64,000 nt of DNA from a virus. The translations under genes and the position numbers were made by a program. The notes beneath the pieces were generated by a model that saw nothing but the letters and a program-made list of their open reading frames with translations, did no database searches and was not told where the DNA came from. Every line of letters begins with the position of its first letter. Within the stretch, counting starts at the first letter, position 1. Below, in pieces: positions 1 to 64,000 of this stretch. The stretch is taken from IMG/VR virus record IMGVR_UViG_3300027763_002006, positions 28,216-92,215 of that record; one strand, 5' to 3'.

Positions 1-518
1 TCACGATTACCACGGCCTTTTTCCATTAAGAATTCATAGGCAGTACGATGTGCGCCACCGCCTGTGCCCACATTGATAGGCTTGGTAGTTGTGGAGATCA
101 GCTTGACAAAATCCTGCGGAGTGTTAACTGCGCTACTAGGATGTGCTACCAATACTAGTGGACTTTTGCCCATGGTCAGAACATCTACAAAGCTGTCGTA
201 GTTGTATTTTTTAATGTCTTTTTGCCAGATATCATTGGTTACATAACTGCTCATGTGGCTTGGTAGATTGATTGTGTAGCCGTCAGCGGCAGCTTCTAGT
301 ACCTTGTTGTTGGCAATGACACTGTCTGCGCCAGGAATGTTTTGTACAACATAAACAAACTTTGGGTTGGTCTTTTGTACAATTTCTGCCAGCTTGCGGA
401 AAGCCATTTCGTTGCCAGCGCCTGGAGTATTACCGACAATAACGGTAACTGGTTTAGTTGGTTCCCAGGCAAATGCCAGTGCTGGAACAAGAGCTAATAT
501 CGCTAATATTTTTTTCAT
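1..518 (-). CDS. Tripartite tricarboxylate transporter substrate-binding protein (Bug/TctC family), truncated by window edge
   Basis: Manually translated, not in ORF track: MKKILAILALVPALAFAWEPTKPVTVIVGNTPGAGNEMAFRKLA...VQNIPGADSVIA...ADGYTI; signal peptide plus Bug-type motifs. Confidence 0.8.
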   Translation of the reverse strand, partial: MKKILAILALVPALAFAWEPTKPVTVIVGNTPGAGNEMAFRKLAEIVQKTNPKFVYVVQNIPGADSVIANNKVLEAAADGYTINLPSHMSSYVTNDIWQKDIKKYNYDSFVDVLTMGKSPLVLVAHPSSAVNTPQDFVKLISTTTKPINVGTGGGAHRTAYEFLMEKGRGNR

Positions 519-610
519 AAAATATGTCCTTTAATTATTAAAATAGTGAATCTCGACACTATATACTGTATTACAACTTTTATTTATCAAGGATAATCAA
601 AAAATTTACT

Positions 611-1345
611 ATGAATACAAAAATTTTTAACCTTTTGCAAAAAAATCTGCAACTAGCATTTAATTTACCCAAGTATCAGAAAATTTCTGATAGTATCGGT
701 GAAAATACCATTGTTCAGGACTTGCCCTGGACGCCAGCTCGCTACCGAAAATTCAAAGACACAGTGGACATTGAATTAGGTCTACCCTGTGATTATATCG
801 GTACATTAAAAGCAATTACCGCAGATTTAAATGAACGTTATACACATCGTTTCTTTGCTGAGATTTGGAAACCACGTACAGGTGACTATGAGCACACTGG
901 CTGGGAATTAGCAGAAGAAATCAACAAACTAAATCCAGAAAAAGTGTTGGATGTGGGTTGTGGATATCATCCGTTCAAGGGACGTATTCAGAATTTGATT
1001 GGTATCGATCCCTACAATAATTGTGCTGACTATGAAGTAGATATCTTAGACTATAAAGTAAAACCAGAGAGTCATGATGTCATCATGGCCCTGGGTAGTA
1101 TTAACTTTAACAGCAAAGATGAAATTGAATCACGATTTAGTCACTGTGTGAGTTTGTTAAAACAGGGCGGAAAATTTTATCTACGTGCCAATCCCGGTAT
1201 TACTCACAAAACAGGTCCATACGTTGACATATTTGATTGGAGTTTTGAAATCGCCAGTGAATTTGCTGAAAAGTACAATTTAAATCTAGACGCTTTCAAG
1301 AAAGACGCCAACGACAGACTGTACTTTGTTTATACAAAAAAATAA
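611..1345 (+). CDS. Class I SAM-dependent methyltransferase
   Basis: VLDVGCG motif I, IGID, LKQGG. Confidence 0.8.
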   Translation: MNTKIFNLLQKNLQLAFNLPKYQKISDSIGENTIVQDLPWTPARYRKFKDTVDIELGLPCDYIGTLKAITADLNERYTHRFFAEIWKPRTGDYEHTGWELAEEINKLNPEKVLDVGCGYHPFKGRIQNLIGIDPYNNCADYEVDILDYKVKPESHDVIMALGSINFNSKDEIESRFSHCVSLLKQGGKFYLRANPGITHKTGPYVDIFDWSFEIASEFAEKYNLNLDAFKKDANDRLYFVYTKK

Positions 1346-1576
1346 TTATTTGTAATAAAGATAGAATAGGCCAGGAATAATAATAAAAAATTGCGGGATA
1401 AAATTAAGCATAAGTGCTTTTTCCCGCCATTTATAGCCTACATATATCCAGCCTGTGGCGCCTATCATTTGCACTAGGCTGTTCCAGGGTGTGATTCCCA
1501 AGACGTGCAATACCATTGCACAGAGAATAACAATGGCGCTGGCATACTTGATATACCAGACATGATCCCTTTTCAT
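1346..1576 (-). CDS. Small multi-pass membrane protein
   Basis: Three hydrophobic segments; overlaps the stop of the upstream gene. Confidence 0.6.
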   Translation of the reverse strand: MKRDHVWYIKYASAIVILCAMVLHVLGITPWNSLVQMIGATGWIYVGYKWREKALMLNFIPQFFIIIPGLFYLYYK

Positions 1577-2196
1577 TTTAATATTGCTATTGTGGAATCA
1601 AATACTTTAGTACCGACGTCTCCCACACTACGGCCTAAATTTTCTTTTACCCATGCAGTAGAAAATGGTTCAAGGGTCAATGAATGTTCTTGGACAAAAT
1701 CTAAAATAGCTTTGTTCTGTGCGTCAATTTCTTTTCGCATGGTTTCGTCGTCTTTATAAGCATCATAACAGGGATATTTAATTTCGAAACCACCGGTGGT
1801 TTTCCACCAGTCAAAGCTTTCGGTGCTGTCTCTAAAAACTACTATAATCCAATCATCGGGAAATGCTTTTTTAATATCATTGAGTTGATATGCCCAGTGA
1901 TGACTCTTGACTAATTTAACACCTTTACTGTCTTTTTCCCAGGCTCGATCTATATAGTCGGCATCTAATTTTGCATCAAATTCCATGCCAGGACCAAAAT
2001 ATGCACCTTTGTGTGATCCCTTGTGGTTCTTATTCTCGAGAAAACCATTGGTCACAGCAAAACTAACATGTTCATATGATCTTTCAGGTGTGCGATCCGT
2101 TTTATTAAAAGAGTCTAGTCGTTCAATAATTTGTGATACACCGCTCCAGCGACTTCCTGGTACGCCAGTAAAAAATATTCGTTTAGGTAATTTCAT
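1573..2196 (-). CDS. Sulfotransferase-like/P-loop-like protein
   Basis: N-terminal FFTGVPGSRWS, LVKSH, IIVVFRD pattern typical of the sulfotransferase fold. Confidence 0.5.
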   Translation of the reverse strand: MKLPKRIFFTGVPGSRWSGVSQIIERLDSFNKTDRTPERSYEHVSFAVTNGFLENKNHKGSHKGAYFGPGMEFDAKLDADYIDRAWEKDSKGVKLVKSHHWAYQLNDIKKAFPDDWIIVVFRDSTESFDWWKTTGGFEIKYPCYDAYKDDETMRKEIDAQNKAILDFVQEHSLTLEPFSTAWVKENLGRSVGDVGTKVFDSTIAILK

Positions 2197-2238
2197 GATA
2201 TTATTTAATAACTTTATTCTTTATTCTATGACAAACAA

Positions 2239-3201
2239 TTAAACCACAAATTCTTTAAAATCAAAACCATGGGCAGACATTAATTCTAAGTTTTTTTCGT
2301 GCCATATTCTAAAGTAGTAGTAAAATTGATTTGAATTTATTTCAAATATATCTTCCAAATAGCCCTTGTTAAAACATTTTGAAAAATCAATTTGTTTATA
2401 ATTATAAAATTCATTGCAAACAAAATTACATTGTAATACGTGACTTTCGTAGTCGCCATATAATTTATTTTCATATTTGTTGAATAAATCTTTAACACTT
2501 GAATTAATTAATTCACGGGGAGAATTAAATTCTTTGGAAATATACCGGTTAAAAATAGACATAACGGTTAGTAAAGGTATTCTGCTGACATTTAATTTAT
2601 CGATCTCTTCTAAATAAGCATCGATATTAAATATTTCTATACTATTGCGGTGTTTCTCTGTTTCTTGATGATGTTTAATCATATCAACAGCCATTGTATT
2701 TTTTAATGAACACAGTATATTTGCATACTTAAACCATACTTGTTTATCTTGAAACAAATAATAAGTTTTGTTATTAAAATATTGATTTATAATTGTGTGC
2801 GATCTAAATAATGGATTTTTACAGTTCTTTAAATATTCATCAACTTCAGTGAGTATGTCATTTAATTGTTGCTTATTATAGCGTTGATTAAAAATTGTAG
2901 CCAGCGAACTTTCTATATCAATTTTATTATATTCTTTGGGATTATAACTGGGTGTATCGGAAGGACACGAACTAATTATTATATTATAAAATTCGGGGTA
3001 TTTTAGTACAGTTCTATTAATTTCCTGGTTTATAATTAGATCGTATTTTTGATTTTTAAATTTATTGGAAAAAATATCAAGTTGATGAGTTAAAAATTCT
3101 CCGCCACTTCCGCCTTTAAACATAAAGAAACTCTGTGGCACTGACAGAGTTTCTCTTATTTTAGCTTCTAAATTTGTAATGCCACGATGGATTATTGCCA
3201 T
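2239..3201 (-). CDS. Hypothetical protein (possible sulfotransferase-like fold)
   Basis: 320 aa ORF with N-terminal FKGGSGGEFL loop. Confidence 0.5.
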   Translation of the reverse strand: MAIIHRGITNLEAKIRETLSVPQSFFMFKGGSGGEFLTHQLDIFSNKFKNQKYDLIINQEINRTVLKYPEFYNIIISSCPSDTPSYNPKEYNKIDIESSLATIFNQRYNKQQLNDILTEVDEYLKNCKNPLFRSHTIINQYFNNKTYYLFQDKQVWFKYANILCSLKNTMAVDMIKHHQETEKHRNSIEIFNIDAYLEEIDKLNVSRIPLLTVMSIFNRYISKEFNSPRELINSSVKDLFNKYENKLYGDYESHVLQCNFVCNEFYNYKQIDFSKCFNKGYLEDIFEINSNQFYYYFRIWHEKNLELMSAHGFDFKEFVV

Positions 3202-3224
3202 ATAGTATTATCAAAGCAAGCCCT

Positions 3225-3302
3225 TCATACAGGACTGTAAGGATTTCTTTTAGTGTCCGTTCCATCATCTTCGGGCCACACTGGATAGTCATTGGGGTTC
3301 AT
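3225..3302 (-). CDS. 25-aa micro-ORF MNPNDYPVWPEDDGTDTKRNPYSPV
   Basis: ATG overlaps the TAA of the nuclease gene (TAATG); fills the intergenic gap. Confidence 0.5.
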   Translation of the reverse strand: MNPNDYPVWPEDDGTDTKRNPYSPV

Positions 3303-3751
3303 TAGTTGCACCAGCTTTGTTTGGCCTCACCGTAGTATTCACGGGCAAAGCCGTTCTTGATCAACAAACCACGTAGGCTAACATTATTATCTAAAATAAT
3401 ATCGCCCAGCATACGGCCACCGTATTTGTCCCAGCTTAATACTGCTACACGGGCTGTTTTACTTTCAGTGATAACTTTCTTAGTAAATGCTGTGGCAGCT
3501 TCGCCTCGTTGTGCTTCACTAGGGCATAACGCTCTGTGACCTTTTTCTGGAGTGTCAACGCCGAATACACGAATGCTCATTTTCTTGGCCAATGGATCCG
3601 GTACCCAAGGTGTGGCAACTTCCACAGTGTCGCCATCTACAACACGGTTTATTTTCCAGTCATATATGACCATTGGCTTTTCTTTAGGTGCAGTTTGAGC
3701 ACTTGCTACTGTGCATATAGACAGTAATAGTATTGATATAATTCTTTTCAT
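3302..3751 (-). CDS. Thermonuclease (SNase-like) with signal peptide
   Basis: RVVDGDT, IRVFGVDTPE, DKYGGRMLG, LIKNGFAREY motifs; start moved to MKRIISILL. Confidence 0.9.
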   Translation of the reverse strand: MKRIISILLLSICTVASAQTAPKEKPMVIYDWKINRVVDGDTVEVATPWVPDPLAKKMSIRVFGVDTPEKGHRALCPSEAQRGEAATAFTKKVITESKTARVAVLSWDKYGGRMLGDIILDNNVSLRGLLIKNGFAREYYGEAKQSWCN

Positions 3752-3752
3752 T

Positions 3753-4388
3753 TTATTTCCATATAACCATTTTGAATCGTTCTTTCGGTACTCCGAAATA
3801 ATTGCACTTCCAATCGCTTTGTGCAAAGAAATCTAAATGGTGCCATTTCTCTTTGTATTTAATCAATTTATTCGCGGCATCTTCCCAATTGATATTTTGT
3901 AATATAGGTTCTATTTCTTGTTTGATTGCAGATATTTCATCGTAGTTAAAACTATCCCATTCCCAGTGTAATATTTCAAAAGCATTACCCTGCCTATCTA
4001 CATAGTCCATAGAGAAGTCTAATCCCCATTTTGGTCTCATTGATATAACTTTATATATTAGTGGAAGTTTTTCTGCCCAGTGTTGTAATTGTTCCAATGC
4101 GGCATCAGCATAGGCTTTGCGTTCAAATAAACTGCTGTGATTTAGAACTGCGCCTTCTAGTTTAGTAAACTGTGTGTGCCAGTCTTTTTTAATTGCAAAT
4201 CTATGTTCACGTTGCTTTTTAGGTTTAACATAATTGCCATAGGCAAAGAGCTGTTCTAATTTAGTTAAATCGTAGCCATTTTGATCAAACAATTCAATAT
4301 CTTCGTATGTGGGTTCATAAAGTAATTTGGCCACTGGATTTCTCCAATAGCCATCTTGTTCAAACACATTATCTGACAAAGTTACCAC
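3753..4388 (-). CDS. Hypothetical phage protein
   Basis: 211 aa ORF in operon. Confidence 0.6.
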   Translation of the reverse strand: MVTLSDNVFEQDGYWRNPVAKLLYEPTYEDIELFDQNGYDLTKLEQLFAYGNYVKPKKQREHRFAIKKDWHTQFTKLEGAVLNHSSLFERKAYADAALEQLQHWAEKLPLIYKVISMRPKWGLDFSMDYVDRQGNAFEILHWEWDSFNYDEISAIKQEIEPILQNINWEDAANKLIKYKEKWHHLDFFAQSDWKCNYFGVPKERFKMVIWK

Positions 4389-4780
4389 TTACGGCAACTC
4401 CAATAACGTGCTTTAGTTCTTGGTCCGGGATTGGCACAGTTATGTCTTGCTCTGAAACTACGTCTACGTGCAGGATTACTTTTCTTAATACGCATATTAG
4501 GATCGCCAAAGTTTACTTTAACAGTTTTACCTGTTTTGGGATTTTTAACATAAACTTTAAACTTCTTAACATCGCCTTGCATTGGCTTGCCTAGCTTAAC
4601 TGGGCGACCATGATACTCTGCTTCTAACAATGACATACCTGAGTCATTGTCTGTTTCACAGATATAATCGCCATTGTCTATGGCAGTGATCACAGTTTCG
4701 ACAACTTCGTCACCTATTTCTACTTCTAAGATGTCTCCGACTTCTGGAACATCATTGTCTAAGAATTCATCTAAACGCAT
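4382..4780 (-). CDS. Phage protein with basic C-terminal domain
   Basis: KKFKVYVKNPKTG..VNFGDPNMRIKKSNPARRRSFRARHNC..ARYWSC, a motif I recognise from large phages. Confidence 0.65.
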   Translation of the reverse strand: MRLDEFLDNDVPEVGDILEVEIGDEVVETVITAIDNGDYICETDNDSGMSLLEAEYHGRPVKLGKPMQGDVKKFKVYVKNPKTGKTVKVNFGDPNMRIKKSNPARRRSFRARHNCANPGPRTKARYWSCRKW

Positions 4781-4781
4781 T

Positions 4782-5612
4782 TTATTGTTCCCTCATTGTA
4801 AGCATAACAAGTTTATTTTCGTTGCCTGGCTGCTTTTTAAATTCCAAGGCCGCTGCATTGGCAGCAGATTTTCCTGTGTAAGATTTTGGAATAACTCGCC
4901 CGTCTACTCTCACATACCAAGTGCCCTGCGTATTTTGACGTTCACGCTCTTGTTCCATTCTACGATCAATTTCATGATGCTCGTCGTCTTCGCGTTCTCT
5001 GCGCCCCCAGTTTTCAGCACCGCCGTAGTCGCCTTGATATCCTGGCATATTGCTGTCCCATGAATCTCGTCCACTGCCTTCCGCCACACCTTCTGTGGGA
5101 CGAGCCGACTGTTGCGCTTGTTCTTGATTGTAAGTATCCAACCAATATTTGTCATGCTTTTCTAAATAACTTTCAGCGGCTTTCTTGTCCATTGTCACTG
5201 GCCATTCTTCTGCCCTCCAACGAAATTTTGTTTCACTTTTATAAGCTGTTTGTGCGTGTAGTTTTTCAAATTCTTGAACGTCAGACTGGTCGCCTACATA
5301 TTTGTAAATTAACTTTTTAATATAACCTTCTGCTTGACTGGGATTTTGTTGAATTAACTCTTTAAGTTTATCTAAACTATATAAACCTAATGCGCCTTGG
5401 CCTGCATTAATAGAAGTAACAGCAGCCATTAATGGACCCAGTGCGGCTGTGCCACTGGTCAATGCCAATGCACCACCTCCAGCGGCAATACCTAATGCCG
5501 CTAGCACAGCTGGATTTTCAACACTCCATCGAATAATGCTGGCCAATACACCAGTTGGATTCAATTGGAATTCGTCTAATGTTTGTTGTTCTGTAAGTTC
5601 GCTAAATCTCAT
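4782..5612 (-). CDS. Hypothetical protein (possible virion protein)
   Basis: 276 aa; MRFSEL..LDE N-terminus; TAAATA box upstream. Confidence 0.55.
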   Translation of the reverse strand: MRFSELTEQQTLDEFQLNPTGVLASIIRWSVENPAVLAALGIAAGGGALALTSGTAALGPLMAAVTSINAGQGALGLYSLDKLKELIQQNPSQAEGYIKKLIYKYVGDQSDVQEFEKLHAQTAYKSETKFRWRAEEWPVTMDKKAAESYLEKHDKYWLDTYNQEQAQQSARPTEGVAEGSGRDSWDSNMPGYQGDYGGAENWGRREREDDEHHEIDRRMEQERERQNTQGTWYVRVDGRVIPKSYTGKSAANAAALEFKKQPGNENKLVMLTMREQ

Positions 5613-5647
5613 AAAAAAATCCTTGCTAATATGTTATTTAGCAAGGA
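5613..5647 (-). terminator. Intrinsic-terminator-like hairpin containing a TAAATA late promoter and the next gene's RBS
   Basis: TCCTTGCTAA/TTAGCAAGGA 10-bp stem followed by T7 then ATG on the minus strand. Confidence 0.65.
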
Positions 5648-5669
5648 CTAGTCACGAAGTGAAATCTAA

Positions 5670-5945
5670 TTATTTCTTATTTGTGTTAGCTGTGTAAGCC
5701 TTCATAATGCCTTCACCGAACTTGTTGTAGTCAAATTTCATGGCATTTTGCATGGCTTTAGTTGTTTCGCTGGCCAATACTGTGAATGTATCAATGCCAA
5801 CTTTGGCAGCTTTCTTTGTGTATTCGGCTTGAGCATCAATGAACTCATTCATTGCTGTGGCCGCTGTTTCGTTTTGTACAAAAGTCTTAACGAATTGTTT
5901 CTTTGCACCTTGGACGGTGTCTATTGTTGCATCTACTGTAAACAT
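5670..5945 (-). CDS. Phasin-like small helical protein
   Basis: 91 aa Ala/Thr/Lys-rich amphipathic helical protein; PhaR-like operator upstream; SD AAGGAG. Confidence 0.45.
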   Translation of the reverse strand: MFTVDATIDTVQGAKKQFVKTFVQNETAATAMNEFIDAQAEYTKKAAKVGIDTFTVLASETTKAMQNAMKFDYNKFGEGIMKAYTANTNKK

Positions 5946-6017
5946 AATTTTCTCCTTAATGTAAGCAAGTAATAATATGACTCTTCTTAGACGTCATTGT
6001 TTATTATAACATTATTT

Positions 6018-6034
6018 ATGCGGCAGTGCAACAT
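6018..6034. promoter_or_regulatory. PhaR-like operator (ATGTTGCA-C-TGCCGCAT on minus strand)
   Basis: Imperfect TGC-rich palindrome abutting TAAATA box at 6013-6018. Confidence 0.5.
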
Positions 6035-6067
6035 TTTTCTCATACTTTATTAGTGGTTGGTCACTAA

Positions 6068-6460
6068 TTAGCTGTGCAATGTAACCAAAATTTGTTTAAC
6101 AGATTCTTTGGGCAATTCCATAACGTCGCCTTTAATTGCTGTGCAAAGTTTATTAAACCAAATTCTTGCTTCTTTGGCAGCATCGCGAGTATCTTCAAAC
6201 CAAATATCAATGAAGTAATCACTGTTTTTGATAGAATCAAATCTATTTGAATATCTTTCAAATGTTGCCATTTTAACACCGTCACTGACTGGCACAAAAT
6301 TGTAAACTTTTAACAAAGCCACAACTGCTGTGGCACGATCTAAGACTTTGCCGTTCCAAGCAAATATATCGTCAAACACTAATGCAGGTCGACCGCTGAG
6401 TTTACTGATCAGTGCGGCTTGACCAAGTTCAGTATCCAAGAGCCGTTGGGTCAAATTCAT
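6068..6460 (-). CDS. Hypothetical protein
   Basis: 130 aa ORF overlapping upstream gene. Confidence 0.55.
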   Translation of the reverse strand: MNLTQRLLDTELGQAALISKLSGRPALVFDDIFAWNGKVLDRATAVVALLKVYNFVPVSDGVKMATFERYSNRFDSIKNSDYFIDIWFEDTRDAAKEARIWFNKLCTAIKGDVMELPKESVKQILVTLHS

Positions 6461-7016
6461 AGTTGATTTCCTCGTTGTTGATAATATCTAAAAATTCGTC
6501 TGCGGGCATGACATAGCTGTAGCCCGCATATTTTGCGTATCTAGCTAGAAAGCCATGACGGTCTAATTTGTTTAATTTAAGCACGTAATTTTTAGCATCT
6601 TCAATTCCAGGCCCATAGGCTTTTAAATTCTCATCTACTGCAATTTGACAGCAGGTAAAGTCAAAGTTAGCAAATACATCGTCCACACTAGTATAATACG
6701 CTCTACGAATCAATTGTACTTTATAATCATCTATTGTATACGTTTTAGCATTGTCACTGCTAAATGTTTCGTAGATATAATTACCAAATGTATCATTTAA
6801 CCTAAGCATACATTGTTCATAGCTCTTGGGATTACTAAACCATATATCTATATCAGCAAAATTACTTTCACCTAATGCAATTTGTCTACCCATGCCTCCG
6901 GCGATCCAAGGTCCCTGAGCCGGCGTGCTGTCTTTGTAGATTGTATCTACAATATTTTGCAATGTAGGTTTTATCCCAGATTTAGGAGTTTGAAAAATAT
7001 CAAATAGGCTTTGCAT
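6429..7016 (-). CDS. Nucleotidyltransferase, poly(A) polymerase/CCA-adding head-domain-like
   Basis: WIAGGMGR, DIDIWF, FDFTCCQ motifs. Confidence 0.6.
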   Translation of the reverse strand: MQSLFDIFQTPKSGIKPTLQNIVDTIYKDSTPAQGPWIAGGMGRQIALGESNFADIDIWFSNPKSYEQCMLRLNDTFGNYIYETFSSDNAKTYTIDDYKVQLIRRAYYTSVDDVFANFDFTCCQIAVDENLKAYGPGIEDAKNYVLKLNKLDRHGFLARYAKYAGYSYVMPADEFLDIINNEEINYEFDPTALGY

Positions 7017-7143
7017 TTTTTTGAATTAATTTGAAAAGTTTGTAATAGTAAATGAATTGTCGTGGATAATGTTCAAAGTTGGGCAATTCACCGAACTCCG
7101 ACTCCATTGCACGATATAATGCCAATGCTTGTTCATCAGTCAT
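7000..7143 (-). CDS. 47-aa hypothetical protein MTDEQALALYRAMESEFGELPNFEHYPRQFIYYYKLF...
   Basis: Manually found; overlaps both neighbours. Confidence 0.6.
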   Translation of the reverse strand: MTDEQALALYRAMESEFGELPNFEHYPRQFIYYYKLFKLIQKNAKPI

Positions 7144-8152
7144 TTAACAAGCTCGCAAGTTTAAAGCTGGCAATGTTTTTGCCCTTGGCTTCACACATGA
7201 TATCGGCCCACGAATTATGGGTCAGTGCCCAAGTATTCACAGCATCATTCCAATAGAAGTCGCTGTGTGCTCTAAGTTTGCCACGCTTATAGCCACTATC
7301 CATTAGCGCATGGTAGGCGGGACGTTCATGTGGGGTGTGTTCGACAAGATAATCTTCCCTACTGAGACTATAGTGAATAACAGGGCGAACGCCGCGCCAA
7401 CTATCACTAATCTTTTTAATACGATCATCAGTATTTTCAATGTATTCTCCTGTTTTAATCCAATGGTGATGGACGTCAAGTACTAATGCACAAGTATCCA
7501 CTAATTCTAAACTATCCTCTATGCCCCAAGAAATTTCATCATTCTCGATGGTAAGGCAATTACGTGCTTCTACACTAAGACGCTTATATGCCTGCCTAAT
7601 GCCTGCAGGCCCACGTCTTCCGGCGATGTGTACATTAATCTTAAAGTCCTGGAACGACTTTCCGTATCCCATCCAGCGTACCATATCTGCATGATATTCA
7701 AACTCCTCTATACTACGATCAACAATGTCAGGAGTTTCACTAGCAAGTACACAAAACTGGCCAGGATGAAAAGACAAGCGTACATTATTAGTCCTAGCAA
7801 CATTGCCAATGTTCGAAAAAACTCTACTACAGTAGTCCATAACATCTCTACGCCGCCAGAAGTAACTCCAGCTGGGTTCAGTATAAGCAGGAAGCTGATC
7901 ACTGCCAAGGCGCACCATCCTAAGATTTTCTTCAAGTTGTCCTACTCTTTCTACCAATAATTTTGTAGCTTCTAAGTTTTGAACCATCAAGTCCCATAAC
8001 TTTTGTTCCGCTACTTCACGAGTTTGGCGGTTAAGCCAACTTATAGTAGTTGTTCCAGTGTTATATCTTTTAGCATTGTCTTTGGGTTTAATCCCATCGA
8101 CTTGTTCTGGGTGGTCAATCCATTTGCAAGCAAAACCAATTCGTTTAGTCAT
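7136..8152 (-). CDS. uvsE: UV damage endonuclease
   Basis: RIGFACK, RLSFHPGQFCVLAS, TIENDE, VLDVHHH, HYS, AHSD, IMCEAKGKN motifs. Confidence 0.93.
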   Translation of the reverse strand: MTKRIGFACKWIDHPEQVDGIKPKDNAKRYNTGTTTISWLNRQTREVAEQKLWDLMVQNLEATKLLVERVGQLEENLRMVRLGSDQLPAYTEPSWSYFWRRRDVMDYCSRVFSNIGNVARTNNVRLSFHPGQFCVLASETPDIVDRSIEEFEYHADMVRWMGYGKSFQDFKINVHIAGRRGPAGIRQAYKRLSVEARNCLTIENDEISWGIEDSLELVDTCALVLDVHHHWIKTGEYIENTDDRIKKISDSWRGVRPVIHYSLSREDYLVEHTPHERPAYHALMDSGYKRGKLRAHSDFYWNDAVNTWALTHNSWADIMCEAKGKNIASFKLASLLND

Positions 8153-8157
8153 AGTAT

Positions 8158-8186
8158 ATTATATACTAAACTTTAATTTAAGTCAA
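8158..8186 (-). promoter_or_regulatory. sigma70-type promoter, apparently leaderless uvsE mRNA
   Basis: TTGACT-17-TATAAT, ATG 5 nt downstream. Confidence 0.75.
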
Positions 8187-8545
8187 GATTTATGAATTAT
8201 CCAAGTTCCGCTACAATATTCTCGTTCAACGTCATAAACTTTCCAATTGATTTTGGTAAATTTTGCATTGGGAGTATATGTGAATTGTACAAAGGCAGGT
8301 TGGTCTGCTTTTAATTTATTTCTAAATTTAACATCTAACATTATGCTCACAGCTTGTTTCGAACCTTTGATAAATTGCTGTCCATCACTGGTATCTTTTA
8401 ACCATTGCGGTAGCATACTCAAAATAAAGCCACCTTGTACAACACCATCGATACTATGTACGGGTCCATTATCTCCGGTTAATTCGCCGAATTTTAAAAC
8501 TCGATCAAATGTAAAAGAAATTGGAAGTTCGCAGACTCGTTGCAT
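8183..8545 (-). CDS. Hotdog-fold (MaoC/thioesterase-like) protein
   Basis: FGELTGDNGPVH...VVQGGFILS resembles the MaoC hydratase motif. Confidence 0.6.
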   Translation of the reverse strand: MQRVCELPISFTFDRVLKFGELTGDNGPVHSIDGVVQGGFILSMLPQWLKDTSDGQQFIKGSKQAVSIMLDVKFRNKLKADQPAFVQFTYTPNAKFTKINWKVYDVEREYCSGTWIIHKS

Positions 8546-8572
8546 CTACTATTTAAAAGGCATGCTCGTTAT

Positions 8573-8929
8573 TTAGAATAATTTTTTACTTAATTGTTCC
8601 AAGACGGCATTATGTAAGTAACTTTGTTCTTCAATTGTTTCCATACTGCTTTCACAGTCAAAGTCATCATTGGGGAACATTTCTTCTAGACTGGCAAGGA
8701 TTTGGTCTCCCTGCTCTGCGTCTATGCTTGTGGCTAATCTAACATCATAGCAATGTGGATTGCCATCACCTTCGTTGTCGTCCAAATGATAGACCATTAC
8801 AGTGTCGTTATCATCTGGTTCGACATCAGCAAGTTCATTGACCACCATTAGATATGCTCGGGCTTCTTCACTTGAGAGTTTTCTATCCAAGCATAATCTA
8901 AAGTAGTGGTCAAATTCATCTATAATCAT
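8573..8929 (-). CDS. Acidic hypothetical protein
   Basis: 118 aa ORF. Confidence 0.55.
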   Translation of the reverse strand: MIIDEFDHYFRLCLDRKLSSEEARAYLMVVNELADVEPDDNDTVMVYHLDDNEGDGNPHCYDVRLATSIDAEQGDQILASLEEMFPNDDFDCESSMETIEEQSYLHNAVLEQLSKKLF

Positions 8930-8939
8930 AGTTAACTAC

Positions 8940-9443
8940 TTACGCTTTGCCTTCGACTTTTTCTTTGGTACGACCGTAGGCCGCAATACCAAGAACAGCA
9001 CCCATGGCAATGTGATATAATCCAGCACCTTGTAGTGTTAATGGTTGCCATTGACTTGTTACACTACCTTTGCTTAGAGCTTGTAACAAACTCCATAAGA
9101 TTGGAAATATAACAAAGTCCATGGTACATGTCAGCATATAGATCCAGCCCATGACTGGACGCCATTTTTTGTTGATCCAATCTTGTGCATCTTTGTCTAG
9201 CTTTACTGTGGATTCACCACCGGCATGCATTGCACCTGCGGCCTGTCCGCTGGTATTGTTAACTGGTGCTGATGCAAAGTTACTTGGTGCTGCCGGACCA
9301 AATGAACCACCGCTTGATGAAAAGTTAGAGCCACTTGAGTATCCTCCGCCAAATGAACTCTCTGGTCCGGGCGGGCTTCTAGTTGCGGCAATTTGCGGCA
9401 ATCTACCCGTGTCAATAATATCGTCTTCTTCCATTTTTGGCAT
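8940..9443 (-). CDS. 3TM-type holin-like membrane protein
   Basis: KWRPVMGW...LGIAAYGRTKEK pattern of the 3TM holin family. Confidence 0.6.
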   Translation of the reverse strand: MPKMEEDDIIDTGRLPQIAATRSPPGPESSFGGGYSSGSNFSSSGGSFGPAAPSNFASAPVNNTSGQAAGAMHAGGESTVKLDKDAQDWINKKWRPVMGWIYMLTCTMDFVIFPILWSLLQALSKGSVTSQWQPLTLQGAGLYHIAMGAVLGIAAYGRTKEKVEGKA

Positions 9444-9453
9444 AATTAAATCC

Positions 9454-11454
9454 TTATACGTATGTTAATATAATTGTAAACTGTCCAGCACCTGGTGTTG
9501 GATTAGTAATTTCTGCTACGACTTCTGTGTAGGCTGTTGTTCTGTAATCTGGGTTAGTAGTATACTGACCAATTTCTGATAATATACTATCTCTTGGCTG
9601 TGCAAATGCCGAAGTGTTCGCTCTAGTTCCTACAGTAACTTCTGCATCTGAAAGAGCAGTGGTAGTTACCAATACTCTAACACCAATAACAGTTCTGTCT
9701 GCTGTGATAAACCCAATACTCTGTGTGCCTGTTGTTGTACTTAAATCTACATCTAATACTAATGTTCTTGCATCTGTTGCAACACTTCGCTCGCCACCGA
9801 CTTTAATCCATTGTTGTCCATCATAGGTAAATGTAGCCCAGTCACCATTGCCATCGTCTATGACATAGCAATTATCTCCGACCAATGCATTTAATGCATT
9901 ACGTGCCATGATATTTGCAACCACCGCAGTGCCACTAGAACGTAGACCTTGTTCAATGTTTAAGCCCAGTGCATAACGACCGTTTTGTCCGCTTAACACA
10001 CCTGCTGTGTCTAAAAATGAACCAGCAAAGTCTCGTATAGTTAACGGACCGCCATCCAAGCGCATTAATCGCAGTGCAGAAGTTGTTGTGTTTGCAGGTG
10101 TGCTTTCTGGCAAACTAGATAAAGAATTTGTACCAGCAAAGTTATTACCATTTACATCTGGTGTAATATTTACAATAGTAATTGCGCCACCTGCATTGTG
10201 GCGTAGTTTAATATCGCTGCCGTTGACTACACTGGCAACAATGTCTGTGATCTTGGCAGCATTAATGTCAAAGACCATGTCGTTGGTATCAGCTACAACT
10301 GGATCGCCGTAGGCTGCACTACCACTGGTAGTTGTTGTGAAGTTAACTGTTACACCGTTGATACTTGCGCTGAAAGGAGTGTAGCCGGCAATAATACCAT
10401 AGGCACTGCCTTGACCAGCTATGTCACTGACAACTTCAGTGGCAGCACCAACTTTAACTGCGGTAACTTTATGTTCGGCTGTTTGTGCATTAATTAACGT
10501 AACAGCATCTTCTACATTATATGTTCCACTGCCGCTGGACAATGTAACTTGAACTCTATTAATTTCAACTATGTCACCATCTGCACCAGTAGGGTCTATG
10601 CCTGAACCAGTTGTCGATGTTGTAATAGCATCAGCAATCTTCATGTAAATTGGACGTCGACTGTTATCGTTGGTTGTTAAATCGCCTGTGCCATTTAAAC
10701 TAGGATAGATATAATCTCCCACGTTGCCAGGAAGCCCTGGAACAAAGTCAATGATACCATTGGCTGGTCGTAGAATAAATTGATCTGGTCCTGGGCCAGG
10801 AAACACTACAGTACCAATAAATCTGCCAATGTTGTCTTCATTGCTTAATGAAAATACACCATCTTCGATACAGATTGCATCACCTTGTTCAAAATTATGA
10901 TTAGCCTGTTCCAACAAGTAATTAGTTAATGGGTTCATGTATTGGAACCTACTCATTACGTTGGTAAAGAAGTCAGCGGCTGCATCTCCTGGAATAGGAT
11001 CCAACATTGGGAATCCTAGTTCATTGATTTGGAAGAAGATTACAGGACCTGGTGCGTTAAAAATGCCTAGACCGTTTGGATCTCTAAATGTGTTATAACG
11101 AAGTCTATCCTCGACAATAGCAACAACTTCGCTGTTTGTTTTGGATATAACACTCATAATTTGCAGAACTTTACCGTCCGAGGCTCCTGCAACAAAGTCA
11201 CCTACTTCGATGTCTTGAGCATCAAATCTAAAAGGTGTACGAGTTAAATTACTACCGTGCGTTCTTTCTGCAACAGTGAAAGAAACTTGCCAGCGGTAGT
11301 ATTGTGGGTTAGCACCACCGCTCCAATAAGGATCGTCACTGCTGTTAGCATATGGCCATGAACTCAGTGATACTACAGAATCCGCAGTACCCGAAAGTAC
11401 TTTAGCTGGCTTGTTTAATCCTATAAAATTAGTTTTCCAAGCATTAATTGTCAT
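9454..11454 (-). CDS. Putative virion structural protein
   Basis: 666 aa Gly/Thr/Asn-rich beta-type protein directly downstream of a tail fibre gene. Confidence 0.55.
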   Translation of the reverse strand: MTINAWKTNFIGLNKPAKVLSGTADSVVSLSSWPYANSSDDPYWSGGANPQYYRWQVSFTVAERTHGSNLTRTPFRFDAQDIEVGDFVAGASDGKVLQIMSVISKTNSEVVAIVEDRLRYNTFRDPNGLGIFNAPGPVIFFQINELGFPMLDPIPGDAAADFFTNVMSRFQYMNPLTNYLLEQANHNFEQGDAICIEDGVFSLSNEDNIGRFIGTVVFPGPGPDQFILRPANGIIDFVPGLPGNVGDYIYPSLNGTGDLTTNDNSRRPIYMKIADAITTSTTGSGIDPTGADGDIVEINRVQVTLSSGSGTYNVEDAVTLINAQTAEHKVTAVKVGAATEVVSDIAGQGSAYGIIAGYTPFSASINGVTVNFTTTTSGSAAYGDPVVADTNDMVFDINAAKITDIVASVVNGSDIKLRHNAGGAITIVNITPDVNGNNFAGTNSLSSLPESTPANTTTSALRLMRLDGGPLTIRDFAGSFLDTAGVLSGQNGRYALGLNIEQGLRSSGTAVVANIMARNALNALVGDNCYVIDDGNGDWATFTYDGQQWIKVGGERSVATDARTLVLDVDLSTTTGTQSIGFITADRTVIGVRVLVTTTALSDAEVTVGTRANTSAFAQPRDSILSEIGQYTTNPDYRTTAYTEVVAEITNPTPGAGQFTIILTYV

Positions 11455-11463
11455 TTTTTACCC

Positions 11464-14400
11464 TTATACACTGCTCAGCAAGAATTGTACCACGCAATGA
11501 GTTGTTTGTCCTACGCCTGCGCTAGCGCCAGTAATACCTTTAGTCAATCCAATGGTCATTGTGTTAACTGCTGGATCAAATGCACTGAATGCACTTGGGC
11601 TACCACTTGTTCCACCGCCAGCAAGTGTTCTACCTGCCGTAAAGCTACTAGTCACCGCAGTTGCAACATACGTATTAGTGGACCTTTGATAAGCATATAC
11701 TTGTGTATTTAATGGAGCACACACACTGCCTGTGAATGTAAATGTAACTGTGGCCACAGTGGAAGTTGCAGTAGCAATAACAGCACTGATGCCACCATTT
11801 AATACGCTGACACTTGCCAAGTTACCACTTGCATCATATTCAACTTGCACGGCAGCTCTGAATACGCCAGAACTACTACTTCCGCCGCCTCCGCCGCCAG
11901 AACTAATAGTTGTTGGAGCCCATGCGCTGCCATTCCAAGCAAGTGCTTGTCCTGTAGTAGGCGTTGTATTAGCAACGTCAGCAAATGCATTTAAGTTACT
12001 TTGTCCTAGTCGTGTATCAAAACGTGCAGTTGTATAGTATAAGTTTGAGCTACCTTCTGTGACATTGTCGGTGCTGGTGTTTAAACTAAATGTACCAGTA
12101 CTACTATTATAACTTAAACCTGCGCCAGCTGCCAGTGCATTACGTGCAAGTGCATCAGTAAAATATTTGTTTGTTGTACCTTGATTTAAGTTATCGGTTG
12201 TTTTTGCCGCTAATCTGTTATCCCAGCGTGTGTTAGTAAAGTACTGATTAGTTGAACCTTCACTGACATCGTCTGTGTTTAATACAACAACTCCAGTTTT
12301 TGCGTTAACGCTGGATACAGCACCTGATCCACCTGCAACACTACTCGGAGTCCATGCACTGCCTGTCCATGTTAATACTTGTCCATTTGTTGGAGCAGTT
12401 GTAGCTGTGTCAACGTCTAATAATGCATTGATACTGCTTGCCCCAATACGAACATCTGCACGAGCATCTGCACGAGTATTAGTAAAGTATAAGTTACTGC
12501 CTTCAGTGATATAACTCGTATTAGCACGATATTTAATTTGACCAGTTGTATCATCATAGCTGATCAAGCTGGTAATATTACTGTCACTGATAGAACTTAA
12601 TGCCGTTCTTGCTCTGGCATCAGTATAATATAATCTAGTTCCTTCACCGATATCACTGGATGTTACAGCATTTAGTGCCGTTGTCATGGTAATGTTGCCA
12701 CTACCATCGAAACTTGTTAAACCAGTAACTTTACCGCTTAGTGTAAGTGTACGGGCTGTTGTCCATTTATTTGCTTTGTTAGCTAAATCAACTTCTAAAT
12801 CATAACCAGGTTGAGTGGTGTTGCCTATACCATAAATTTGTACACTACCTGATTTATTATTAACACTATAGCTTGTTCCTGTGTCGCCTTTGGCGCCCGT
12901 GTTGCCTGTATCGCCTTTGGCGCCCGTAGAACCAGTGTCGCCTTTTGGTCCTGTACTACCTTGTGGGCCGACTATATAACCTGCATTAATTGTTGTACCG
13001 TCTGTTAATGTAACCTGTAAATAACCACTGGCATCAACAACTACACCACCATCAGCTACACTCCGACCTGCGGGTCCCTGACTGCCTTGCGGTCCCTGTG
13101 GTCCAACTACACTACCAGCATTAAGTTGACTGGCATCATCTAATGTAATAATTAAATTGCCACTGTCAACTACTGCCTGTGCTACACTTATACCCTGATC
13201 GCCTTTTGCGCCCGGAGCACCTGTGTTACCAGTGGTACCTTGTTGTCCTTGTGGTCCAACTACACTACCTGCGTCGACAGTCGAGCTATCTGTTTTTGTA
13301 ATAATTAGTCGGCCGCTGCCATTTACTACGGCTGAGCTAATGCCAACTCCATCAGCCCCAGTGGTACCTGTATCGCCTTTGGCACCCGTGTCACCAGTAG
13401 TGCCTGTATCGCCTTTGGGACCAATTACGGCGCCAGCATCGATAATCGAACTATCTGAACGTGTAATTATTAGTCTGCCACTGCCATTGACAGCGGCTCC
13501 AGTAACTGCAAGACCGGCAGGACCTTGACTACCCGTATCACCTTTGGCACCTGTATTACCTATAACACCCTGTGGACCCTGTGGACCAACTACGCTACCA
13601 GCGTTGACAGTTGTGTTATCTTGTTTTGTTAAAATTAATTCGCCGCTGCCATTTACTGCGGCACTTTTGATACCAGACACATTGCCAGCATCAACTACTG
13701 TGTTATCACTTAGTGTTAACTGTAAACGACCTGCTAGAGTTACTGTGGCAGCACTGATTGATAAACCTGCTGGTCCAGCTGGACCTTGACTACCTGTATC
13801 ACCTTTGGCCCCACTATTAGCAACTGGTACAAAATTTGTACCATCAAAACCTAAAATCTGTCCAGCACTTATGCTACTTAAATTTACATTGGATAGTTGG
13901 CCCAATGATACTTGATTAGCAACTGTTTGGGCAAAGCTAGGACTAACTGATGTAGACGCATTTACTGTAAATTTGTCATCAACATATTTCTTAGTTGCGG
14001 CATGTAAGTCTACTGTAGGAGCACCCGATAATGTCAATGCGCCGGTCATTGTTCCGCCAGTTTTCAATAATACATCTGCGGCAAAGTTTGGATTATTAGC
14101 AAGTGCCTCTGCTAATTCGTTTAATGTGTTTAATAATGTCGGAGCACCATCAACGATGTTGCTGATTTGATTGTTTACATAAGTTTGGGTAGCATAACCG
14201 TTTGTAGTTAAGTATGCACCTAACGCTGTTACATCAATACCATTGCCACCGCCAACCGCAGTAATGACACCATTGCTGATGGTAATAGTTGAACCGTCAA
14301 CTTTTACACCGCCCAGTATACTTGTTGTTGCTGTTGGTAATGTATATGAGCCGCCACCAGAACCTATATTACCTGGTTGCCATCTTAAATTTGTTTGATT

Positions 14401-14979
14401 CCAAACAAGTGCTTGACCGTCTGTAACACCAGTTACATACGTGTCTGCTAAATCTTCTAAATTATATGAACTTAAACGCTGATTGACATAGTTTTCTGTT
14501 GCATATCCAAATGGATTAGGAGTTAGGTATGCAGTAATGATATTGTTGATAAATTCAGGAGTTGTAACATCGCCAGTATCACCTGTAATTGTTGCTGTCG
14601 AACCAGCCAATGTTACCGTTGAGTTTACAAAGTTTAGTATCGATGCAGAACCAATAGTAGTGCCATTTTCTTTGACCACCAGTGAGGATGAACTGCCGCC
14701 GCCATTGCCACCCGAGCCGTCTGCAACAACGTTGAATACTAATTTACCTGTTGCATCATCATAGTTAGTGACTAGACGCAGATTCACTTGACTGCCATCT
14801 GGATCAACTTCTAGCATATCTGCCACAGTGTCTTGTATCTGCTCAGTACTGGCTCCTCCACCGGGTGCGTTAATATAAGCGCCAAGTTCTTCACTCCATA
14901 TTAGGCTTTCACCGTCCTGTGGATTGTTAATTTGTAAGGGAAGTTCGCCTTGCCCAATATCATCGATATATATTGCCAT
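11464..14979 (-). CDS. Collagen-like tail fibre protein
   Basis: G-X-Y runs alternating with six ~30-aa modules; LNTLNELAEAL and EGSTNLYFT-type fibre motifs. Confidence 0.8.
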   Translation of the reverse strand: MAIYIDDIGQGELPLQINNPQDGESLIWSEELGAYINAPGGGASTEQIQDTVADMLEVDPDGSQVNLRLVTNYDDATGKLVFNVVADGSGGNGGGSSSSLVVKENGTTIGSASILNFVNSTVTLAGSTATITGDTGDVTTPEFINNIITAYLTPNPFGYATENYVNQRLSSYNLEDLADTYVTGVTDGQALVWNQTNLRWQPGNIGSGGGSYTLPTATTSILGGVKVDGSTITISNGVITAVGGGNGIDVTALGAYLTTNGYATQTYVNNQISNIVDGAPTLLNTLNELAEALANNPNFAADVLLKTGGTMTGALTLSGAPTVDLHAATKKYVDDKFTVNASTSVSPSFAQTVANQVSLGQLSNVNLSSISAGQILGFDGTNFVPVANSGAKGDTGSQGPAGPAGLSISAATVTLAGRLQLTLSDNTVVDAGNVSGIKSAAVNGSGELILTKQDNTTVNAGSVVGPQGPQGVIGNTGAKGDTGSQGPAGLAVTGAAVNGSGRLIITRSDSSIIDAGAVIGPKGDTGTTGDTGAKGDTGTTGADGVGISSAVVNGSGRLIITKTDSSTVDAGSVVGPQGQQGTTGNTGAPGAKGDQGISVAQAVVDSGNLIITLDDASQLNAGSVVGPQGPQGSQGPAGRSVADGGVVVDASGYLQVTLTDGTTINAGYIVGPQGSTGPKGDTGSTGAKGDTGNTGAKGDTGTSYSVNNKSGSVQIYGIGNTTQPGYDLEVDLANKANKWTTARTLTLSGKVTGLTSFDGSGNITMTTALNAVTSSDIGEGTRLYYTDARARTALSSISDSNITSLISYDDTTGQIKYRANTSYITEGSNLYFTNTRADARADVRIGASSINALLDVDTATTAPTNGQVLTWTGSAWTPSSVAGGSGAVSSVNAKTGVVVLNTDDVSEGSTNQYFTNTRWDNRLAAKTTDNLNQGTTNKYFTDALARNALAAGAGLSYNSSTGTFSLNTSTDNVTEGSSNLYYTTARFDTRLGQSNLNAFADVANTTPTTGQALAWNGSAWAPTTISSGGGGGGSSSSGVFRAAVQVEYDASGNLASVSVLNGGISAVIATATSTVATVTFTFTGSVCAPLNTQVYAYQRSTNTYVATAVTSSFTAGRTLAGGGTSGSPSAFSAFDPAVNTMTIGLTKGITGASAGVGQTTHCVVQFLLSSV

Positions 14980-14982
14980 ATT

Positions 14983-15351
14983 TTAAATACTCAACATTAC
15001 TTTAGTAATATCACCTACTGATGACGTGCCGCTTAAATAACTACGCATTTTTCTAAATCGTATCAAAACAAAATTACCTCGAACACTGAAGCTTTCAGTT
15101 CCGTTGGTAGCGGCTGAATATTGTTTGTATGGAGTTGCGCGATTCATCCAAACTGGGAACCAATCTTGTTCAGTTGGATTAATCTCCAATGTTGCTTCGA
15201 TTTGAATTCTACCTATAAAATTATTAAAAGTAACTGCTATTGTTTGACTGCCGTCCCTATAGCCATAATAACCATCGCCACGCAGTGGATCGCTGAGTTG
15301 ATCGACTTCTTCGTCGCCCAACATTAATGTTGCTACAGTGGTATTATTCAT
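14983..15351 (-). CDS. Hypothetical (possible virion) protein
   Basis: 122 aa beta-rich ORF. Confidence 0.55.
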   Translation of the reverse strand: MNNTTVATLMLGDEEVDQLSDPLRGDGYYGYRDGSQTIAVTFNNFIGRIQIEATLEINPTEQDWFPVWMNRATPYKQYSAATNGTESFSVRGNFVLIRFRKMRSYLSGTSSVGDITKVMLSI

Positions 15352-15517
15352 TGTCTTGTATAACCTCTACAATTACATCTGTGCCCACCAATTCCTGTAC
15401 AACCGCTTCTAATCCGATAACAACATCGTCGCCGGCTAGGTTAGAAGTCTGTGTTTGACTATCTTTGTGTAGTTTGCTAAGTTTAATAACAATTAGTTCT
15501 TCTTGGATCTTTGCCAT
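15344..15517 (-). CDS. 57-aa hypothetical protein MAKIQEELIVIKLSKLHKD...
   Basis: Manually found; SD GGAG and TAAATA box (15535-15540) upstream. Confidence 0.65.
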   Translation of the reverse strand: MAKIQEELIVIKLSKLHKDSQTQTSNLAGDDVVIGLEAVVQELVGTDVIVEVIQDNE

Positions 15518-15548
15518 TTTATTCTCCGTTACAGTATTTAGTCAAAAG

Positions 15549-15576
15549 AAAAGGTGTAACCGAAATTACACCTTTT
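15549..15576 (-). terminator. Intrinsic terminator
   Basis: AAAAGGTGTAA/TTACACCTTTT stem, TTCG-containing loop on minus strand, T-rich tail. Confidence 0.75.
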
Positions 15577-15597
15577 GGTATTTCTACGAAAATCAGC

Positions 15598-16263
15598 TTA
15601 CAAACTGCCAATAAGCACGGCTTCTTCGATGTATTGAATCTCGCTGTGAAAGCGCATTTGACACACCATCAAGTCTTCTGATTCATTTAAATAAATTGCT
15701 GCCGTATAACCCTTATATCCCGGAATACTATCAAAATATTGTCTTAGTGTTTTATTGACTTCCCAACGAACACCATTAGTATTATCTAATCCATACAACC
15801 AATTTTTAACATCAACGTACCCGTCTGTTCTGTACTTCCAGTCTTGAGTAAAATAAACTTTATATTTGAAGTCATTTTCGAATAGCCGTTTTCTAACTCG
15901 AATCCGTCGATTTTGATCTATAACATTTTTATGAACATCACTGACAGGTCTATGGTATTCAGCGATACGATGTCCCAAGTCCTTAAATAATAATTCAATG
16001 AATTCAGTGTCATTGGTAAACACGCTGACCCATTTACTTTCACTGCGAATTTTACAATCAGCATCTTGAATTGGCAATGCGGTAATTTCTTTTAAAAGAT
16101 CTAAACGTGCGGCATATAATGCAGTAAATCCGTACGGACGACTTATCCTAGGAACTCTGGATTTACTTTCGTCAACTTTGAGAACTATTTTATAGAAGTA
16201 CTTTTTATAGTATTTCCTTTCAATAGAAAATTGCTTGACGAATTTAGGTATTGATAAGTTCAT
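15598..16263 (-). CDS. Hypothetical protein
   Basis: ~221 aa ORF downstream of clpA. Confidence 0.6.
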   Translation of the reverse strand: MNLSIPKFVKQFSIERKYYKKYFYKIVLKVDESKSRVPRISRPYGFTALYAARLDLLKEITALPIQDADCKIRSESKWVSVFTNDTEFIELLFKDLGHRIAEYHRPVSDVHKNVIDQNRRIRVRKRLFENDFKYKVYFTQDWKYRTDGYVDVKNWLYGLDNTNGVRWEVNKTLRQYFDSIPGYKGYTAAIYLNESEDLMVCQMRFHSEIQYIEEAVLIGSL

Positions 16264-18445
16264 AATCAACACCATTGTGCGAAACTACCAAGCTACAGTT
16301 GCTGAGATTTTCAAAGACAATGCGCTTACTTAAAGGCTTTTTAATTTTATCTGCAATTAAACGCTTCATAGGACGAGCACCCATTTTTTCGTCAAAGCCT
16401 TCTGCTACTAAACGATCCAATGCTGAATTATTCAATGTAAGTGTGATATTTTTAGCAGCCAATAGATCGTTGAGCTCATTGACAAACTTAATGGCGATTG
16501 GTGTAATTTGTTCAGTTGTGAGTCTGTTAAATTCTATAATAGCATCTAAACGATTACGGAATTCTGGAGTAAAGTGTTTATTAACTGCTTCGAGGCTGGC
16601 TGTGCCATTGATGCTGTTATTGAAACCAATTTTATTTCGTTCTCCATCTCTGGCACCTAAGTTACTGGTCATGATAAGAATCAAATTACGGCAACTCACA
16701 GTTTTACCGCCACTACTGGTAAGCATGCCATTGTCCATGACGCCCAACAAAATATTAAGAACATCTGGATGAGCCTTTTCAACTTCGTCTAATAACAGCA
16801 CTGAACTGGGATGTTCTTCTAAATCATTGATGAGTTTACCTGCACCTGTTCCACCTTCGCCATAGCCAACATAGCCCGGCGGCGCCCCGATTAAACTGGC
16901 AACCTTATGACTTTCCATGTACTCGCTCATGTCATAGCGAAGAAGATGCATACCCAAGCTGGATGCAAGTTGATTTGCAAGTTCTGTTTTACCAACACCG
17001 GTTGGTCCCACAAACAAATAACTGCCCATTGGTTTAGTCAAGTCTTTCAAACCAGCCTTGGCAATATATACACTGTCCAGTAATTTTTCCACAGCTTGAT
17101 CTTGTCCGAACACAAACCGTTTAATCTGTGATTCATAATCCAAGTTCATTGGTTCAATTTGAGTATTAAGTTGTTCCATGGGAACTTTGGCTTGAGCACT
17201 GATTTCTTGTTTGACATGAAATAATGTTACCAAAGTTTCTCTACTGTCGACTTTTATTTTAGCCATGGCACTGTCTAAAATATCAATGGCTTTATCGGGT
17301 AAGAACTTGTCATGCATGTGTTCAACAGTTAAATCGACCACTGCATCAATGGCATCACTTTCAACATCAATGTCGTGATATTTTTCATATTCGGGCATGA
17401 TGCAGTGAAGCATGTTCTTGCAATCTTCAGCTGACATTTCTTCAACATCTAGTTTAGTGAAGCGACGAGCAAGAGCACGTTCTGGTTCAATTGTTTCGCG
17501 ATATTCTTCGTAGGTAGTTGCACCAACAATCTGTACTTTGCCGCGAGTTAATGCTGGTTTAAGCAAGTTAGCCATGTCTGTGTTACTATTTCCTGCGGCA
17601 CCAGCGCCTACCATTGAGTGAATTTCATCAATGAATAAGATTACATCTGTGCGGGCTTCTAATGCATCGATAACTTGTTTAACACGTTCTTCAAAATCAC
17701 CTCGATATTTTGTGCCCGCCATTAATGCGCCCATGTCCAGGCTGTAAATTATACAATCTTTGAGTGTGTGCGGCACAGTTTTCTCATGAATCTTACGAGC
17801 AAGACCTTCTACAATAGCAGTCTTACCCACGCCGGGTTCGCCTACTAGAATAGCATTTCTCTTTTTACGACGAGCAAGAATCTGTGTAAGTTTTTCAACT
17901 TCACGATTACGTCCAATTAATGGATCAATCTTTAGATTTTTTGCTTCCTCATTTAAGTTAATGCAAAAATCATTTAAAACCTTTTCAGCACTATTTTTAA
18001 CTTTGGTTTCTTGCTTTGCATTTTTTCCTAGTACTTCTAAGAATGCTTCTTTACTAACATTATGCTGTGCCAAGTAATAGCAGGCATGGCTATTACGTTC
18101 ACTGAGAATACTCAATAACATGTCTTGGGGAGCAATACCTGCACGACCATTAAAGATGGCCTGTGTAAATGCACGATTAAATGCTCGCTCTAATGTCTGT
18201 GTTTTACGTGGGCGAGTTAAACCGGCGACTACTAGATAATCTTGCCCACTTAAAAATTCTGTTAGGTCATCGATAATTAAATCCGCTTTCGAATTCATTA
18301 TCTTACAGTATTCTCGAATTTCTTCGTTTTCTAGAAGTACAATAGTCAAATGCTCTAGTGTAACGTATTCATGTTCACGATGTAGAGCAAGTTTAAATGC
18401 TTGTTCTAAAATCTCATTGATTGAGTGGTGTTGATTGTCTTCCAT
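16244..18445 (-). CDS. clpA: ATP-dependent Clp protease ATP-binding subunit (ClpA-type)
   Basis: Clp-N domain, two Walker A (GEPGVGKT, GPTGVGKT), IDEIH/LDEVEKAH, KIGF ClpP-docking loop, no ClpB M-domain. Confidence 0.9.
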   Translation of the reverse strand: MEDNQHHSINEILEQAFKLALHREHEYVTLEHLTIVLLENEEIREYCKIMNSKADLIIDDLTEFLSGQDYLVVAGLTRPRKTQTLERAFNRAFTQAIFNGRAGIAPQDMLLSILSERNSHACYYLAQHNVSKEAFLEVLGKNAKQETKVKNSAEKVLNDFCINLNEEAKNLKIDPLIGRNREVEKLTQILARRKKRNAILVGEPGVGKTAIVEGLARKIHEKTVPHTLKDCIIYSLDMGALMAGTKYRGDFEERVKQVIDALEARTDVILFIDEIHSMVGAGAAGNSNTDMANLLKPALTRGKVQIVGATTYEEYRETIEPERALARRFTKLDVEEMSAEDCKNMLHCIMPEYEKYHDIDVESDAIDAVVDLTVEHMHDKFLPDKAIDILDSAMAKIKVDSRETLVTLFHVKQEISAQAKVPMEQLNTQIEPMNLDYESQIKRFVFGQDQAVEKLLDSVYIAKAGLKDLTKPMGSYLFVGPTGVGKTELANQLASSLGMHLLRYDMSEYMESHKVASLIGAPPGYVGYGEGGTGAGKLINDLEEHPSSVLLLDEVEKAHPDVLNILLGVMDNGMLTSSGGKTVSCRNLILIMTSNLGARDGERNKIGFNNSINGTASLEAVNKHFTPEFRNRLDAIIEFNRLTTEQITPIAIKFVNELNDLLAAKNITLTLNNSALDRLVAEGFDEKMGARPMKRLIADKIKKPLSKRIVFENLSNCSLVVSHNGVDYELINT

Positions 18446-18484
18446 AATAATCCTTAAATAGCACAGAAAAGTAGTGTTACGATT

Positions 18485-18513
18485 AGTATAACAAATAGTT
18501 AATGCATTGTCAA
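18485..18513 (-). promoter_or_regulatory. sigma70-type promoter of clpA
   Basis: TTGACA-17-TATACT. Confidence 0.75.
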
Positions 18514-18547
18514 CTATTTAATACATCGAAACGTTAATTCAGTGCTA

Positions 18548-18817
18548 TTATTTGGCAGCTTGATCGGAAATAATCTTTTGTATTTGATACCATTCCTGCC
18601 AACCGTCTGTGACAACTGCACATTGGTAATATGTAGAATAGTTTTCGACTACTACTTTGAGCATGTCGGTGATTGACACTTTATCACCTTCAACTGTTTT
18701 TAGATTTGGGCATTTGGTCATTAGTTTTGCCGGAGCTTCTGGAAACTTTTGCTTGACCGGAACCACGGTTGAACAAGCAGATAATAAAATAGCTAAACTT
18801 AATACTAGGTATTTCAT
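18548..18817 (-). CDS. o-spanin-like lipoprotein (Rz1-like)
   Basis: Lipobox LSAC, Pro-rich linker, overlapping the upstream i-spanin-like gene. Confidence 0.65.
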   Translation of the reverse strand: MKYLVLSLAILLSACSTVVPVKQKFPEAPAKLMTKCPNLKTVEGDKVSITDMLKVVVENYSTYYQCAVVTDGWQEWYQIQKIISDQAAK

Positions 18818-19272
18818 TTTCTGTCTCCTTGATTCATTGTAGCGGCTTGATTGTGAGCGTCAATGATTGATTTTGGAACAGGGCAGTTCTCGACATATTT
18901 GACAACATCGTTGTTTTTAACAACTTCTCTGTCAATATATTGAATAATGTCCTTGCCCTTTTGTTTGACGATTTGAGTTTTTGTAACAATCTTTTCTTCG
19001 ACAACAACATTGGCAGTTTTGCTTTTCTCTTCAGCAACTGCAATTTTTAATTCTAATTCTTTGACTTTTGCAGTCCATTCTTTGTTGTCGGCCAATCCGC
19101 CTTCCAAGTAAACACCTAGAGCAAATATAAAGATACTGGCAATTTGTATTGCTATTTTGTATTGCTTAACAAACGGAATGAATGTTAAAACAAAGCCAGC
19201 AAATACGCCAACTGCTCCTACTAAAAATATAGTATGAGTTACTGCATCTGGCAACCATTCAAATATCCACAT
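18814..19272 (-). CDS. i-spanin-like protein (Rz-like)
   Basis: N-terminal TM helices, coiled coil, C-terminal CPVP. Confidence 0.6.
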   Translation of the reverse strand: MWIFEWLPDAVTHTIFLVGAVGVFAGFVLTFIPFVKQYKIAIQIASIFIFALGVYLEGGLADNKEWTAKVKELELKIAVAEEKSKTANVVVEEKIVTKTQIVKQKGKDIIQYIDREVVKNNDVVKYVENCPVPKSIIDAHNQAATMNQGDRK

Positions 19273-19276
19273 AAAT

Positions 19277-19501
19277 TTATCCTTTGAATCTAAAGGTAAT
19301 TCTGCCTTTAGTTAAATCGTAGGGGCTCATTTCTACTTCCACTCTATCAAGATTTAAAATATTGATATTATGTTTTCTAATCTTGCCACTGATCACTGCT
19401 GTGATAACTGTCTGTGTGTTGTTTAACTTAACTCTGAATGTTGCGTTTGGCAAACATTCTATAACTTGTCCTTCAAGTTTAATTGTTTCTTCTTTGCTCA
19501 T
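19277..19501 (-). CDS. infA: Translation initiation factor IF-1
   Basis: [49 protein letters not shown]. Confidence 0.95.
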
Positions 19502-19504
19502 TAA

Positions 19505-20077
19505 TTAATAACTCATTAAAAATTTTAATCTATTTTTGATAGATTCTCTTACTGCTTCTTGTTCGATTTCTTCTTCGCTGGGTTCAGCTTCTGTGCTTGG
19601 TTCTTCTTCGGCAGTTTCTTCAACTTCGGGATGAAGTCGATCATATTCAATGGGGTCAACTATGATAGAAGAATTAAAAGTTTCTTCATCAAAGGGAACC
19701 ATGTTAGACATTCCCATGCCTTTAAATTTCCAATCTTCAATGCCTGTTAATTTTTTACTGTCATTTAATATACCGTTGATAGTTTTAAATGCACCAGAAT
19801 CTCTATTCAATTCGACATAGATCAAATAACGACCTTTTGTATCAGTGGCACTACTGACTTCTACATCTTCAAAATCGTAGACAGAGTTTTCAATAAAACT
19901 TGCTAGATCATGTGCAGGAGTTCTGTCATTGACGATAATGGCCAATACGATATAATCTTTGTTGGCACCTAATTTAGTTTTGTGCATGTCAATGAGAACA
20001 CTATCGTCGACTAACCATTTAAGGTCGTCTTCGAATAGGCTTTCACTGAGGGGCTTGTTGTGTTTCATCTGCGGCAT
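19505..20077 (-). CDS. Hypothetical phage protein
   Basis: 190 aa acidic ORF. Confidence 0.6.
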   Translation of the reverse strand: MPQMKHNKPLSESLFEDDLKWLVDDSVLIDMHKTKLGANKDYIVLAIIVNDRTPAHDLASFIENSVYDFEDVEVSSATDTKGRYLIYVELNRDSGAFKTINGILNDSKKLTGIEDWKFKGMGMSNMVPFDEETFNSSIIVDPIEYDRLHPEVEETAEEEPSTEAEPSEEEIEQEAVRESIKNRLKFLMSY

Positions 20078-20585
20078 TACCTTTTGCTACTTCGGCATCA
20101 TTTAAGTTTTCGTCGTAGGCACTGGTTACTTCATCCATGTCAATGGTCTGATCACCTGCTTCGACTTTGTTTGTTTGGATCTCATCGACAAAGTGTCGTG
20201 GCATAGTTACTTTAACTGTCCATACTGGACTCTTAATTAACTTTGGCTCTAACTGTCCTTCTTCATCTGTTTCGTAGCTTTCTGGACCTTTAATATTAGC
20301 AACGTGTTGTAGTGTATCTTGTCCGTACCAAACTTTACAGCCACGATCCATTAAGCGTTCTGCACCAGCGGGATCCGGCATCATTTTGTAGGGATACATT
20401 AGTGTTACTGTGATCCAGTAGCGGTCAATTTTCGGACCTTCAACGATTTCACCCTTGATCCAGTTCTTGAATACATAGAGGTCAAGTTGGTCAAAGATAC
20501 GTTCAAATTCAACGAGAATGTCTAGCACGTTTTCGCTGCCGTAAACATCGTCTAAAGTTGTGTATATTGTGTCGATATCAATCAT
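20043..20585 (-). CDS. Hypothetical phage protein
   Basis: 180 aa; TAAATA box 5 nt before ATG. Confidence 0.65.
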   Translation of the reverse strand: MIDIDTIYTTLDDVYGSENVLDILVEFERIFDQLDLYVFKNWIKGEIVEGPKIDRYWITVTLMYPYKMMPDPAGAERLMDRGCKVWYGQDTLQHVANIKGPESYETDEEGQLEPKLIKSPVWTVKVTMPRHFVDEIQTNKVEAGDQTIDMDEVTSAYDENLNDAEVAKGNAADETQQAPQ

Positions 20586-20640
20586 AGTAGTATTTAGCTT
20601 AAATTCCGTGTTTCATTAAATCAGTCTCTCGATACTGATA

Positions 20641-22728
20641 TTAAAGAGTTGTATAACCCCAATTTACAATTTGACTGGCTCCGCTATTGTTAGTAATACC
20701 AAATGTAAATACATTGGCAGTCGTAGTACTAACTACAGCATTACTAATAGTGTTCACAGTTCCAACAAACTGCGTAGGTATTGCTGTAAGCACCAATGCA
20801 TTACCGGCTGCATAATACCAACCATAACTACTGCCTATTACTGGTACATTGGTATTTGTAACAACCGCTGTAGCAGTATATGTAACAATACCATTTGGAA
20901 TATTTCCTCTAACCCATATTGAGTAAGTACCATTTATCGGTACTGTAAGACTCACTGTGTTAGCGCCAGGTGATAATGTCCAAGACCCTGTTGTTTGTGT
21001 AGCGACTTTCGAAAGTTGGCTACCATCACCTACAAATTTAACTGTTGATGCCGTTTGCGTAATACTACCAATGTTTGTGCCAGCCGCATTAAGGAAGTTA
21101 ATGGCAGTAGTGTTATCATTGGTCGGTTGCAGAGTTATACCATGTTGGGTACCGGCACCCAAATATTTGACCCCCAATTCTGAGTAATAATTGGTCACTT
21201 GTGAATATCCGCCTAATAGACTAACACCGCTCACGGCCAAGGATGACAGTGTGCCTACTGAAGTTAAACTACTGGCAGTTACACCGCTGGCCAATGTTGT
21301 ACCAGTTAAATTTGCGGCTGCAACTGGTCCAGTGTCTCCTGTGTCGCCTTTTACACCTTGAATACCTTGTGCGCCTGTATCGCCAGTATCACCCTTTGCT
21401 CCGGCAGGTCCTTGAATGCCTTGCGGCCCTTGAGCACCAGCAGGCCCAGTATCGCCTTTGGCTCCGGGTATGCCTTGTGCGCCATCTGCTCCAGGAAGTC
21501 CTTGTGCGCCTGTATCACCCTTGGGGCCTTGCTCGCCGGTATCACCTGTGTCGCCTTTGGCTCCTGTATCGCCAGTATCCCCTTTAGGGCCTTGTGCGCC
21601 ATCTGCTCCAGGAAGTCCTTGTTCGCCGGTATCTCCCTTATCGCCTTTTGGTCCAGCAGGTCCTTGTTCACCCGTAGTTCCAGTGCCGACGGGATCTCCG
21701 TCAAATTCACCACCAGCTGTTATTAATTCAGAGCTACCATAATCTTCAGAATCGGATCCACTGCTTTCGAAATCAGTGCCACCATCAAAATCGATATCAC
21801 TCCAGTTACTTGCGCCTAAATTTAATAAGTCATCTATATCATTTAGTTGATTAATATCAGATGGAATTACAGGTTTATTTGTTAAGTCAGTATAACTACC
21901 ACTAGTTGCTACAGTGGCCAATATTGGTTTATTTAACAAATTATTATAGTCTGTTGTACCTTCTGGACCCGTATCGCCTTTTAATCCTCGTTCTCCAGTG
22001 TCACCTTTGGCTCCAGGAAGTCCTCTATCACCGGTATCTCCCTTTAATCCTCTTTCGCCAATATCCCCTTTAGGTCCGGCAGGCCCTTGTTCGCCAGTAT
22101 CCCCTTTGTCGCCTTTTGGACCACTAAACAATGTTGGTTTGTTCTTGATATAATCTAATGCCGCAGTATTTGCTTGGGTCCAATCACTTTGTACTTGTGC
22201 GGCTGGTATAATCGGCGGGTTAGTTAAGTCAGCGTAACTACCCGAAAATAGTGTCGGCTTATCAGTTAAATCATTATAACTAGTAACAATGTTACTTGTT
22301 GCTTGATCTACATATTGTTTTGTAGCGGCACCTAAATTGCTGGTCGGATCAGCATTTAATATCAATGAACCGGTCATTGTGCCGCCTGCAATAGACAATT
22401 TTCCTGCTATACTAGTTACAACTGTGCTGCCGAAATTTGAATCATTGTTTAAAGCAGCGGCCAATTCATTCAATGTGTCTAATGAATTAGGAGCACTATT
22501 AATTAAATTATTAATACCAAGCGTGACTCTAGCATCTGTTCTTTGGTTGGTAAAAAATAGATTATTAAAGCCTTCTAATATATCGTCGGTGCTAGCGGGC
22601 GCGGCTGTTTCCCCCTGTGGGCCTTGTGGACCTGGGACACCGGATAAACCACGTTCACCCCTTGGACCTTGTAATCCGATATCACCCTTTGGGCCTCTTA
22701 GATAAGTGCTTTTTGTTATTAATGACAT
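20641..22728 (-). CDS. Collagen-like tail fibre protein
   Basis: Extensive GPKGDTG repeats; LDTLNELAAAL and GSYNDLTDKP motifs. Confidence 0.8.
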   Translation of the reverse strand: MSLITKSTYLRGPKGDIGLQGPRGERGLSGVPGPQGPQGETAAPASTDDILEGFNNLFFTNQRTDARVTLGINNLINSAPNSLDTLNELAAALNNDSNFGSTVVTSIAGKLSIAGGTMTGSLILNADPTSNLGAATKQYVDQATSNIVTSYNDLTDKPTLFSGSYADLTNPPIIPAAQVQSDWTQANTAALDYIKNKPTLFSGPKGDKGDTGEQGPAGPKGDIGERGLKGDTGDRGLPGAKGDTGERGLKGDTGPEGTTDYNNLLNKPILATVATSGSYTDLTNKPVIPSDINQLNDIDDLLNLGASNWSDIDFDGGTDFESSGSDSEDYGSSELITAGGEFDGDPVGTGTTGEQGPAGPKGDKGDTGEQGLPGADGAQGPKGDTGDTGAKGDTGDTGEQGPKGDTGAQGLPGADGAQGIPGAKGDTGPAGAQGPQGIQGPAGAKGDTGDTGAQGIQGVKGDTGDTGPVAAANLTGTTLASGVTASSLTSVGTLSSLAVSGVSLLGGYSQVTNYYSELGVKYLGAGTQHGITLQPTNDNTTAINFLNAAGTNIGSITQTASTVKFVGDGSQLSKVATQTTGSWTLSPGANTVSLTVPINGTYSIWVRGNIPNGIVTYTATAVVTNTNVPVIGSSYGWYYAAGNALVLTAIPTQFVGTVNTISNAVVSTTTANVFTFGITNNSGASQIVNWGYTTL

Positions 22729-22859
22729 AAGTATTCCTAGTTCTAGTATTTACCGTTTTTAAACATATAAACCAACCAAAACTATGATATAGGTTAAATA
22801 CTTTTGTGGACAAACTAACCCCAAGTCTAACTAATCAAATCCAAATTGGAGGTATTAGA

Positions 22860-23585
22860 ATGACGAAACAAAGACAAAAACGTGTTCAACCACAAGAACA
22901 CGCATCTGTTCTGCACATTGAAAAGTTCCGCAAGGAACGTAGTAGACAAGTAGAAATCCTGCCTAAGAATATTAGACAAGAAGACTACCTTGCGCTGTTA
23001 GAAGATCAACGAAAAAGTATTGTATTTGCAGTGGGTCCTGCCGGAACGGGTAAGACTCTATTAGCTTGTATGATGGCTATTCGCGAACTAAAAGCTGGCA
23101 GAATTGAAAAGATTATTATTACAAGACCAGCAGTCAGCGTTGACGAACAACACGGCTTTTTGCCTGGCACATTAATCGAAAAGATGGCTCCGTGGACTCG
23201 ACCTATATTCGACGTATTCGAAGAATATTGGGCTCCGAAATACATAGAGAATATGATCGAGGAGAATGTAATCGAGGTAGCTCCTTTAGCCTACATGAGG
23301 GGAAGAACATTTAAAAAATCAATCATTCTAGCAGACGAAATGCAGAACGCTACACCAAGTCAAATGAAAATGCTTTTGACACGTATTGGCAATGAAAGTA
23401 GAATCTTTGCAACGGGCGACTTGGCCCAGCACGATCGCGGTTTTGAAGAAAACGGATTAAGAGATTTTACTGCTCGCCTAAAGAAATCATCGAGTAAGAT
23501 GATTGGTGTAGTAGAATTCGAGCGATGTGACGTAGAACGTCACGCCGCAGTAGCTGAGGTATTAAAGATTTACGGTGAAGAGTAA
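22860..23585 (+). CDS. phoH: PhoH-family ATPase
   Basis: GPAGTGKT, ITRPAV, GFLPG, LAYMRGRTF, DEMQN, LTRIG; SD GGAGG before ATG 22860. Confidence 0.93.
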   Translation: MTKQRQKRVQPQEHASVLHIEKFRKERSRQVEILPKNIRQEDYLALLEDQRKSIVFAVGPAGTGKTLLACMMAIRELKAGRIEKIIITRPAVSVDEQHGFLPGTLIEKMAPWTRPIFDVFEEYWAPKYIENMIEENVIEVAPLAYMRGRTFKKSIILADEMQNATPSQMKMLLTRIGNESRIFATGDLAQHDRGFEENGLRDFTARLKKSSSKMIGVVEFERCDVERHAAVAEVLKIYGEE

Positions 23586-23624
23586 ATTGTAAGTAATAGT
23601 TAACTTGGGGTAGTCCACTTTACT

Positions 23625-24566
23625 TTATAATCCGCGGCGCATTCGGTCTAGTTTGACAATAGTAGCACTTAAATTGATTTCAGGGTCAGCACACAAACTA
23701 TGATTCACCATGCCTTCTTTAATGATGATAATGGCAGCGTCTTGTGTGTCTTCATCATCACCCCAGAACGCTAAATTACGATACAAGAACTTGTAAACTT
23801 CTTCGTATTCTTCCAACGTAATCTTTTTACAGATCATTTCACGTGCTTGTCTAACTTTTCCGTTTTGGAACAGCGCAATGGCTTCCAACTTCCATTCACT
23901 GCTATCTGTGCCCTGTCCAGCCACTGGCATTTCCAATTTACCACTTCTGCTGTATTGTTGTGCTGTGTTAATTGCTTTACGCAGATCCGGATATGTTGCT
24001 TTGACAAAACTTGTCAATGTATCAACATCAAAGTCACAGCCTTCATCAGCAAGAATCTGTCCCAGTCGTACTGTAAAGTCTGTTTCATCCAAGTTGTTAA
24101 AACTAAACCCTTGACAACGACTGTGCAACGCTGGCATGATCTTGTGTGGCAAATTGCAAGTTAGAATGAAACGTGCCACATTACTGTACTGCTCTAACAT
24201 ACCACGCAACACACCCTGAGCACTAGGACTTAGATAGTCTGCTTCGTCAAGAATAATAACACGGAAGTCGCCAAAGCTCATACTACGACAAAAGTTACCA
24301 ACTTTATCACGCAGGTTATCAACACCAGTTTCGTGACTGGCATTAATAAACATAATATCTGCTTTTTGTACTTCTAGTTCATTGCATAGAACTTTGGCCA
24401 GTGTAGTTTTACCTGTGCCTGGAGGTCCGCTTAATAGCAAATGCGGAATGCTTTTGTCTTTAACCCAGCCTTCGACCATGAGTTTTTGGCTGGGATTAAT
24501 CCAAACATAGTCTTTAATGGAGGCAGGTCTATATTTCTCAACCCAGAGATAGTTTTGTGTAGTCAT
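23625..24566 (-). CDS. Clamp loader subunit (T4 gp44/RFC-like AAA+)
   Basis: LWVEKYRP, GPPGTGKTT, INAS, LDEAD, SRC motifs. Confidence 0.92.
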   Translation of the reverse strand: MTTQNYLWVEKYRPASIKDYVWINPSQKLMVEGWVKDKSIPHLLLSGPPGTGKTTLAKVLCNELEVQKADIMFINASHETGVDNLRDKVGNFCRSMSFGDFRVIILDEADYLSPSAQGVLRGMLEQYSNVARFILTCNLPHKIMPALHSRCQGFSFNNLDETDFTVRLGQILADEGCDFDVDTLTSFVKATYPDLRKAINTAQQYSRSGKLEMPVAGQGTDSSEWKLEAIALFQNGKVRQAREMICKKITLEEYEEVYKFLYRNLAFWGDDEDTQDAAIIIIKEGMVNHSLCADPEINLSATIVKLDRMRRGL

Positions 24567-24572
24567 AGTATT

Positions 24573-24601
24573 ATTATATACTAAGCCCTGACGAATGTCA
24601 A
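24573..24601 (-). promoter_or_regulatory. sigma70-type promoter, apparently leaderless clamp-loader mRNA
   Basis: TTGACA-17-TATAAT, ATG 6 nt downstream. Confidence 0.8.
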
Positions 24602-24604
24602 GAC

Positions 24605-24976
24605 TTATCTTGCGCCAAAGTCTTCGGCTCGGTGAGCAGGACTGCTCGTATCAAATCCTTCACCAAACATCATGTCATCAGGCTTATGATCTGATACCAT
24701 AAGGATGCCGTTTGGATCAATCTTTTGGAATTTAAACTTTTCACCATGCTCATCTTTAATTTCAATGGTCATAGTCCAACGTCCGTGTTCGCAGAGAATC
24801 CAGTCATCGACTTTGACGTCTGTGATGTCTTCTGCTACTTGCCATACTCGGCCCCAGCGAGGGCGAATACCTTCCATTTTACCGTTATCGTCTTTGAGTA
24901 CGATACCGCCTTTAGTCACACGTTCGCCCTGTTCTAGTACGGCAAAAATATTACCTGGTAATGGTCTAACCTTCAT
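24605..24976 (-). CDS. GroES-like co-chaperonin
   Basis: MKVRPL...ERVTKGGIVL mobile loop...VKVDD. Confidence 0.75.
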   Translation of the reverse strand: MKVRPLPGNIFAVLEQGERVTKGGIVLKDDNGKMEGIRPRWGRVWQVAEDITDVKVDDWILCEHGRWTMTIEIKDEHGEKFKFQKIDPNGILMVSDHKPDDMMFGEGFDTSSPAHRAEDFGAR

Positions 24977-25356
24977 TATAGTTCCTTGCTAATATTGTTA
25001 AAATCAAAATCTAATGGCTTAGAAGGCGCAACAGCATCTTCTTTAGTTTGAATCTCTACACTGCCGTCTGCATATGTTATTTCAACACGGCCAACACCAT
25101 CAGCGCCTACGATATCCTTGCGGCTGATTTCCTGCTCCATGGGATTAATCTTCACTGTTTTACTGGCCGGTCTTTTGTTATTATTATAAACAGCGTTTGT
25201 TATTTCTTTCGAATTGGCAACAATTTTGCCTCCTCGGCCTAGTAAATCTCCCTGAGCATTTCTATTAGAGTTCCCAACAGCAGTTGTCTGTCCTTTATCT
25301 GAGACAAAACCTTGCATATTAAATTCTCTACCTCTGGCTGTTCTATGATTACTCAT
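24976..25356 (-). CDS. Hypothetical phage protein
   Basis: 126 aa; NAQGDLLGRGGKIV. Confidence 0.6.
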   Translation of the reverse strand: MSNHRTARGREFNMQGFVSDKGQTTAVGNSNRNAQGDLLGRGGKIVANSKEITNAVYNNNKRPASKTVKINPMEQEISRKDIVGADGVGRVEITYADGSVEIQTKEDAVAPSKPLDFDFNNISKEL

Positions 25357-25832
25357 TTTAAAAATTCCTTGATATCTAAATTATATTTAATGCTATCTAT
25401 ACGATGCACTTTAAGTAAATATAATACATAACTTGCAATACTACTACCTCGGCCGACACCATAGACAATATTGTTTTTTCTTACTGTGTCGATAAAATAA
25501 ACTAAAAATCTTAATAGATCAGTTAAGTTTCTTTTTTCAAATTCATCTAATTCTAAATTAACTCTTGCCAACTGCATATTACTCAACGTATAGTTAGATT
25601 CTATATGTTGTCTAATATCGAGTCTGCGATACTCTTCGGGCATATTCCAAGTTATATCTTCTGTGGAACTGTCTAACTCGAATGGATTTTTAATTCCATA
25701 CGATTTACAAGTTGATTCAAATATTTTAAAACTTTGAACATTTCGAGGAAGAATTTTTGCTTGTCTATTCAACAGCATTAATTCAATGATGTCATCTTCT
25801 TCAACGTACATATTACCTTTATTGTCTAACAT
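25353..25832 (-). CDS. DNA polymerase III alpha (DnaE)-like fragment
   Basis: RVNLEL...GVGRGSSIASYVLYLLKVHRIDSIKYNLDIKEFLK; stops before the catalytic DxD. Confidence 0.8.
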   Translation of the reverse strand: MLDNKGNMYVEEDDIIELMLLNRQAKILPRNVQSFKIFESTCKSYGIKNPFELDSSTEDITWNMPEEYRRLDIRQHIESNYTLSNMQLARVNLELDEFEKRNLTDLLRFLVYFIDTVRKNNIVYGVGRGSSIASYVLYLLKVHRIDSIKYNLDIKEFLK

Positions 25833-26059
25833 TATCCGATGCTGATAAAACTACCAAAATCATTGTCTTTGCCTGTGCCAGCAGCCTGCTTGGCTCTAAT
25901 GTCTTGTTGTGCAAATTGCACTTCGTCTAACATATATGTCAGCTGACTGATGATACCTTCACTGGCACCTGCACGGCGTGCAACGTTCATCTTTTTAAGA
26001 ATCTCACGTTCACGTTCAATCAAATCATTTAATTGTTTGTTTAAATCAGGTTCAGTCAT
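25832..26059 (-). CDS. Hypothetical coiled-coil protein
   Basis: 75 aa ORF. Confidence 0.55.
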   Translation of the reverse strand: MTEPDLNKQLNDLIEREREILKKMNVARRAGASEGIISQLTYMLDEVQFAQQDIRAKQAAGTGKDNDFGSFISIG

Positions 26060-26381
26060 TTTTAAAGTTCACGCTTTCGCCGCAACCACATGCATAAGCA
26101 ACGTTGGGATTGTTCAAAACTAATCTAGAATTAAATCCAGTTTTTTCAATCTCTACTACGCTGTCTATGATATGCGGCACAATAGACTTATTGTACACTA
26201 TACTATGAGTGTCGTCAAGCTCTATTACTTCACCGTAGGCATCAGAAATAGGTGTCCAGGTATACATGTATCCGTTACAACCCTGAGCCTCTAAACCAAG
26301 CCGAACTGCGGGCATGTTGGACCGATCCAACATGTCAATAATATGCTTCTTGGCTTCGTCGGTGACAGTAAGAACTATCAT
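26052..26381 (-). CDS. sufA: A-type Fe-S carrier (SufA/IscA)
   Basis: GCNGYMY and NPN...CGCGES. Confidence 0.85.
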   Translation of the reverse strand: MIVLTVTDEAKKHIIDMLDRSNMPAVRLGLEAQGCNGYMYTWTPISDAYGEVIELDDTHSIVYNKSIVPHIIDSVVEIEKTGFNSRLVLNNPNVAYACGCGESVNFKND

Positions 26382-26707
26382 ACTTTTGCTAGTACTGTTA
26401 CTAATTCTTCTTTAGTGCTACGTGCTTTAACTTCGACACCATGCTTAGTAATAAGTTCCATTAGTTCAGCTTTGGTCATTTTAGTCAAGTCGGCTTTTTT
26501 ATATTTTGCTTTAACTGTAACTGGAGCAGTTTCAATTGCCATTTGTACTACTTCGGCTGGAGCAACTGCTTCTGGAGCAACATACACGGCTTCAGTGCCA
26601 ATAGCAACATTTGTCATTGCAGGTTGTGCTTCGACCTTATAAGGAGCGGCTTCTGCCACTGCTGTATCACTCTTGCCAGTGATCCAGGCTAGAATTTTCT
26701 TGATCAT
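26378..26707 (-). CDS. Hypothetical protein with C-terminal HeH/Rho-N-like motif
   Basis: LTKMTKAELMELITKHGVEV..TKEELV. Confidence 0.55.
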   Translation of the reverse strand: MIKKILAWITGKSDTAVAEAAPYKVEAQPAMTNVAIGTEAVYVAPEAVAPAEVVQMAIETAPVTVKAKYKKADLTKMTKAELMELITKHGVEVKARSTKEELVTVLAKV

Positions 26708-27026
26708 AATCGTACATTCCCATTTCTAATCTTGCCTCTTCGGATACTCTGTCAGGAGTCCACGGAGGATCAAACACTACTTCTACTGAAATAGTTCTCG
26801 TAGTATTTAACTCTTCGAGAGCATTTTCTACTACAACCTGCACCTGTGCTGGAATTTCTTCTGCACTGGGACAAAATGCTGATGTCAGTGTCATTAAAAT
26901 TTCAACACTGACATCATCAACATCAATTTTATAAATCAATCCCAAATCATAGATATTCACTGGGATTTCTGGATCATATACTGTTTTTAAACCAGCGATA
27001 ATACCTTGTTCAATTTGTTCGTTCAT
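26667..27026 (-). CDS. sufT: SufT/DUF59 Fe-S assembly protein
   Basis: VYDPEIPVNIYDLGLIY, MTLTSAFCP, VFDPPW. Confidence 0.9.
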   Translation of the reverse strand: MNEQIEQGIIAGLKTVYDPEIPVNIYDLGLIYKIDVDDVSVEILMTLTSAFCPSAEEIPAQVQVVVENALEELNTTRTISVEVVFDPPWTPDRVSEEARLEMGMYDYDQENSSLDHWQE

Positions 27027-27400
27027 AATGTTTTAATCTTTGCTATTAAGTTAGCAACACCATTTTGTCGTCCCATACTCAGTAGTGGCGCAAGTCCGAT
27101 GTCTGTAAGAGTATTTAAACTAAAATCCAGTTGTTGTCGTTCACTGGCTTGATTATACCAATCACAGATCATACAAGCCATGCCATTAACAATACTACTC
27201 TTACCCCATGCGGCAATACGTCCCGATTCTTCCCTGGCTAACCATAACGGACTAGTACAGCCTTTTACCAATGTTTGGTCTGTGTGATATTTGTGTGCTA
27301 GACCCACAGTGCCTGCGCCGTAGTCGATGATCCATTCGTACTTGTCCATGGCATCATCTAATTCAAATAAATCTTTAAACATGTTTTGAAAGTCTTGCAT
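27023..27400 (-). CDS. sufE: SufE sulfur acceptor
   Basis: KYEWIIDYG, VKGCTSPLW, LSMGRQNG. Confidence 0.85.
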   Translation of the reverse strand: MQDFQNMFKDLFELDDAMDKYEWIIDYGAGTVGLAHKYHTDQTLVKGCTSPLWLAREESGRIAAWGKSSIVNGMACMICDWYNQASERQQLDFSLNTLTDIGLAPLLSMGRQNGVANLIAKIKTL

Positions 27401-28559
27401 GTATCTCCCCTAGGCTGTCAAATGCTTGTTCTATTTCTTGTCTGGTAGTATAACAAGCCCAACTAAGTCTTAACAGGCCATTGTTACTAATTTGTGCTAT
27501 CAGTGGTTCTGCACACAATTTTCCACTGCGAATCATAATGTTCTTGGCATCCAGCATCATTGTATAATCTTCTACTTCGCCAACAACCGGATCTAAGCAG
27601 ATTAGTCCGGAGTCTGTTCGACTAGCCGGAGTAAATTGTGCCAAGGATATGTGGTCGTTGGTAATTCTAGCAAGTCCGATATCATGAGATTCTATTTCAT
27701 CGTGATGTTCGATTAACCAATTAACGAGTTTAGGCAGTGTGCAAATAGCCGCAAGATTCTGTGTACCACTTTCAAACTTGCCGGCATTGGTTTGCCAAGT
27801 CACTGAATCCACGCTTACACTGGTAACTGTGCCGCCGCCCGGACGTACTGGATTGAAATTTAGCCACACTGGATCTATCAGCAAACATCCCAGGCCCATA
27901 GGTCCGTAAACTTTGTGCCAACTCCAAGCAACAAAGTCGAATCCACTGATGTCTATTCTACGCTTACTAACGATTTGACTAGCGTCAATTACACTCACTG
28001 CCGCAACATCCAGGGCAATCTTTTTAATTCCATCTAAATCGTTGACCAGTCCAAGGACATTGCTAACAGCATTTACAGCAATGACTTTTGCCACGGCCAT
28101 TGGTTCTGCTTTAATTTTTGTTTTTAAATCATTTAAATCTAAACGGCCATCTTTGTCTAACTCAATGAAAACAACTCGCCATTTAGCATTACCAGACTGT
28201 GTCCAGGGCAAGATTAAACTGTGATGACTATCAATGCCAACAAATACTACACCGGATGACATTGCACTCATAATCATTGACGCGGCATCATTCAATCCCT
28301 GTGTCGTGCCACTGTTAAACACAATACGCTGTTCGGGTTTGTTAATGTTTAACCATTTACCTATGAGTTCTTTGCTAGATTGATATTGTTGGTCAACATA
28401 AGTGCCCATGCTATTGCCGCTTCGATGTGCATTGCTTTTATTACTCAACATAAAGTCTTGCATATCTTCGACAACGGTGTACAATGTTTGACTTGTGGCT
28501 GCACTGTCAAGATAAATTATATCTTGTCTACGTTTGAAGAAAGGAAAATATTCACGCAT
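27375..28559 (-). CDS. sufS: Cysteine desulfurase SufS (group II)
   Basis: IYLDSAATSQ, SNVLG, DASQ, SWHKVYGP (PLP Lys), FESGT, IRSGKLCA (catalytic Cys). Confidence 0.88.
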   Translation of the reverse strand: MREYFPFFKRRQDIIYLDSAATSQTLYTVVEDMQDFMLSNKSNAHRSGNSMGTYVDQQYQSSKELIGKWLNINKPEQRIVFNSGTTQGLNDAASMIMSAMSSGVVFVGIDSHHSLILPWTQSGNAKWRVVFIELDKDGRLDLNDLKTKIKAEPMAVAKVIAVNAVSNVLGLVNDLDGIKKIALDVAAVSVIDASQIVSKRRIDISGFDFVAWSWHKVYGPMGLGCLLIDPVWLNFNPVRPGGGTVTSVSVDSVTWQTNAGKFESGTQNLAAICTLPKLVNWLIEHHDEIESHDIGLARITNDHISLAQFTPASRTDSGLICLDPVVGEVEDYTMMLDAKNIMIRSGKLCAEPLIAQISNNGLLRLSWACYTTRQEIEQAFDSLGEIHARLSKHV

Positions 28560-28983
28560 TTAATAAACTTTGTTTAACTAATTCTTTGTAATCAGTGATA
28601 CCTCTACTGGCAAGATAATAATTATCCTCGGGTTTTAATGTTCCTAGAGCATTTCCATGATTAGCAATAATATTACTATTAGCAATAAACATTTCAGGAC
28701 GAGCTTTAATTTTACTCTTATCAAAAGGCCAACTGCGAATTTGAATATCTGTTTCAACTCCGCTGACATCTTTAGGTACATCTAATGTACAAACACAATC
28801 TACTTCACTGACGCCTTCTGCGTAGATATAAATCTTAACTTTAAATTTTGTATCGGGAAAAGGTTTTAGTTTGATGTTAGCAATACATTTACCTTCAGTC
28901 TGAATGAATACAAATTCATACTCGGGTCGTGTAGGAACTAATACTAAATCCAAATTGTCGGCATCTAAATATACTTTACGCAT
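28552..28983 (-). CDS. sufD: Minimal SufD-like protein (143 aa)
   Basis: C-terminal ARPEMFI...ANHGNALG..L..YYLASRGI matches the SufB/D C-terminus; lies between sufC and sufS. Confidence 0.65.
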   Translation of the reverse strand: MRKVYLDADNLDLVLVPTRPEYEFVFIQTEGKCIANIKLKPFPDTKFKVKIYIYAEGVSEVDCVCTLDVPKDVSGVETDIQIRSWPFDKSKIKARPEMFIANSNIIANHGNALGTLKPEDNYYLASRGITDYKELVKQSLLNA

Positions 28984-29629
28984 TACTTAAATCCAATTTG
29001 TTAGCACCATATAATTCTTGTAGTTCTTTATCATGTGTGACTAACAATACACATCCACGTCGATTTTTAGTTTCTTGAATTAAATCAATTATTTTTTGAC
29101 GGCTGCTTTGTTCTAATCCGCTGTCGGGTTCGTCCAATAGTAAGACTTGTGTTTTGCCTTGTAGATATACGGCCTGTGTGAGTTCATTCTTTTTACGCTC
29201 GCCACCGCTGGCACCATTATTGAACTGTCTTTTCTCCCAACCTTCGGGCAAGCCAATCCATTTAAATAATGACTTAGTAAGTTTGATTAATTCACCGGTA
29301 CTACCTGCAACGTTTTGCACTTTTTGTATTTCTTTAAACAATGTCATAGTATTAATGCCATCAATGGCAGGAGGACTTTGATGCGCCATGAATACTCCTG
29401 CTTGACTACGATCATGACAAAGCATGTCAATTATTTCTCCACTGAGAATTTTAATACTGCCTGTGGCATTAATATCTGGTCTACCCATAATAGTATGTAG
29501 CAAGGTCGATTTACCACTGCCGTTTGGTCCTGTGATCAACAAACATTCCCCTGGCTCTACTGTAAAACTAATATTGTTTAAAATTTGTTTATCGCTGATA
29601 CTTGCTGATAGATTGCTTACTTTAATCAT
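28976..29629 (-). CDS. sufC: Fe-S assembly ATPase SufC
   Basis: GPNGSGKSTL, SGGERKKNE, LLDEPDSGL, VTH. Confidence 0.88.
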   Translation of the reverse strand: MIKVSNLSASISDKQILNNISFTVEPGECLLITGPNGSGKSTLLHTIMGRPDINATGSIKILSGEIIDMLCHDRSQAGVFMAHQSPPAIDGINTMTLFKEIQKVQNVAGSTGELIKLTKSLFKWIGLPEGWEKRQFNNGASGGERKKNELTQAVYLQGKTQVLLLDEPDSGLEQSSRQKIIDLIQETKNRRGCVLLVTHDKELQELYGANKLDLSNA

Positions 29630-29927
29630 TTAATAAAACTTCCAGTTCGCCAGCTTGGTACATTTCCATCATAATATCACTACCGCCAATGAATTCGCCC
29701 TTGATATATAATTGTGGAACAGTGGGCCAATTGCTGAATTGTTTGATGTTTGATCTCAAAGCATTGTCGGCTAAAACATTGCGACTTTCAAATTGTTCAA
29801 CATTACAAGCTCGTAAAATTTTTGTGGCCTGCTGACTGAATCCGCATTCTGGAAATTGTGGCGTACCTTTCATAAACAGTACTACCTTGTTTGTTTCTAC
29901 CAATTGTTTAATCTCTTCTAAGTTCAT
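29622..29927 (-). CDS. grxD: Monothiol glutaredoxin Grx4
   Basis: [35 protein letters not shown]. Confidence 0.93.
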
Positions 29928-31339
29928 CCTATGCTTCCTTCCATGGTTACTGCTAGTAATTTATTCGCTTCCGCCGCAAATTCTAAAGGCAATGTGTTTA
30001 ATACACTACGGCAAAAGCCGTTGACAATGGCACTTGCTGCCTGCTCAGGATCTAATCCTCTAGTGGCTAGATAATATAATTCTTCATCACTTACTCTGCC
30101 TGTTGTTGCTTCATGCTCAATTTGCGCCGAATCGTTTCTGCAATCTGTGTAAGGAACAGTATTGCTACGACTGTTGTCGCCAATCATCAAACTATCGCAT
30201 TGCGTGTAGTTACGAGCATTTTTAGCACCTGGATTCATTCGCACAAGTCCACGATAAGTCATGGTGCTGTTACCTATGCTAATACCTTTGCTGATAATTT
30301 TACTGCGAGTATTAGCACCGATGTGAATCATTTTTGTACCAGTGTCAGCTTGTTGATGACCTTTGGTAACGGCCACTGAGTAAAACTCTCCGGTACTCCC
30401 TTCCCCTTGCAGTATGCAACTTGGGTACTTCCAGGTAATGGCTGATCCTGTTTCCACCTGAGTCCAACTAACTCTACTTTTAACTCCACGACAGTGGGCA
30501 CGTTTTGTGACAAAGTTGTAAACGCCACCGACCCCGTGTTCGTTGCCTGGGTACCAATTTTGTACAGTTGAATATTTAATCTCTGCCCTATCAAGGGTAA
30601 TAAGTTCGACGACTGCGGCATGTAACTGATTCTCGTCACGTTGGGGTGCTGTACATCCTTCCAAGTAAGATACATAACTATCCTTGTCTGCTATAATTAA
30701 GGTGCGTTCGAACTGACCGCTACCTGCACTATTAATTCTAAAATAAGTGCTTAACTCCAAAGGGCATCGTTTACCTTCTGGAATATATACAAAACTGCCA
30801 TCACTGAACACTGCGGAGTTGATACAGGCAAACCAATTGTCACCTTGAGGTACAACTGAGCCTAAATATTCTTTAACTAGTTCTGGATGATCTTGTACTG
30901 CTTCTGTAAAACTGCAAAAGATAATTCCTTCTTCTGCTAGTTTAGCTTTGTATGTTGTGCCAATACTGACACTGTCAAACACAGCATCAACTGCTACACC
31001 TGCAAGTTTAGCACGTTCATGTAATGGGATACCTAGACGTTCAAAGTCATCTAAAATCTCCTGCGGGACTTCATCTAAACTTTTAAATTGTTTCTTAGGA
31101 CGACTGTGATAGTAAATGTTATCATAGTCTGGGCGTGTGTATTTTAACTCGGCCCAATCTGGCTCCTTCATAGAACTAAGTTTATCTAACGCACCGAGTC
31201 TAAACTCTAGTAGCCAATTAGGTTCATTGTTCTTAGCACTGATAAGTCTGACAGTGTTTTCATTCAAGCCTTTGCCTGTCAATTCACTTTCGACATTAGT
31301 AGTAAACCCTGCGGTGTATTCTTGCTCTAATTCATTCAT
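29924..31339 (-). CDS. sufB: Fe-S scaffold SufB
   Basis: [65 protein letters not shown]; start moved to MNELEQ (ATGA overlap). Confidence 0.96.
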
Positions 31340-31548
31340 CGTTTTAATATATCGAACATGTTGCCATATTCGTATCGTGACCAATCATCGTGATCAACAT
31401 AGGTGTTGATTTTTCTGCGATAAATCCGCTTACCCCAAACACGTTCATTATCGACGGTGTAAACTGGATGCCAAGCAAACCAAATCGTCCAAGGTGCCAT
31501 TTTTATCTTTCTAGCAACATTGCCAATGGGATCAAACATTAACTCCAC
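31336..31548 (-). CDS. Hypothetical protein
   Basis: 70 aa, WFAWHPV motif. Confidence 0.55.
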
Positions 31549-31880
31549 CGCAACATAAACATCATCTTTTCTTCTTTGCTACCAAATTCCAGAATCATAC
31601 CAGTATTATTAAATCGAATATTACTTTCTCTGCACCACTCTATCATATCTGATTCGTTGTCTACATAATACTCGTAGTCGGTGATCAAAAGTATAGGCAT
31701 ATCCATGACACCTAATTTTGCATCTACAAATCTATAACCTTGTTCTTTCAACATTCTATGTGCCGTGTTAGCTGATTTGAGCACCTTAGCAACGCGGTCG
31801 CCCTGTGCTTCTTCTATCCATACTTCCCAACATAGCTTAGAACTGTTATAATGTGCAGTGGGATTACTTGACATCGCCAA
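31539..31880 (-). CDS. Hypothetical protein
   Basis: 113 aa, C-terminal FMLRWS. Confidence 0.55.
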   Translation of the reverse strand: MAMSSNPTAHYNSSKLCWEVWIEEAQGDRVAKVLKSANTAHRMLKEQGYRFVDAKLGVMDMPILLITDYEYYVDNESDMIEWCRESNIRFNNTGMILEFGSKEEKMMFMLRWS

Positions 31881-32115
31881 ATTTTAATTTATATATCACT
31901 GCTTCTTCATCTTCAAACACTGCTGTAATATTATATTGATATCCATAATAGTAGTCAGCACCAGGAAGCATTTGGTGGTACGTCAAATCTTTTGCTTTCT
32001 CTTTAACATACTTACCATGATCGGTCTGTAACCAGTCGTGTGCAACTGCACCCAGATATATGTCCGGGTCTTCTACATCCCCTACTCTCAGTGTCTTGAC
32101 AACCAACTTGATCAT
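31864..32115 (-). CDS. Hypothetical protein
   Basis: 83 aa, GDVEDPDIY motif. Confidence 0.55.
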   Translation of the reverse strand: MIKLVVKTLRVGDVEDPDIYLGAVAHDWLQTDHGKYVKEKAKDLTYHQMLPGADYYYGYQYNITAVFEDEEAVIYKLKFGDVK

Positions 32116-32432
32116 TTAAAAATGATAAGTGCCATTATACATGCTTGAATAAAAAATCCAAAGCCAATTGTAACAATATTTAAAATATCTTTGCTGATAG
32201 TTGCTTTAACAAAAAACAAAAACAATCCTGCCCAGGCTAATAATACCAAATCAACTGGTGGAGTCTTTTCAGTAAGCCCCGTTAAAATAGCAATTAACGT
32301 GGGAATGGTAGCCAAGTGTATAAGGATAACAGCCACCCATCCTAATGTTTCTGCACTAACAGTTACTAATTGTTCTTTCAGCGTTTTAGCTGAGTTATTT
32401 GTAAACTCGTTGATTTTTTCGATAAAGTTCAT
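32112..32432 (-). CDS. Three-TM membrane protein
   Basis: Hydrophobic helices; HLATIPT. Confidence 0.6.
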   Translation of the reverse strand: MNFIEKINEFTNNSAKTLKEQLVTVSAETLGWVAVILIHLATIPTLIAILTGLTEKTPPVDLVLLAWAGLFLFFVKATISKDILNIVTIGFGFFIQACIMALIIFK

Positions 32433-32443
32433 TTCAGTCTTTC

Positions 32444-32968
32444 TTACTTGTAAAATATATGATTGCCGATAGTGGCTACTTTTTCTTTCTTCCATCCCGG
32501 ATTGATATATGTTCCGTGAAAGTAAAGAGCGTGTTTTAGACTGGGTAGTCTAAATTTTTCCAGTAAAACTTGTTTTGCAACAATCTCGCTTTCACGATAA
32601 GCGGCCATGTTTTTAGGTTTTCTTACATCGCCATTGCAGTACCAACTAAATTGGCACAGTCCCATGGCATTGTCTTTTTGGTAAACAACTTTGCAGATAT
32701 CACTGGGAAATTTTCCACTTTCAGCACGATTAATAGTAACCTGTGCCACTGCAACTTTACCTTCAAAAGGTTCGTGTCCTGCTTCGTAGTAAATGTTTCT
32801 AGTCAAACAGTCGAGTTGAGTATTGCGAACTTCGGCAGTGATCTCACTGGGATTTAAATTTTGGGCTGCTTTCAGTGACGTTACTTTGTAGTCATATGCA
32901 TATCTTGCTACAAAAACTACCAGCATCAGTCCTACAAAAGTAGCAATGATTTTCATGATGCGTATCAT
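32444..32968 (-). CDS. Cell wall hydrolase, SleB/Hydrolase_2 family
   Basis: CLTRNIYYEAGHE, VAQVTINR, FPSDICKVVYQ, QFSW, IGNHIFY. Confidence 0.9.
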   Translation of the reverse strand: MIRIMKIIATFVGLMLVVFVARYAYDYKVTSLKAAQNLNPSEITAEVRNTQLDCLTRNIYYEAGHEPFEGKVAVAQVTINRAESGKFPSDICKVVYQKDNAMGLCQFSWYCNGDVRKPKNMAAYRESEIVAKQVLLEKFRLPSLKHALYFHGTYINPGWKKEKVATIGNHIFYK

Positions 32969-33024
32969 AAGTCTCCTCCTTTTACGCGGTTAGTTAATTA
33001 CGTACCTATTACGATACATTCGTT

Positions 33025-33053
33025 ATAATAGCACTTAATGGCTTAACTGTCAA
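33025..33053 (-). promoter_or_regulatory. sigma70-type promoter heading the gene run that includes suf
   Basis: TTGACA-17-TATTAT; SD AGGAGG downstream. Confidence 0.6.
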
Positions 33054-33062
33054 GTTAAATGG

Positions 33063-33368
33063 TTAAGTGTATGATTTTTTGGAAGGCATGCTGAAACCTT
33101 CTCCGGCGCCAAGAACACAGGCTGTTTCTTTGTTGAATTGGATTATAGTCCAAGTTTTGGTTTCTTGATTAACAAACAATGAATAGTTTGATGCTTTACT
33201 ATCCTTTTCTGTGCCGAACCAAATGGGCGATTCTTCATAGTCTCGTCCTTTTAAAACTGAAATCATTGTTTCAGTTTTATCGCAGTAAACTTCTTTTTTT
33301 GTGGTTGCCAGTTGCGCCGATGCTGTAACAGCCACCATAGAAGTTAGAAAAATTAAAATATGTTTCAT
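33063..33368 (-). CDS. Secreted hypothetical protein
   Basis: Signal peptide MKHILIFL; two Cys; TATAAATA 4 nt upstream. Confidence 0.6.
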   Translation of the reverse strand: MKHILIFLTSMVAVTASAQLATTKKEVYCDKTETMISVLKGRDYEESPIWFGTEKDSKASNYSLFVNQETKTWTIIQFNKETACVLGAGEGFSMPSKKSYT

Positions 33369-33487
33369 AATGTATTTATAAAATAAGTCAGTATAACCAT
33401 TATACGCAATTAGTTTTAATAGTACTTTACTCGACCGCATATTGTTTTAAATACTAAAAAGCCATTAAATGGTATAGGAGTAATATC

Positions 33488-34777
33488 ATGAAAAGAACAC
33501 TTGTTACCTTTGCTTTGATAGCCATTGCAATTTCTGTATCAGCACAAACAACCAGTACATCAAGCACTGCTGGCGGTACAACCACTGGTACCACTGGAGT
33601 TATTAATCAAGGCAGTTACGATTCAAAAACATTAGTTGACACTAATAGTACTAGTAACAGCGTTAGTACAGTGAACACTAATAACAATAATACTGGTACA
33701 ATTACCAATATTAATCAAACCACTGTTGGTAGTACCAGTACAAATACCAACAATAATAACAATGTTACCACTGGTACATTAACCAATAACAACAACAACG
33801 TCAACAGTGGCACAATGACCAATAACAACAACAACGTCAACAGTGGCACAATGACTTATAACAATAACAACGTTAACACAGGTACGATGACCAACAATAA
33901 CAACAATGTATCTACAAGTACAAATACCAACAATAACATCAACACTGGTGACATGACTAATCGTAACATTAATACTAGCACATCGACAAGTAACAACACC
34001 AATAGCAACACAAACTATAATTATGGTGATCAGACTGTTCGTAATATCAATTCTAATACAAGCACCAGTACAAATACAAATAACAACATTAACACAGGTG
34101 ACATGACTAATCGTAACATTAATACTAGCACTAGTACAAGTACAAATGCCAATACAAATACTAACGTTAACACAGGTGACATGACTAATCGTAATATCCA
34201 AACTGGTGATATGACGAACAGAAATATCAACAATAGTACCAGTGCAAGTACAAGTAATAATACTAACACTAACATCAACAGTGGTACAATGGTTAATCAA
34301 AACATTCAAAGCGGTGAGATGACTAATCGTAATATCAATGAAACAACCATAACTCAAAAGGTAATTCAACCTCCTCCAACTGCGGTTGCTCCTGCAATGA
34401 TGAGTGGTGGTAATGCCGACTTATGTAGCACAGGTACTAGTGGTAGTGTACAAACACAGATCTTTGGTGTTGGTGCAGGTGGTGTTACTCGCGATTTAAA
34501 TTGCGAACGTTTAAAATTATCTAAAACACTGTATGACATGGGTATGAAAGTTGCCGCTGTAGCTACTATGTGTCAAGACCGTAGAGTATTTGATGCTATG
34601 TTAGCCGCAGGTACTCCTTGCCCATATGAAGGCAAGATTGGTGAACAGGCCAAGGCAGCTTGGGAAGCAAATCCAGAAAAGTTACCAAAACTTCAAGAGG
34701 AAAAAATAGATGAAACTTACAAGAAAGTTGGCATTGGCGCTTTGCTTGGCATTCTCGTTCACAACGCTTTCAAGTAA
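33488..34777 (+). CDS. Secreted Asn/Thr-rich repeat protein with Cys-rich C-terminal domain
   Basis: Signal peptide; NTGDMTNRNIN repeats; DLC..CERLKLSKTLYDMGMKVAAV..CQD..GTPCP. Confidence 0.75.
   Translation: MKRTLVTFALIAIAISVSAQTTSTSSTAGGTTTGTTGVINQGSYDSKTLVDTNSTSNSVSTVNTNNNNTGTITNINQTTVGSTSTNTNNNNNVTTGTLTNNNNNVNSGTMTNNNNNVNSGTMTYNNNNVNTGTMTNNNNNVSTSTNTNNNINTGDMTNRNINTSTSTSNNTNSNTNYNYGDQTVRNINSNTSTSTNTNNNINTGDMTNRNINTSTSTSTNANTNTNVNTGDMTNRNIQTGDMTNRNINNSTSASTSNNTNTNINSGTMVNQNIQSGEMTNRNINETTITQKVIQPPPTAVAPAMMSGGNADLCSTGTSGSVQTQIFGVGAGGVTRDLNCERLKLSKTLYDMGMKVAAVATMCQDRRVFDAMLAAGTPCPYEGKIGEQAKAAWEANPEKLPKLQEEKIDETYKKVGIGALLGILVHNAFK
33782..33889 (+). repeat. 36-nt tandem repeat encoding TNNNNNVNSGTM
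   Basis: Two exact copies (33782-33853) plus one degenerate copy. Confidence 0.85.
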
Positions 34778-37097
34778 TGCTCAAACAGATACCACTACAG
34801 GGAATCTAATTAATTCTACTGGCACAGCTACGGATACAACAAGTAAATGGAATAATGGGGTATATGTTAATTCATTGACTTGTTGGCAACCAGGTGGCCC
34901 TGGCAATTGTGGACCAAATCCTAATGTGCTACCCAACGGGCAGATTCATTTCTCGTATGGTCAAGTAGACTTAAATCAAGTCATTAACATTAATCGAGCC
35001 CTGGCCGCAGGCGGCACAGGATTACAACTCAGCGGATTCAATTTTGGTTTTACTGCTAAGAACGGCAACGGTTGGGACAATGGACAACAAGACTATCTTG
35101 CCGCTTATGTAAAATTAAAAGATTCTGCTGGCAATCAAATTGCCAACTATGATTATAGTAGCCAAACAAATAGAAGATATAACTGGACTAACTTTAACTT
35201 CAGTGAAACATTTGCTACACCATATGTTGCTTCAGCACTGAGCACAGCGCAAGTGGGTTTCGTAGGACGCGACACTAATGGATGGGCAGGTCCTTATGGT
35301 CCGGAAATCTTCGGTGTTAGTTTTAGTTTAAAATATCGCATCGATCCTTGTGCCAATAACCCTGCATACAGTTCGAATTGTTCCGGGTTTAACAGCATAG
35401 TGACCAGCAACAATGTATTGCCTAATCCCGATGCTTGGGGCACTTCAATGAACCAAATGGTTGCTATTAATACTGCATTAAAAAATGGCGGCTCGGGTGC
35501 AATGGTACACGGCTTTAACTATGGCTTTGATTATAATGTAGGGCAAAGTTGGTCGGGCTGTACTGCTACTAATCAAGATGGATCTTGTAGTTGGTACATG
35601 AACATTCCTGCCAGTGTAAATGCAACCGCACTATTGACTAATAGCAATAACCAAACAATAGTTTCAAAGAATCATAATTTAACAGGTGATGGCACCAGCG
35701 GATCAGTAAATGGTCAATACCTACTGCCCAGCAGTTTAAATCAGACTGCCCTTGGCAATCTAAGACTTTATGGTAATGCTTCAGGCACAGGTTCTTCATT
35801 AGGAAACTTTTCAGCAAGTTTAATATACACAGTGGATCCCTGTAATACTAATCCATTATACAACGCATCATGCAGTGGATATGGCGCCGCAATGGCCAAG
35901 AGTTTAGCACCTGCAACTACAACTTCATCTCCTACTATGGCTACTATGTCTTCGAGTCCTTCAGGAACTTCTCCCATGGATAACAATGGTCCTGGGCAAG
36001 GACCCACCGATGGTTCTTTTAATGCATCTGGACCAGGACCTAGTAGTCAGCAAGCAACAGCAACGGCGGGTTCTGAACCTCCAGGTAGCACACCAACAGC
36101 AGGTCCAGGTTCACAGCAACAAGTTGCTCAAAGCAATAGTCCGTCGTCAACACCATCATCGCCTGCTTCTGGTCCGGGCCAGCGTCAAGAAAGCGGCGGC
36201 AAATCTGGTGGAGGTAATTTAAGTTTAGCAATGAGTGTAGTTAGTAGAGTGCAGGCAGCGGATAGAGCAACGCAGACCAGTGCTGTGGCTAACGCCCAAC
36301 AAGTTGTAACAACATCAAGTGCGTCTGCACAAGCACAGGCCAATCAGGTAGTTGAACAAGCAAATGCATTAAGTTCAGACAGCAGTCAAGCAAGCCAGAC
36401 TCTAACATCAACTACAATGCAACAAGGCACTAGACAGCAACAAGGTGGCACTGGTGTATCAGTAATGACATTACAAGGTCCTAATGTTATGACTTTGCAG
36501 GCTTTAACATCATCTGCATCTTCTTCGCAGACTGTAACTGTGGATACAACAAACATTCAACGTGTAGACGGAGTCGGCGATAGTTCAATATATTCATTAA
36601 CATCAAATTCTATACAAAGATACTCTCCCGGCGTATCTTTAAATTCTCAGTTTAATGGAGTAGCTATTAGTTCTGCTCCAATACAAATGATACAGCCAAG
36701 ACAGGAGTTTAAGTTTGAAAGCAGAATAGAGCAAGAATCGCAGAGCTTCCAAACTACACAGACAGCAATGACCCGTGGCACTGTATTAAATGATATCATT
36801 GAACAACGTGTTAATGTTGCTTCATTTCAAATGGAGCAACAAATGGACACAGTTAAGAAAAATGTATTACCCAATGAGCTAGCTGGCAGTGTTGACATTG
36901 CTGCCATGGCAATGACGCCAAAAGGTTATGAAGTGTATAGTATCGTAACGCTACGTGATGTTCCTTTTTATAAGCCAGAAGCAATTTACAAAGATAATAA
37001 GACAGTCGACAACGCAAGAGTGTTGCGTGGATTAACCAGTGGCAGTGATGCTAAACACCAAGAAATGGTTGATCAACAATACAAGTTGGGAAATTAA
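34710..37097 (+). CDS. Large secreted protein with duplicated beta domains and Ser/Gln/Pro-rich linker
   Basis: Signal peptide; two DPC..NP.Y...CSG motifs. Confidence 0.7.
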   Translation: MKLTRKLALALCLAFSFTTLSSNAQTDTTTGNLINSTGTATDTTSKWNNGVYVNSLTCWQPGGPGNCGPNPNVLPNGQIHFSYGQVDLNQVININRALAAGGTGLQLSGFNFGFTAKNGNGWDNGQQDYLAAYVKLKDSAGNQIANYDYSSQTNRRYNWTNFNFSETFATPYVASALSTAQVGFVGRDTNGWAGPYGPEIFGVSFSLKYRIDPCANNPAYSSNCSGFNSIVTSNNVLPNPDAWGTSMNQMVAINTALKNGGSGAMVHGFNYGFDYNVGQSWSGCTATNQDGSCSWYMNIPASVNATALLTNSNNQTIVSKNHNLTGDGTSGSVNGQYLLPSSLNQTALGNLRLYGNASGTGSSLGNFSASLIYTVDPCNTNPLYNASCSGYGAAMAKSLAPATTTSSPTMATMSSSPSGTSPMDNNGPGQGPTDGSFNASGPGPSSQQATATAGSEPPGSTPTAGPGSQQQVAQSNSPSSTPSSPASGPGQRQESGGKSGGGNLSLAMSVVSRVQAADRATQTSAVANAQQVVTTSSASAQAQANQVVEQANALSSDSSQASQTLTSTTMQQGTRQQQGGTGVSVMTLQGPNVMTLQALTSSASSSQTVTVDTTNIQRVDGVGDSSIYSLTSNSIQRYSPGVSLNSQFNGVAISSAPIQMIQPRQEFKFESRIEQESQSFQTTQTAMTRGTVLNDIIEQRVNVASFQMEQQMDTVKKNVLPNELAGSVDIAAMAMTPKGYEVYSIVTLRDVPFYKPEAIYKDNKTVDNARVLRGLTSGSDAKHQEMVDQQYKLGN

Positions 37098-37098
37098 T

Positions 37099-37287
37099 AT
37101 GGATTATATTGCTTATTTTATGTTAGGATTTAGTTTTGGCATATCGTTTTACTATATGTTTTATTACGATAACTCCATGGATCAATTAGAACGTATGAAG
37201 CATGACCTTGCTGTACGTAAACTATGGATTGCTATGTTAGCAAATCAAAAAACAAACAAATCAAAATGGCCAGAAGGCTGGAATTAA
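37099..37287 (+). CDS. Small membrane protein
   Basis: 62 aa with N-terminal TM. Confidence 0.5.
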   Translation: MDYIAYFMLGFSFGISFYYMFYYDNSMDQLERMKHDLAVRKLWIAMLANQKTNKSKWPEGWN

Positions 37288-37303
37288 TATTAGGAGAATC
37301 AAA

Positions 37304-37924
37304 ATGACAGAAGAGATTAAAGATGTTAACGCAAAGATCGAAGACGCTGAAGCGGCTGTAAAAAAATATGCCAGCAAGGACACTGTTATCAGCATTGGTG
37401 GTTACGAATTTACACCAGCAAAACTAATGGTGGCATTTACACTAGTGTCATCTATACTAGGTGGACTTTATGGTACCTTTGAAGTATACAAGGACTATCA
37501 AGGCATGAAGAAAAAGATTGCTGATTACTCTGCACCAGACCTAAGTGGTTTTGACAAGCGACTAGCAGTCATAGAAGAAAACAGTCAAAAGGGTGCTGAC
37601 TATACACGTGACATTAAAACTGACTTGAAGAATGACATTCGTCGCAACGAAACAGTTACAGAACAGGTAGAGCGCAGTGTGAAAACTGCACAGCGTGAAA
37701 CTGAAAGTGAAATGCGTGACATGCGTAAAGCAGTTCGTGAAGATCTAGAGCGAGCAAGAAATGAAGCCAATGCTATTCGCAGGGACATGGAATCAACTCG
37801 TAAAGAAATCAACAGTGAATTTACTGCGGCACGTAGAGAAATTAATCGTGAAGTCGAAACGCTGAAAAGAGAAGTTGATAGTAAGATACAAAAAGCCATC
37901 GACAATCCATTGGCCAACAAATAA
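37304..37924 (+). CDS. Membrane-anchored coiled-coil protein
   Basis: One TM then long heptad region; ends DNPLAN; SD AGGAG. Confidence 0.7.
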   Translation: MTEEIKDVNAKIEDAEAAVKKYASKDTVISIGGYEFTPAKLMVAFTLVSSILGGLYGTFEVYKDYQGMKKKIADYSAPDLSGFDKRLAVIEENSQKGADYTRDIKTDLKNDIRRNETVTEQVERSVKTAQRETESEMRDMRKAVREDLERARNEANAIRRDMESTRKEINSEFTAARREINREVETLKREVDSKIQKAIDNPLANK

Positions 37925-37927
37925 CTT

Positions 37928-38620
37928 TTAAGGCCTACTTCTTTCTTTAATGGCCGCTTTGACCAAGCTGTCTATACTGTTGATTAATGGAATACCATTA
38001 TGGTTGTCTTCCTTGACTGCCAATGGTATTTCAGTACAACCCAATACCACTGCTTGAGCACCACGTGCTATCAAACTATCTACCACAGACATAAACATTG
38101 GATGTGACTGTTCAAGTTCGCCGCTTTTAATCAAATTAATAGCAGGTTGCACCAATGTCGACATTTCTTCTTTAGATGGGACGATGCAATTCCATCCCTG
38201 ATCATTTAATCTAGTTTGATATAACCCAGATTCTATTGTGCCTTGCGTACCTAAGATACCTATATTTTTACCTGAAAGATTTAAACTTTTTAATTCTTCT
38301 GCAACGCTATCTACAATGTGTAAAATAGGTACACTTATCTCAGAAAGCTGTGAGTACCAGAAGTGTGCCGAGTTACAAGGTATGACAATATAACTACATC
38401 CTGCATTCATCAATCCTCTAACACCACCTTGTAACCAATGCAATGGCAAATTATCTCCAGATCGTATACTGGTACTACGATCTGGTATTCGAGGTTCATT
38501 CCAAAGAACAAATGGAATATGTTCTTGATCGCAGGTTGCGGGAGTTTTTTTAATTAGTCTATTAACAAACTCTGCAGATGCAGCCGGCCCCATTCCACCA
38601 AGTATGCCTAGGCGTTTCAT
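37928..38620 (-). CDS. Aspartate/glutamate racemase
   Basis: LGILGGMGP, DQEH, IPDR, IPCNSAH and LGCTEIP (both catalytic Cys). Confidence 0.92.
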   Translation of the reverse strand: MKRLGILGGMGPAASAEFVNRLIKKTPATCDQEHIPFVLWNEPRIPDRSTSIRSGDNLPLHWLQGGVRGLMNAGCSYIVIPCNSAHFWYSQLSEISVPILHIVDSVAEELKSLNLSGKNIGILGTQGTIESGLYQTRLNDQGWNCIVPSKEEMSTLVQPAINLIKSGELEQSHPMFMSVVDSLIARGAQAVVLGCTEIPLAVKEDNHNGIPLINSIDSLVKAAIKERSRP

Positions 38621-38679
38621 AGTATAAAAAATACAATGATTATCAAAATGCCAACAGCTATGACAGTAGGAAGTCTCAT
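38617..38679 (-). CDS. 20-aa hydrophobic micro-protein MRLPTVIAVGILIIIVFFIL
   Basis: ATGA overlaps at both ends. Confidence 0.5.
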   Translation of the reverse strand: MRLPTVIAVGILIIIVFFIL

Positions 38680-39278
38680 TTTTTAAATAATAACGCAGAA
38701 GCAATGATTAATGCTGTTTGTGCCGCTTCTACATCACTGGGCTGTTCTTTCCAACCTACACTGATTTGTCCTATGAATACACCAGGCTCTGCTGGTACAC
38801 TAATACGACACATATAATTTACACCAGCTTCTTTATAAGTAAAGCCAATGAGACTCTGCGGCTTAAGATATGGACTACAAGGAATTTTACCGGACATTAG
38901 TCCTATGACATCATTGTTGTTGTCATAGTTTTTACTAAACAGCCCAACGTCTAATCCATTGTGTTCTTTAATCTTTCCGCCATTGCGTGTGGCCAAGAAC
39001 ACAATTTTTCTTGTGTTTATTAATGTGTTGACTTCCATGATAGACACAAGTTCTATGTCTGTGTGCTTCAACAAGAAATTATATGCTTCTTCATACTGAC
39101 CATTCATCTTGGGCAATGCCTGCTGAGCACGGTAGCTGGCCATGAAGTTATCCTTTTCAGAATAAACAATCCAGCCACCGAATCCTAATATACACAGGAA
39201 CACAACAGTAAATAGGCGAAATGGACTTTCGCCTATGTATGTCAATAAACTTAAAAGAAAGTCTTTAAGTTTGTCCAT
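38676..39278 (-). CDS. Single-TM protein with soluble C-terminal domain (T4 holin-like topology)
   Basis: Amphipathic N-helix, one TM, ~160-aa domain with two Cys. Confidence 0.45.
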   Translation of the reverse strand: MDKLKDFLLSLLTYIGESPFRLFTVVFLCILGFGGWIVYSEKDNFMASYRAQQALPKMNGQYEEAYNFLLKHTDIELVSIMEVNTLINTRKIVFLATRNGGKIKEHNGLDVGLFSKNYDNNNDVIGLMSGKIPCSPYLKPQSLIGFTYKEAGVNYMCRISVPAEPGVFIGQISVGWKEQPSDVEAAQTALIIASALLFKK

Positions 39279-40539
39279 CTTCTTGTTCTTTGTCACAGAC
39301 GAATGCTGTTACTGCGACATTTCCATGTACGTGACTTGCTGTGCGAATCATGTCCATTAGTGGATCAACTGCAATCAATAATACTAATACAGCTTCGCTG
39401 GGTAGTTTTAACAAGTCACAGACAACTGCTACTGTGGCCACCGTTAAGATACCTGTTGTACCTGCACTTGCTAATCCTGCTAAAATGCTACCAAACAATA
39501 CAACTGCTAGTCCTGTCAAGCCTAATGGTGCATCATAGATGTTGGCAATAAACACTGTGGCAATAGCATAGTAAACAATACTACCAATACGGTTAACAGT
39601 GAAACTTAGTGGAACAGTTAGTTCAACTCCACCTTTGTCGAACTTCAACTTGTGTAGTGCTTCTTGTGCATATGGGATACAAGCTAGACTACTACGTGAA
39701 CTCACAGCAACAATTAATGTTTCTTTAGTTTCACGGATAACAGTGGCAAGGCTCAATCCACTACGCATCCAAATTACTACTGTACCTAGAGCAATCACTA
39801 AGAATCCACCAATTGCTTGTTGGAATACAAAGTCAAACATAGTCATAAAAATACCAACGCCAACTTTACCCACCTGTGATGAAATCATGGCTAATAGTGC
39901 AATTGGTAGGAAGTAATTTAGGAATTTAAAAATACTAATACTTGCTTGTTGAACGCTCTTTAGAACTTCAACCAACATACGTTGACCCTCGGTTTTTAAG
40001 TGTCCTAATGCTACACCAAAGATTAAACAGAAGATAACGATCTTTAAACTCTCACCATTGTTTAATGTGTTGAAAATGTTTTCTGGGATAAACTTTTCTG
40101 CCATTTTACCAGCACTAACTTCTGCTGCCACTGGCATTGGTTCTTTAAGAGTGATGTTCAAATCAGTGCCACTGTCTTTGTCATTGACTAAAACACCAAG
40201 TTGTGTTTTCTTTTCAGGAGTCATTTCACTGCCTGTGATAACAACTGTACCTACTCCAATAACTGCGGCAATAAACATACTGCTGACAAAACCAATAATA
40301 ATTCTGCGAATTAAAGTTTGACTGCCTTCTTTTTGTAGTAAGCCAATGATACCAACTAGAATAGTTGCTAACAAGAATGGCAGTACAACTACCTTCAACA
40401 AACTAATATAGATGCTGCCAATACTGTCAAGGCCTATGCTGAACTCAGGAGCATACACTCCGCTTAAAATACCTACGATGATTGATCCTAAAATAGTCCA
40501 AGGACTAGTCAGGAAACTTTTTAAATGTGCTGTTGTCAT
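39265..40539 (-). CDS. Dicarboxylate/amino acid:cation symporter (DAACS/GltP family)
   Basis: Multiple TMs; FIPENIF, SSRSSLACIP, VPLSFTVN, DPLMDMIRT. Confidence 0.9.
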   Translation of the reverse strand: MTTAHLKSFLTSPWTILGSIIVGILSGVYAPEFSIGLDSIGSIYISLLKVVVLPFLLATILVGIIGLLQKEGSQTLIRRIIIGFVSSMFIAAVIGVGTVVITGSEMTPEKKTQLGVLVNDKDSGTDLNITLKEPMPVAAEVSAGKMAEKFIPENIFNTLNNGESLKIVIFCLIFGVALGHLKTEGQRMLVEVLKSVQQASISIFKFLNYFLPIALLAMISSQVGKVGVGIFMTMFDFVFQQAIGGFLVIALGTVVIWMRSGLSLATVIRETKETLIVAVSSRSSLACIPYAQEALHKLKFDKGGVELTVPLSFTVNRIGSIVYYAIATVFIANIYDAPLGLTGLAVVLFGSILAGLASAGTTGILTVATVAVVCDLLKLPSEAVLVLLIAVDPLMDMIRTASHVHGNVAVTAFVCDKEQEDGQT

Positions 40540-40548
40540 GTTAAGTCC

Positions 40549-41367
40549 TTATTTCTTTTCTGCTTTGTATCTATCCATTAACTTTTTAGTGTCAATGTTA
40601 TTGTATTCATTTTTAATGACGTGATTAACAACGCTTAACAATTGAATTGCTTTTGGATTTACTGCAACGGCAATGTTATCTACGCTGTCCGAGATTGTAA
40701 TGGTCTTAGTGCTAATTGCGGCGTCTGGCTTTTCAAAAGAAATTTTCTTGATTTCAAATTCATCACGGTAAGCGGCAGCAATATCGCCACGTGTGACTTT
40801 GTCAATGATTACATCCCATTTATCTTCAGGAAGGAATACAGCGTTAGGGAAATTGATACGAGCAAATGTATCATAACTTGAGTTGCGAATAAAACTAATC
40901 TTACCATTAAAATTTCTAATCACTTGATAAACTTCTTTGCCCTGACTGTTTTGACTTAACCATAAACGATTAATAACCAAACTTTGTCTTAGTTTAATAT
41001 AAGGATCACTGAATCTAACAACTTGTAAACGTGGACCAGTTACGGATAATTTACTAACAGCAATGTCAGCTTTGCCTTCTCTAACTTGTTCAACAACTTC
41101 AGCAAAACTTTCTGCATCGCGTCTGAACTGTACTGGCACTCCAAGTAGGACACCAATTCGTTGAGCAATCTCAACGTCAAGACCTCGAATATTATCGCCT
41201 TCTCCAGAGAAGAAAGGAGGAACATCTTTTTTGGTCATTGCTACGACAAGAACGTTGGCTTTCTTGATTGCGGCAATATCTGCGGATAGGGGTACTGTGG
41301 AACCTGGCATCTGTGCCTGGACTAGTGAGGAAACCAGTACGAATAGTAGGGTGATTAGTTTTTTCAT
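40549..41367 (-). CDS. Polar amino-acid substrate-binding protein (SBP family 3)
   Basis: Signal peptide; PPF..GLDVEIA, GKADIAVS.LSVT..R..VRFSDPY. Confidence 0.88.
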   Translation of the reverse strand: MKKLITLLFVLVSSLVQAQMPGSTVPLSADIAAIKKANVLVVAMTKKDVPPFFSGEGDNIRGLDVEIAQRIGVLLGVPVQFRRDAESFAEVVEQVREGKADIAVSKLSVTGPRLQVVRFSDPYIKLRQSLVINRLWLSQNSQGKEVYQVIRNFNGKISFIRNSSYDTFARINFPNAVFLPEDKWDVIIDKVTRGDIAAAYRDEFEIKKISFEKPDAAISTKTITISDSVDNIAVAVNPKAIQLLSVVNHVIKNEYNNIDTKKLMDRYKAEKK

Positions 41368-41403
41368 AATGTTATATTTATGTTTAATATAATGTATTTT
41401 TTA

Positions 41404-41967
41404 TTACATCCACAACCACAGACCCTGGGCACTTAATAGCATGCCAACACCTGCAACAAAGAAGCTACCCCAAAACATAGCTACACTAACTGCTAAAATA
41501 CTTGCTGACAATACAACGATTGCCAACTGATAGGCTGTGCTTGCATAACCAATCCATGGACTAGATTTTTTAGCTTCTTCACGAACTGCTTCCATTTCTC
41601 TTGCTTTAACAGCAAGTTCTTTCTTGTCTGCATCCATGCGTTCTTTTTCAGCTTGAAATTCTGCACGTAGTTTTGGATCAGTTGCGGTCTTTGCGGCAAT
41701 TTCGTAAGTGACACCGCGACCTGCCTTAGCTTGATATTGTGCCCATGTGTTATTAGCACCCAGTGTATTGTTTAACACTGTGCTGCCTAACTTGCCACCG
41801 TACCATGCATTGACTGCTAGTAACAATGCAAATATGCTAATAACCATACCTGCTTTGTCTTTTAATTTAGCTTCACGTTCACTGCGTGATCCCACTGGAG
41901 GCTTTGGAGCATCCGGATCCTTTGGTGTTTTGTTTACTAAGTTTAATACTGAATCAATTAAAGCCAT
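41404..41967 (-). CDS. DUF4337-like membrane protein
   Basis: TM, WAQYQAK, coiled coil, two C-terminal TMs. Confidence 0.65.
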   Translation of the reverse strand: MALIDSVLNLVNKTPKDPDAPKPPVGSRSEREAKLKDKAGMVISIFALLLAVNAWYGGKLGSTVLNNTLGANNTWAQYQAKAGRGVTYEIAAKTATDPKLRAEFQAEKERMDADKKELAVKAREMEAVREEAKKSSPWIGYASTAYQLAIVVLSASILAVSVAMFWGSFFVAGVGMLLSAQGLWLWM

Positions 41968-41968
41968 T

Positions 41969-42694
41969 TTATTTTTCTCCTGTTTTTTCTAATTTGGCAA
42001 TATAGTTTGCCATCAAGTGATCATATGCGCCAAGGAATTTCTGCCACTTGGCCAATGCTTTTGCTCTACTACGAGCCATGTCTTTTACCTGCTGCCACGG
42101 TGTTAGGTTTTTAAACTCACCGTGATAATCCATGTATACGTGAGTTCCGTGATGTGTAAATCCCATCAAACTAAACGGAACCTTGGTAACAGCGTCGCAG
42201 TTGTTTTGTACTCTGTAATGTGTAACTGTTAAACAGTTGACATATTCCTTGTTACCCACTTTTGGTGATCCAAACGTTACCAGTGCTAGCACCTTGGACT
42301 GCATTCTGCCTGCGGCAATGGTGGCCATTGCGGCACCCAAACTGTGTCCAGTGACATATAGACTGTCAATGCCAGCAACAGCTTTTTCTAATGTGGGCCA
42401 CAACTTGTTGATTTCAGTTTTAAAACCCACGTGAATTTTGCCACCAATGGCTTCAATGTTTTTACCAAACTGCAAGTCAGCCAAGATGTCTGATGACTCA
42501 GTGACCTCAGTGCCTCTGAAACTTAAAACGTGAATGCCATCAATGCCCTTGAGTAAGTATGCCTGTGCATTGTCAATGTCGAAAAAATCGACAATAGTGT
42601 ATCCTAATGTGTTAAATTTGGGTTTAGCAATGTCAGGAACATCGTATGTTATATTTGCTATTTGAGCGAACAACAATAGTTGACTTTTTTCCAT
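41969..42694 (-). CDS. Lipase class 3
   Basis: SFRGTE, IHVGF, TGHSLGAA nucleophile, TFGSPKVG, D.VTKVP. Confidence 0.9.
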   Translation of the reverse strand: MEKSQLLLFAQIANITYDVPDIAKPKFNTLGYTIVDFFDIDNAQAYLLKGIDGIHVLSFRGTEVTESSDILADLQFGKNIEAIGGKIHVGFKTEINKLWPTLEKAVAGIDSLYVTGHSLGAAMATIAAGRMQSKVLALVTFGSPKVGNKEYVNCLTVTHYRVQNNCDAVTKVPFSLMGFTHHGTHVYMDYHGEFKNLTPWQQVKDMARSRAKALAKWQKFLGAYDHLMANYIAKLEKTGEK

Positions 42695-43272
42695 TATTCT
42701 TCCTCTTTAAATTTAAAATTCATACTAATAACAATGCGTAATCCATCGCTGCGATTTTTAGTAACATGATGTGGCATCGTGCTGTCAAACATTAAAAACT
42801 TACCTGCCTGTGCTTTAATTGTTTGTTGCATAAGCAAGTAAGGATTTTTATGATATTGAAACACAAAGTCTCCGCTATCTTGTGGGACTTGAATCCAAAA
42901 TGCCGCACTGACATGTGCGCCGTGTTCATAATCGTGCGCTGACTCATGACTGTGAAGATTGGTAGATTCATTACGTTCGTGAACCACTGCCCAAAAGGCT
43001 TGGTTAGGATCTTGCCCTGGCTTTTCTTGCCAGCATGATTCTATTTCTTGTCCAAATGCTGTTTTCCATTCATCGCATAATGTTTTTACTATGCGTTGAA
43101 CCTGTGGAGTGAATTCTATTCTAATATCCTCTGCTCTAATATCTTCTGGGTCTTGGGCCATGTTACGACCTTGATCGTAGTTACGCATGACCATGTCAAC
43201 CAGAGGCTGGAGATCTTCTTCAAGTTCCCCAACAAGATATTCACATTTGGTCAGCGTAACTACTTCAGTCAT
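42694..43272 (-). CDS. 2OG-Fe(II) oxygenase-like protein
   Basis: HSHE, FDSTMPHHV, RIVISMNF. Confidence 0.75.
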   Translation of the reverse strand: MTEVVTLTKCEYLVGELEEDLQPLVDMVMRNYDQGRNMAQDPEDIRAEDIRIEFTPQVQRIVKTLCDEWKTAFGQEIESCWQEKPGQDPNQAFWAVVHERNESTNLHSHESAHDYEHGAHVSAAFWIQVPQDSGDFVFQYHKNPYLLMQQTIKAQAGKFLMFDSTMPHHVTKNRSDGLRIVISMNFKFKEEE

Positions 43273-44738
43273 TAGTGTAACTCAGGTAATAAGTCGTAGT
43301 CTACTTTGTAGAAACCATTGTCTTGCATTTCAACTGCATCAGCGTAATCTGTGCCCAATAGCTCTTGTGCCATTACGCCACGTTGAACTACTGCGCTACC
43401 TAGGTAGTTGTAATTGTAGACATTAATGCCATGAACTTCGCCGACTTTAACAACATTCTCTTTTAGTCTGCTGTCACTGAAGAACTTCTTAGCACCGCTA
43501 CTAATAGTACTACCTACTTTTTTAGCACCGTCAGCTACAGTATTAGCTGTGCTCTTAGCGGCATCTGCCACTCTCTGAGCTTCAGCGGCTGCGGCTGCGG
43601 CAACACGTTCTGCTTCACGCTGTGCGGCAGCAGCCTGTTCTTGAGCAATACGTGCGGCTTCAGCGGCTACACGTTCAGCTTCTGCTTTGGCCACTGCGGC
43701 AACACGGTCAGCTTCTGCCTTGGCCACTGCGGCAACACGGTCAGCTTCTGCCTTGGCGGCAGCGGCTTGTTCTTTAGCAATACGTTCTAGGTTAGCTTGA
43801 TTTTGAGCAATGGCAACTGGATCTCCAGCAAGGATCTTTGCCGCTTCAGTAGTTACTTTGTCGTTAGCTATCTTTAGGGCTACTTTGGTTGCGTCTTTGA
43901 CTACGTTCTTGATACCTTTTTGTGCTGGCTTAGTGTCAACGCTGACGCTGGCATTAAACTCAACACCTCCAATTAGCGCAACTTCACCTGTGCCACCAAG
44001 AGTGACAACACCATTGTTCATTGTTGCGCCGGCTTCAACTACAGCACCTGCTTGTGCTCCAACACTGACTTCAGCACCAGATTGTATTCCGTTGCCATTT
44101 TTATCATATATGCCATGACTTCCACCAACGCCTACACTGGCGCCAACTTCAGCACCTGCTTTGCCACTGGCACCATCTTTGCCAGCTTGAACAGTTCCGC
44201 CTGCATAAAGTTCTGCAGAGGCACCTGCATGTGCTTCATTGGTATATGTTACACCACCACCTGACACGCTGTTGGTTGAACTAGCACTTACACTGGCTCC
44301 GCCTTGAACTTCTGCTGTTGCGCTGGCATTACGACCATCCCAACCACCACTGGCGTTGCCACTGGCATTTACTTGAGCACCCACGGCTGTTTCATTTGTC
44401 AATGTTGCACCACCAACTTGTTTAGTTGATACTACACTTGCACCAGCACTTGCACCAACTTCAGCAGTTGCGGCAGCATACGTACCAGTTACTTGGGCGC
44501 CTGCGCTGGCATGCATTTCGCCGCCGGCTTGTGCTGTTATATCTACACCGCCCACTGTTGTGCTAGTAGATACTCCACCAGCTATACCTACTTTTTCTGT
44601 TTGTTCAGCAGTGATTTGACCACCGCCTGTACTGAATCCTACTTCCAGTTTATTCTCTGGTTTAGTAGTTGGTTTAACACTGTCGCCGCCGATCGTTGGC
44701 TTACTGCCGGCTGCTGGTTTTTTACTAAATGGTTTCAT
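43272..44738 (-). CDS. Gly/Ala-rich protein with coiled coil and C-terminal peptidase S74 (intramolecular chaperone) domain
   Basis: SDSRLKENV..YNY..GVMAQEL..VDY; start moved to MKPFSKK. Confidence 0.7.
   Translation of the reverse strand: MKPFSKKPAAGSKPTIGGDSVKPTTKPENKLEVGFSTGGGQITAEQTEKVGIAGGVSTSTTVGGVDITAQAGGEMHASAGAQVTGTYAAATAEVGASAGASVVSTKQVGGATLTNETAVGAQVNASGNASGGWDGRNASATAEVQGGASVSASSTNSVSGGGVTYTNEAHAGASAELYAGGTVQAGKDGASGKAGAEVGASVGVGGSHGIYDKNGNGIQSGAEVSVGAQAGAVVEAGATMNNGVVTLGGTGEVALIGGVEFNASVSVDTKPAQKGIKNVVKDATKVALKIANDKVTTEAAKILAGDPVAIAQNQANLERIAKEQAAAAKAEADRVAAVAKAEADRVAAVAKAEAERVAAEAARIAQEQAAAAQREAERVAAAAAAEAQRVADAAKSTANTVADGAKKVGSTISSGAKKFFSDSRLKENVVKVGEVHGINVYNYNYLGSAVVQRGVMAQELLGTDYADAVEMQDNGFYKVDYDLLPELH
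43675..43757 (-). repeat. 33-nt tandem repeat encoding AKAEADRVAAV
   Basis: ~2.5 near-identical copies; 11-residue periodicity. Confidence 0.8.
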
Positions 44739-44752
44739 GATTATTTTTCCTT

Positions 44753-45640
44753 TTATAGTCCACTTGCGCCCATTGTAGCCCACTCACGAGCACCATTTGG
44801 TAATGTCTGCTCACAGGCTAACTGTGCTACTAATGTTGTTACAACACCTGCAACAACTGCCGCACAACTTTGTGGAACGATCATAGCACCTGCGGCTACA
44901 TCAAATGACTTACACAATGTAAAAGCAATAGCATCAGTTAAGATTTTCTTATTAGCTTCGCCAATTGCTTTACGTACATCTGGAGCCATCCAAATTAATT
45001 CTACAAATGCTTGTGCTGTTAAATCACAGGCTGTGCCTAATGCTACAGCACCTACTGTTTCTTTAGCTGCCAAATACAAAATAGCTGTTGAGCTCAGTGG
45101 GGCAGTTGCGGCCACTGTAGTTGCTTGACTGCTTGGTTCTGGACGGTATAGTAATGCCGCAAATACTGTACCTAATGCAATACTGACACCGATTTGGCAG
45201 TAATTTGCTTGCACCCATTCGGCAAGAAGTTCACCACCACGAGCAACACCATAAACACCTGCTCGGGCGCCTTGTTCCATGGCTCTAATGGCTAACTTAC
45301 CACCAGCATCCATGTCATTAAGAGCAGCTTCGGCTACGCCAGCTGTCCATGCACCATGACGAGCATAACCAATTTTAGCTTGTCCAGCGGCACTAACTCC
45401 GATACCGTGAACTGTGTTGATTGAGTTTCTTGCAAGCTGTTCAGCTTGACTAGTTAGCTTACCTGCACCATCAGTAATCTGTTGTCCAGCTACATTAATT
45501 GCTTTAGGTGTTTCTTTGATTACAGTATTAATTACATTACTGCCTGTATTACTTACGGTATTAACTGTACTAGTTACTGTGTTTGTTACTGTATTACCAG
45601 CAGATTTAAATGCTTTACCTACACTTTTAAAAAATCCCAT
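44753..45640 (-). CDS. Ala-rich hypothetical protein with amphipathic N-terminus and hydrophobic Cys-containing C-terminus
   Basis: MGFFKSVGKAFK; 295 aa. Confidence 0.6.
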   Translation of the reverse strand: MGFFKSVGKAFKSAGNTVTNTVTSTVNTVSNTGSNVINTVIKETPKAINVAGQQITDGAGKLTSQAEQLARNSINTVHGIGVSAAGQAKIGYARHGAWTAGVAEAALNDMDAGGKLAIRAMEQGARAGVYGVARGGELLAEWVQANYCQIGVSIALGTVFAALLYRPEPSSQATTVAATAPLSSTAILYLAAKETVGAVALGTACDLTAQAFVELIWMAPDVRKAIGEANKKILTDAIAFTLCKSFDVAAGAMIVPQSCAAVVAGVVTTLVAQLACEQTLPNGAREWATMGASGL

Positions 45641-45642
45641 GA

Positions 45643-45789
45643 TTATTCCTTTTTAGCCTTTTTAGGCTTTGAATTTGGTCCAGCCTCAGCGGCCTTCTTT
45701 TTGTTTTCCTCTAGTATAGGACTAGTGGTTCTGTGTGCGTGTGTCTTTTCAGGCTCTTTAATATGTGGACGTCTATTAAACCAACTCAT
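45643..45789 (-). CDS. 48-aa basic hypothetical protein MSWFNRRPHIKEP...
   Basis: Manually found; SD GGAG. Confidence 0.55.
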   Translation of the reverse strand: MSWFNRRPHIKEPEKTHAHRTTSPILEENKKKAAEAGPNSKPKKAKKE

Positions 45790-45874
45790 ATCGTACTCCC
45801 AAATTATAGTACTATTTATTTAATTTTGAGTTTAGTTATTGATTTTAGGTAAATATTGTTAACAAGGAGCTTTC

Positions 45875-46591
45875 ATGGATTGGATCCCATTAATAACAGC
45901 CAGGCATACAACATTTGCTTGGGACGATACTGTACCCGAAGAAAGTACAATATTGTCGGCATTACAAGAAGTATATCAGCATATTCCAAGTAAGAATCTG
46001 CAATTTCCATATCAAGTACACTTGTTAAGAAATAATGACCCTGCTATTAGAAAAGAAATAATGACCATATGTCAACGAAACGGTCATTTGACCATGGAAG
46101 AAGATCCTGGAAATCCACAAGTACTTGCACCTTGGTTACTGGGTTTTAGTGCTAGATGGGTTGGTGACTTGGAAGTACGCTACGAAACCGAATCAAATCG
46201 TGGAAAGCTCAATGGCTTTGGAGCAGGAAAACGTAGAACCAATGACATCGCTGGTGGACAGACACGAACAGAAAATATAGAAATTGGAATATTCTCTGCT
46301 TATATAATGCTTGCATTAGCCAATAAAGGAATACAAACGGGTATGTGTCAAAATATCGATCACAATTTTGATAGAGCAAGTGAAATTTTTAAAATAGATA
46401 ACGATCCTCGAGCATTAGATTTTAGATTTATCATGGGAGTGGGCTACGGTAAAGATCAACAAACTTGGCATAATTATTTTGACCCTAGAATCGACCGTTT
46501 TAAACGAATTCCGTTTTCTCCACTTAATGTAGAAAAAGTATACCCTCGACCTGCATTTGAAGACATAGTTAAACGAGTCGACTTGACATAA
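45875..46591 (+). CDS. Nitroreductase-family protein
   Basis: ITARHTTFAW, IPSK, APWLL, LALANKGIQTG, MGVGY. Confidence 0.7.
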   Translation: MDWIPLITARHTTFAWDDTVPEESTILSALQEVYQHIPSKNLQFPYQVHLLRNNDPAIRKEIMTICQRNGHLTMEEDPGNPQVLAPWLLGFSARWVGDLEVRYETESNRGKLNGFGAGKRRTNDIAGGQTRTENIEIGIFSAYIMLALANKGIQTGMCQNIDHNFDRASEIFKIDNDPRALDFRFIMGVGYGKDQQTWHNYFDPRIDRFKRIPFSPLNVEKVYPRPAFEDIVKRVDLT

Positions 46592-46637
46592 ATTTAGTTT
46601 GATTGTGAAAAGGTAAATATTCATATAGGAGACAATC

Positions 46638-47276
46638 ATGGACTTTACCTTTGAATTCACTGCCGAGATGCTGGCAAAATGCATTAAGAAAAATAAAAAC
46701 CCCAACGAGTGGTACGAGGGTTTATGCAATCAACTACCACAATTTGCCATTGTTACGCCGGCCCGTGTTGCTGGTTTTATCAGTCAATGTCAACACGAAA
46801 GCGCAGACTTTACAGCATTAGTAGAAAACTTAAACTACAGTGACAAGGGTCTAGTAGGAACATTTAAAAAATACTTTCCAGATTTAAACACAGCTAAACC
46901 CTACGCAAGAAAACCAGAAATGATTGCCAACAGAGTCTATGCTAACCGCATGGGCAACGGCAACGAAGCCAGTGGCGACGGATTTAAATTCCGCGGTCGT
47001 GGTCTAGTTCAACTCACAGGTCGTGCAAATTACACACAATGTAGTAAAGACTTGTTTGGTGATGACTGCCTGGTACAAAATCCAGATCTAGTCTGTGAAC
47101 CAGAATACGCAGTTCTAAGTGCCTGCTGGTTCTGGCACAAGAATCGTTTAAACGATATCTGCGACAAAGGCGACGTAGTTTTATTATCTAAACGCATCAA
47201 TGGCGGTACACTGGGTCTAGCTGATCGTATTCATCACTGGAATGAATGTATCGAGTTATTCGAAGCAGACCTATAA
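46638..47276 (+). CDS. Glycoside hydrolase family 19 endolysin
   Basis: QCQHES, ENLNYS, GDGFKFRGRGLVQLTGRANY, SACWFW, RINGG. Confidence 0.92.
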   Translation: MDFTFEFTAEMLAKCIKKNKNPNEWYEGLCNQLPQFAIVTPARVAGFISQCQHESADFTALVENLNYSDKGLVGTFKKYFPDLNTAKPYARKPEMIANRVYANRMGNGNEASGDGFKFRGRGLVQLTGRANYTQCSKDLFGDDCLVQNPDLVCEPEYAVLSACWFWHKNRLNDICDKGDVVLLSKRINGGTLGLADRIHHWNECIELFEADL

Positions 47277-47431
47277 TGGAACAGTACATGGACGACTATG
47301 ATTCTTACAAGCGGTATACCTCCGCTTGTAAATGTCTAGCCTGTAGTTGTAAACATCATTGCGGCACAGGCTGTGACTGTGATACCTGTCCCGACTGTGA
47401 ATGTCCGCATTGTGTTACCAATGACGAATAG
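47276..47431 (+). CDS. Cys/His-rich metallothionein-like micro-protein
   Basis: 51 aa with 11 Cys and 3 His; TAATG overlap with endolysin. Confidence 0.55.
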   Translation: MEQYMDDYDSYKRYTSACKCLACSCKHHCGTGCDCDTCPDCECPHCVTNDE

Positions 47432-47606
47432 TATTTGCTATAATGAACAAGCAGGTAACGACGTGGATCACTACCCAAAACGTTTTTAAGAACAGTGCAA
47501 GTCTTGCTTCACGTAGTGTAAGGATTGGCACATCCGGGCGATCATGATCAGACTCGCCCATTAGATGACCAGTTGCCCTGGCCCAGATACGTTCTAGACT
47601 ATTCAT
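47415..47606 (-). CDS. Small membrane protein
   Basis: IWARATG...CLFIIANTIRHW. Confidence 0.65.
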   Translation of the reverse strand: MNSLERIWARATGHLMGESDHDRPDVPILTLREARLALFLKTFWVVIHVVTCLFIIANTIRHW

Positions 47607-48022
47607 ACTTCTTCTTCCTTTTTATCACTAGGAAATCGAGCACTGGTGTATCTCACAATCATCACACTCACTGCTATTACAAATGTGCTGCCGGCTACTG
47701 CTATCATTTCATCTATCCGAATAGGTAAGTGACTCATGATATCCACCATGTGTCTAGTCAACGCTGTAATAGCAATATACAGCAGAAAACGCACAGGCAT
47801 GTGATTAGTTCTAAAGTAGATACCTACCATAGCACCGATTTCTAAATAGATAAACATCAAGAGTAAATCAGTTACACTGGCATGATGCTTGGCAAATAGT
47901 TCCACAAAGGTCCAACCTGCGGCCCATACTGTGGCGGCGCCAATACCAAAAAGGGCCAGTTTGTGAAACACAGCCACCATGGCATCACCCATGCGGTCAA
48001 TGTCTTTCATTGGTTTGTTCAT
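47603..48022 (-). CDS. psiE: Phosphate-starvation-inducible PsiE family protein
   Basis: DLLLMFIYLEIGAMVGIYF..HMPVRFLLYIAITALTR. Confidence 0.85.
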   Translation of the reverse strand: MNKPMKDIDRMGDAMVAVFHKLALFGIGAATVWAAGWTFVELFAKHHASVTDLLLMFIYLEIGAMVGIYFRTNHMPVRFLLYIAITALTRHMVDIMSHLPIRIDEMIAVAGSTFVIAVSVMIVRYTSARFPSDKKEEEV

Positions 48023-48040
48023 ATTCTTGTGTCCAATTCC

Positions 48041-48490
48041 TTAACCTTCGTAGGTAGCACTGTTAGCACCGTGCTCTGCACATTCTACCCTAACACAATA
48101 GCAACGATTGTTGGTCTTTTCACGGATCAGTGCGTCAGCAAAATTAAAAGCGTGTTCTGCAAACTTCTCTGCACCCACCCCATCAAATATTCTAATCTCT
48201 GCTAGATCCAGTGCTTCTAGTTCTTGAAACTTGGCCAGATGCGGATCAGATTTATCTAATGCTACCTTGTGATCAAAATGATCTTCCAGCCATGCTTTGA
48301 GCTGTTTAAGGCCACCAAAGTCCACTGCCCAGTTTTTGTTGTCTAATGTATCACAGCCAAACGTAAATGTAAACGCTAGACTGTAACCATGCAACAGATG
48401 ACAGTGACTGTGATCTGCATTGGGTTGTCTAAATACGGCACTTAGACCAATGTTATGTCCATAGTGTTTTGTTGAATAATATTTTGCCAT
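48041..48490 (-). CDS. queD: 6-carboxytetrahydropterin synthase (QueD/PTPS)
   Basis: HCHLLHGY, VDFGGLK, FDHK, EHGANSA. Confidence 0.85.
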   Translation of the reverse strand: MAKYYSTKHYGHNIGLSAVFRQPNADHSHCHLLHGYSLAFTFTFGCDTLDNKNWAVDFGGLKQLKAWLEDHFDHKVALDKSDPHLAKFQELEALDLAEIRIFDGVGAEKFAEHAFNFADALIREKTNNRCYCVRVECAEHGANSATYEG

Positions 48491-48507
48491 GTTTTCTCCT
48501 ATGTTGT

Positions 48508-48536
48508 ATTATAGCATAGACGGCAGAGTTTGTAAA
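48508..48536 (-). promoter_or_regulatory. sigma70-type promoter of queD with extended -10
   Basis: TTTACA-17-TATAAT with TG two nt before the -10. Confidence 0.7.
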
Positions 48537-48568
48537 GCGGGAATGACGCCAAGGCCGCTGAGATTGCA

Positions 48569-49525
48569 TTAAGGTCTGCCGATTAGCATGACTCTTTTGT
48601 ACCCTTTTAATTGAAGTTCGCCTTCGAATAAAATTTCTTTCATTGGAAACTTCTTCTTCATATGATCGATGCCATGCACACAATTAATGTGCTCGGGTAT
48701 ATCGAATAAATTGTTGCTTTGAATAGCAACAATGGGATTGTTTTCGAATTCTTTAAATCTAATTTGATTAAACCAAGTATCATCCATGTGTTCTGCACTG
48801 GTATTAATTATAAGGTCTGGTAAGAATTTTTCTTTAAGAACTTTACCGTTTGTGAAATTTTCTAAATCTAATTCATAGCCATTTTTGTGCAATGTCATAT
48901 TGTTAATATCTGCACATGCACTTTTGACTTTATAGTTTTCTAAATCGTATAAGTTAAAAACACTATCACCGATTTCGCAACTTAGACGATCCATGTCTAC
49001 AAATCTCATTTTGCTATAGGTTAATTTTTTAACATATATTGATTTAAATTGCCCCAACCAGCCTGCCAGTACCAATACGTGTTCGTGATTAGTTTTTATC
49101 TTATATAGTTCTTCTGCAAGCCAGAGTTTACTTTGTATTTGTCCGCGACTAAATGCATCTGATATAACATCTGAACTACTTTGTTCGTGCCTAAAATATC
49201 TATGCAGTTGAAAAAATATCTTCTCATCTGGGAACATAATTTTAGCTATTTTAGCCCATTCGTCAACATCAATATTTTCGTCACTATCAGTTGAAATTGC
49301 TTTAAATGCTTTTAGTACAAATGTTAATACTTTTGGGAAATCTTCTTCGCTGACTTTTTCCTTGGCAGAGACTATTAATTTTTTAACAGTATTCAGCGGG
49401 TCATCTGAATAATTTAAGTTTAGATAATGATGCACATATTCTACTGCGTCATCTCTGTCTGTAAATTTTAAAAAGTCTTCTAAGCCATGTAACCAACTCA
49501 GTGTATCTTTTCCGCTTGTTTCCAT
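48569..49525 (-). CDS. Methyltransferase-like protein
   Basis: DAFSRGQIQSKLWL, VLAGWLG, FVDMD, INTSAEHM. Confidence 0.6.
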   Translation of the reverse strand: METSGKDTLSWLHGLEDFLKFTDRDDAVEYVHHYLNLNYSDDPLNTVKKLIVSAKEKVSEEDFPKVLTFVLKAFKAISTDSDENIDVDEWAKIAKIMFPDEKIFFQLHRYFRHEQSSSDVISDAFSRGQIQSKLWLAEELYKIKTNHEHVLVLAGWLGQFKSIYVKKLTYSKMRFVDMDRLSCEIGDSVFNLYDLENYKVKSACADINNMTLHKNGYELDLENFTNGKVLKEKFLPDLIINTSAEHMDDTWFNQIRFKEFENNPIVAIQSNNLFDIPEHINCVHGIDHMKKKFPMKEILFEGELQLKGYKRVMLIGRP

Positions 49526-50088
49526 TATTTTCTCTCTGGATATTTTGTTATATTTAAGTTTCTAAAACAACTTTGTAGTGCGACAATTTGACTCCAACAG
49601 TCCCAAGCGGCATGATGCAGTCTAGGATTGGGACGTTCGTGTTCAACCAAACCATACACTGTTCTAGTATCTTTTACTTGCCAATACTGCCAAGGCGCAC
49701 CTCGTTTAAGTTGCTTGCACACCTCCTCTAATATGACAATATCAAATGCAGGACCATTGGCCCACATATTTTGATAGCCGCCGCACCAACGATGAAAGTC
49801 TAGCATGACTTCTTGAATAGGATGTCTATCATCGTCTGTAAATGCTTCGTGTTGTACTTCTGGTTTTTGCTTTGCCCACCAAGCTAGTGTGTTGTCGTCG
49901 ATGTGAGCACTGGGCCAAGTAAAACTCTCAGGATCAATTCTACGATAAAATGTATCCATTAGTATTTCATCGCCTTCGTAGCTGTCACGGTCGTCGGCAA
50001 AAGGATCAAAGCGAATTGCCCCTATGGTAATTACCACCGAATTAGGAGTGGTGGCAAGGGTTTCGATGTCCACCATAATGTCTGCCAT
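49525..50088 (-). CDS. DEDDh 3'-5' exonuclease
   Basis: MVDIETL, WANGPAFD, DTRT, HHAAWD. Confidence 0.85.
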   Translation of the reverse strand: MADIMVDIETLATTPNSVVITIGAIRFDPFADDRDSYEGDEILMDTFYRRIDPESFTWPSAHIDDNTLAWWAKQKPEVQHEAFTDDDRHPIQEVMLDFHRWCGGYQNMWANGPAFDIVILEEVCKQLKRGAPWQYWQVKDTRTVYGLVEHERPNPRLHHAAWDCWSQIVALQSCFRNLNITKYPERK

Positions 50089-50089
50089 G

Positions 50090-50320
50090 TCAAGCCTTTG
50101 GTTGTTTACGTTCGAGGTCGCGCCATGCTTCCTCTTCTTCTATTGTAACATCGGGCACTTGTTTTGTCAAACTCCAAGAACCGTTGCCCAGATCTGTCCA
50201 GTTAAGCGTGTCGCCTTCCTGCCAGCCTGCTCCGTCGAGTAGATCCTGCGGCAGTGGCATAACCAAGTCACCGCTGCCGTCTTCTGCTTCTTCCAGTGTA
50301 ATTGTCCATTTATTCGTCAT
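50090..50320 (-). CDS. AbrB/MazE-like small protein
   Basis: LVMPLPQDLL..GWQEGDTLNW. Confidence 0.6.
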   Translation of the reverse strand: MTNKWTITLEEAEDGSGDLVMPLPQDLLDGAGWQEGDTLNWTDLGNGSWSLTKQVPDVTIEEEEAWRDLERKQPKA

Positions 50321-50765
50321 GTTTAATTACCTCTACTCCACTGATTTTAAGGAATTTGATTCCCGCATCATCTCTATAGTCTTGGCTATAATACACACTA
50401 CTAATACCTGACTGAAAAATAAGTTTGGCACATTCCATACAAGGAGCGTGAGTAACAAATATGTCAGCGCCATCACCACTGTCATTAGACTTCGCCAATT
50501 TTGCAATAGCATTTGATTCTGCATGTAATACCTCTGGTCTTGTTGTTAGTTTACCTGTGCCTGTTCTAGTTTTGGTAACAAGATTGAATTCTGTTTCTTC
50601 ACTTTCACAGTTGTTATCCCAACCTGCGGGCATACCGTTGTAGCCCATACTAATAACTCTATCGTCTTTAACAATAACTGCACCCACTTGTAGCCTACGA
50701 GCATGACTCATTTTGGCTACTTCGTGGGCGATGTTGTTATATAATTTTTGAAACTTAGGCTTCAT
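50310..50765 (-). CDS. dCMP deaminase
   Basis: VGAVIV, GYNG, HAESNAI, PCMEC. Confidence 0.92.
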   Translation of the reverse strand: MKPKFQKLYNNIAHEVAKMSHARRLQVGAVIVKDDRVISMGYNGMPAGWDNNCESEETEFNLVTKTRTGTGKLTTRPEVLHAESNAIAKLAKSNDSGDGADIFVTHAPCMECAKLIFQSGISSVYYSQDYRDDAGIKFLKISGVEVIKHDE

Positions 50766-51261
50766 TTAGATGCTGTAACATGCTATCTGCGCTGGTTGTT
50801 TCCAGTAAAGAAAAATCGTCAACAGTGACATATTCAATTACACCATTGTCGATTACAAACGCCCACCGTCCGGATCTTGTACTCAGTCCTTCGAAGGTAA
50901 AGTCATGTGATAAATTGTTTGCTTTAACGAAGAAACCATCACCGTCGCCATAAAATTGAACATTGGATGTTTTGGCAACTTCTTCAACATGTTCTTGGAA
51001 TTTTTTCATTACAAACGCATCTTGCACATAAAGTCCAATGATTCCGTCTATACCATGTGAAAGAATTTTAGTACTGGCACTTTCATAGTCAATGGCTTGT
51101 TTAGTATCAAGTTTACTAAATGGTGCCGGTCCCATGAATACCAATAATCTTTTACCTTCGAACAAATCTTTGATACTCACGCTTTCATGAAGCCCACTTG
51201 GGTTAATTCTATATACAACCCCTAGATCTACAGTCTGTCCTTTTTTCAGTGCTAATGTCAT
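50755..51261 (-). CDS. Peroxiredoxin (Prx5/redoxin)-like protein lacking cysteine
   Basis: LFEGKR.LVF..P..F, DAFVM, DGDG.F, G...RS.R.A..IDNG; no Cys in the protein. Confidence 0.7.
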   Translation of the reverse strand: MTLALKKGQTVDLGVVYRINPSGLHESVSIKDLFEGKRLLVFMGPAPFSKLDTKQAIDYESASTKILSHGIDGIIGLYVQDAFVMKKFQEHVEEVAKTSNVQFYGDGDGFFVKANNLSHDFTFEGLSTRSGRWAFVIDNGVIEYVTVDDFSLLETTSADSMLQHLNEA

Positions 51262-51926
51262 TTTCTATCTCCAAATAAATTTAATAAATTAAGAAACAAG
51301 TTAATGAAATCCATATACAACGTTAGCGCACCACGCACTTCAGCAACTCCGTTAGTTTCGTAACTAACTTCTTCTCGAATCTTTTGTGTGTCATAGGCAG
51401 TTAATCCTAGAAAGATAATAATTGCCAATGCACTAATAACTGTTTGCAAAACTGTGCTGCCAATAAAGATATTAACAATGCTGGCAATGACAATGGCAAT
51501 TAAACCAATGAACATAAACTGTCCCATGCTGTCTAAACTACGTTTTGTAAAGTATCCATATGCGCTCATTACCCCAAACAAAATTGCCGCTCCCATGAAT
51601 GCACTTACGATACTGCCCATGGTAAACACTGCAAAGATTGTAGCAAAACTTAAACCCATTAATGCTGAAAAACTGTAGAGCATGAGTTGAGCACCCTGCT
51701 TGTTTGCCTTTTCCATGGCAAAACTAATTGCAAAGATTGCCACCAATGGTGCAAAAATTACAATCCATTTCAGTACACCCGTAAAGAAGAACTGCAATAG
51801 TTCAGGGCTCGAACCCACAAAATAACTTACAAACATCGATATAATAACAGCCAAACTCATGTGTCCATAGACACGGCCCATGGCTGAGTTAATTTCACTG
51901 GCACTTCTATAAACTGCGTATTCCAT
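51258..51926 (-). CDS. Bax inhibitor-1/YccA family membrane protein
   Basis: ~7 TMs; YGYFTKRSL, TAYDTQKI, ALTLYMDFINLF. Confidence 0.92.
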   Translation of the reverse strand: MEYAVYRSASEINSAMGRVYGHMSLAVIISMFVSYFVGSSPELLQFFFTGVLKWIVIFAPLVAIFAISFAMEKANKQGAQLMLYSFSALMGLSFATIFAVFTMGSIVSAFMGAAILFGVMSAYGYFTKRSLDSMGQFMFIGLIAIVIASIVNIFIGSTVLQTVISALAIIIFLGLTAYDTQKIREEVSYETNGVAEVRGALTLYMDFINLFLNLLNLFGDRK

Positions 51927-51931
51927 TTTAA

Positions 51932-52255
51932 TTACCTTTCTAGTAAATCACGTTTATTTGGTTTACCATTCCATGCCTCGTGATCAGGTAGGGCTGGTTT
52001 TTGTTTAGTAATTCTTTTCCAAGATTTACTTAATTCTTTGTTCCATTCTATAAAAACTTTTTGATCTTCTGGCAGATCAGTGTCAGCATAAATCGCATCA
52101 ATGGGACATTCCGGTACACATACTGCACAATCAATACATTCGTCGGGATTAATTACTAGAAAGTTTGGTCCTTCATAGAAGCAATCCACTGGACAAACGG
52201 TCACGCAATCGGTGTGTTTGCACTTAATACAATTTTCTGTTACGACATAAGTCAT
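51932..52255 (-). CDS. fdxA: 7Fe ferredoxin (FdxA type)
   Basis: [18 protein letters not shown]...[12 protein letters not shown]. Confidence 0.93.
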
Positions 52256-52276
52256 TTATATTTCCTTTTACTTTAT

Positions 52277-52669
52277 TTATCGGCGCATTGTTGAAATTGC
52301 TATGGCTTCTTCGTCACTGAAAATTGGAACAGCATTTGATTTATGCATTGTGCCGATTCCTAAAACTTTTGTACCAGTGTATTGCGGTGATGCTTTATAA
52401 GTTCCTACACCACTTTGTCCAGTGTCACGACTGGCAATCTTTTGCGTTTCCCTGCCCGCAGGCGCAGACAGTTTATAATCCAAAGGAGCGGCACTCATTG
52501 CACGTCGACGCTTTTTTTCTTCTGCGTCTAGTCCCCATTTGGCCTGTAATTCTTTCCATTCTTTGTCCAATTGTTCCGCCTTGTGTTTTGCCGCCGCACT
52601 GGCAAACTTTACCTTGCCCTTTTTCTTGCCATTATAGCTAAGGCTAGGGTGATGTAGATGCATACTCAT
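52277..52669 (-). CDS. Basic phage protein
   Basis: YTGT..GIGTMHKSNAVPIF motif, which I recognise from T4-like phages. Confidence 0.65.
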   Translation of the reverse strand: MSMHLHHPSLSYNGKKKGKVKFASAAAKHKAEQLDKEWKELQAKWGLDAEEKKRRRAMSAAPLDYKLSAPAGRETQKIASRDTGQSGVGTYKASPQYTGTKVLGIGTMHKSNAVPIFSDEEAIAISTMRR

Positions 52670-52693
52670 AGATTACTCCAGTGATAATGATAT

Positions 52694-52722
52694 ATTATAC
52701 TACAATAGAGATTTTATGTCAA
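52694..52722 (-). promoter_or_regulatory. sigma70-type promoter
   Basis: TTGACA-17-TATAAT. Confidence 0.8.
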
Positions 52723-52968
52723 TTATTTTGATAAAGTGTAGATTAGAACAGCTTCGTCTAATGCGTGTTTTAATGCAGGATTGGTTTTGGCAGTTCTGCG
52801 AATATCGCCCCAAAGTTTATCTTCTTTTAGTTGTTCATGAAGATTAACTGCTCGCGGACTTTGTACGTGAAGTTGTCGTTGACTGTTTCCTGATTCCCTG
52901 ACGTAGATTGTTTCTCCGCCATCCGGACTTTCGTAGATCACTGCTTCAGTGATTTTACTGACCATCAT
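52723..52968 (-). CDS. Hypothetical phage protein
   Basis: [14 protein letters not shown] motif. Confidence 0.6.
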
Positions 52969-53288
52969 ACGCCAAAGCTACTTCCGCAACCACAGCTAGT
53001 TTCTGCATTGGGATTTTGAATTACAAAGTTTGAACCTTCAATGTCTTCTTTGTAATCGATGGTTGCACCTTGTAAGTACTGCATACTCATTGCGTCAACG
53101 AGATACTTGACGCCCTGTTGTTCTATAACAAAGTCATCTTCATTCTGTTCGGTTTCTAGAGTAAAACCGTATTGCATACCACTACAGCCTCCACCTTGTA
53201 CAAACACCCTAAGGCTAATATTAGGATTACCCTCTTCTTGCAATATATTTGCAACTTTATTGTCTACATTACCTGTAATTGTAATCAT
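52965..53288 (-). CDS. erpA: A-type Fe-S carrier ErpA
   Basis: [38 protein letters not shown]. Confidence 0.9.
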
Positions 53289-53289
53289 A

Positions 53290-53805
53290 TTATTCCTTTA
53301 CTATCATCACTAGATGAAATCTATATTCATCGCTGCCATTTAAAAAAGTATGAAAATTTCTTGTATCTACCCAAGTTGTTGTTCCGTCTGCGGGCAAATG
53401 AAAAAATGTCAATGGATCTGTAATTAAAAAATTACATTGTGTATTTGTTTTCAATGGTAAATGCAGTCTAGGACTAAAGTCTCGGTGTACACTATAAGAA
53501 CTTTTTCCTCGAGACAGCATAATTCTAGCACGATATACTGAAATATCTAACCATTGTAGATATTCATCTACAGGAGTGCCTTTTAGACTAGGCTGCAAAT
53601 GACAGAATGAATGTTCCCAAAATCTATCTTTGCCTTTGGCATTGCCAATACCAGCATACCAATTGTCTGTACCGGGGTCATCGGTTTGAATTGCTATTTG
53701 GCTGTCTAGATTTGTTTCCCAGTTTCCAACTTCAGACGCTAAATTCATCAACTGCCCACGCAGTTTATTAAATTTGGGATAAGCTGATTTAAATTCTTTG
53801 TGCAT
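53290..53805 (-). CDS. 2OG-Fe(II) oxygenase (Asp/Asn beta-hydroxylase-like)
   Basis: HRD..RLHLPL.TN, HTFLNG, RFHLV. Confidence 0.75.
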
Positions 53806-53928
53806 ACACTTACTTATTCAAGAAAGTGTATTTCTTCATGTGTCTTAGAATATTTTTATTAGATTTTGAAAACATAGTTTCCTGATTCTATTATGATGTT
53901 TTTAAGAACAGCGACAATAAATTATAAT

Positions 53929-54642
53929 ATGAATGAAAATATTATAGTAGGCAAAAAACACAATGTCAAAAGGCCGCCGCAATATGACAGTACAAAGGTC
54001 AATCAAGAAACAATCTCTGATGAACTGTCCTTATTAACACTGGGAGATTTTGAACCACTGGACTTTTTTATTAGTACTAATAAATTCAACAGTGAAATTT
54101 CTAAATTTGACAATGATTGGGTAGATTATCTACCGAGATCAGATAGATCGAATAACCGGAAAGGATTAGCCGTTACTAATCTTCCCGAAAAAACACATCA
54201 AGATAATCCCAGCCAAGCACAGGCTAGTTATGCAGCCGACAGAAAAGTATTTGAACGAGAATTTTCTCATCCTACGGCAGTGTATAAAAATTGTCCCTGT
54301 CTGCATCCTTTGCTGGATACATTCTCCCCATTGGGCAGAACGTTTTTAGTAAAAAGCAACATGGGAGGCTATTTCCCTCCACATCGAGACCATCCCGAAT
54401 TACCCAGAGAGACATTTAGAATAGCTGTATTTTTAAAAAATTGCAAGACCTATCAATATGATTGGATAATTGGACAAGACACTAAACTGCAAATTGAAGA
54501 AGGTCGTGCTTATTATATTAACACTAGACGAACACATAGAACAATCAGTTGGGTCGATGACAGCATACATCTAATCATCAACGTACCATTTACCACTGAT
54601 AATGTATCTAAATTGATTGCAAATCTCAAACACGGACATTGA
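53929..54642 (+). CDS. 2OG-Fe(II) oxygenase-like protein
   Basis: PPHRD, INTRRTH, IHLIIN. Confidence 0.65.
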   Translation: MNENIIVGKKHNVKRPPQYDSTKVNQETISDELSLLTLGDFEPLDFFISTNKFNSEISKFDNDWVDYLPRSDRSNNRKGLAVTNLPEKTHQDNPSQAQASYAADRKVFEREFSHPTAVYKNCPCLHPLLDTFSPLGRTFLVKSNMGGYFPPHRDHPELPRETFRIAVFLKNCKTYQYDWIIGQDTKLQIEEGRAYYINTRRTHRTISWVDDSIHLIINVPFTTDNVSKLIANLKHGH

Positions 54643-54647
54643 TTTAT

Positions 54648-55250
54648 ATGAATAATGCCATTGAGTTAACCTGGCCGTCATTGGGACAAGAAATCTCTGA
54701 AAAAATAATCAAGCATTACGAACAGTACAAGAATTATGGAAAAAAGTTCAAAAGAATAGAACAGGGCAAAAGCATGATGCAGGATGATTTTGTAGTTGAA
54801 ATGCCTGGATCATATCAATTGCAGAAATGGCCCGAACATATGAATTTCCTTGATGAGATTTTTTGTGGTCATGAAATTAATAGAAAATTTTTAAAACATA
54901 TTACGTTGCAACGAAGTGTCGATGAACTGCCACCGCACACTGATACCTTTAGAAAAATGAGTATAATCTATGTAGTCGAAGGCGCGGCTGACACTGTATT
55001 TTACAAACAAAAGGATGCCAACAATGCTGTGGCTGCTAGAATGTTTGAAAAAAGTGAATTGACAGAAACAAATCGATATAGATTTGATCTTAACAAATGG
55101 TATCTAATTAACAATTCAGCTATACATGCAGTGGATAATTATGTGGGTAAAAGAACAAGTCTTTTATTCGACCTTACCAACATACAAGTATTCCAGGATT
55201 ACGAAGATGCCGTGAAAAATGTCAATGACAGTAAAATTTTATTTTTGTAA
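54648..55250 (+). CDS. 2OG-Fe(II) oxygenase-like protein
   Basis: LPPHTD, IHAV, RTSL. Confidence 0.65.
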   Translation: MNNAIELTWPSLGQEISEKIIKHYEQYKNYGKKFKRIEQGKSMMQDDFVVEMPGSYQLQKWPEHMNFLDEIFCGHEINRKFLKHITLQRSVDELPPHTDTFRKMSIIYVVEGAADTVFYKQKDANNAVAARMFEKSELTETNRYRFDLNKWYLINNSAIHAVDNYVGKRTSLLFDLTNIQVFQDYEDAVKNVNDSKILFL

Positions 55251-55252
55251 AA

Positions 55253-55957
55253 TTAATCAGTGTATGTAAAAATACTGATACCCAGTTTGCTGACAATGCT
55301 GTGCTGCCTGAAGTCGCTGGCACAATGAAGCTTTAATGCATCGAATATAATTGCAGACCCTGGCTTCCATATATGAATTGAATTTAGACTAAGTCCATGC
55401 AACCAATTTGGTTTTATATGAGTTAGATATTTCTGCATGTCAGTTGCACTGATACCGGTCAAGGATTTGTTTTGTACTTGTGAGTATTCGTAGATTTGTT
55501 GATTATAATATGTGGGAATATTATTGTCGCCATTAAAAAATTTACTTGGGCCTTCCAAGTAATACTGATCAAAGATACACAGGCTGGGTAATTCTGTATC
55601 TGTAGTTTCCGCAGAATACTCTAATTTCAATGGCAGTGTAATTGCTTTATAAGTCAAAGGAAATGACTTCTTATCATCATTGTGTATGATATGCGGAAAC
55701 TTTACATTAAAAAATGACGCAGAATAAATCTTAAAATCGCCAATTAAAGGCACGAGTCTTTCTACTATAGATTCTAAAATAGAATCTTTCATAATAGAAT
55801 TACAAGTCACAGGACCTGTGTTCTTATAAATTTTGTCGTTTGAGTTATTAAACAATTCGACTAGATACTGGATTTCTTCACTCTGGAGAAATTCTTCTAC
55901 ATAGATCGTGTCAGCGAATCTAGACACTAGTAATTCTTTATCTTCCGATGATCTCAT
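55253..55957 (-). CDS. 2OG-Fe(II) oxygenase-like protein
   Basis: IHND, W.PG..IIFD...HCAS, KLGISIF. Confidence 0.6.
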   Translation of the reverse strand: MRSSEDKELLVSRFADTIYVEEFLQSEEIQYLVELFNNSNDKIYKNTGPVTCNSIMKDSILESIVERLVPLIGDFKIYSASFFNVKFPHIIHNDDKKSFPLTYKAITLPLKLEYSAETTDTELPSLCIFDQYYLEGPSKFFNGDNNIPTYYNQQIYEYSQVQNKSLTGISATDMQKYLTHIKPNWLHGLSLNSIHIWKPGSAIIFDALKLHCASDFRQHSIVSKLGISIFTYTD

Positions 55958-56001
55958 ACAATATTTATGTAGACGTTCATGTCATCAGAAGATGTATTTG
56001 A

Positions 56002-56202
56002 TTATCTAATACGTTTTAAATAATCACGACCGATGTGTCCCTCTTCAATTTCACGCAGTGCTGTCACAGCCGCGCTATTTTTACTTGAAACTTTGGGCAC
56101 GGAGCCTCGCTTTAATTCGCGAGCACGTTGACTAGCGATTAACACTAGATCAAATCTATTTCCCACTGCCAATGCAGCCTTTTCACTGGTAATTCTAGCC
56201 AT
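56002..56202 (-). CDS. rpoZ: RNA polymerase omega subunit
   Basis: MARIT...GNRFDLVLIASQRAREL...ALREIEEG. Confidence 0.92.
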   Translation of the reverse strand: MARITSEKAALAVGNRFDLVLIASQRARELKRGSVPKVSSKNSAAVTALREIEEGHIGRDYLKRIR

Positions 56203-56813
56203 TATATATCCTCGTTGTTGTCTTCCAAAACTAGCCAACCTAGTTTCTTCAAGTCACTGCGAATCTCGTCAGTGACTACACTTTCCGATACATAGGCTTC
56301 TGTTTCCTTGTATCGTTGTTGTTCTTCTAAAGTTAAAATATCCCATTCACTTTGTTCTATCGGACCAGCATTTTTAATACCACTACAGTACCAGTCGATG
56401 TAATCACCTTGTTCTTTCATGTCTGCTACAATGCCACCGGCATATCTCCAACTACAGCCCCAAGTTTGGCCCTTTAGAATGGGCAACATGTCATTGCGCT
56501 GAAAGTCATTGTTGCACATGGCAGCATATAAGTTTTGTGCGTAGACATCGTCGCTTTTTACTTTATCGCAGATCCAAGTAGTACTGCGTAGATCATACTC
56601 CATGTTATTTTCACACCAAGCGTCTTGGGCTTCTTTAGTAGCCATTAAGTCTGGAATTTCATCAAAGTATTCTAACATAGCAATAGTGTTAGGATCGTTT
56701 TGCTTGCCTTCTGCTATTCTACGTGCAAGATAATTATTACGTTGGAAGGTATTCCGGTCTGGACTAGAGTTTAACCTAGCTTTCTCTTCACTATCTTTAT
56801 CTTGTCCTGCCAT
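56202..56813 (-). CDS. Hypothetical phage protein
   Basis: YAQNLYAAMCNN..SWRYAGGIVA..DYIDWYCSG. Confidence 0.65.
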   Translation of the reverse strand: MAGQDKDSEEKARLNSSPDRNTFQRNNYLARRIAEGKQNDPNTIAMLEYFDEIPDLMATKEAQDAWCENNMEYDLRSTTWICDKVKSDDVYAQNLYAAMCNNDFQRNDMLPILKGQTWGCSWRYAGGIVADMKEQGDYIDWYCSGIKNAGPIEQSEWDILTLEEQQRYKETEAYVSESVVTDEIRSDLKKLGWLVLEDNNEDI

Positions 56814-57412
56814 TTGAATTCTTCCCAATTAAATAAAAATTCACTGTCCAACTTTTCGTATATCAGCCATTGCTTAGTATAGTTGATTTCTAATGGAAAG
56901 TCAAGTACTGTCGCGCCATTATAGAATAATCGTCGCGGAGTTCGGCCAGAAATTCTAGTAGCACTTTCTCCGGCACGAGTTCTAATACATACTTTGATTA
57001 AATTTTTATTATAATCATTAAATGTCAATGTAATAAATTTACATTTGTTTTTAACTGCCCATGCCTTACATGCAGGGAGAATGTATTCGGCAACTAATAA
57101 TTTGTTTCTATGTTCAGTATGTGCCCATGTTCTGATACCTGCCATTGCAATATCTTCGGTCCATTCACTGAAGTAAACGCCGCCGCTGGCCACTGGTAAT
57201 TTATCGTCAAACAACACAAAGTATTTACCGTGATCGAATTTATTTTCTACTTCTAATATATAGCGCAGAGTATTATTTTCATTTCGCCAAGTTTTGCTGT
57301 GCATATTGACCATGGCAGGACTGGTATCTTTTTGACATTCTGATTCTATAGTGTCCCAAAAATGTTGTAGTTCTGATTTGGTTAATTTATTGTATTCTTT
57401 TACTTTGTACAT
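56771..57412 (-). CDS. GNAT-like hypothetical protein
   Basis: VASGG, RTWAHTEHRNK resembling acetyltransferase motif A. Confidence 0.45.
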   Translation of the reverse strand: MYKVKEYNKLTKSELQHFWDTIESECQKDTSPAMVNMHSKTWRNENNTLRYILEVENKFDHGKYFVLFDDKLPVASGGVYFSEWTEDIAMAGIRTWAHTEHRNKLLVAEYILPACKAWAVKNKCKFITLTFNDYNKNLIKVCIRTRAGESATRISGRTPRRLFYNGATVLDFPLEINYTKQWLIYEKLDSEFLFNWEEFKWQDKIKIVKRKLG

Positions 57413-58155
57413 ACTAGTTTAATTACCCATGTCAAAGGATCTATTTCCCAGAATTTATATGTTGTGCTGGGATTCTTTGCGTCGCCGTGATGATTATTGT
57501 GCCATGCTTCGCCTAGTATAATGGGCCAAAGCCATGCATTATTTCTACTATGGTCTTTTGTTTCGTAATTACGATAACCAAATTTGTGACCAAAATAATT
57601 AAAATTGCTGGTACTAAGTTGTATTAGCATTGCAGGCACTAGCCAAGCCCAATAAAATAATTGTAGATCTATTAAAGCTAATATAGAAATTACGAATAGT
57701 AATAAAATCATGTACCATTTATGTATAAACAATTGGGCCGGTGTCATTAATTCTTTAACCAAGAATATCTTCATTTCACCTTCTTGTTGTTTCATATGTC
57801 CAAAGCCAAACAATTTATATCCTAAATTATGCGGGCTATGCGGGTCTTTGTCTTGGTCACTGTATGCATGATGCAATCTATGTAAATAGACCCAGCCTAA
57901 AATACTGCCGCGACCTGTTAATAAAGCAATAACAGAGAACAACCATTTAAGCACAGGGTTCAGTGCAAAACTTTTATGACTATAATATCTATGAAATGTC
58001 ATCCATACTCCCAGGATGTTCAAAACATAAAAACTTGTCAACATGATTAGTATGTTGCTTAATGTATAATCAACAAAAAACAATCCAACTATGCTGTTAA
58101 TAAAAACAAAAATAGTTAGTAGATTTATATTTCTACTTGTGGATCCAAATATCAT
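57400..58155 (-). CDS. Fatty-acid desaturase (delta-9 type)
   Basis: His boxes HRYYSH, HRLHH, HNNHH. Confidence 0.9.
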   Translation of the reverse strand: MIFGSTSRNINLLTIFVFINSIVGLFFVDYTLSNILIMLTSFYVLNILGVWMTFHRYYSHKSFALNPVLKWLFSVIALLTGRGSILGWVYLHRLHHAYSDQDKDPHSPHNLGYKLFGFGHMKQQEGEMKIFLVKELMTPAQLFIHKWYMILLLFVISILALIDLQLFYWAWLVPAMLIQLSTSNFNYFGHKFGYRNYETKDHSRNNAWLWPIILGEAWHNNHHGDAKNPSTTYKFWEIDPLTWVIKLVCTK

Positions 58156-58931
58156 CGTCTAATTAATTCAATGACTCTGGCCGCAGGATCAAATTCCCAC
58201 CACTTGCCACTGGTGCCACTTCCAAAGTCATAGTTACCAGGACGAGCATGATGGTTATTATGCCAACCTTCACCAAAGGTTAGTATTGCATTAATCCAAA
58301 GATTTCGACTGTTATCGCTGGTTTGGAAATTCTTATATCCCCACTTATGATTTGTATAGTTGCTGATAGTACTGCTCCATACGCTGAACACCGCAGGGAT
58401 AATAACAACGTGCATGGCCAACACGGGATCTATAACAGCCCAGAATATTGTCCATAATAATAACAGACCAAAGTACCACTTGTGCATAAAGATATGATAC
58501 TTGTCAAAAATCAAGTGTCGTATTTTCCATTTGTTTGGCTCATAGTCATAGGCAGCTACCAACATCTTGGGACCACTGACCATGGGACTATGTGGGTCGC
58601 CTGGCTTGTCACTGTATTTGTGATGATCTCTGTGCATACCAACCCAGCCAATGGCACTGCCTGTAAATGCCAACGCTCCCCAAGTGGCACAAAAGTATTC
58701 CCAGAATTTACTGGTCTTAAAACTTTTATGTGTTAATAATCTATGAAAGCCAATGCTGATACCAAGGCCGCCTATGCCCACATACATCAGCACACTTAGT
58801 AACCACAGTAGACCAACCTGCGGTAAAAGGAATGCATAGAGTAGAACCAGTGCTGTGGCACTGAGTTGTACATATGGCAAGTACTGCGTGTTAGATGCAA
58901 GAGCATTATTGATGATTCGTTTGTAGGACAT
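58152..58931 (-). CDS. Fatty-acid desaturase (delta-9 type)
   Basis: His boxes HRLLTH, HRDHH, HNNHH. Confidence 0.92.
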   Translation of the reverse strand: MSYKRIINNALASNTQYLPYVQLSATALVLLYAFLLPQVGLLWLLSVLMYVGIGGLGISIGFHRLLTHKSFKTSKFWEYFCATWGALAFTGSAIGWVGMHRDHHKYSDKPGDPHSPMVSGPKMLVAAYDYEPNKWKIRHLIFDKYHIFMHKWYFGLLLLWTIFWAVIDPVLAMHVVIIPAVFSVWSSTISNYTNHKWGYKNFQTSDNSRNLWINAILTFGEGWHNNHHARPGNYDFGSGTSGKWWEFDPAARVIELIRR

Positions 58932-58961
58932 AACGATATTTATTTAAATTGCTCTTAAACT

Positions 58962-59038
58962 TGGTCGGAGTACAAGGATTCGAACCTTGGACCTCCTGGT
59001 CCCAAACCAGGCGCACTACCAGGCTGTGCTACACTCCG
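58962..59038 (-). tRNA. tRNA-Pro(UGG)
   Basis: Cloverleaf, anticodon arm CCTGG-TTTGGGA-CCAGG, GGTTCGAATCC, encoded CCA. Confidence 0.95.
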
Positions 59039-59051
59039 AATATATATTTAC

Positions 59052-59504
59052 TTAATTGTCGACTTCGTTATTTAAGTATTCGTAGTTAACAGATTCTGCG
59101 TTATCCCTAAAAACTATTGCTCCATTTTTAATATGGAATTTCCTAGCCATATCAGTCTTTGGACTTAACGTTACAAATCTATTAATTGTTTTTTGATTTT
59201 CTTTGATATGTTTTACTGCATTAAAGATTAATTTTTTCCCTGCGCCCGGTGCATAACTCCAAATGGTATAAAATACAGCGACTTGTGGTTCATTGCAGGT
59301 TTCAAATAATTCAGATTCAGAACAAGGCACAGTTAGTTGATAACTGACACAGGTAATTGCTTGCACATTATCATTCTCGTCTCTAGTCACAAAAATATCT
59401 TTGTTTGCACCGACACGTTCTGTCCGGGGAATGTGTGGACGCACTGGATCTTGACTGATCAAGTCGACAAATTTATCGCTGAGACTTTGAATTAGATGTA
59501 ACAT
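59052..59504 (-). CDS. GNAT-like protein resembling the malonyl-CoA decarboxylase C-terminal domain
   Basis: AVFYTIWS..GAGKKLI..RFVTLSP. Confidence 0.5.
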   Translation of the reverse strand: MLHLIQSLSDKFVDLISQDPVRPHIPRTERVGANKDIFVTRDENDNVQAITCVSYQLTVPCSESELFETCNEPQVAVFYTIWSYAPGAGKKLIFNAVKHIKENQKTINRFVTLSPKTDMARKFHIKNGAIVFRDNAESVNYEYLNNEVDN

Positions 59505-59505
59505 T

Positions 59506-59694
59506 TTAATTTTCTTCTTTTAGTTTATCAAATTTAGAAACCAATCTCTCATCATTGTATGCTTCTAGTACACTAGTATCTTCTTGTTTTTCTTCTTTCA
59601 AATCTCTACCAAATATAGCGTCCCAGCGAGAGTCATACTCTTTTTGGGACACGCTAAATGGCCGAGCCTTGCTGCCTTTGCCGCCGTGTGACAT
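59506..59694 (-). CDS. Small phage protein
   Basis: GGKGSKARP..YDSRWDAIF; SD AAGGA. Confidence 0.6.
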   Translation of the reverse strand: MSHGGKGSKARPFSVSQKEYDSRWDAIFGRDLKEEKQEDTSVLEAYNDERLVSKFDKLKEEN

Positions 59695-59713
59695 ATTTGT
59701 TTCCTTTAATTAA

Positions 59714-59787
59714 TGGAGCGGAGTGAGAGAATCGAACTCTCGACCGAAGATTGGAAATCTGCTGTTTTGCCATTAAACTAACCCCGC
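59714..59787 (-). tRNA. tRNA-Gly(UCC)
   Basis: Cloverleaf, loop TTTCCAA, GTTCGATTC, encoded CCA. Confidence 0.93.
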
Positions 59788-59789
59788 TG

Positions 59790-59920
59790 ACTTTATAGGT
59801 GCTCTCTGTGACGCTTGAATTCCTGGTAGCCCCACTCTTCATGGCCGGTCCTTGTCATGGTCGACATTGACAAGTATTTCGGTGTTCCATTGTAGCTACT
59901 ACAGAAAGCACGTATAAAGT
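59790..59920 (-). ncRNA. Rod-shaped structured RNA (6S-like candidate)
   Basis: ~19-bp closing stem plus nested GTAGC/GCTAC, ATGG/CCAT, CCG/CGG, CTTGTCA/TGACAAG helices. Confidence 0.6.
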
Positions 59921-60118
59921 GTTTAGCTACTCACACCACATGAGCCCTAAACTGAGCGGTTACTCTGTCCATAACATTTGTTCTTTTGGGCAGGTGTTAT
60001 ACCTTACCTAATGCGTTCCCGCCACTCCACAACAGAGCACAGATGGTCATTGCACTACAAACCTAGCACTCTTTATGGTGACTGCCCCACCCACTTTAGA
60101 CGTCAAAGTGTAACCGGG
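59921..60118 (-). ncRNA. Multi-stem pseudoknotted RNA (manA-motif-like candidate)
   Basis: CGGTTAC/GTAACCG, CACTTT/AAAGTG, GGTG/CACC, ATAACA/TGTTAT, GTTTAG/CTAAAC; loop-loop GGGCAG/CTGCCC. Confidence 0.6.
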
Positions 60119-60137
60119 TTTTCTGTTAAATACTACT

Positions 60138-60302
60138 ATGCAATCCTATGACATTGTCACCGAAGCAGGCCTACATTTTCATGTAAGTCTAAGCAAGCAA
60201 GGTATCTGCTATATCATTGTCAAAGATATTTTTAGCAATGACTTTGAAATGCTGTACTTTACTAACTTAGATTCTGCTTTAGATTACATTCACAGTTTAT
60301 AA
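60138..60302 (+). CDS. 54-aa hypothetical protein MQSYDIVTEAGLHFHV...
   Basis: Manually found; TAAATA box 5 nt before ATG. Confidence 0.55.
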   Translation: MQSYDIVTEAGLHFHVSLSKQGICYIIVKDIFSNDFEMLYFTNLDSALDYIHSL

Positions 60303-60303
60303 T

Positions 60304-60379
60304 TGGTTGCGGGGGAAGGACTCGAACCTCCGTCTTCCAGGTTATGAGCCTGATAGTCTACCAACTGACGTACCCCGCG
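60304..60379 (-). tRNA. tRNA-Met(CAU), initiator (fMet) type
   Basis: CGCGGGG 5' end with C1:A72 mismatch, loop CTCATAA, encoded CCA. Confidence 0.9.
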
Positions 60380-60388
60380 GTATGCTAT

Positions 60389-60958
60389 TTATAATAATTC
60401 TTCTGACTTCAGTGTTTGAACTGTGTCTACACTTAGACTGATGTCAGTACGCACATTCAATTCCAGCACTTCGTCTTGAAGACGTTGTTTGGCTTTCTTG
60501 GCTAGATTTACAAAAACTTTAAAGCCCTTGATGTCTTCTTCGGTGAACACACTGGTAGTTACTGTGCTTTCGTAACCATAGATACTGCGACCTTCTTCTT
60601 TACGATTTTTAATCTTGTCCAACTTGCCCAACACAACTGCTTCTTGTTCGCGAACTGCAAAGCCAGACAACTCTGTGTAGTTCTGAATTTGCTTTTCAAG
60701 ACAGGCAATCTCTGTGAGTTTGTCATCTATGCCCACACGACTGTTAACTGCACTGACTTGCTTACGGATGTCGTAGAGTGCTTTAATCAAAGAATCTCGA
60801 CGATTCAAATTAGTTTTAAAGGCAGTCGTAGCTTTATAAATTTCCATGACCGGATCATGGAATTCTGTTAGACTAACTTGACCTTTAAGGTCGATGCCTT
60901 TGACGGCATCATTGATGCTGTTCTGCAATACACTGGCTTTACGTAGACTGATATTCAT
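60389..60958 (-). CDS. DIP1984/DUF6847-like coiled-coil protein
   Basis: All-helical; ISLRKA..LQ.., IRKQVSAVN and C-terminal LQDEVLELNVRTDI patterns (recognised by eye, unverified). Confidence 0.55.
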   Translation of the reverse strand: MNISLRKASVLQNSINDAVKGIDLKGQVSLTEFHDPVMEIYKATTAFKTNLNRRDSLIKALYDIRKQVSAVNSRVGIDDKLTEIACLEKQIQNYTELSGFAVREQEAVVLGKLDKIKNRKEEGRSIYGYESTVTTSVFTEEDIKGFKVFVNLAKKAKQRLQDEVLELNVRTDISLSVDTVQTLKSEELL

Positions 60959-60974
60959 ATATTTCCTTTAAATA

Positions 60975-61003
60975 ATTATACAACAAAATAAAAACAGAGT
61001 CAA
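60975..61003 (-). promoter_or_regulatory. sigma70-type promoter
   Basis: TTGACT-17-TATAAT; SD AAGGA. Confidence 0.75.
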
Positions 61004-61232
61004 GAAAGAAAGTAACCAACTGGACAAATAACATGCGGATTAGCTTTAACTAAAATCCTGACAAGTCACAATGCACAAGGCACAGGGACCTGCGTATATC
61101 CAGGAGCAAGACACAATTCTGTCATATCCCAAGGGTTGGAGCACACAAGCACGAGGCGTTTTCAAGGCGCCAGCCAGTAATTGTTCGGTATCGCATGAAG
61201 CGATAACGGATGTTAGTTCTCGTCTCTTTCTT
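61002..61232 (-). ncRNA. Closed multi-hairpin RNA with 7-nt-period YUGU repeats
   Basis: Terminal AAGAAAGA/TCTTTCTT and AACTAAC/GTTGGTT pairing, five internal hairpins, ~10-11 heptamer motifs in linkers. Confidence 0.65.
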
Positions 61233-61281
61233 TTCTCCGGGTAGTTATCCTGGGAGACATACTACCAAAAAACTTTAATCT

Positions 61282-61440
61282 TTACTTTTCTTTTGGACCG
61301 CGCTTGCTACTACGCAATTCGGATTCAAATACTTTTACAAAACTTTGTAGAATTTCTCCACGCTTATGTGGATCTGTTTCATAGGCCGCAAAACGCTTGA
61401 TTGCTTTGGGGATTTTAACTGCTCGTGAATCGTATGCCAT
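61282..61440 (-). CDS. 52-aa basic hypothetical protein MAYDSRAVKIPKAIKR...
   Basis: Manually found; SD AAGGA. Confidence 0.6.
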   Translation of the reverse strand: MAYDSRAVKIPKAIKRFAAYETDPHKRGEILQSFVKVFESELRSSKRGPKEK

Positions 61441-61457
61441 TTTATATTTCCTTTAAA

Positions 61458-61655
61458 TTATTTTTGACCTTGTGCAATCAGTCTATTAACTACATTGAGG
61501 TCGAACTCTAAACTAGAGATTTTTTCTTTAAGTGCTTGGTATTCTTCGCTGTGAACATCTTTATTATGAGTTACAATGTCAAAGTACATTGCTGAAGCTT
61601 CTGCGTGTAGCTTTCTAACATCATGTTCTAATAACTCTCGTCTATCTGCTAACAT
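61458..61655 (-). CDS. Small coiled-coil hypothetical protein
   Basis: 65 aa; SD AAGGA. Confidence 0.55.
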   Translation of the reverse strand: MLADRRELLEHDVRKLHAEASAMYFDIVTHNKDVHSEEYQALKEKISSLEFDLNVVNRLIAQGQK

Positions 61656-61676
61656 GTTGATTCCTTATTAAAAATT

Positions 61677-61753
61677 TGGCGGAGTGGACGGGACTCGAAC
61701 CCGCGACCCCCGGCGTGACAGGCCGGTATTCTAACCAACTGAACTACCACTCC
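61677..61753 (-). tRNA. tRNA-Asp(GUC)
   Basis: Cloverleaf, CCGGC-CTGTCAC-GCCGG, encoded CCA. Confidence 0.96.
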
Positions 61754-61761
61754 AATAATAT

Positions 61762-61790
61762 ATTATAACAAAACTCGCACAAGCTGTCAA
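61762..61790 (-). promoter_or_regulatory. sigma70-type promoter of tRNA-Asp
   Basis: TTGACA-17-TATAAT. Confidence 0.8.
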
Positions 61791-61806
61791 CTTGTAGTTT
61801 ACCAAA

Positions 61807-61891
61807 TGGTGGAGGTGACAGGGATCGAACCTGTTATGACCGAAGTCGGCGGAGTTACAGTCCGCTGCCATACCATTACGGCGGCACCTCC
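61807..61891 (-). tRNA. tRNA-Tyr(GUA)
   Basis: GCGGA-CTGTAAC-TCCGC, long variable arm, encoded CCA. Confidence 0.93.
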
Positions 61892-61901
61892 AAAATCTAA
61901 A

Positions 61902-62717
61902 TTATGCACACTTCTGCAATAACTTGTTAACTGCTATTCTAAACACACTTTCCTTTTCTGGCCAAGCATAAATGTATTGTCCTGCAAAGTCCTTGACCAA
62001 CAACCATGTAATACCTGCGGCTGTGTACATGTGTGTCTCTGCCTCATAACCTGGGATAGACCTGTCAAAGTTAATACTGCCATCGCCATAGTCCTGGCCA
62101 TGCTGTCTAACCCAATCTGCCACACTTTGTACTTCTCTGTCTGTGTTAGGACCCATACCAGCCAAGTTAGCCACTACAAAGATTTTGTTGGTAGGTGTCG
62201 TTGTCATAGTCTTAAACACACTACGTCCCAGCTGTCTAATTTGGTCTTTAATGTTACCTGGCAATGCCGCTACTTGGTGGAAGTCTGGTACCAAGTAGCC
62301 TGCCTTGCGTAATGCGTATTCTGCTGTTGTTGCCAATGTGGTAGTCTTAACTACAACTGTGGGTAGAGTCTCGTGTGGCCGGGGCTCAATGCTACTAGTC
62401 TGCTTTTGTGTAGTCTTTACAGGCTGTTGCTCAATACTAGCGTCATATGACGGCAGGTCGGCGTCGAGTTTGATGTCCAACATCTTACCCAACATATCCT
62501 GCATGGCCCGAGTAGGTCTAATCTTACCTGTGGCCGCCAATGTTTTACTAACACTGGCCTTGTTAACTTTTACAACTTTGGGCTTGTCTTGTTTGACCTC
62601 AGGTTTAACCTTGGGTTTTTCTGTATGCTTGACAATGGGACGGGCTGTGCCTGTCTTAAATATGTTGTCAAGGTCTATGTTAGTCTGCGTTTGCGTTTGT
62701 GTTTTTCTTGTTGCCAT
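61902..62717 (-). CDS. Hypothetical phage protein
   Basis: 271 aa; Lys/Thr-rich N-terminus, globular C-terminus. Confidence 0.6.
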   Translation of the reverse strand: MATRKTQTQTQTNIDLDNIFKTGTARPIVKHTEKPKVKPEVKQDKPKVVKVNKASVSKTLAATGKIRPTRAMQDMLGKMLDIKLDADLPSYDASIEQQPVKTTQKQTSSIEPRPHETLPTVVVKTTTLATTAEYALRKAGYLVPDFHQVAALPGNIKDQIRQLGRSVFKTMTTTPTNKIFVVANLAGMGPNTDREVQSVADWVRQHGQDYGDGSINFDRSIPGYEAETHMYTAAGITWLLVKDFAGQYIYAWPEKESVFRIAVNKLLQKCA

Positions 62718-62721
62718 TATA

Positions 62722-63840
62722 TCACCATTGTGGAAGTTTCTTCATTTTGGAAGTAAGTTTGACTCCAATTGTCTTTAACACTTCCCTACGCATCTTATCT
62801 CGTTGCGTACGGCCTGCCTTTGTCATATTGTTAGTGCCTAGTATTTCTCTACTGTACATTGTCCAACTTACTGCATGTTTAGCAATGAGAGGTTCCTGTT
62901 CTACCCATCTTGCCTTTTTAATAAACATAGCATATTCTTGGCTACTACGTGGACCCAGGGCCATCTGTGGTTCTATCAAGTCGTACTTTTTAGCTAACAG
63001 GTCTTTACAAAAGCCTTCCATGCCGCCAGGATAGGACTTAATCTTTTTAACGTGCTTAATGTTAATGCCTGTTTCATCTAAAACATATTTGGTAAGGTCA
63101 TAGAGTCGATCCTGCTCGTGCTGTGCCTGCTTTTGCTTAAACAGATAATCTGTGTATGCTTTTATTTGGTTTTTTATAATCTGACCAAGTACAGGATGTT
63201 CCTCAAATTTTTGTTGCTCTGCCCAATCTAACCTTCTGTCTCGGGCATCATATAATGTAATTCTGTTAGCATAGTCATGTTGGATCTGATATTGGTACTT
63301 GCTACCGTTGCGGTCTCTCCAAACATATAAATCACTGGTCTCGGTGTAGTCTTTAAAGAAAGTTGCCTGTGTAGTACACCACTTTGTGCCTGCACCCAAA
63401 TGTCTTGCGGCAGTAGCAGTTTGTGGACTGGCCAACTGGCCAAAAGGACCATTGTACAATATCTTTGTGTTTTTAATAATTGGAAAGGCACCTTCTTCTT
63501 TTACAGTTTTAGTTACTAGTACTTCCTTAATCTCAGGATTGAGAACCTTATCTATGGTCTCGTCTAGTTCATAAAAACTAAATTGGTTAATGTCTCGCTT
63601 AGCCAAACGAGGTTTTAGCTTGTCAAAATTTGTTAATACAGTTTTAACTCTTTCTGTATCCTCAAACTTAAATTGGTTATTAATTAGTTGTTTGGCCAGC
63701 CAAGGAACATACTGTAAGTTCTTGGTGGGATCCATTTTCTCTAGTGCAATAACGATGTCCACCACTTCCATTTTGGTATGGCGGACTACGTCTGTAAATT
63801 TGTTTTTAAACTTTTCTACAGTTATCTCTCTTTTGGACAT
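62722..63840 (-). CDS. Hypothetical phage protein with GTKWCT motif
   Basis: DPTKN..YVPWL, RDINQF, LGAGTKWCTT; SD AAGGAG. Confidence 0.6.
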   Translation of the reverse strand: MSKREITVEKFKNKFTDVVRHTKMEVVDIVIALEKMDPTKNLQYVPWLAKQLINNQFKFEDTERVKTVLTNFDKLKPRLAKRDINQFSFYELDETIDKVLNPEIKEVLVTKTVKEEGAFPIIKNTKILYNGPFGQLASPQTATAARHLGAGTKWCTTQATFFKDYTETSDLYVWRDRNGSKYQYQIQHDYANRITLYDARDRRLDWAEQQKFEEHPVLGQIIKNQIKAYTDYLFKQKQAQHEQDRLYDLTKYVLDETGINIKHVKKIKSYPGGMEGFCKDLLAKKYDLIEPQMALGPRSSQEYAMFIKKARWVEQEPLIAKHAVSWTMYSREILGTNNMTKAGRTQRDKMRREVLKTIGVKLTSKMKKLPQW

Positions 63841-63864
63841 TGTGTCTCCTTGTACAAAGATTGT

Positions 63865-63893
63865 AGTATACTATAGAACTTGTTTTGTGTCAA
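63865..63893 (-). promoter_or_regulatory. sigma70-type promoter
   Basis: TTGACA-17-TATACT. Confidence 0.75.
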
Positions 63894-63895
63894 TT

Positions 63896-64000
63896 ATGTA
63901 GATGCTCTGCATCCCCCGGCGGTAATTATAGAGTATCAAGATATGACGCTATCATACCCATCACACACTCCTTCCACCCGCTTCCCGACAGGGACCGTTC
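63896..64000 (-). ncRNA. 3' part of a second rod-shaped structured RNA (truncated)
   Basis: GC-rich; nested TCCC/GGGA, GCGG/CCGC, GAGTGT/ATACTC, GGTATGA/TCATATC; ends AGAGCATCTA. Confidence 0.45.

Follow-up and report, generated by a model that had tools for sequence, protein, structure and literature searches.

Introduction

Single Fe-S helper genes are already known in phages. Nishimura et al. (2017; PMC5332604) described marine T4-like phages with single genes for an A-type carrier, IscU, PaaD/DUF59 or Grx and with up to 12 radical-SAM genes, and freshwater amoC-phages carry SufB as a single, host-like gene (bioRxiv 10.64898/2026.06.18.733297). No report of a complete SUF operon in a phage turned up in a literature search. 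Here we analyze a 64,000-nucleotide window of viral DNA (IMG/VR record IMGVR_UViG_3300027763_002006, positions 28,216 to 92,215) in which, rather than a single helper gene, a whole virus-specific cofactor pathway appears under selection.

Results

The locus consists of nine tightly overlapping minus-strand genes at positions 26052-31339 of the window (ORF list), followed directly by co-directional phage genes:

29924..31339, minus strand: sufB, scaffold subunit, 471 aa (NF008773)
29622..29927, minus strand: CGFS monothiol glutaredoxin of the Grx4/GrxD/Grx5 type, 101 aa (TIGR00365)
28976..29629, minus strand: sufC, ABC-type ATPase, 217 aa (TIGR01978)
28552..28983, minus strand: miniature sufD, 143 aa (C-terminal part of Pfam SUFBD_core)
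27375..28559, minus strand: sufS, type II cysteine desulfurase, 394 aa (PF00266, TIGR01979)
27023..27400, minus strand: sufE, sulfur acceptor, 125 aa (PF02657)
26667..27026, minus strand: sufT (DUF59), 119 aa (PF01883, TIGR02945)
26378..26707, minus strand: orf8, small virus-only protein, 109 aa (same slot in all relatives)
26052..26381, minus strand: sufA, A-type carrier, 109 aa (PF01521, TIGR01997)
23625..26059, minus strand: co-directional phage genes directly downstream of the operon (phrog_168, phrog_931 and PF07733 matches)

Profile searches recovered all nine SUF-operon ORFs of a preliminary description of this DNA, in the same places and the same families, in the order sufB, grx, sufC, mini-sufD, sufS, sufE, sufT, orf8, sufA. 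Neighboring genes overlap by 4-41 nt, and we found no terminator on the coding strand of the operon. The sufB ORF has a possible TTG start at 31384; homology starts at the ATG at 31339, the start chosen before. The phage genes said to flank the operon are likewise there: a T4-type clamp loader (phrog_168, E = 1.5e-78), a gp31-like co-chaperonin, tail fibers and a cell-wall hydrolase. The downstream block holds a 75-aa ORF, a 159-aa DnaE-fragment-like protein, a 126-aa ORF, the co-chaperonin and the clamp loader; it includes a phrog_931 match (E = 2.4e-11) and a fragment matched by PF07733.

The phage record is 92 kb long, about 26% complete, and carries tRNA genes. The clamp loader and the gp31-like gene, which mark T4-type jumbo phages, lie within the window. 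The gp23 capsid gene was not found in the 92 kb of the record and is present in a close relative of 235 kb (G001; E = 2.6e-81). We identify the phage as an uncultured freshwater jumbo phage of the T4 type (Straboviridae-like). A survey of viral databases, as the preliminary description had proposed, gave the same operon with the same phage neighbors in seven other viral contigs of up to 235 kb, and the downstream phage gene order is the same in all of them (L003-L009). Parts of the stretch occur in sequencing runs from 20 studies, most runs holding a small share and four having been aligned to the sequence; the clade is common in lakes. RNA-library contigs fall on sufB, grx, sufC, sufT, orf8 and sufA, a weak hint of operon transcription, which such contigs cannot prove.

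Alignments to solved E. coli, B. subtilis and T. maritima proteins agreed with the earlier claim that key residues are intact. SufB scored 812 bits against NF008773 (curated cutoff, 717) and matched E. coli SufB (5awf_A) at E = 1e-186 in phmmer. It retains the equivalents of E. coli R226, N228, C254, Q285, W287, K303, C405 and E432/H433/E434, whose roles are taken from PMC5571166. The sulfur acceptor (C254) and the cluster site (C405/E434) of a SUF-system SufB are thus among them; the dispensable CxxCxxxC insert is missing. Membership in SMS or minimal SUF (SmsCB, SufB2C2) was considered and rejected: the SmsB model NF052511 gave 186 bits against a cutoff of 650, and SufD, SufS and SufE are present.

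The best NCBIfam match of SufC was TIGR01978, at 156 bits and under the cutoff of 213. SufC aligns to residues 1-207 of the 248 in E. coli SufC, ends about 30 aa sooner at its C terminus and retains Walker A, the Q-loop, the signature, Walker B-Glu and the H-loop. SufS matched PF00266 at E = 2.6e-73 and, as its best match, TIGR01979 at 239 bits, under the cutoff of 475; its PLP Lys (HK) and active-site Cys (LCAEP) align with those of B. subtilis SufS. SufE reached 78 bits against PF02657 (cutoff, 27), and the Cys of its GCTS motif aligns with E. coli SufE Cys51. The SufS-SufE pair therefore has its PLP Lys, active Cys and acceptor Cys, passing the Pfam cutoffs and scoring below the NCBIfam equivalog ones. 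The sufE allele is a mosaic, with 69% identity to L003 where the neighboring genes have 94-96%.

The glutaredoxin is a Grx4/GrxD/Grx5 family member, with CGFS on a Grx fold intact in alignment with human Grx5, plant GrxS14 and E. coli Grx4 and with 145 bits against TIGR00365 (cutoff, 117). The preliminary description had singled out this embedded grxD. The gene is indeed in the operon, but it is variable rather than fixed: it is missing in four relatives (L006-L009), and contigs from the same lake samples jump from 29610/29614 to 29924/29926 without it, so that grx is a presence/absence variant within single samples. SufT scored 64 bits against PF01883 (cutoff, 23.5) and 120 bits against TIGR02945 SUF_assoc (cutoff, 143); it aligns to TM0487 and retains the conserved Cys. 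One report (PMC4982691) ties SufT of S. aureus to high Fe-S demand. SufA scored 35 bits against PF01521 (cutoff, 26.3), E = 1.6e-17 against TIGR01997 and 54.3 bits against TIGR00049, slightly under the cutoff of 58.8. Its three ligand Cys align with those of E. coli SufA (2d2a) in the C-x(n)-C-G-C pattern of A-type carriers.

Between sufT and sufA, orf8 overlaps sufT by about 40 nt and is kept in all relatives, with a dN/dS of about 0.21. Its product has a conserved N-terminal helix, an APYKVE motif, a variable Pro/Val/Ala linker and a C-terminal HeH/Rho_N-like motif. Profile searches assigned it to no family above threshold, with a weak HeH match (E = 0.026); its Atlas neighbors are all viral, Rho_N/SAP leading at 0.78.

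A full-length SufD has about 420 aa, comprising an N-terminal domain, a beta-helix and C-terminal helices. The phage protein is not of this kind: it matches SUFBD_core at profile positions 178-220 of 232 only and scores 35 bits against TIGR01981 (cutoff, 222). The equivalent of the cluster-site residue His360 of E. coli SufD is retained as His109. All 143 residues of an AlphaFold2 model (pLDDT 94.5) superpose on SufD 243-399 (Z = 10.7) and also on SufB 316-471 (Z = 12.3). Across phage lineages SufD is about 420, 280, 194 or 143 aa long, a series that suggests stepwise reduction.

The preliminary description had noted that SufB looks conserved and SufC, SufD, SufS and SufE divergent, suggesting long phage residence. 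For SufC, SufS and SufE the contrast in rate was confirmed: where a bacterial locus has a SufB with 64-67% identity, its SufC shares about 33%, its SufS about 26%, its SufE about 29% and its SufA about 28%. The closest bacterial SufB is 67% identical, which excludes near-identity to a bacterial chromosome; viral SufBs cluster apart from 44-80 sampled bacterial SufBs in trees, and dN/dS is 0.02-0.31 across all nine operon genes. As far as sequence comparison goes, the operon is therefore not a recent host capture, and the separate viral SufB group and the low dN/dS fit long residence.

We found no radical-SAM gene in the 92 kb of this phage's record, and so the argument about client proteins draws on relatives. 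These have 17 (G001), 15 (G003), 3 and 3 radical-SAM matches, among them tandem paralogues of the twitch-domain radical-SAM family NF033640, at least 8 in number. A further, separate T4-type phage with SUF genes (L137, 340 kb) has 11.

Discussion

Judged by its sequences, the operon probably encodes a functional SUF assembly line for iron-sulfur clusters, owned by the phage and feeding mostly the phage's own Fe-S enzymes. Its predicted products make up the complete set for the SUF pathway: SufS-SufE for sulfur mobilization, SufB-SufC-SufD as scaffold and SufA, SufT and Grx as carriers. During infection, phage SufS would draw sulfur from host cysteine as a persulfide and pass it to the SufE cysteine and on to SufB Cys229 (E. 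coli C254), from which it would move through the SufB beta-helix to Cys381 (C405). The cluster would form at the interface of SufB Glu410 (E434) and mini-SufD His109 (H360), with a SufC ATPase pair powering its building there, and the finished cluster would go to SufA, the CGFS glutaredoxin (where present) and SufT and then to apo-proteins. The main clients, among the phage's own Fe-S enzymes, are most likely to be the radical-SAM and twitch-domain proteins of the lineage, which would raise a burst of Fe-S demand beyond host machinery that is shut down or overloaded in lytic infection. The preliminary description called the pathway self-sufficient, but iron, cysteine, reductant and probably glutathione must be supplied by the host.

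What the analysis showed is the set of genes, the intactness of their key residues, purifying selection, an ancestry specific to viruses, the mini-SufD fold and the radical-SAM arrays in relatives. That the truncated SufD joins a complex, that clusters are really made, which proteins are the clients and when all this happens are inferences. SufC, SufS, SufA and SufT score below NCBI curated cutoffs, which counts against a working SUF system. A canonical SufBC2D complex is not assured, because SufD lacks two thirds of its length and SufC about 30 C-terminal residues. In favor of a working system, SufE binds to SufB and to the SufC next to it, not to the SufD N-terminal domain (PMC13485665).

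The operon might instead be directed at the host. In oxic lake water it would keep host Fe-S enzymes of respiration, central metabolism and nucleotide synthesis supplied with clusters when iron is limiting or oxidative stress sets in, and phage enzymes would not be the main clients. In E. coli it is the SUF pathway that tolerates stress, and the 92 kb of the record contain no client gene. Single Fe-S genes of marine phages have been interpreted in this way (PMC5332604). However, two separate phage lineages combine a SUF operon with 11-17 radical-SAM matches, and SufC, SufS and SufE have diverged far from bacterial forms, suggesting a closed, co-evolved phage system. We consider a host-directed role unlikely.

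With one third of SufD remaining, mini-SufD could also be a decaying remnant or have another role, the true scaffold being SufB2C2 as in minimal SUF/SMS; SufB2C2 and SmsBC scaffolds do exist (PMC12584684, PMC12442378). This is decidedly improbable. The dN/dS of mini-SufD is 0.04-0.10, His109 and Pro96 are invariant in 80 short SufD-like proteins, the predicted fold is confident, and the protein forms 270 clusters at 90% identity in public metagenomes, on contigs of up to 360 kb. Moreover, the phage SufB scores as a true SufB and poorly as SmsB.

It is very hard to credit that the operon serves to relay sulfur for the thio-modification of phage tRNA or DNA, a role in which SufS-SufE would be key and cluster assembly would not. 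The phage has tRNA genes, and cysteine desulfurases supply many thiolation pathways (PMC8300815). Against this, SufB, SufC, SufD, SufA, SufT and the CGFS Grx are all under purifying selection. None of these six has a known role beyond Fe-S assembly.

Finally, some "phage" records with suf genes do look host-derived; in the contested Microcystis phage MaAM05, for example, sufBCDS-iscU lies at the very end, next to panB/panC. Here, a chimeric assembly, which the preliminary description named as a refuting outcome, or contamination by bacterial DNA is next to impossible and already refuted: the seven contigs with the same junctions beside T4-type genes come from different metagenomes, contigs of two independent lake metagenome studies cover the region and bridge the sampled gene junctions (sufA/phage, sufB/phage and sufC-grx-sufB, bridged by RNA-library contigs as well), the closest bacterial SufB is only 67% identical, and GC content is even across the operon region.

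If the operon is, as we favor, a phage-owned assembly line, then giant phages can carry an entire biosynthetic pathway for a prosthetic group, and the pathway appears to serve their own enzyme arsenal. The streamlined SUF set could also serve as a compact cassette for making Fe-S proteins in heterologous hosts. Mini-SufD and the graded SufD lengths are, in effect, nature's own deletion series for a subunit of debated function. A scenario that we hold with about even confidence is a single ancient SUF acquisition by T4-type jumbo phages, after which one branch shrank SufD from about 420 to 280, 194 and 143 aa and gained SufE and the CGFS Grx, the 143-aa form being a naturally minimized SufD still able to partner SufB and SufC. 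If so, the last beta-helix turns, His360 and two helices would be all that SufD needs, and its long-unclear role would become directly testable.

Compared with E. coli-type SUF (sufABCDSE; SufBC2D, PDB 5awf; SufS-SufE relay; SufBC2D-SufE complex, PMC13485665), the phage system has the six components and the functional residues mapped in E. coli (PMC5571166), and its SufB is 64-67% identical to proteobacterial SufB. It differs in being encoded by a lytic-type jumbo phage; in its 143-aa SufD (equivalent to 243-399) and a SufC about 30 C-terminal residues short; in SufC, SufS and SufE that are 26-33% identical to bacterial ones; and in incorporating SufT, a CGFS Grx and a virus-only small gene. 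Alphaproteobacterial sufBCDS-sufT-sufA operons (e.g., Puniceispirillales MAGs, L021-L028) share the B-C-D-S-T-A backbone order and hold the highest SufB identity to the phage (66-67%). However, their SufD is full length and they lack sufE, grx and orf8, and phage SufB is not nested within alphaproteobacterial SufBs in trees.

Among large phage records, the amoC-phages and Microcystis phage MaAM05/PhiMa05 (sufBCDS-iscU) likewise carry suf genes; in the tree, MaAM05 SufB clusters with those of cyanobacteria and Nitrosomonas, and its locus adjoins panB/panC, in a record whose status as a virus is contested. IMG/VR T4-type jumbo contigs with full-length SufD (384-438 aa; e.g., the gp23-positive, 340-kb L137) belong to the same viral SufB group (aLRT 87) and share the sufB-C-D-S-T backbone and many radical-SAM genes, but their operon lacks sufE, grx and sufA and their SufB forms a different sub-branch (aLRT 100). 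With the marine phages of Nishimura et al. our phage lineage shares the T4-like background, the combination of Fe-S supply with many radical-SAM genes and phage Fe-S proteins as proposed clients (PMC5332604). Whereas those phages have carriers or scaffolds only, the operon described here also encodes a desulfurase, a sulfur relay and an ATP-driven scaffold.

A nine-gene SUF operon with intact key residues

We assigned the SUF genes from Pfam and NCBIfam matches and their residues from alignment to solved structures.

Genes of the SUF operon, in coding order
26052-31339, minus: SUF operon, nine ORFs with mutual overlaps of 4 to 41 nt
sufB, minus: NF008773, 812 bits against a cutoff of 717 (NCBIfam)
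grx, minus: Grx4-type monothiol glutaredoxin; TIGR00365, 145 bits against a cutoff of 117
sufC, minus: top match TIGR01978, 156 bits, under cutoff
mini-SufD, minus: 143 aa, matching the C-terminal part of the SufB/D core only
sufS, minus: PF00266, E 2.6e-73
sufE, minus: PF02657
sufT/DUF59, minus: PF01883
orf8, minus: no family (Pfam, NCBIfam)
sufA, minus: PF01521

The preliminary description had claimed a SUF gene set with its key residues intact, and the alignments bear this out: every residue known to matter was found. In SufB, residues R226, N228, C254, Q285, W287, K303, C405, and E432/H433/E434 (E. coli numbering; for their functional roles, see PMC5571166) are all present. SufB is without the CxxCxxxC insert, which is dispensable, and nothing else is missing. 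SufC has complete ATPase motifs and a C terminus that is about 30 residues short. The PLP lysine and active cysteine of SufS, Cys51 of SufE, the CGFS of the glutaredoxin, the SufT cysteine, and the three cysteines of SufA are likewise in place. For orf8, a small virus-only gene, Pfam gives only a subthreshold HeH match, and its Atlas neighbors are viral clusters without names only. A promoter and terminator scan showed no enrichment relative to shuffled sequence. Two strong sigma-70-like sites on the minus strand, at 33053-33025 and 24601-24573, were the sole notable ones, and both lie outside the operon.

The operon is phage DNA

The IMG/VR record that contains the window is 92 kb long and estimated to be 26% complete. 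GC content is even throughout the operon region, and the operon is flanked by genes for a T4-type clamp loader, a gp31-like co-chaperonin, tail fibers, a Lon-like protease, and a cell wall hydrolase, together with five tRNA genes. Seven further viral contigs of up to 235 kb, from different metagenomes, share the operon and the phage genes on either side of it, with protein identities of 40% to 99%; a repeat profile scan of IMG/VR with mini-SufD returned the same 7 contigs and no others. The 235-kb relative carries a gp23-type capsid gene. The window sequence is partly present in runs from freshwater or lakes, 24 in all and drawn from 20 studies, and two DNA runs from different studies cover all bins. 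Exact contigs span the sufC-grx-sufB junctions and the junction between sufB and upstream sequence, while the junction between sufA and downstream phage sequence is spanned by RNA-library contigs. The latter cover 18/30 and 8/30 bins and, being contigs, are uninformative on expression level or transcript ends. Thus, with synteny in seven viral contigs and junctions bridged by metagenome contigs, the operon is phage DNA and not an assembly artifact. Judged by the clamp loader (56% identity), cultured phages of the Pseudomonas PA5oct group come closest. SufB was absent from all phages of this group in a tblastn search of phage records, and no near-identical DNA was found among cultured phages.

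We also observed the following genes elsewhere in the window.

Other genes of the window
25353-25832, minus: 159-aa ORF, fragment match to the DNA polymerase III alpha NTPase domain (PF07733, 18-94/260)
37928-41367, minus: CuyB equivalog (cysteate racemase; 227 bits, cutoff 190), symporter, and solute-binding protein
57400-58931, minus: pair of neighboring fatty-acid desaturase paralogues (PF00487), right before the tRNA cluster
51258-51926, 7136-8152, 41969-43272: Bax1-inhibitor family membrane protein, UvdE UV endonuclease, class-3 lipase, 2OG-Fe(II) oxygenase

The 159-aa ORF is conserved in every relative, where it follows the SUF operon directly, and its conservation extends, more distantly, to L107 and L119, two loci of other SUF contigs. 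PF00487 desaturases are di-iron enzymes. The symporter, of the sodium:dicarboxylate family, lies one gene from the CuyB equivalog and adjoins the solute-binding protein, which belongs to family 3. These genes may form an organosulfur or amino-acid uptake module; a link between such a module and sulfur supply for SufS is speculation.

Long residence of the operon in phages

Near-identity to a bacterial chromosome, which the preliminary description had named as a refutation, was not seen: in a comparison with a single genome for each species, the closest bacterial SufB, from alphaproteobacterial metagenome-assembled genomes, has 67% identity, and SufBs of other Pseudomonadota and Bacteroidota are 63 to 67% identical. 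The impression that SufB is conserved while SufC, SufS, and SufE are divergent was correct, because in the same bacterial loci identity to the phage is only about 33% for SufC, 26% for SufS, 29% for SufE, and 28% for SufA; SufT is at about 45%. Alphaproteobacterial operons share the order sufB-C-D-S-T-A with the phage backbone.

Searching IMG/VR with a SufB profile, we obtained 99 contigs. We built two SufB trees, both quick searches with SH-aLRT support only. In the first, a maximum-likelihood tree, the six SufBs of the window's clade form one group (aLRT 100) on a long stem of 0.75. In the second, 25 of 26 viral SufBs form one group (aLRT 87) with no sampled bacterium inside it, and within this group contigs with short SufD (aLRT 94) and those with full-length SufD (aLRT 100) make up two separate branches. 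One full-length-SufD contig is 340 kb long, 91% complete, and gp23 positive. Pairwise dN/dS is 0.02 to 0.31 across all nine genes, with values of 0.04 to 0.10 for mini-SufD and about 0.21 for orf8. The separate viral grouping and these ratios agree with the long phage residence proposed earlier: the operon has been in phages for a long time and is under selection. It is mosaic as well. Compared with the relative L003, sufE is 69% identical and its neighbors 94 to 96%; compared with L006, sufA is 55% identical and mini-SufD 90%.

A miniature SufD that retains the cluster-site histidine

The AlphaFold2 model of mini-SufD (pLDDT 94.5) shows a short beta-helix that leads into two helices. Its only confident matches among solved structures are SufB/SufD-type chains: all 143 residues match E. 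coli SufD 243-399 (Z 10.7, rmsd 2.3), and the match to SufB 316-471 has a Z of 12.3. His109 aligns with SufD His360. Mini-SufD lacks the N-terminal two thirds of SufD and retains the segment with the cluster-site histidine.

We then compared the gene between sufC and sufS across the IMG/VR operons.

SufD length across IMG/VR operons
143-156 aa: the window's clade and a sister clade whose SufB is 75% identical
194 aa: L119
276-286 aa: four contigs
384-456 aa: remaining IMG/VR operons

The histidine and a YYL-SRG helix are present in SufDs of every length, and the shortening is N-terminal. sufE adjoins sufS in every short-SufD operon and is mostly not there in full-length ones. Clustering at 90% identity gives 270 clusters of mini-SufDs of about 143 aa in public metagenomes, and the contigs that carry them reach 360 kb. 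An exhaustive profile search of metagenomes found further complete short SufD-like proteins of 146 to 230 aa, and His109 and Pro96 are invariant in 80 short SufD-like proteins. Other families of complete short SufD-like proteins, of 146 to 153 aa and with the conserved histidine, are represented by metagenome proteins P0131-P0133, P0142, P0161, P0196, and P0202; one protein of this size sits on a 427-kb contig. In the SufBC2D-SufE structure, SufE is bound to SufB and the adjacent SufC (PMC13485665). Since SufE sits there, loss of the SufD N terminus need not block sulfur delivery.

Glutaredoxin is a variable member of the operon

The glutaredoxin gene between sufB and sufC is present in the window and in relatives L003/L004 and L005, and missing in L006 and L007. 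In L008 and L009 the slot is filled otherwise, by an 84-aa membrane protein and a 263-aa ORF, respectively. Contigs that skip precisely grx (29610/29614 to 29924/29926) share lake samples with grx-bearing contigs. Thus, grx is a presence/absence variant within populations. The sister clade has a 58% identical grx in the same slot, and another SUF locus, L121, has one there that is 78% identical, yet its SufB is just 66% identical. In L119, grx is located between sufE and sufT. We conclude that grx recurs in short-SufD operons and is probably exchangeable. Some relatives also have small ORFs in a second slot, which lies between sufE and sufT. Insertion-slot genes differ among relatives (L003 11900-12180, L007 11900-12200, L008 9114-9343, and L009 8537-9322) and include the 84-aa membrane protein and a Cys-rich 67-aa ORF resembling a zinc ribbon.

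Radical-SAM enzymes as candidate clients

Relatives of the phage abound in Fe-S enzymes. Radical-SAM matches number 17 in the relative of 235 kb, 15 in a second one, 3 in each of two fragments, and 11 in the 340-kb full-length-SufD phage. The relatives' set includes at least 8 tandem paralogues of the twitch-domain family NF033640. Twitch domains of characterized members of this family hold auxiliary clusters. The arrays lie at L019 (G001:C1:145500-165499, in the 235-kb relative) and at G003:C1:94-118 kb in another relative, with one 850-aa double-domain fusion. No Fer2 ferredoxins were found in five related records. In marine T4-like genomes, Fe-S supply genes are paired with up to 12 radical-SAM genes (Nishimura et al., PMC5332604). 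Because of this pairing and the abundance of radical-SAM genes in the relatives and the 340-kb phage, the operon likely supplies clusters to phage enzymes during high demand. The main weakness of this reading is that the 92 kb of this phage's record contain no radical-SAM gene.

Comparison with known phage suf genes

Full-text searching of open-access papers turned up no account of a phage with a complete SUF operon. Single Fe-S genes are known in phages (PMC5332604), and SufB has been reported in amoC-phages (bioRxiv 10.64898/2026.06.18.733297). We searched 50,697 phage records with SufB and SufS by tblastn. The matches were the contested MaAM05, fragments of host-derived appearance, and a sufS-annotated gene in Acinetobacter phage MD-2021a records (328-379 kb) that is 27.6% identical to SufS. 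The MaAM05/PhiMa05 record, whose viral nature is disputed, has sufBCDS-iscU at its end.

The phage SUF pathway is real, conserved, and virus specific; its function we infer. What we add is the freshwater short-SufD branch, the SufD length series on the SufB tree, the structural mapping of mini-SufD, the grx polymorphism, and the twitch radical-SAM arrays. The marine T4-like phages of Nishimura et al. have carriers or IscU only, whereas a whole SUF pathway is present here, and this phage operon is a variant of the known SUF system.

Follow-up and report, generated by a model that had tools for sequence, protein, structure and literature searches.

A structured phage RNA with a seven-nucleotide motif track and its adjacent helical-protein gene: a candidate RNA-protein pair of giant phages

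In large phages, many non-coding stretches still lack an explanation. Ever since T4 revealed the first non-tRNA RNAs in a phage tRNA cluster, no role has, to our knowledge, been assigned to RNAs of this kind. The same question is raised by one locus of the virus record IMGVR_UViG_3300027763_002006: in the window (the whole stretch of 64,000 nucleotides that was analysed, positions 28,216 to 92,215 of the record), a non-coding segment with short periodic motifs stands beside a gene for a 189-aa protein. What is this segment, and does it belong with the gene? A sequence-only reading had proposed a heptamer-repeat RNA that wraps or scaffolds an oligomer of the adjacent protein, or sponges a host protein. 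Our data show that the segment is a genuine structured RNA; together with the 189-aa gene it looks like an undescribed RNA-protein pair of giant phages, in which the protein would bind the RNA. The features of the locus are collected in Table 1.

Table 1. Features of the locus, with positions in the window
Feature	Position	Strand	Support or remark
Consensus promoter upstream of tRNA-Asp	61762..61790	minus	12/12 letters
52-aa basic ORF, accessory neighbour	61282..61440	minus	homologues in 31/96 loci
Structured non-coding RNA gene, ~285 nt	60985..61272	minus	cmsearch 295.9 bits, match 60980-61274; fold z -2.9
P0, 5′ terminal hairpin GGUAGU...ACUACC	61240..61266	minus	94% paired, 6/6 pairs compensated
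P1 5′ strand, purine-rich, CGGAG AA AAGAAAG AGAC GAGAACUAAC	61212..61239	minus	93-98% paired, 16/21 pairs compensated
P2 hairpin GUAUCGC-UUCAU-GCGAUAC	61188..61207	minus	covarying helix
P3 hairpin GGCG...CGCC	61155..61171	minus	UCAG/CUGA in L009, CUGGGC/GCCUAG in L025
P4/P4a/P5 domain, GCUUGUGUG with UACGCAGGU, CCA with UGG, inner hairpin GACA/UGUC	61088..61152	minus	89-99% paired, 12/16 compensated
Heptad pair A, UUGUGUC UUGCUCC, 3′ side of P5	61103..61116	minus	consensus tTGtnatTTGnt over 62 copies
Heptad track B, four heptads CUGUGCC UUGUGCA UUGUGAC UUGUCAG	61058..61085	minus	four in-phase NUG in 62/62 copies
P8, variable hairpin between heptads 4 and 5	61037..61058	minus	GGAUU/AAUCC becomes GAGAUU/AAUCUC, GAAAUU/AAUUUC or GGUAAA/UUUACC in relatives
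Heptad pair C, AUGUUAU UUGUCCA	61021..61034	minus	UUUGUCCAG also retained in CcrColossus
P1 3′ strand, GUUGGUUAC.UUUCUUUCUU..CUCUG	60995..61020	minus	closing helix also found in cultured phages
Sigma-70-type promoter TTGACT-17-TATAAT, overlaps RNA 3′ end, reads into 189-aa gene	60975..61003	minus	11/12 consensus letters
189-aa helical protein gene, conserved RNA neighbour	60389..60958	minus	AF2 pLDDT 89; RNA adjoins in 76/80 loci
tRNA(CAU), initiator type (C1xA72), frequent third neighbour of the pair	60304..60379	minus	

The earlier reading had described a stretch that closes on itself within 61002-61232. The closure is borne out, with wider limits: the RNA spans approximately 61272 to 60985 and consists of a 5′ hairpin (P0), a long closing helix (P1), inner hairpins and eight (Y)UGY motifs. 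A covariance-model search of 66 sources recovered full-length copies in 60 of them and two more copies cut by contig ends. In these 62 copies, 92.1% of the pair cells are paired and compensatory changes are observed at 45 of the 55 pairs, and the covariation score, 0.512 compared with 0.06-0.12 for slid partners, was reached by none of 500 shuffles. The core of P1, AAGAAAG/CUUUCUU plus GAGAACUAAC/GUUGGUUAC, amounts to 17 pairs (95-98% paired in the 62 copies, 12/17 compensated) and is extended by a 4-bp GGAG/CUCY segment (93% paired, 4/4 pairs compensated). P0 is preceded by a U-run and has a GNRA tetraloop at its tip in relatives L008 and L009, and the P1 3′ strand is followed at once by a U-rich tract (60981-60994). 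P2 is replaced in the L025 clade by a longer hairpin of unrelated sequence, and P8 is absent from L064, CcrColossus and CcrPW, whose six heptads form one unbroken row. As had been claimed, the pairing is complete on the minus strand only; pair 262:384, for example, is G-U in 61/61 copies, and such pairs make the fold specific to this strand. Among the five hairpins announced, UAUCGC/GCGAUA (P2), GGCG/CGCC (P3) and GGAUU/AAUCC (P8) covary, whereas CCUG/CAGG finds no support, its bases lying in the covarying long-range helices P4 and P4a. Likewise, of the crossing pairings placed upstream, GGUAGU/ACUACC covaries at 6/6 pairs, whereas UCUCC/GGAGA is missing in the relatives, whose P0 loops differ. 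A plus-strand ORF of 57 aa across the element (61071-61244) was rejected, since relatives contain indels that are not multiples of three.

The eight (Y)UGY motifs follow an exact 7-nt period in a 2 + 4 + 2 arrangement. The motif runs noticed from the letters at 61117-61104, 61086-61059 and 61035-61022 correspond to conserved segments (61103-61116, 61058-61085 and 61021-61034), while CUCGUG-CUUGUGU (61143-61155), taken for a linker run, turned out to be the 5′ strand of helix P4, and the count of 10-11 heptamer copies has to be lowered to approximately 8. Across the aligned sequences, conservation falls on the motif with its 7-nt period, and the spacers diverge: in track B, it amounts to 1.4-2.0 bits for the U that precedes UG and to 0.9-2.0 for the flanking U and Y, compared with 0.1-0.5 for the spacers, and the copies conserve the UUGY letters only, their 3-nt spacers varying freely. 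The strict 4+2 UGY layout is found in 44/62 copies, and in CcrColossus the site of heptad pair A reads UUGUUGU UUGUUCC. The four-heptad pattern (61058-61085) has a single match in the window for 0.01 expected, and is also unique in the 280-kb CcrColossus and 308-kb CcrPW genomes, where the reversed control gave 0 matches; the pentamer UUGUG occurs 4 times for 0.77 expected (P=0.003). No second site with at least three heptads is present in the window, and thus no candidate mRNA targets were found there. The helices predicted within track B are the weakest in the fold (76-78% paired). The track may not always be single-stranded, since for the GC-rich clade of cultured phages RNAalifold predicts pairing between its first heptads and the purine-rich strand.

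The sequence-only reading had called for homologues of the protein to be flanked by the repeat RNA inside a closing stem, and this is what was observed. Among 80 IMG/VR loci found via the protein, the RNA lies on the same strand in 76, upstream of the gene in approximately 52 and downstream in 24, the other 4 being cut by contig ends. In the reverse direction, all 25 contigs retrieved by the RNA motif alone encode the protein gene. The protein family comprises at least 327 loci in IMG/VR and 1543 protein clusters, and the linkage persists down to 20-26% protein identity, cultured phages included. These cultured relatives, reached via a BFVD fold match and a profile search, are the Caulobacter phages CcrColossus and CcrPW and five Brevundimonas jumbo phages; searched directly, cultured phages gave no tblastn matches to the window protein and only tRNA-Met matches in blastn with the region. 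CcrColossus gp272 is a member of the family (profile E 2.5e-17), and in each of the cultured phages the gene is immediately followed by 284-314 nt without annotation that contain P0, P1 and 6-7 UG heptads; in CcrColossus the element lies at JX100810 201,299-201,582. The covariance model missed the GC-rich CcrColossus copy, which was identified by visual inspection and from its heptads. Predicted folds in BFVD also suggest a likeness to proteins of Vibrio phage Vp_R1 and Erwinia phage pEa_SNUABM_47, and KVP40 gave neither a profile match nor a heptad track. The marks by which we propose to define the family, namely P0, a long P1, at least six in-phase (Y)UGY motifs and, next to the RNA on the same strand, a gene belonging to the protein family, are all present in the window, in the 62 relatives and in the cultured phages.

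The 189-aa protein is confidently modelled as a helical hairpin. Its best and sole full-length fold match is 3kdq_A, which is probably DIP1984 itself (VIA-align Z 10.9, rmsd 5.8, 140/152 residues, 18% identity, where a Z below approximately 13 can be chance for helical proteins); 3kdq_A is also the top Foldseek match (E 0.023, probability 1.0, TM 0.46-0.55). An Atlas neighbour cluster, in which 19% of the members carry PF20935 (DUF6847), scores 0.92 for language-model likeness. The PF20935 HMM (27-bit cut-off) gave no match to the window protein or the six-frame genome record at E<=10 and none at E<=1 among 7 distant family members. The DIP1984/DUF6847 likeness asserted earlier has support at the level of fold and language model, with no HMM match in any of the 8 members, and the phage proteins are approximately 40 residues longer than those of DIP1984/DUF6847. 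In the literature, no function is given for DUF6847 and no RNA partner is reported for DUF6847/DIP1984. Pfam listed nothing at E<=0.1 and, at E<=10, only a weak FliE row (E 0.11); searches of PHROGs, NCBIfam, PADLOC and PDB sequences with the protein returned nothing meaningful, and Ku80, ParB-HTH and similar weak rows (E 0.008-0.9) were judged to be chance. A homodimer was predicted with a score of 0.72, compared with 0.00 for the best of 3 controls, the runs agreeing in at least 94% of the contacts with a partner pLDDT of at least 89. Of the proteins solved as pairs of one chain, 20 of 30 attained the 0.72 mark, as did 1 of the 23 that were solved as single chains. These counts are only rough because our own alignment was used, and the pass may reflect resemblance to a solved structure such as 3kdq. 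The predicted homodimer fits a multimeric reader and says nothing on RNA contact.

Taken together, these data lead us to a reading to which we give about an even chance: the locus would encode a stable structured RNA of approximately 285 nt and a 189-aa protein that reads its heptads as a ribonucleoprotein, probably forming a titration couple. The binding, stoichiometry and biological role that we infer for the pair would be as follows. The RNA would be made within the phage tRNA transcription unit, or in relatives from a dedicated promoter or by direct placement after a tRNA, and its 5′ hairpin and long closing helix would shield its ends. The folded body P2-P5 would display a single-stranded track of six UUGY-N3 heptads (four, an optional hairpin, then two), with two further heptads beside P5. 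Copies of the protein would read this track, one UUGY per protomer, and coat it cooperatively to give a defined ribonucleoprotein; given a predicted dimer and heptads in multiples of two, approximately 3-4 dimers would be accommodated. By analogy with CsrB/CsrA or type III antitoxins, the RNA would probably, in the course of infection, set the level of free protein or else be stabilised by that protein. Against this reading, functionally unrelated genes that are co-transcribed, or a cis-regulatory element and its gene, would likewise be adjacent on one strand, and a simple sponge would not need so elaborate an RNA body. Only tentatively do we extend the proposal to a phage ribonucleoprotein class, a possible but somewhat doubtful reading in which a DIP1984-like protein would polymerise (3-4 dimers) on a UUGY scaffold made with the phage tRNAs, often beside an initiator tRNA, and would intervene in the RNA metabolism or the translation of host or phage.

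The periodic conservation shows a repeated reader and not which protein it is, and it speaks against the titration couple that the 189-aa family has a near-neutral pI (6.0-9.0) and no RNA-binding domain recognisable in domain and profile searches. Instead of the 189-aa protein, a host protein or a different multimeric phage protein could be the reader, with the RNA acting as a decoy and the 189-aa protein serving the same pathway, for example as a chaperone or effector. The basic 52-aa ORF that accompanies the module, with homologues located either between RNA and 189-aa gene or on the upstream side of the RNA, would favour such a reading, but most loci are devoid of it. Moreover, the RNA and one gene strictly co-occur, in both orders, from freshwater to Caulobacter and Brevundimonas hosts, for which a direct partnership is the simplest explanation, and while the UG core is constant across hosts, the flanking letters shift together with the protein clade. 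We consider a reader other than the 189-aa protein unlikely.

The order of the two genes and their promoters bear on a second alternative, in which the element would be a cis-regulatory leader or trailer of the 189-aa transcript, controlling its translation, stability or termination, possibly in an autogenous manner as in the T4 gene 32 leader or the ribosomal-protein operators. The region occurs in RNA libraries, the element being covered by contigs of four freshwater metatranscriptome studies. In favour of the cis-regulatory role, the element is always adjacent to the gene and on the same strand, no short intrinsic terminator is found between them on this strand, and three of the metatranscriptome contigs, from three runs, bridge the RNA 3′ part and the gene start. 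For these bridging contigs, read-through (a leader role) or DNA carry-over may apply, and the runs being contigs, uncovered parts and absent mapped ends carry no information. Against this stands the promoter that overlaps the RNA 3′ end. It was rightly noticed from the letters, is near consensus and conserved in 13/14 close relatives, and separates the RNA body from the gene. In the window, no promoter lies directly upstream of P0, and the consensus promoter at 61762-61790 is the likely origin of the RNA-bearing transcript in this phage. In seven relatives the RNA has its own TTGACA-17-TATAAT promoter and in four it comes right after a tRNA 3′ end; with its position downstream of the gene in 24/80 loci, this agrees with the earlier statement that the RNA is not simply a 5′ UTR. 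The element alternates between the 5′ and the 3′ side of the gene, a small ORF or tRNA-Met is inserted between the two in several clades, and the end-protecting hairpin with the closing helix is typical of a free stable RNA. We regard a cis-acting role as distinctly unlikely.

Could the RNA be only a by-product of tRNA-operon processing, a spacer or a stable RNA like T4 species 1 and 2, with no protein partner and with repeats that are a compositional quirk? The same-strand tRNA cluster that encloses the module in 39/41 freshwater loci and the frequent start of the RNA a few bases past a tRNA 3′ end are in agreement with such an origin. Nevertheless, the gene neighbour and the heptads are kept where nearby tRNAs are lacking: the 10-kb surroundings of the pair in CcrColossus have no annotated tRNA, and in its Caulobacter and Brevundimonas relatives none lies within approximately 1 kb. 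Phase-exact UUGY motifs with free spacers are not compositional. We consider this explanation very unlikely. A DNA-level element such as origin iterons or a protein-binding array, to which short direct repeats and an overlapping strong promoter might point, is scarcely credible given the compensatory changes that maintain the helices, the many G-U pairs that would be C-A mismatches on the other strand, a 7-bp period out of phase with the DNA helix and an orientation that always follows the transcription unit.

The proposed pair was not found among known families. In a search of Rfam 15, the region 60900-61320 had no match at E<=10, the whole window at gathering threshold gave tRNAs only, and the CcrColossus locus had no match at E<=1. 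The literature on DUF6847/DIP1984, CcrColossus RNAs, non-coding RNAs of phage tRNA clusters and UUGU repeats yielded nothing relevant, the Minerva preprint concerning other RNAs. RNase P RNA, tmRNA, 6S, Y RNA, OMEGA RNAs, retron RNA and pRNA were discarded, with no Rfam match and no fitting partner gene. Other readings of the heptads were also abandoned. Mimicry of anticodon loops does not fit, since position 33 is not occupied by U and UG is followed by a pyrimidine. Nor does a start-codon string for the adjoining initiator tRNA, the first letter being nearly always U and the Caulobacter and Brevundimonas phages having lost the link to the tRNA.

The family to which this RNA belongs is strongly supported by covariation, bears a clear signature of being read by a protein and has an obligate partner gene. 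If the protein does bind, the pair would represent a new mode of sequence-specific RNA recognition, in which a helical hairpin dimer reads UUGY every 7 nt, and would point to a function for the DIP1984-like fold, structurally solved and unexplained. If the broader ribonucleoprotein-class reading holds, this would be the first function for the DIP1984/DUF6847 fold and the first role for a non-tRNA RNA of phage tRNA clusters. The hypothesis can be tested directly, as the pair is found in Caulobacter and Brevundimonas phages that can be cultured and whose host serves as a genetic model.

Several known systems share one or more of these features. In the Bacillus trp leader, 11 (G/U)AG triplets are wrapped around the 11-mer ring of TRAP. 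As in TRAP, a short single-stranded motif is repeated in phase with unconserved spacers, which implies one motif per multimer subunit. Here, however, the motif is UUGY with 3-nt spacers instead of GAG/UAG, the period is 7 nt (5-6 for TRAP) and the copies number 6-8 (11 for TRAP); the track lies inside a closed, structured, free-standing RNA and not in an attenuator, and the candidate reader is an adjacently encoded helical hairpin dimer without a Pfam match, whereas TRAP is a beta-sandwich ring encoded elsewhere. The hut antiterminator RNA, with two sets of three UAG at 4-nt spacing bound by the HutP hexamer, shares the 7-nt period and the splitting of motif sets by a spacer. It differs in that our motif is UUGY, that no HutP Pfam match was obtained at E<=0.1, and that the element is a phage RNA gene rather than an operon leader, with no terminator/antiterminator switch and no short terminator on this strand.

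Closer to the phage world, the type III toxin-antitoxin systems (ToxIN, CptIN, TenpIN), which occur in or against phages, also combine a repeat RNA and a protein side by side on one strand. Their antitoxins are tandem units of approximately 34-36 nt cut by the endoribonuclease toxin, whereas the present units are of 7 nt within one large fold, and the protein, a helical hairpin and not a ToxN/AbiQ fold, had no PADLOC or Pfam match. Species 1 and 2 of phage T4 (rnaC/rnaD) are non-tRNA stable RNAs in the tRNA gene cluster, presumably freed by tRNA-processing enzymes; they are shorter, have no known partner gene, and resemble our RNA in cluster position, a likeness of location and not of demonstrated sequence or structure; the present pair occurs outside tRNA clusters too. 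Finally, the CsrB/RsmZ sRNAs are, like this element, free RNAs with many short motifs of the protein-binding type, and the reader proposed here, whose binding we infer, would likewise be dimeric. Their GGA motifs are placed in hairpin loops with irregular spacing, unlike the phase-exact UUGY motifs of the linker; there is no Rfam CsrB/Rsm match, the RNA and protein genes are adjacent here, and the protein is not CsrA. With these differences in mind, we retain sequestration of the CsrB/RsmZ kind as the working analogy for the function of the pair.

The stretch of about 285 nt that adjoins the 189-aa gene encodes a new family of structured RNA. It folds better than its shuffles (-83.4 kcal/mol, z -2.9), and no Rfam family matched it, even at E<=10. 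A search of IMG/VR with the 189-aa protein gave 12 loci, 11 of which keep the element 5′ of the gene, and querying with the invariant core of the RNA itself gave 11 viral and 14 metagenome contigs, the protein gene being present on all 25. The RNAalifold structure of 14 distinct copies contains 17 compensated pairs, and R1, the covariance model built from these copies and their structure, matches full-length RNA in 60 of 66 sources, with two further copies cut by a contig end; the window holds exactly one. In the 62-sequence alignment, 92.1% of the pair cells are standard, both sides have changed at 45 of 55 pairs and the covariation score is 0.512, vs 0.06-0.12 for slid partners (0 of 500 shuffles as high), these figures being somewhat inflated as the alignment was fitted to R1. 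The helices are compensated already in MAFFT alignments not fitted to the model. Folding, covariation and compensation thus confirm the genuine structured RNA proposed by the sequence-only reading, with changes in its anatomy: P4 and P4a, long-range helices that covary, replace the local CCUG/CAGG hairpin, CUCGUG-CUUGUGU, taken as a heptamer linker, is the 5′ strand of P4, and relatives do not share the crossing pair UCUCC/GGAGA.

Features of the RNA/protein locus (window coordinates)
Feature	Coordinates	Strand	Position
Promoter, 12/12 consensus	61790-61762	-	5′ of tRNA-Asp
65-aa helical ORF	61458-61655	-	between tRNA-Asp and 52-aa ORF
52-aa basic ORF (MAYDSRAVKIPKAIKR...)	61282-61440	-	
U-run, then P0 hairpin	61266-61240	-	5′ end of RNA
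P1 closing helix, three-part	61239-61212 paired with 61020-60995	-	
P2	61207-61188	-	
P3	61171-61155	-	
P4/P4a/P5 domain	61152-61088	-	
Two heptads	61116-61103	-	beside P5
Single-stranded track CUGUGCC-UUGUGCA-UUGUGAC-UUGUCAG	61085-61058	-	
P8, variable hairpin	61058-61037	-	between track and last two heptads
Two more heptads AUGUUAU-UUGUCCA	61034-61021	-	then P1 3′ strand and U-rich tract
Promoter, 11/12 consensus	61003-60975	-	between RNA and 189-aa ORF
189-aa ORF	60958-60389	-	3′ of 11/12 promoter, 5′ of tRNA(CAU)
tRNA(CAU)	60304-60379	-	adjoins RNA/protein pair

In the window, UUGUG occurs 4 times vs 0.77 expected (P=0.003) and UUG at spacings of 7, 14 and 21 is enriched (P=0.009); the four-heptad pattern has one match vs 0.01 expected, and no second window site has three or more heptads. 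Comparison between copies is the weightier evidence. Among the 62 copies, whose partner proteins go down to 43% identity with that of the window, the track consensus is CUGUrnn-UUGUnnn-UUGYnnn-UUGYnnn and four in-phase NUG motifs are present in every copy. Information content is 1.4-2.0 bits at the U that comes before UG, 0.9-1.5 at the pyrimidine after it and only 0.1-0.5 at each of the three spacer positions, so that the 7-nt period noticed in a single sequence holds as phase-exact UUGY heptads, a property of the RNA family. A strict layout of 4 + 2 heptads, the sets being separated by a hairpin of 12-28 nt, is seen in 44 of 62 copies, and where this hairpin is absent (related locus L064, the phages CcrColossus and CcrPW) six heptads are contiguous. 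The weakest-supported helices (76-78% paired) are the two that RNAalifold put inside the track.

A profile-guided scan of IMG/VR located relatives of the protein at 327 loci. For the best 80, the flanks were examined with nhmmer and R1. In 76 of these the RNA lies beside the gene and is encoded on its strand; the other four are cut off on one side by the end of the contig, and thus none of the 80 is a confirmed example of the gene lacking the RNA. It stands 5′ of the gene in about 52 loci, immediately before it or with a small ORF between, and 3′ in 24, where it follows the stop codon directly or has a tRNA-Met in between. The RNA's adjacency to one protein family is obligate: it holds for either gene order and in phage lineages that are far apart.

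The 189-aa protein has no sequence match in Pfam, NCBIfam, PHROG, PADLOC or PDB. Its family is large and almost purely viral (1543 clusters at E<=1e-3; Atlas clusters 84-100% viral), with superfamily-invariant residues including an N-terminal LRKA motif, R65, K157, D162 and N168. In the AF2 model (pLDDT 89) the chain forms a long hairpin of helices, with short strands at its termini. Among solved structures 3kdq_A, from an uncharacterised protein of C. diphtheriae, is the top match and the only one that covers the full length (Foldseek E 0.023, probability 1.0; VIA Z 10.9, 140 of 152 residues aligned at rmsd 5.8); an Atlas neighbour cluster scoring 0.92 bears PF20935 in 19% of its members. The DIP1984/DUF6847-like label given initially is thus reasonable as a fold-level lead from the model, and family membership, with no Pfam match, is not retained. 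A homodimer prediction passed with 0.72, the highest of three controls scoring 0.00; among proteins of solved structure, 20 of 30 one-chain pairs attain that mark, as does 1 of 23 single chains. Contact agreement between runs was at least 94% and partner pLDDT at least 89; the prediction supports self-association, and resemblance to already solved structures may have helped it to pass.

Since the 92-kb IMG/VR record spanning the window is only 26% complete by CheckV, its source is a giant freshwater phage. The locus lies on the minus strand within a cluster of tRNA-Tyr, Asp, Met, Gly and Pro, in the 5′ to 3′ order promoter, tRNA-Asp, 65-aa and 52-aa ORFs, RNA, promoter, 189-aa ORF and tRNA(CAU). 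The 65-aa ORF gave Pfam rows at chance level only (Imm40, E 0.018). The 52-aa ORF, with homologues in 31 of 96 loci either 5′ of the RNA or between it and the 189-aa gene, may belong to the module as an accessory part. Two other non-coding stretches between tRNAs of the cluster, 59790-60118 (-) and 63896-64000, are not paralogues of the RNA, as R1 has no match there. The segment 57400-58931 (-) encodes membrane proteins of 251 and 259 aa in tandem; with their histidine boxes HRLLTH, HRDHH and HNNHH they look like fatty-acid desaturases, an unusual phage cargo.

The pair is inside a same-strand tRNA cluster in 39 of 41 freshwater loci, and the tRNA gene next to it is in very many cases a tRNA(CAU) whose C1xA72 mismatch is characteristic of initiator tRNAs in bacteria. 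That of the window starts with CGCGG and ends with CCGCAACCA, hence the mismatch; such a tRNA is also found at the related loci L025, L045, L046, L049, L050, L056, L067, L069, L070, L087, L093, L094, L098, L100, L113, L116 and L117, and it remains the immediate neighbour when the RNA shifts from 5′ to 3′ of the gene. A more distant clade (L081, L082, L084, L097, L109) has ordinary G1-C72 tRNAs in its place. One related phage contig carries a tmRNA (tag ANDELFALAA; L112:3085-3452, +) about 1 kb downstream of the pair.

The AF2 model also matches BFVD models from uncultured phages and from Caulobacter phage CcrColossus (TM 0.81), whose gp272 is matched by the family profile (E 2.5e-17). The 284 nt directly 3′ of gp272 form a gap in the annotation (folding z -4.84) with a 5′ hairpin, a purine-rich strand pairing with the 3′ end and the heptads UUGU-GGG-UUGC-GCG-UUGU-CCG-UUGU-AGC-UUGC-CCU-UUGU-CCAG. 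CcrPW and five Brevundimonas jumbo phages likewise have gaps of 286-314 nt with P0, a P1 that shows compensatory changes and an invariant UG at each 7-nt step. Neither the CcrColossus nor the CcrPW genome contains a second copy of the four-heptad pattern. The 10 kb around the pair in CcrColossus contain no annotated tRNA, and in the other Caulobacter and Brevundimonas phages examined there is none within about 1 kb of it. Since these cultured phages keep the pair without a nearby annotated tRNA, the tRNA context is clade-specific and the RNA-gene pairing is not. In this group (L120, CcrColossus 198,139-199,672; L122, Kikimora), a conserved 82-aa ORF lies 3′ of the RNA and a phosphoribosyltransferase-like gene about 1 kb upstream of the pair.

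Direct binding of the RNA by the neighbouring protein is, in our judgement, evenly poised: the protein, as dimers, would read the heptads, whose sets of 2, 4 and 2 suit a dimeric reader. Beside the obligate adjacency to one protein family, reading of the heptads by a host protein or another phage protein is unlikely. Among close relatives, seven have a TTGACA-17-TATAAT promoter immediately 5′ of P0 and four have P0 a few bases past a tRNA 3′ end, so that the RNA is not merely the leader of the gene, as first proposed; a cis-regulatory part of the gene's transcript is quite unlikely and a processing by-product improbable. Part of the stretch is present in six metatranscriptome runs, four of which were compared with the sequence: one contig, identical to the window, spans 61022-61209, inside the RNA, and three from relatives join its 3′ part to the gene, which places the region in RNA libraries of four studies, a presence that gives no transcript ends and is also compatible with DNA carry-over. 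The fold is confined to the gene's strand, because many pairs are G-U in most sequences, and action as DNA is hardly conceivable.

The RNA and its pairing with the gene are absent from Rfam 15 and the searchable literature. The general principle of periodic motifs read by a multimer is already known, a phase-exact short motif with free spacers being the signature of repeated identical readers, likewise in TRAP and HutP; novelty lies in the motif, in how the RNA is built, in the fold of the partner and in the phage setting. The RNA and the protein would work together as an RNP, or as a titration couple of the kind known from CsrB/CsrA and the type III antitoxins.
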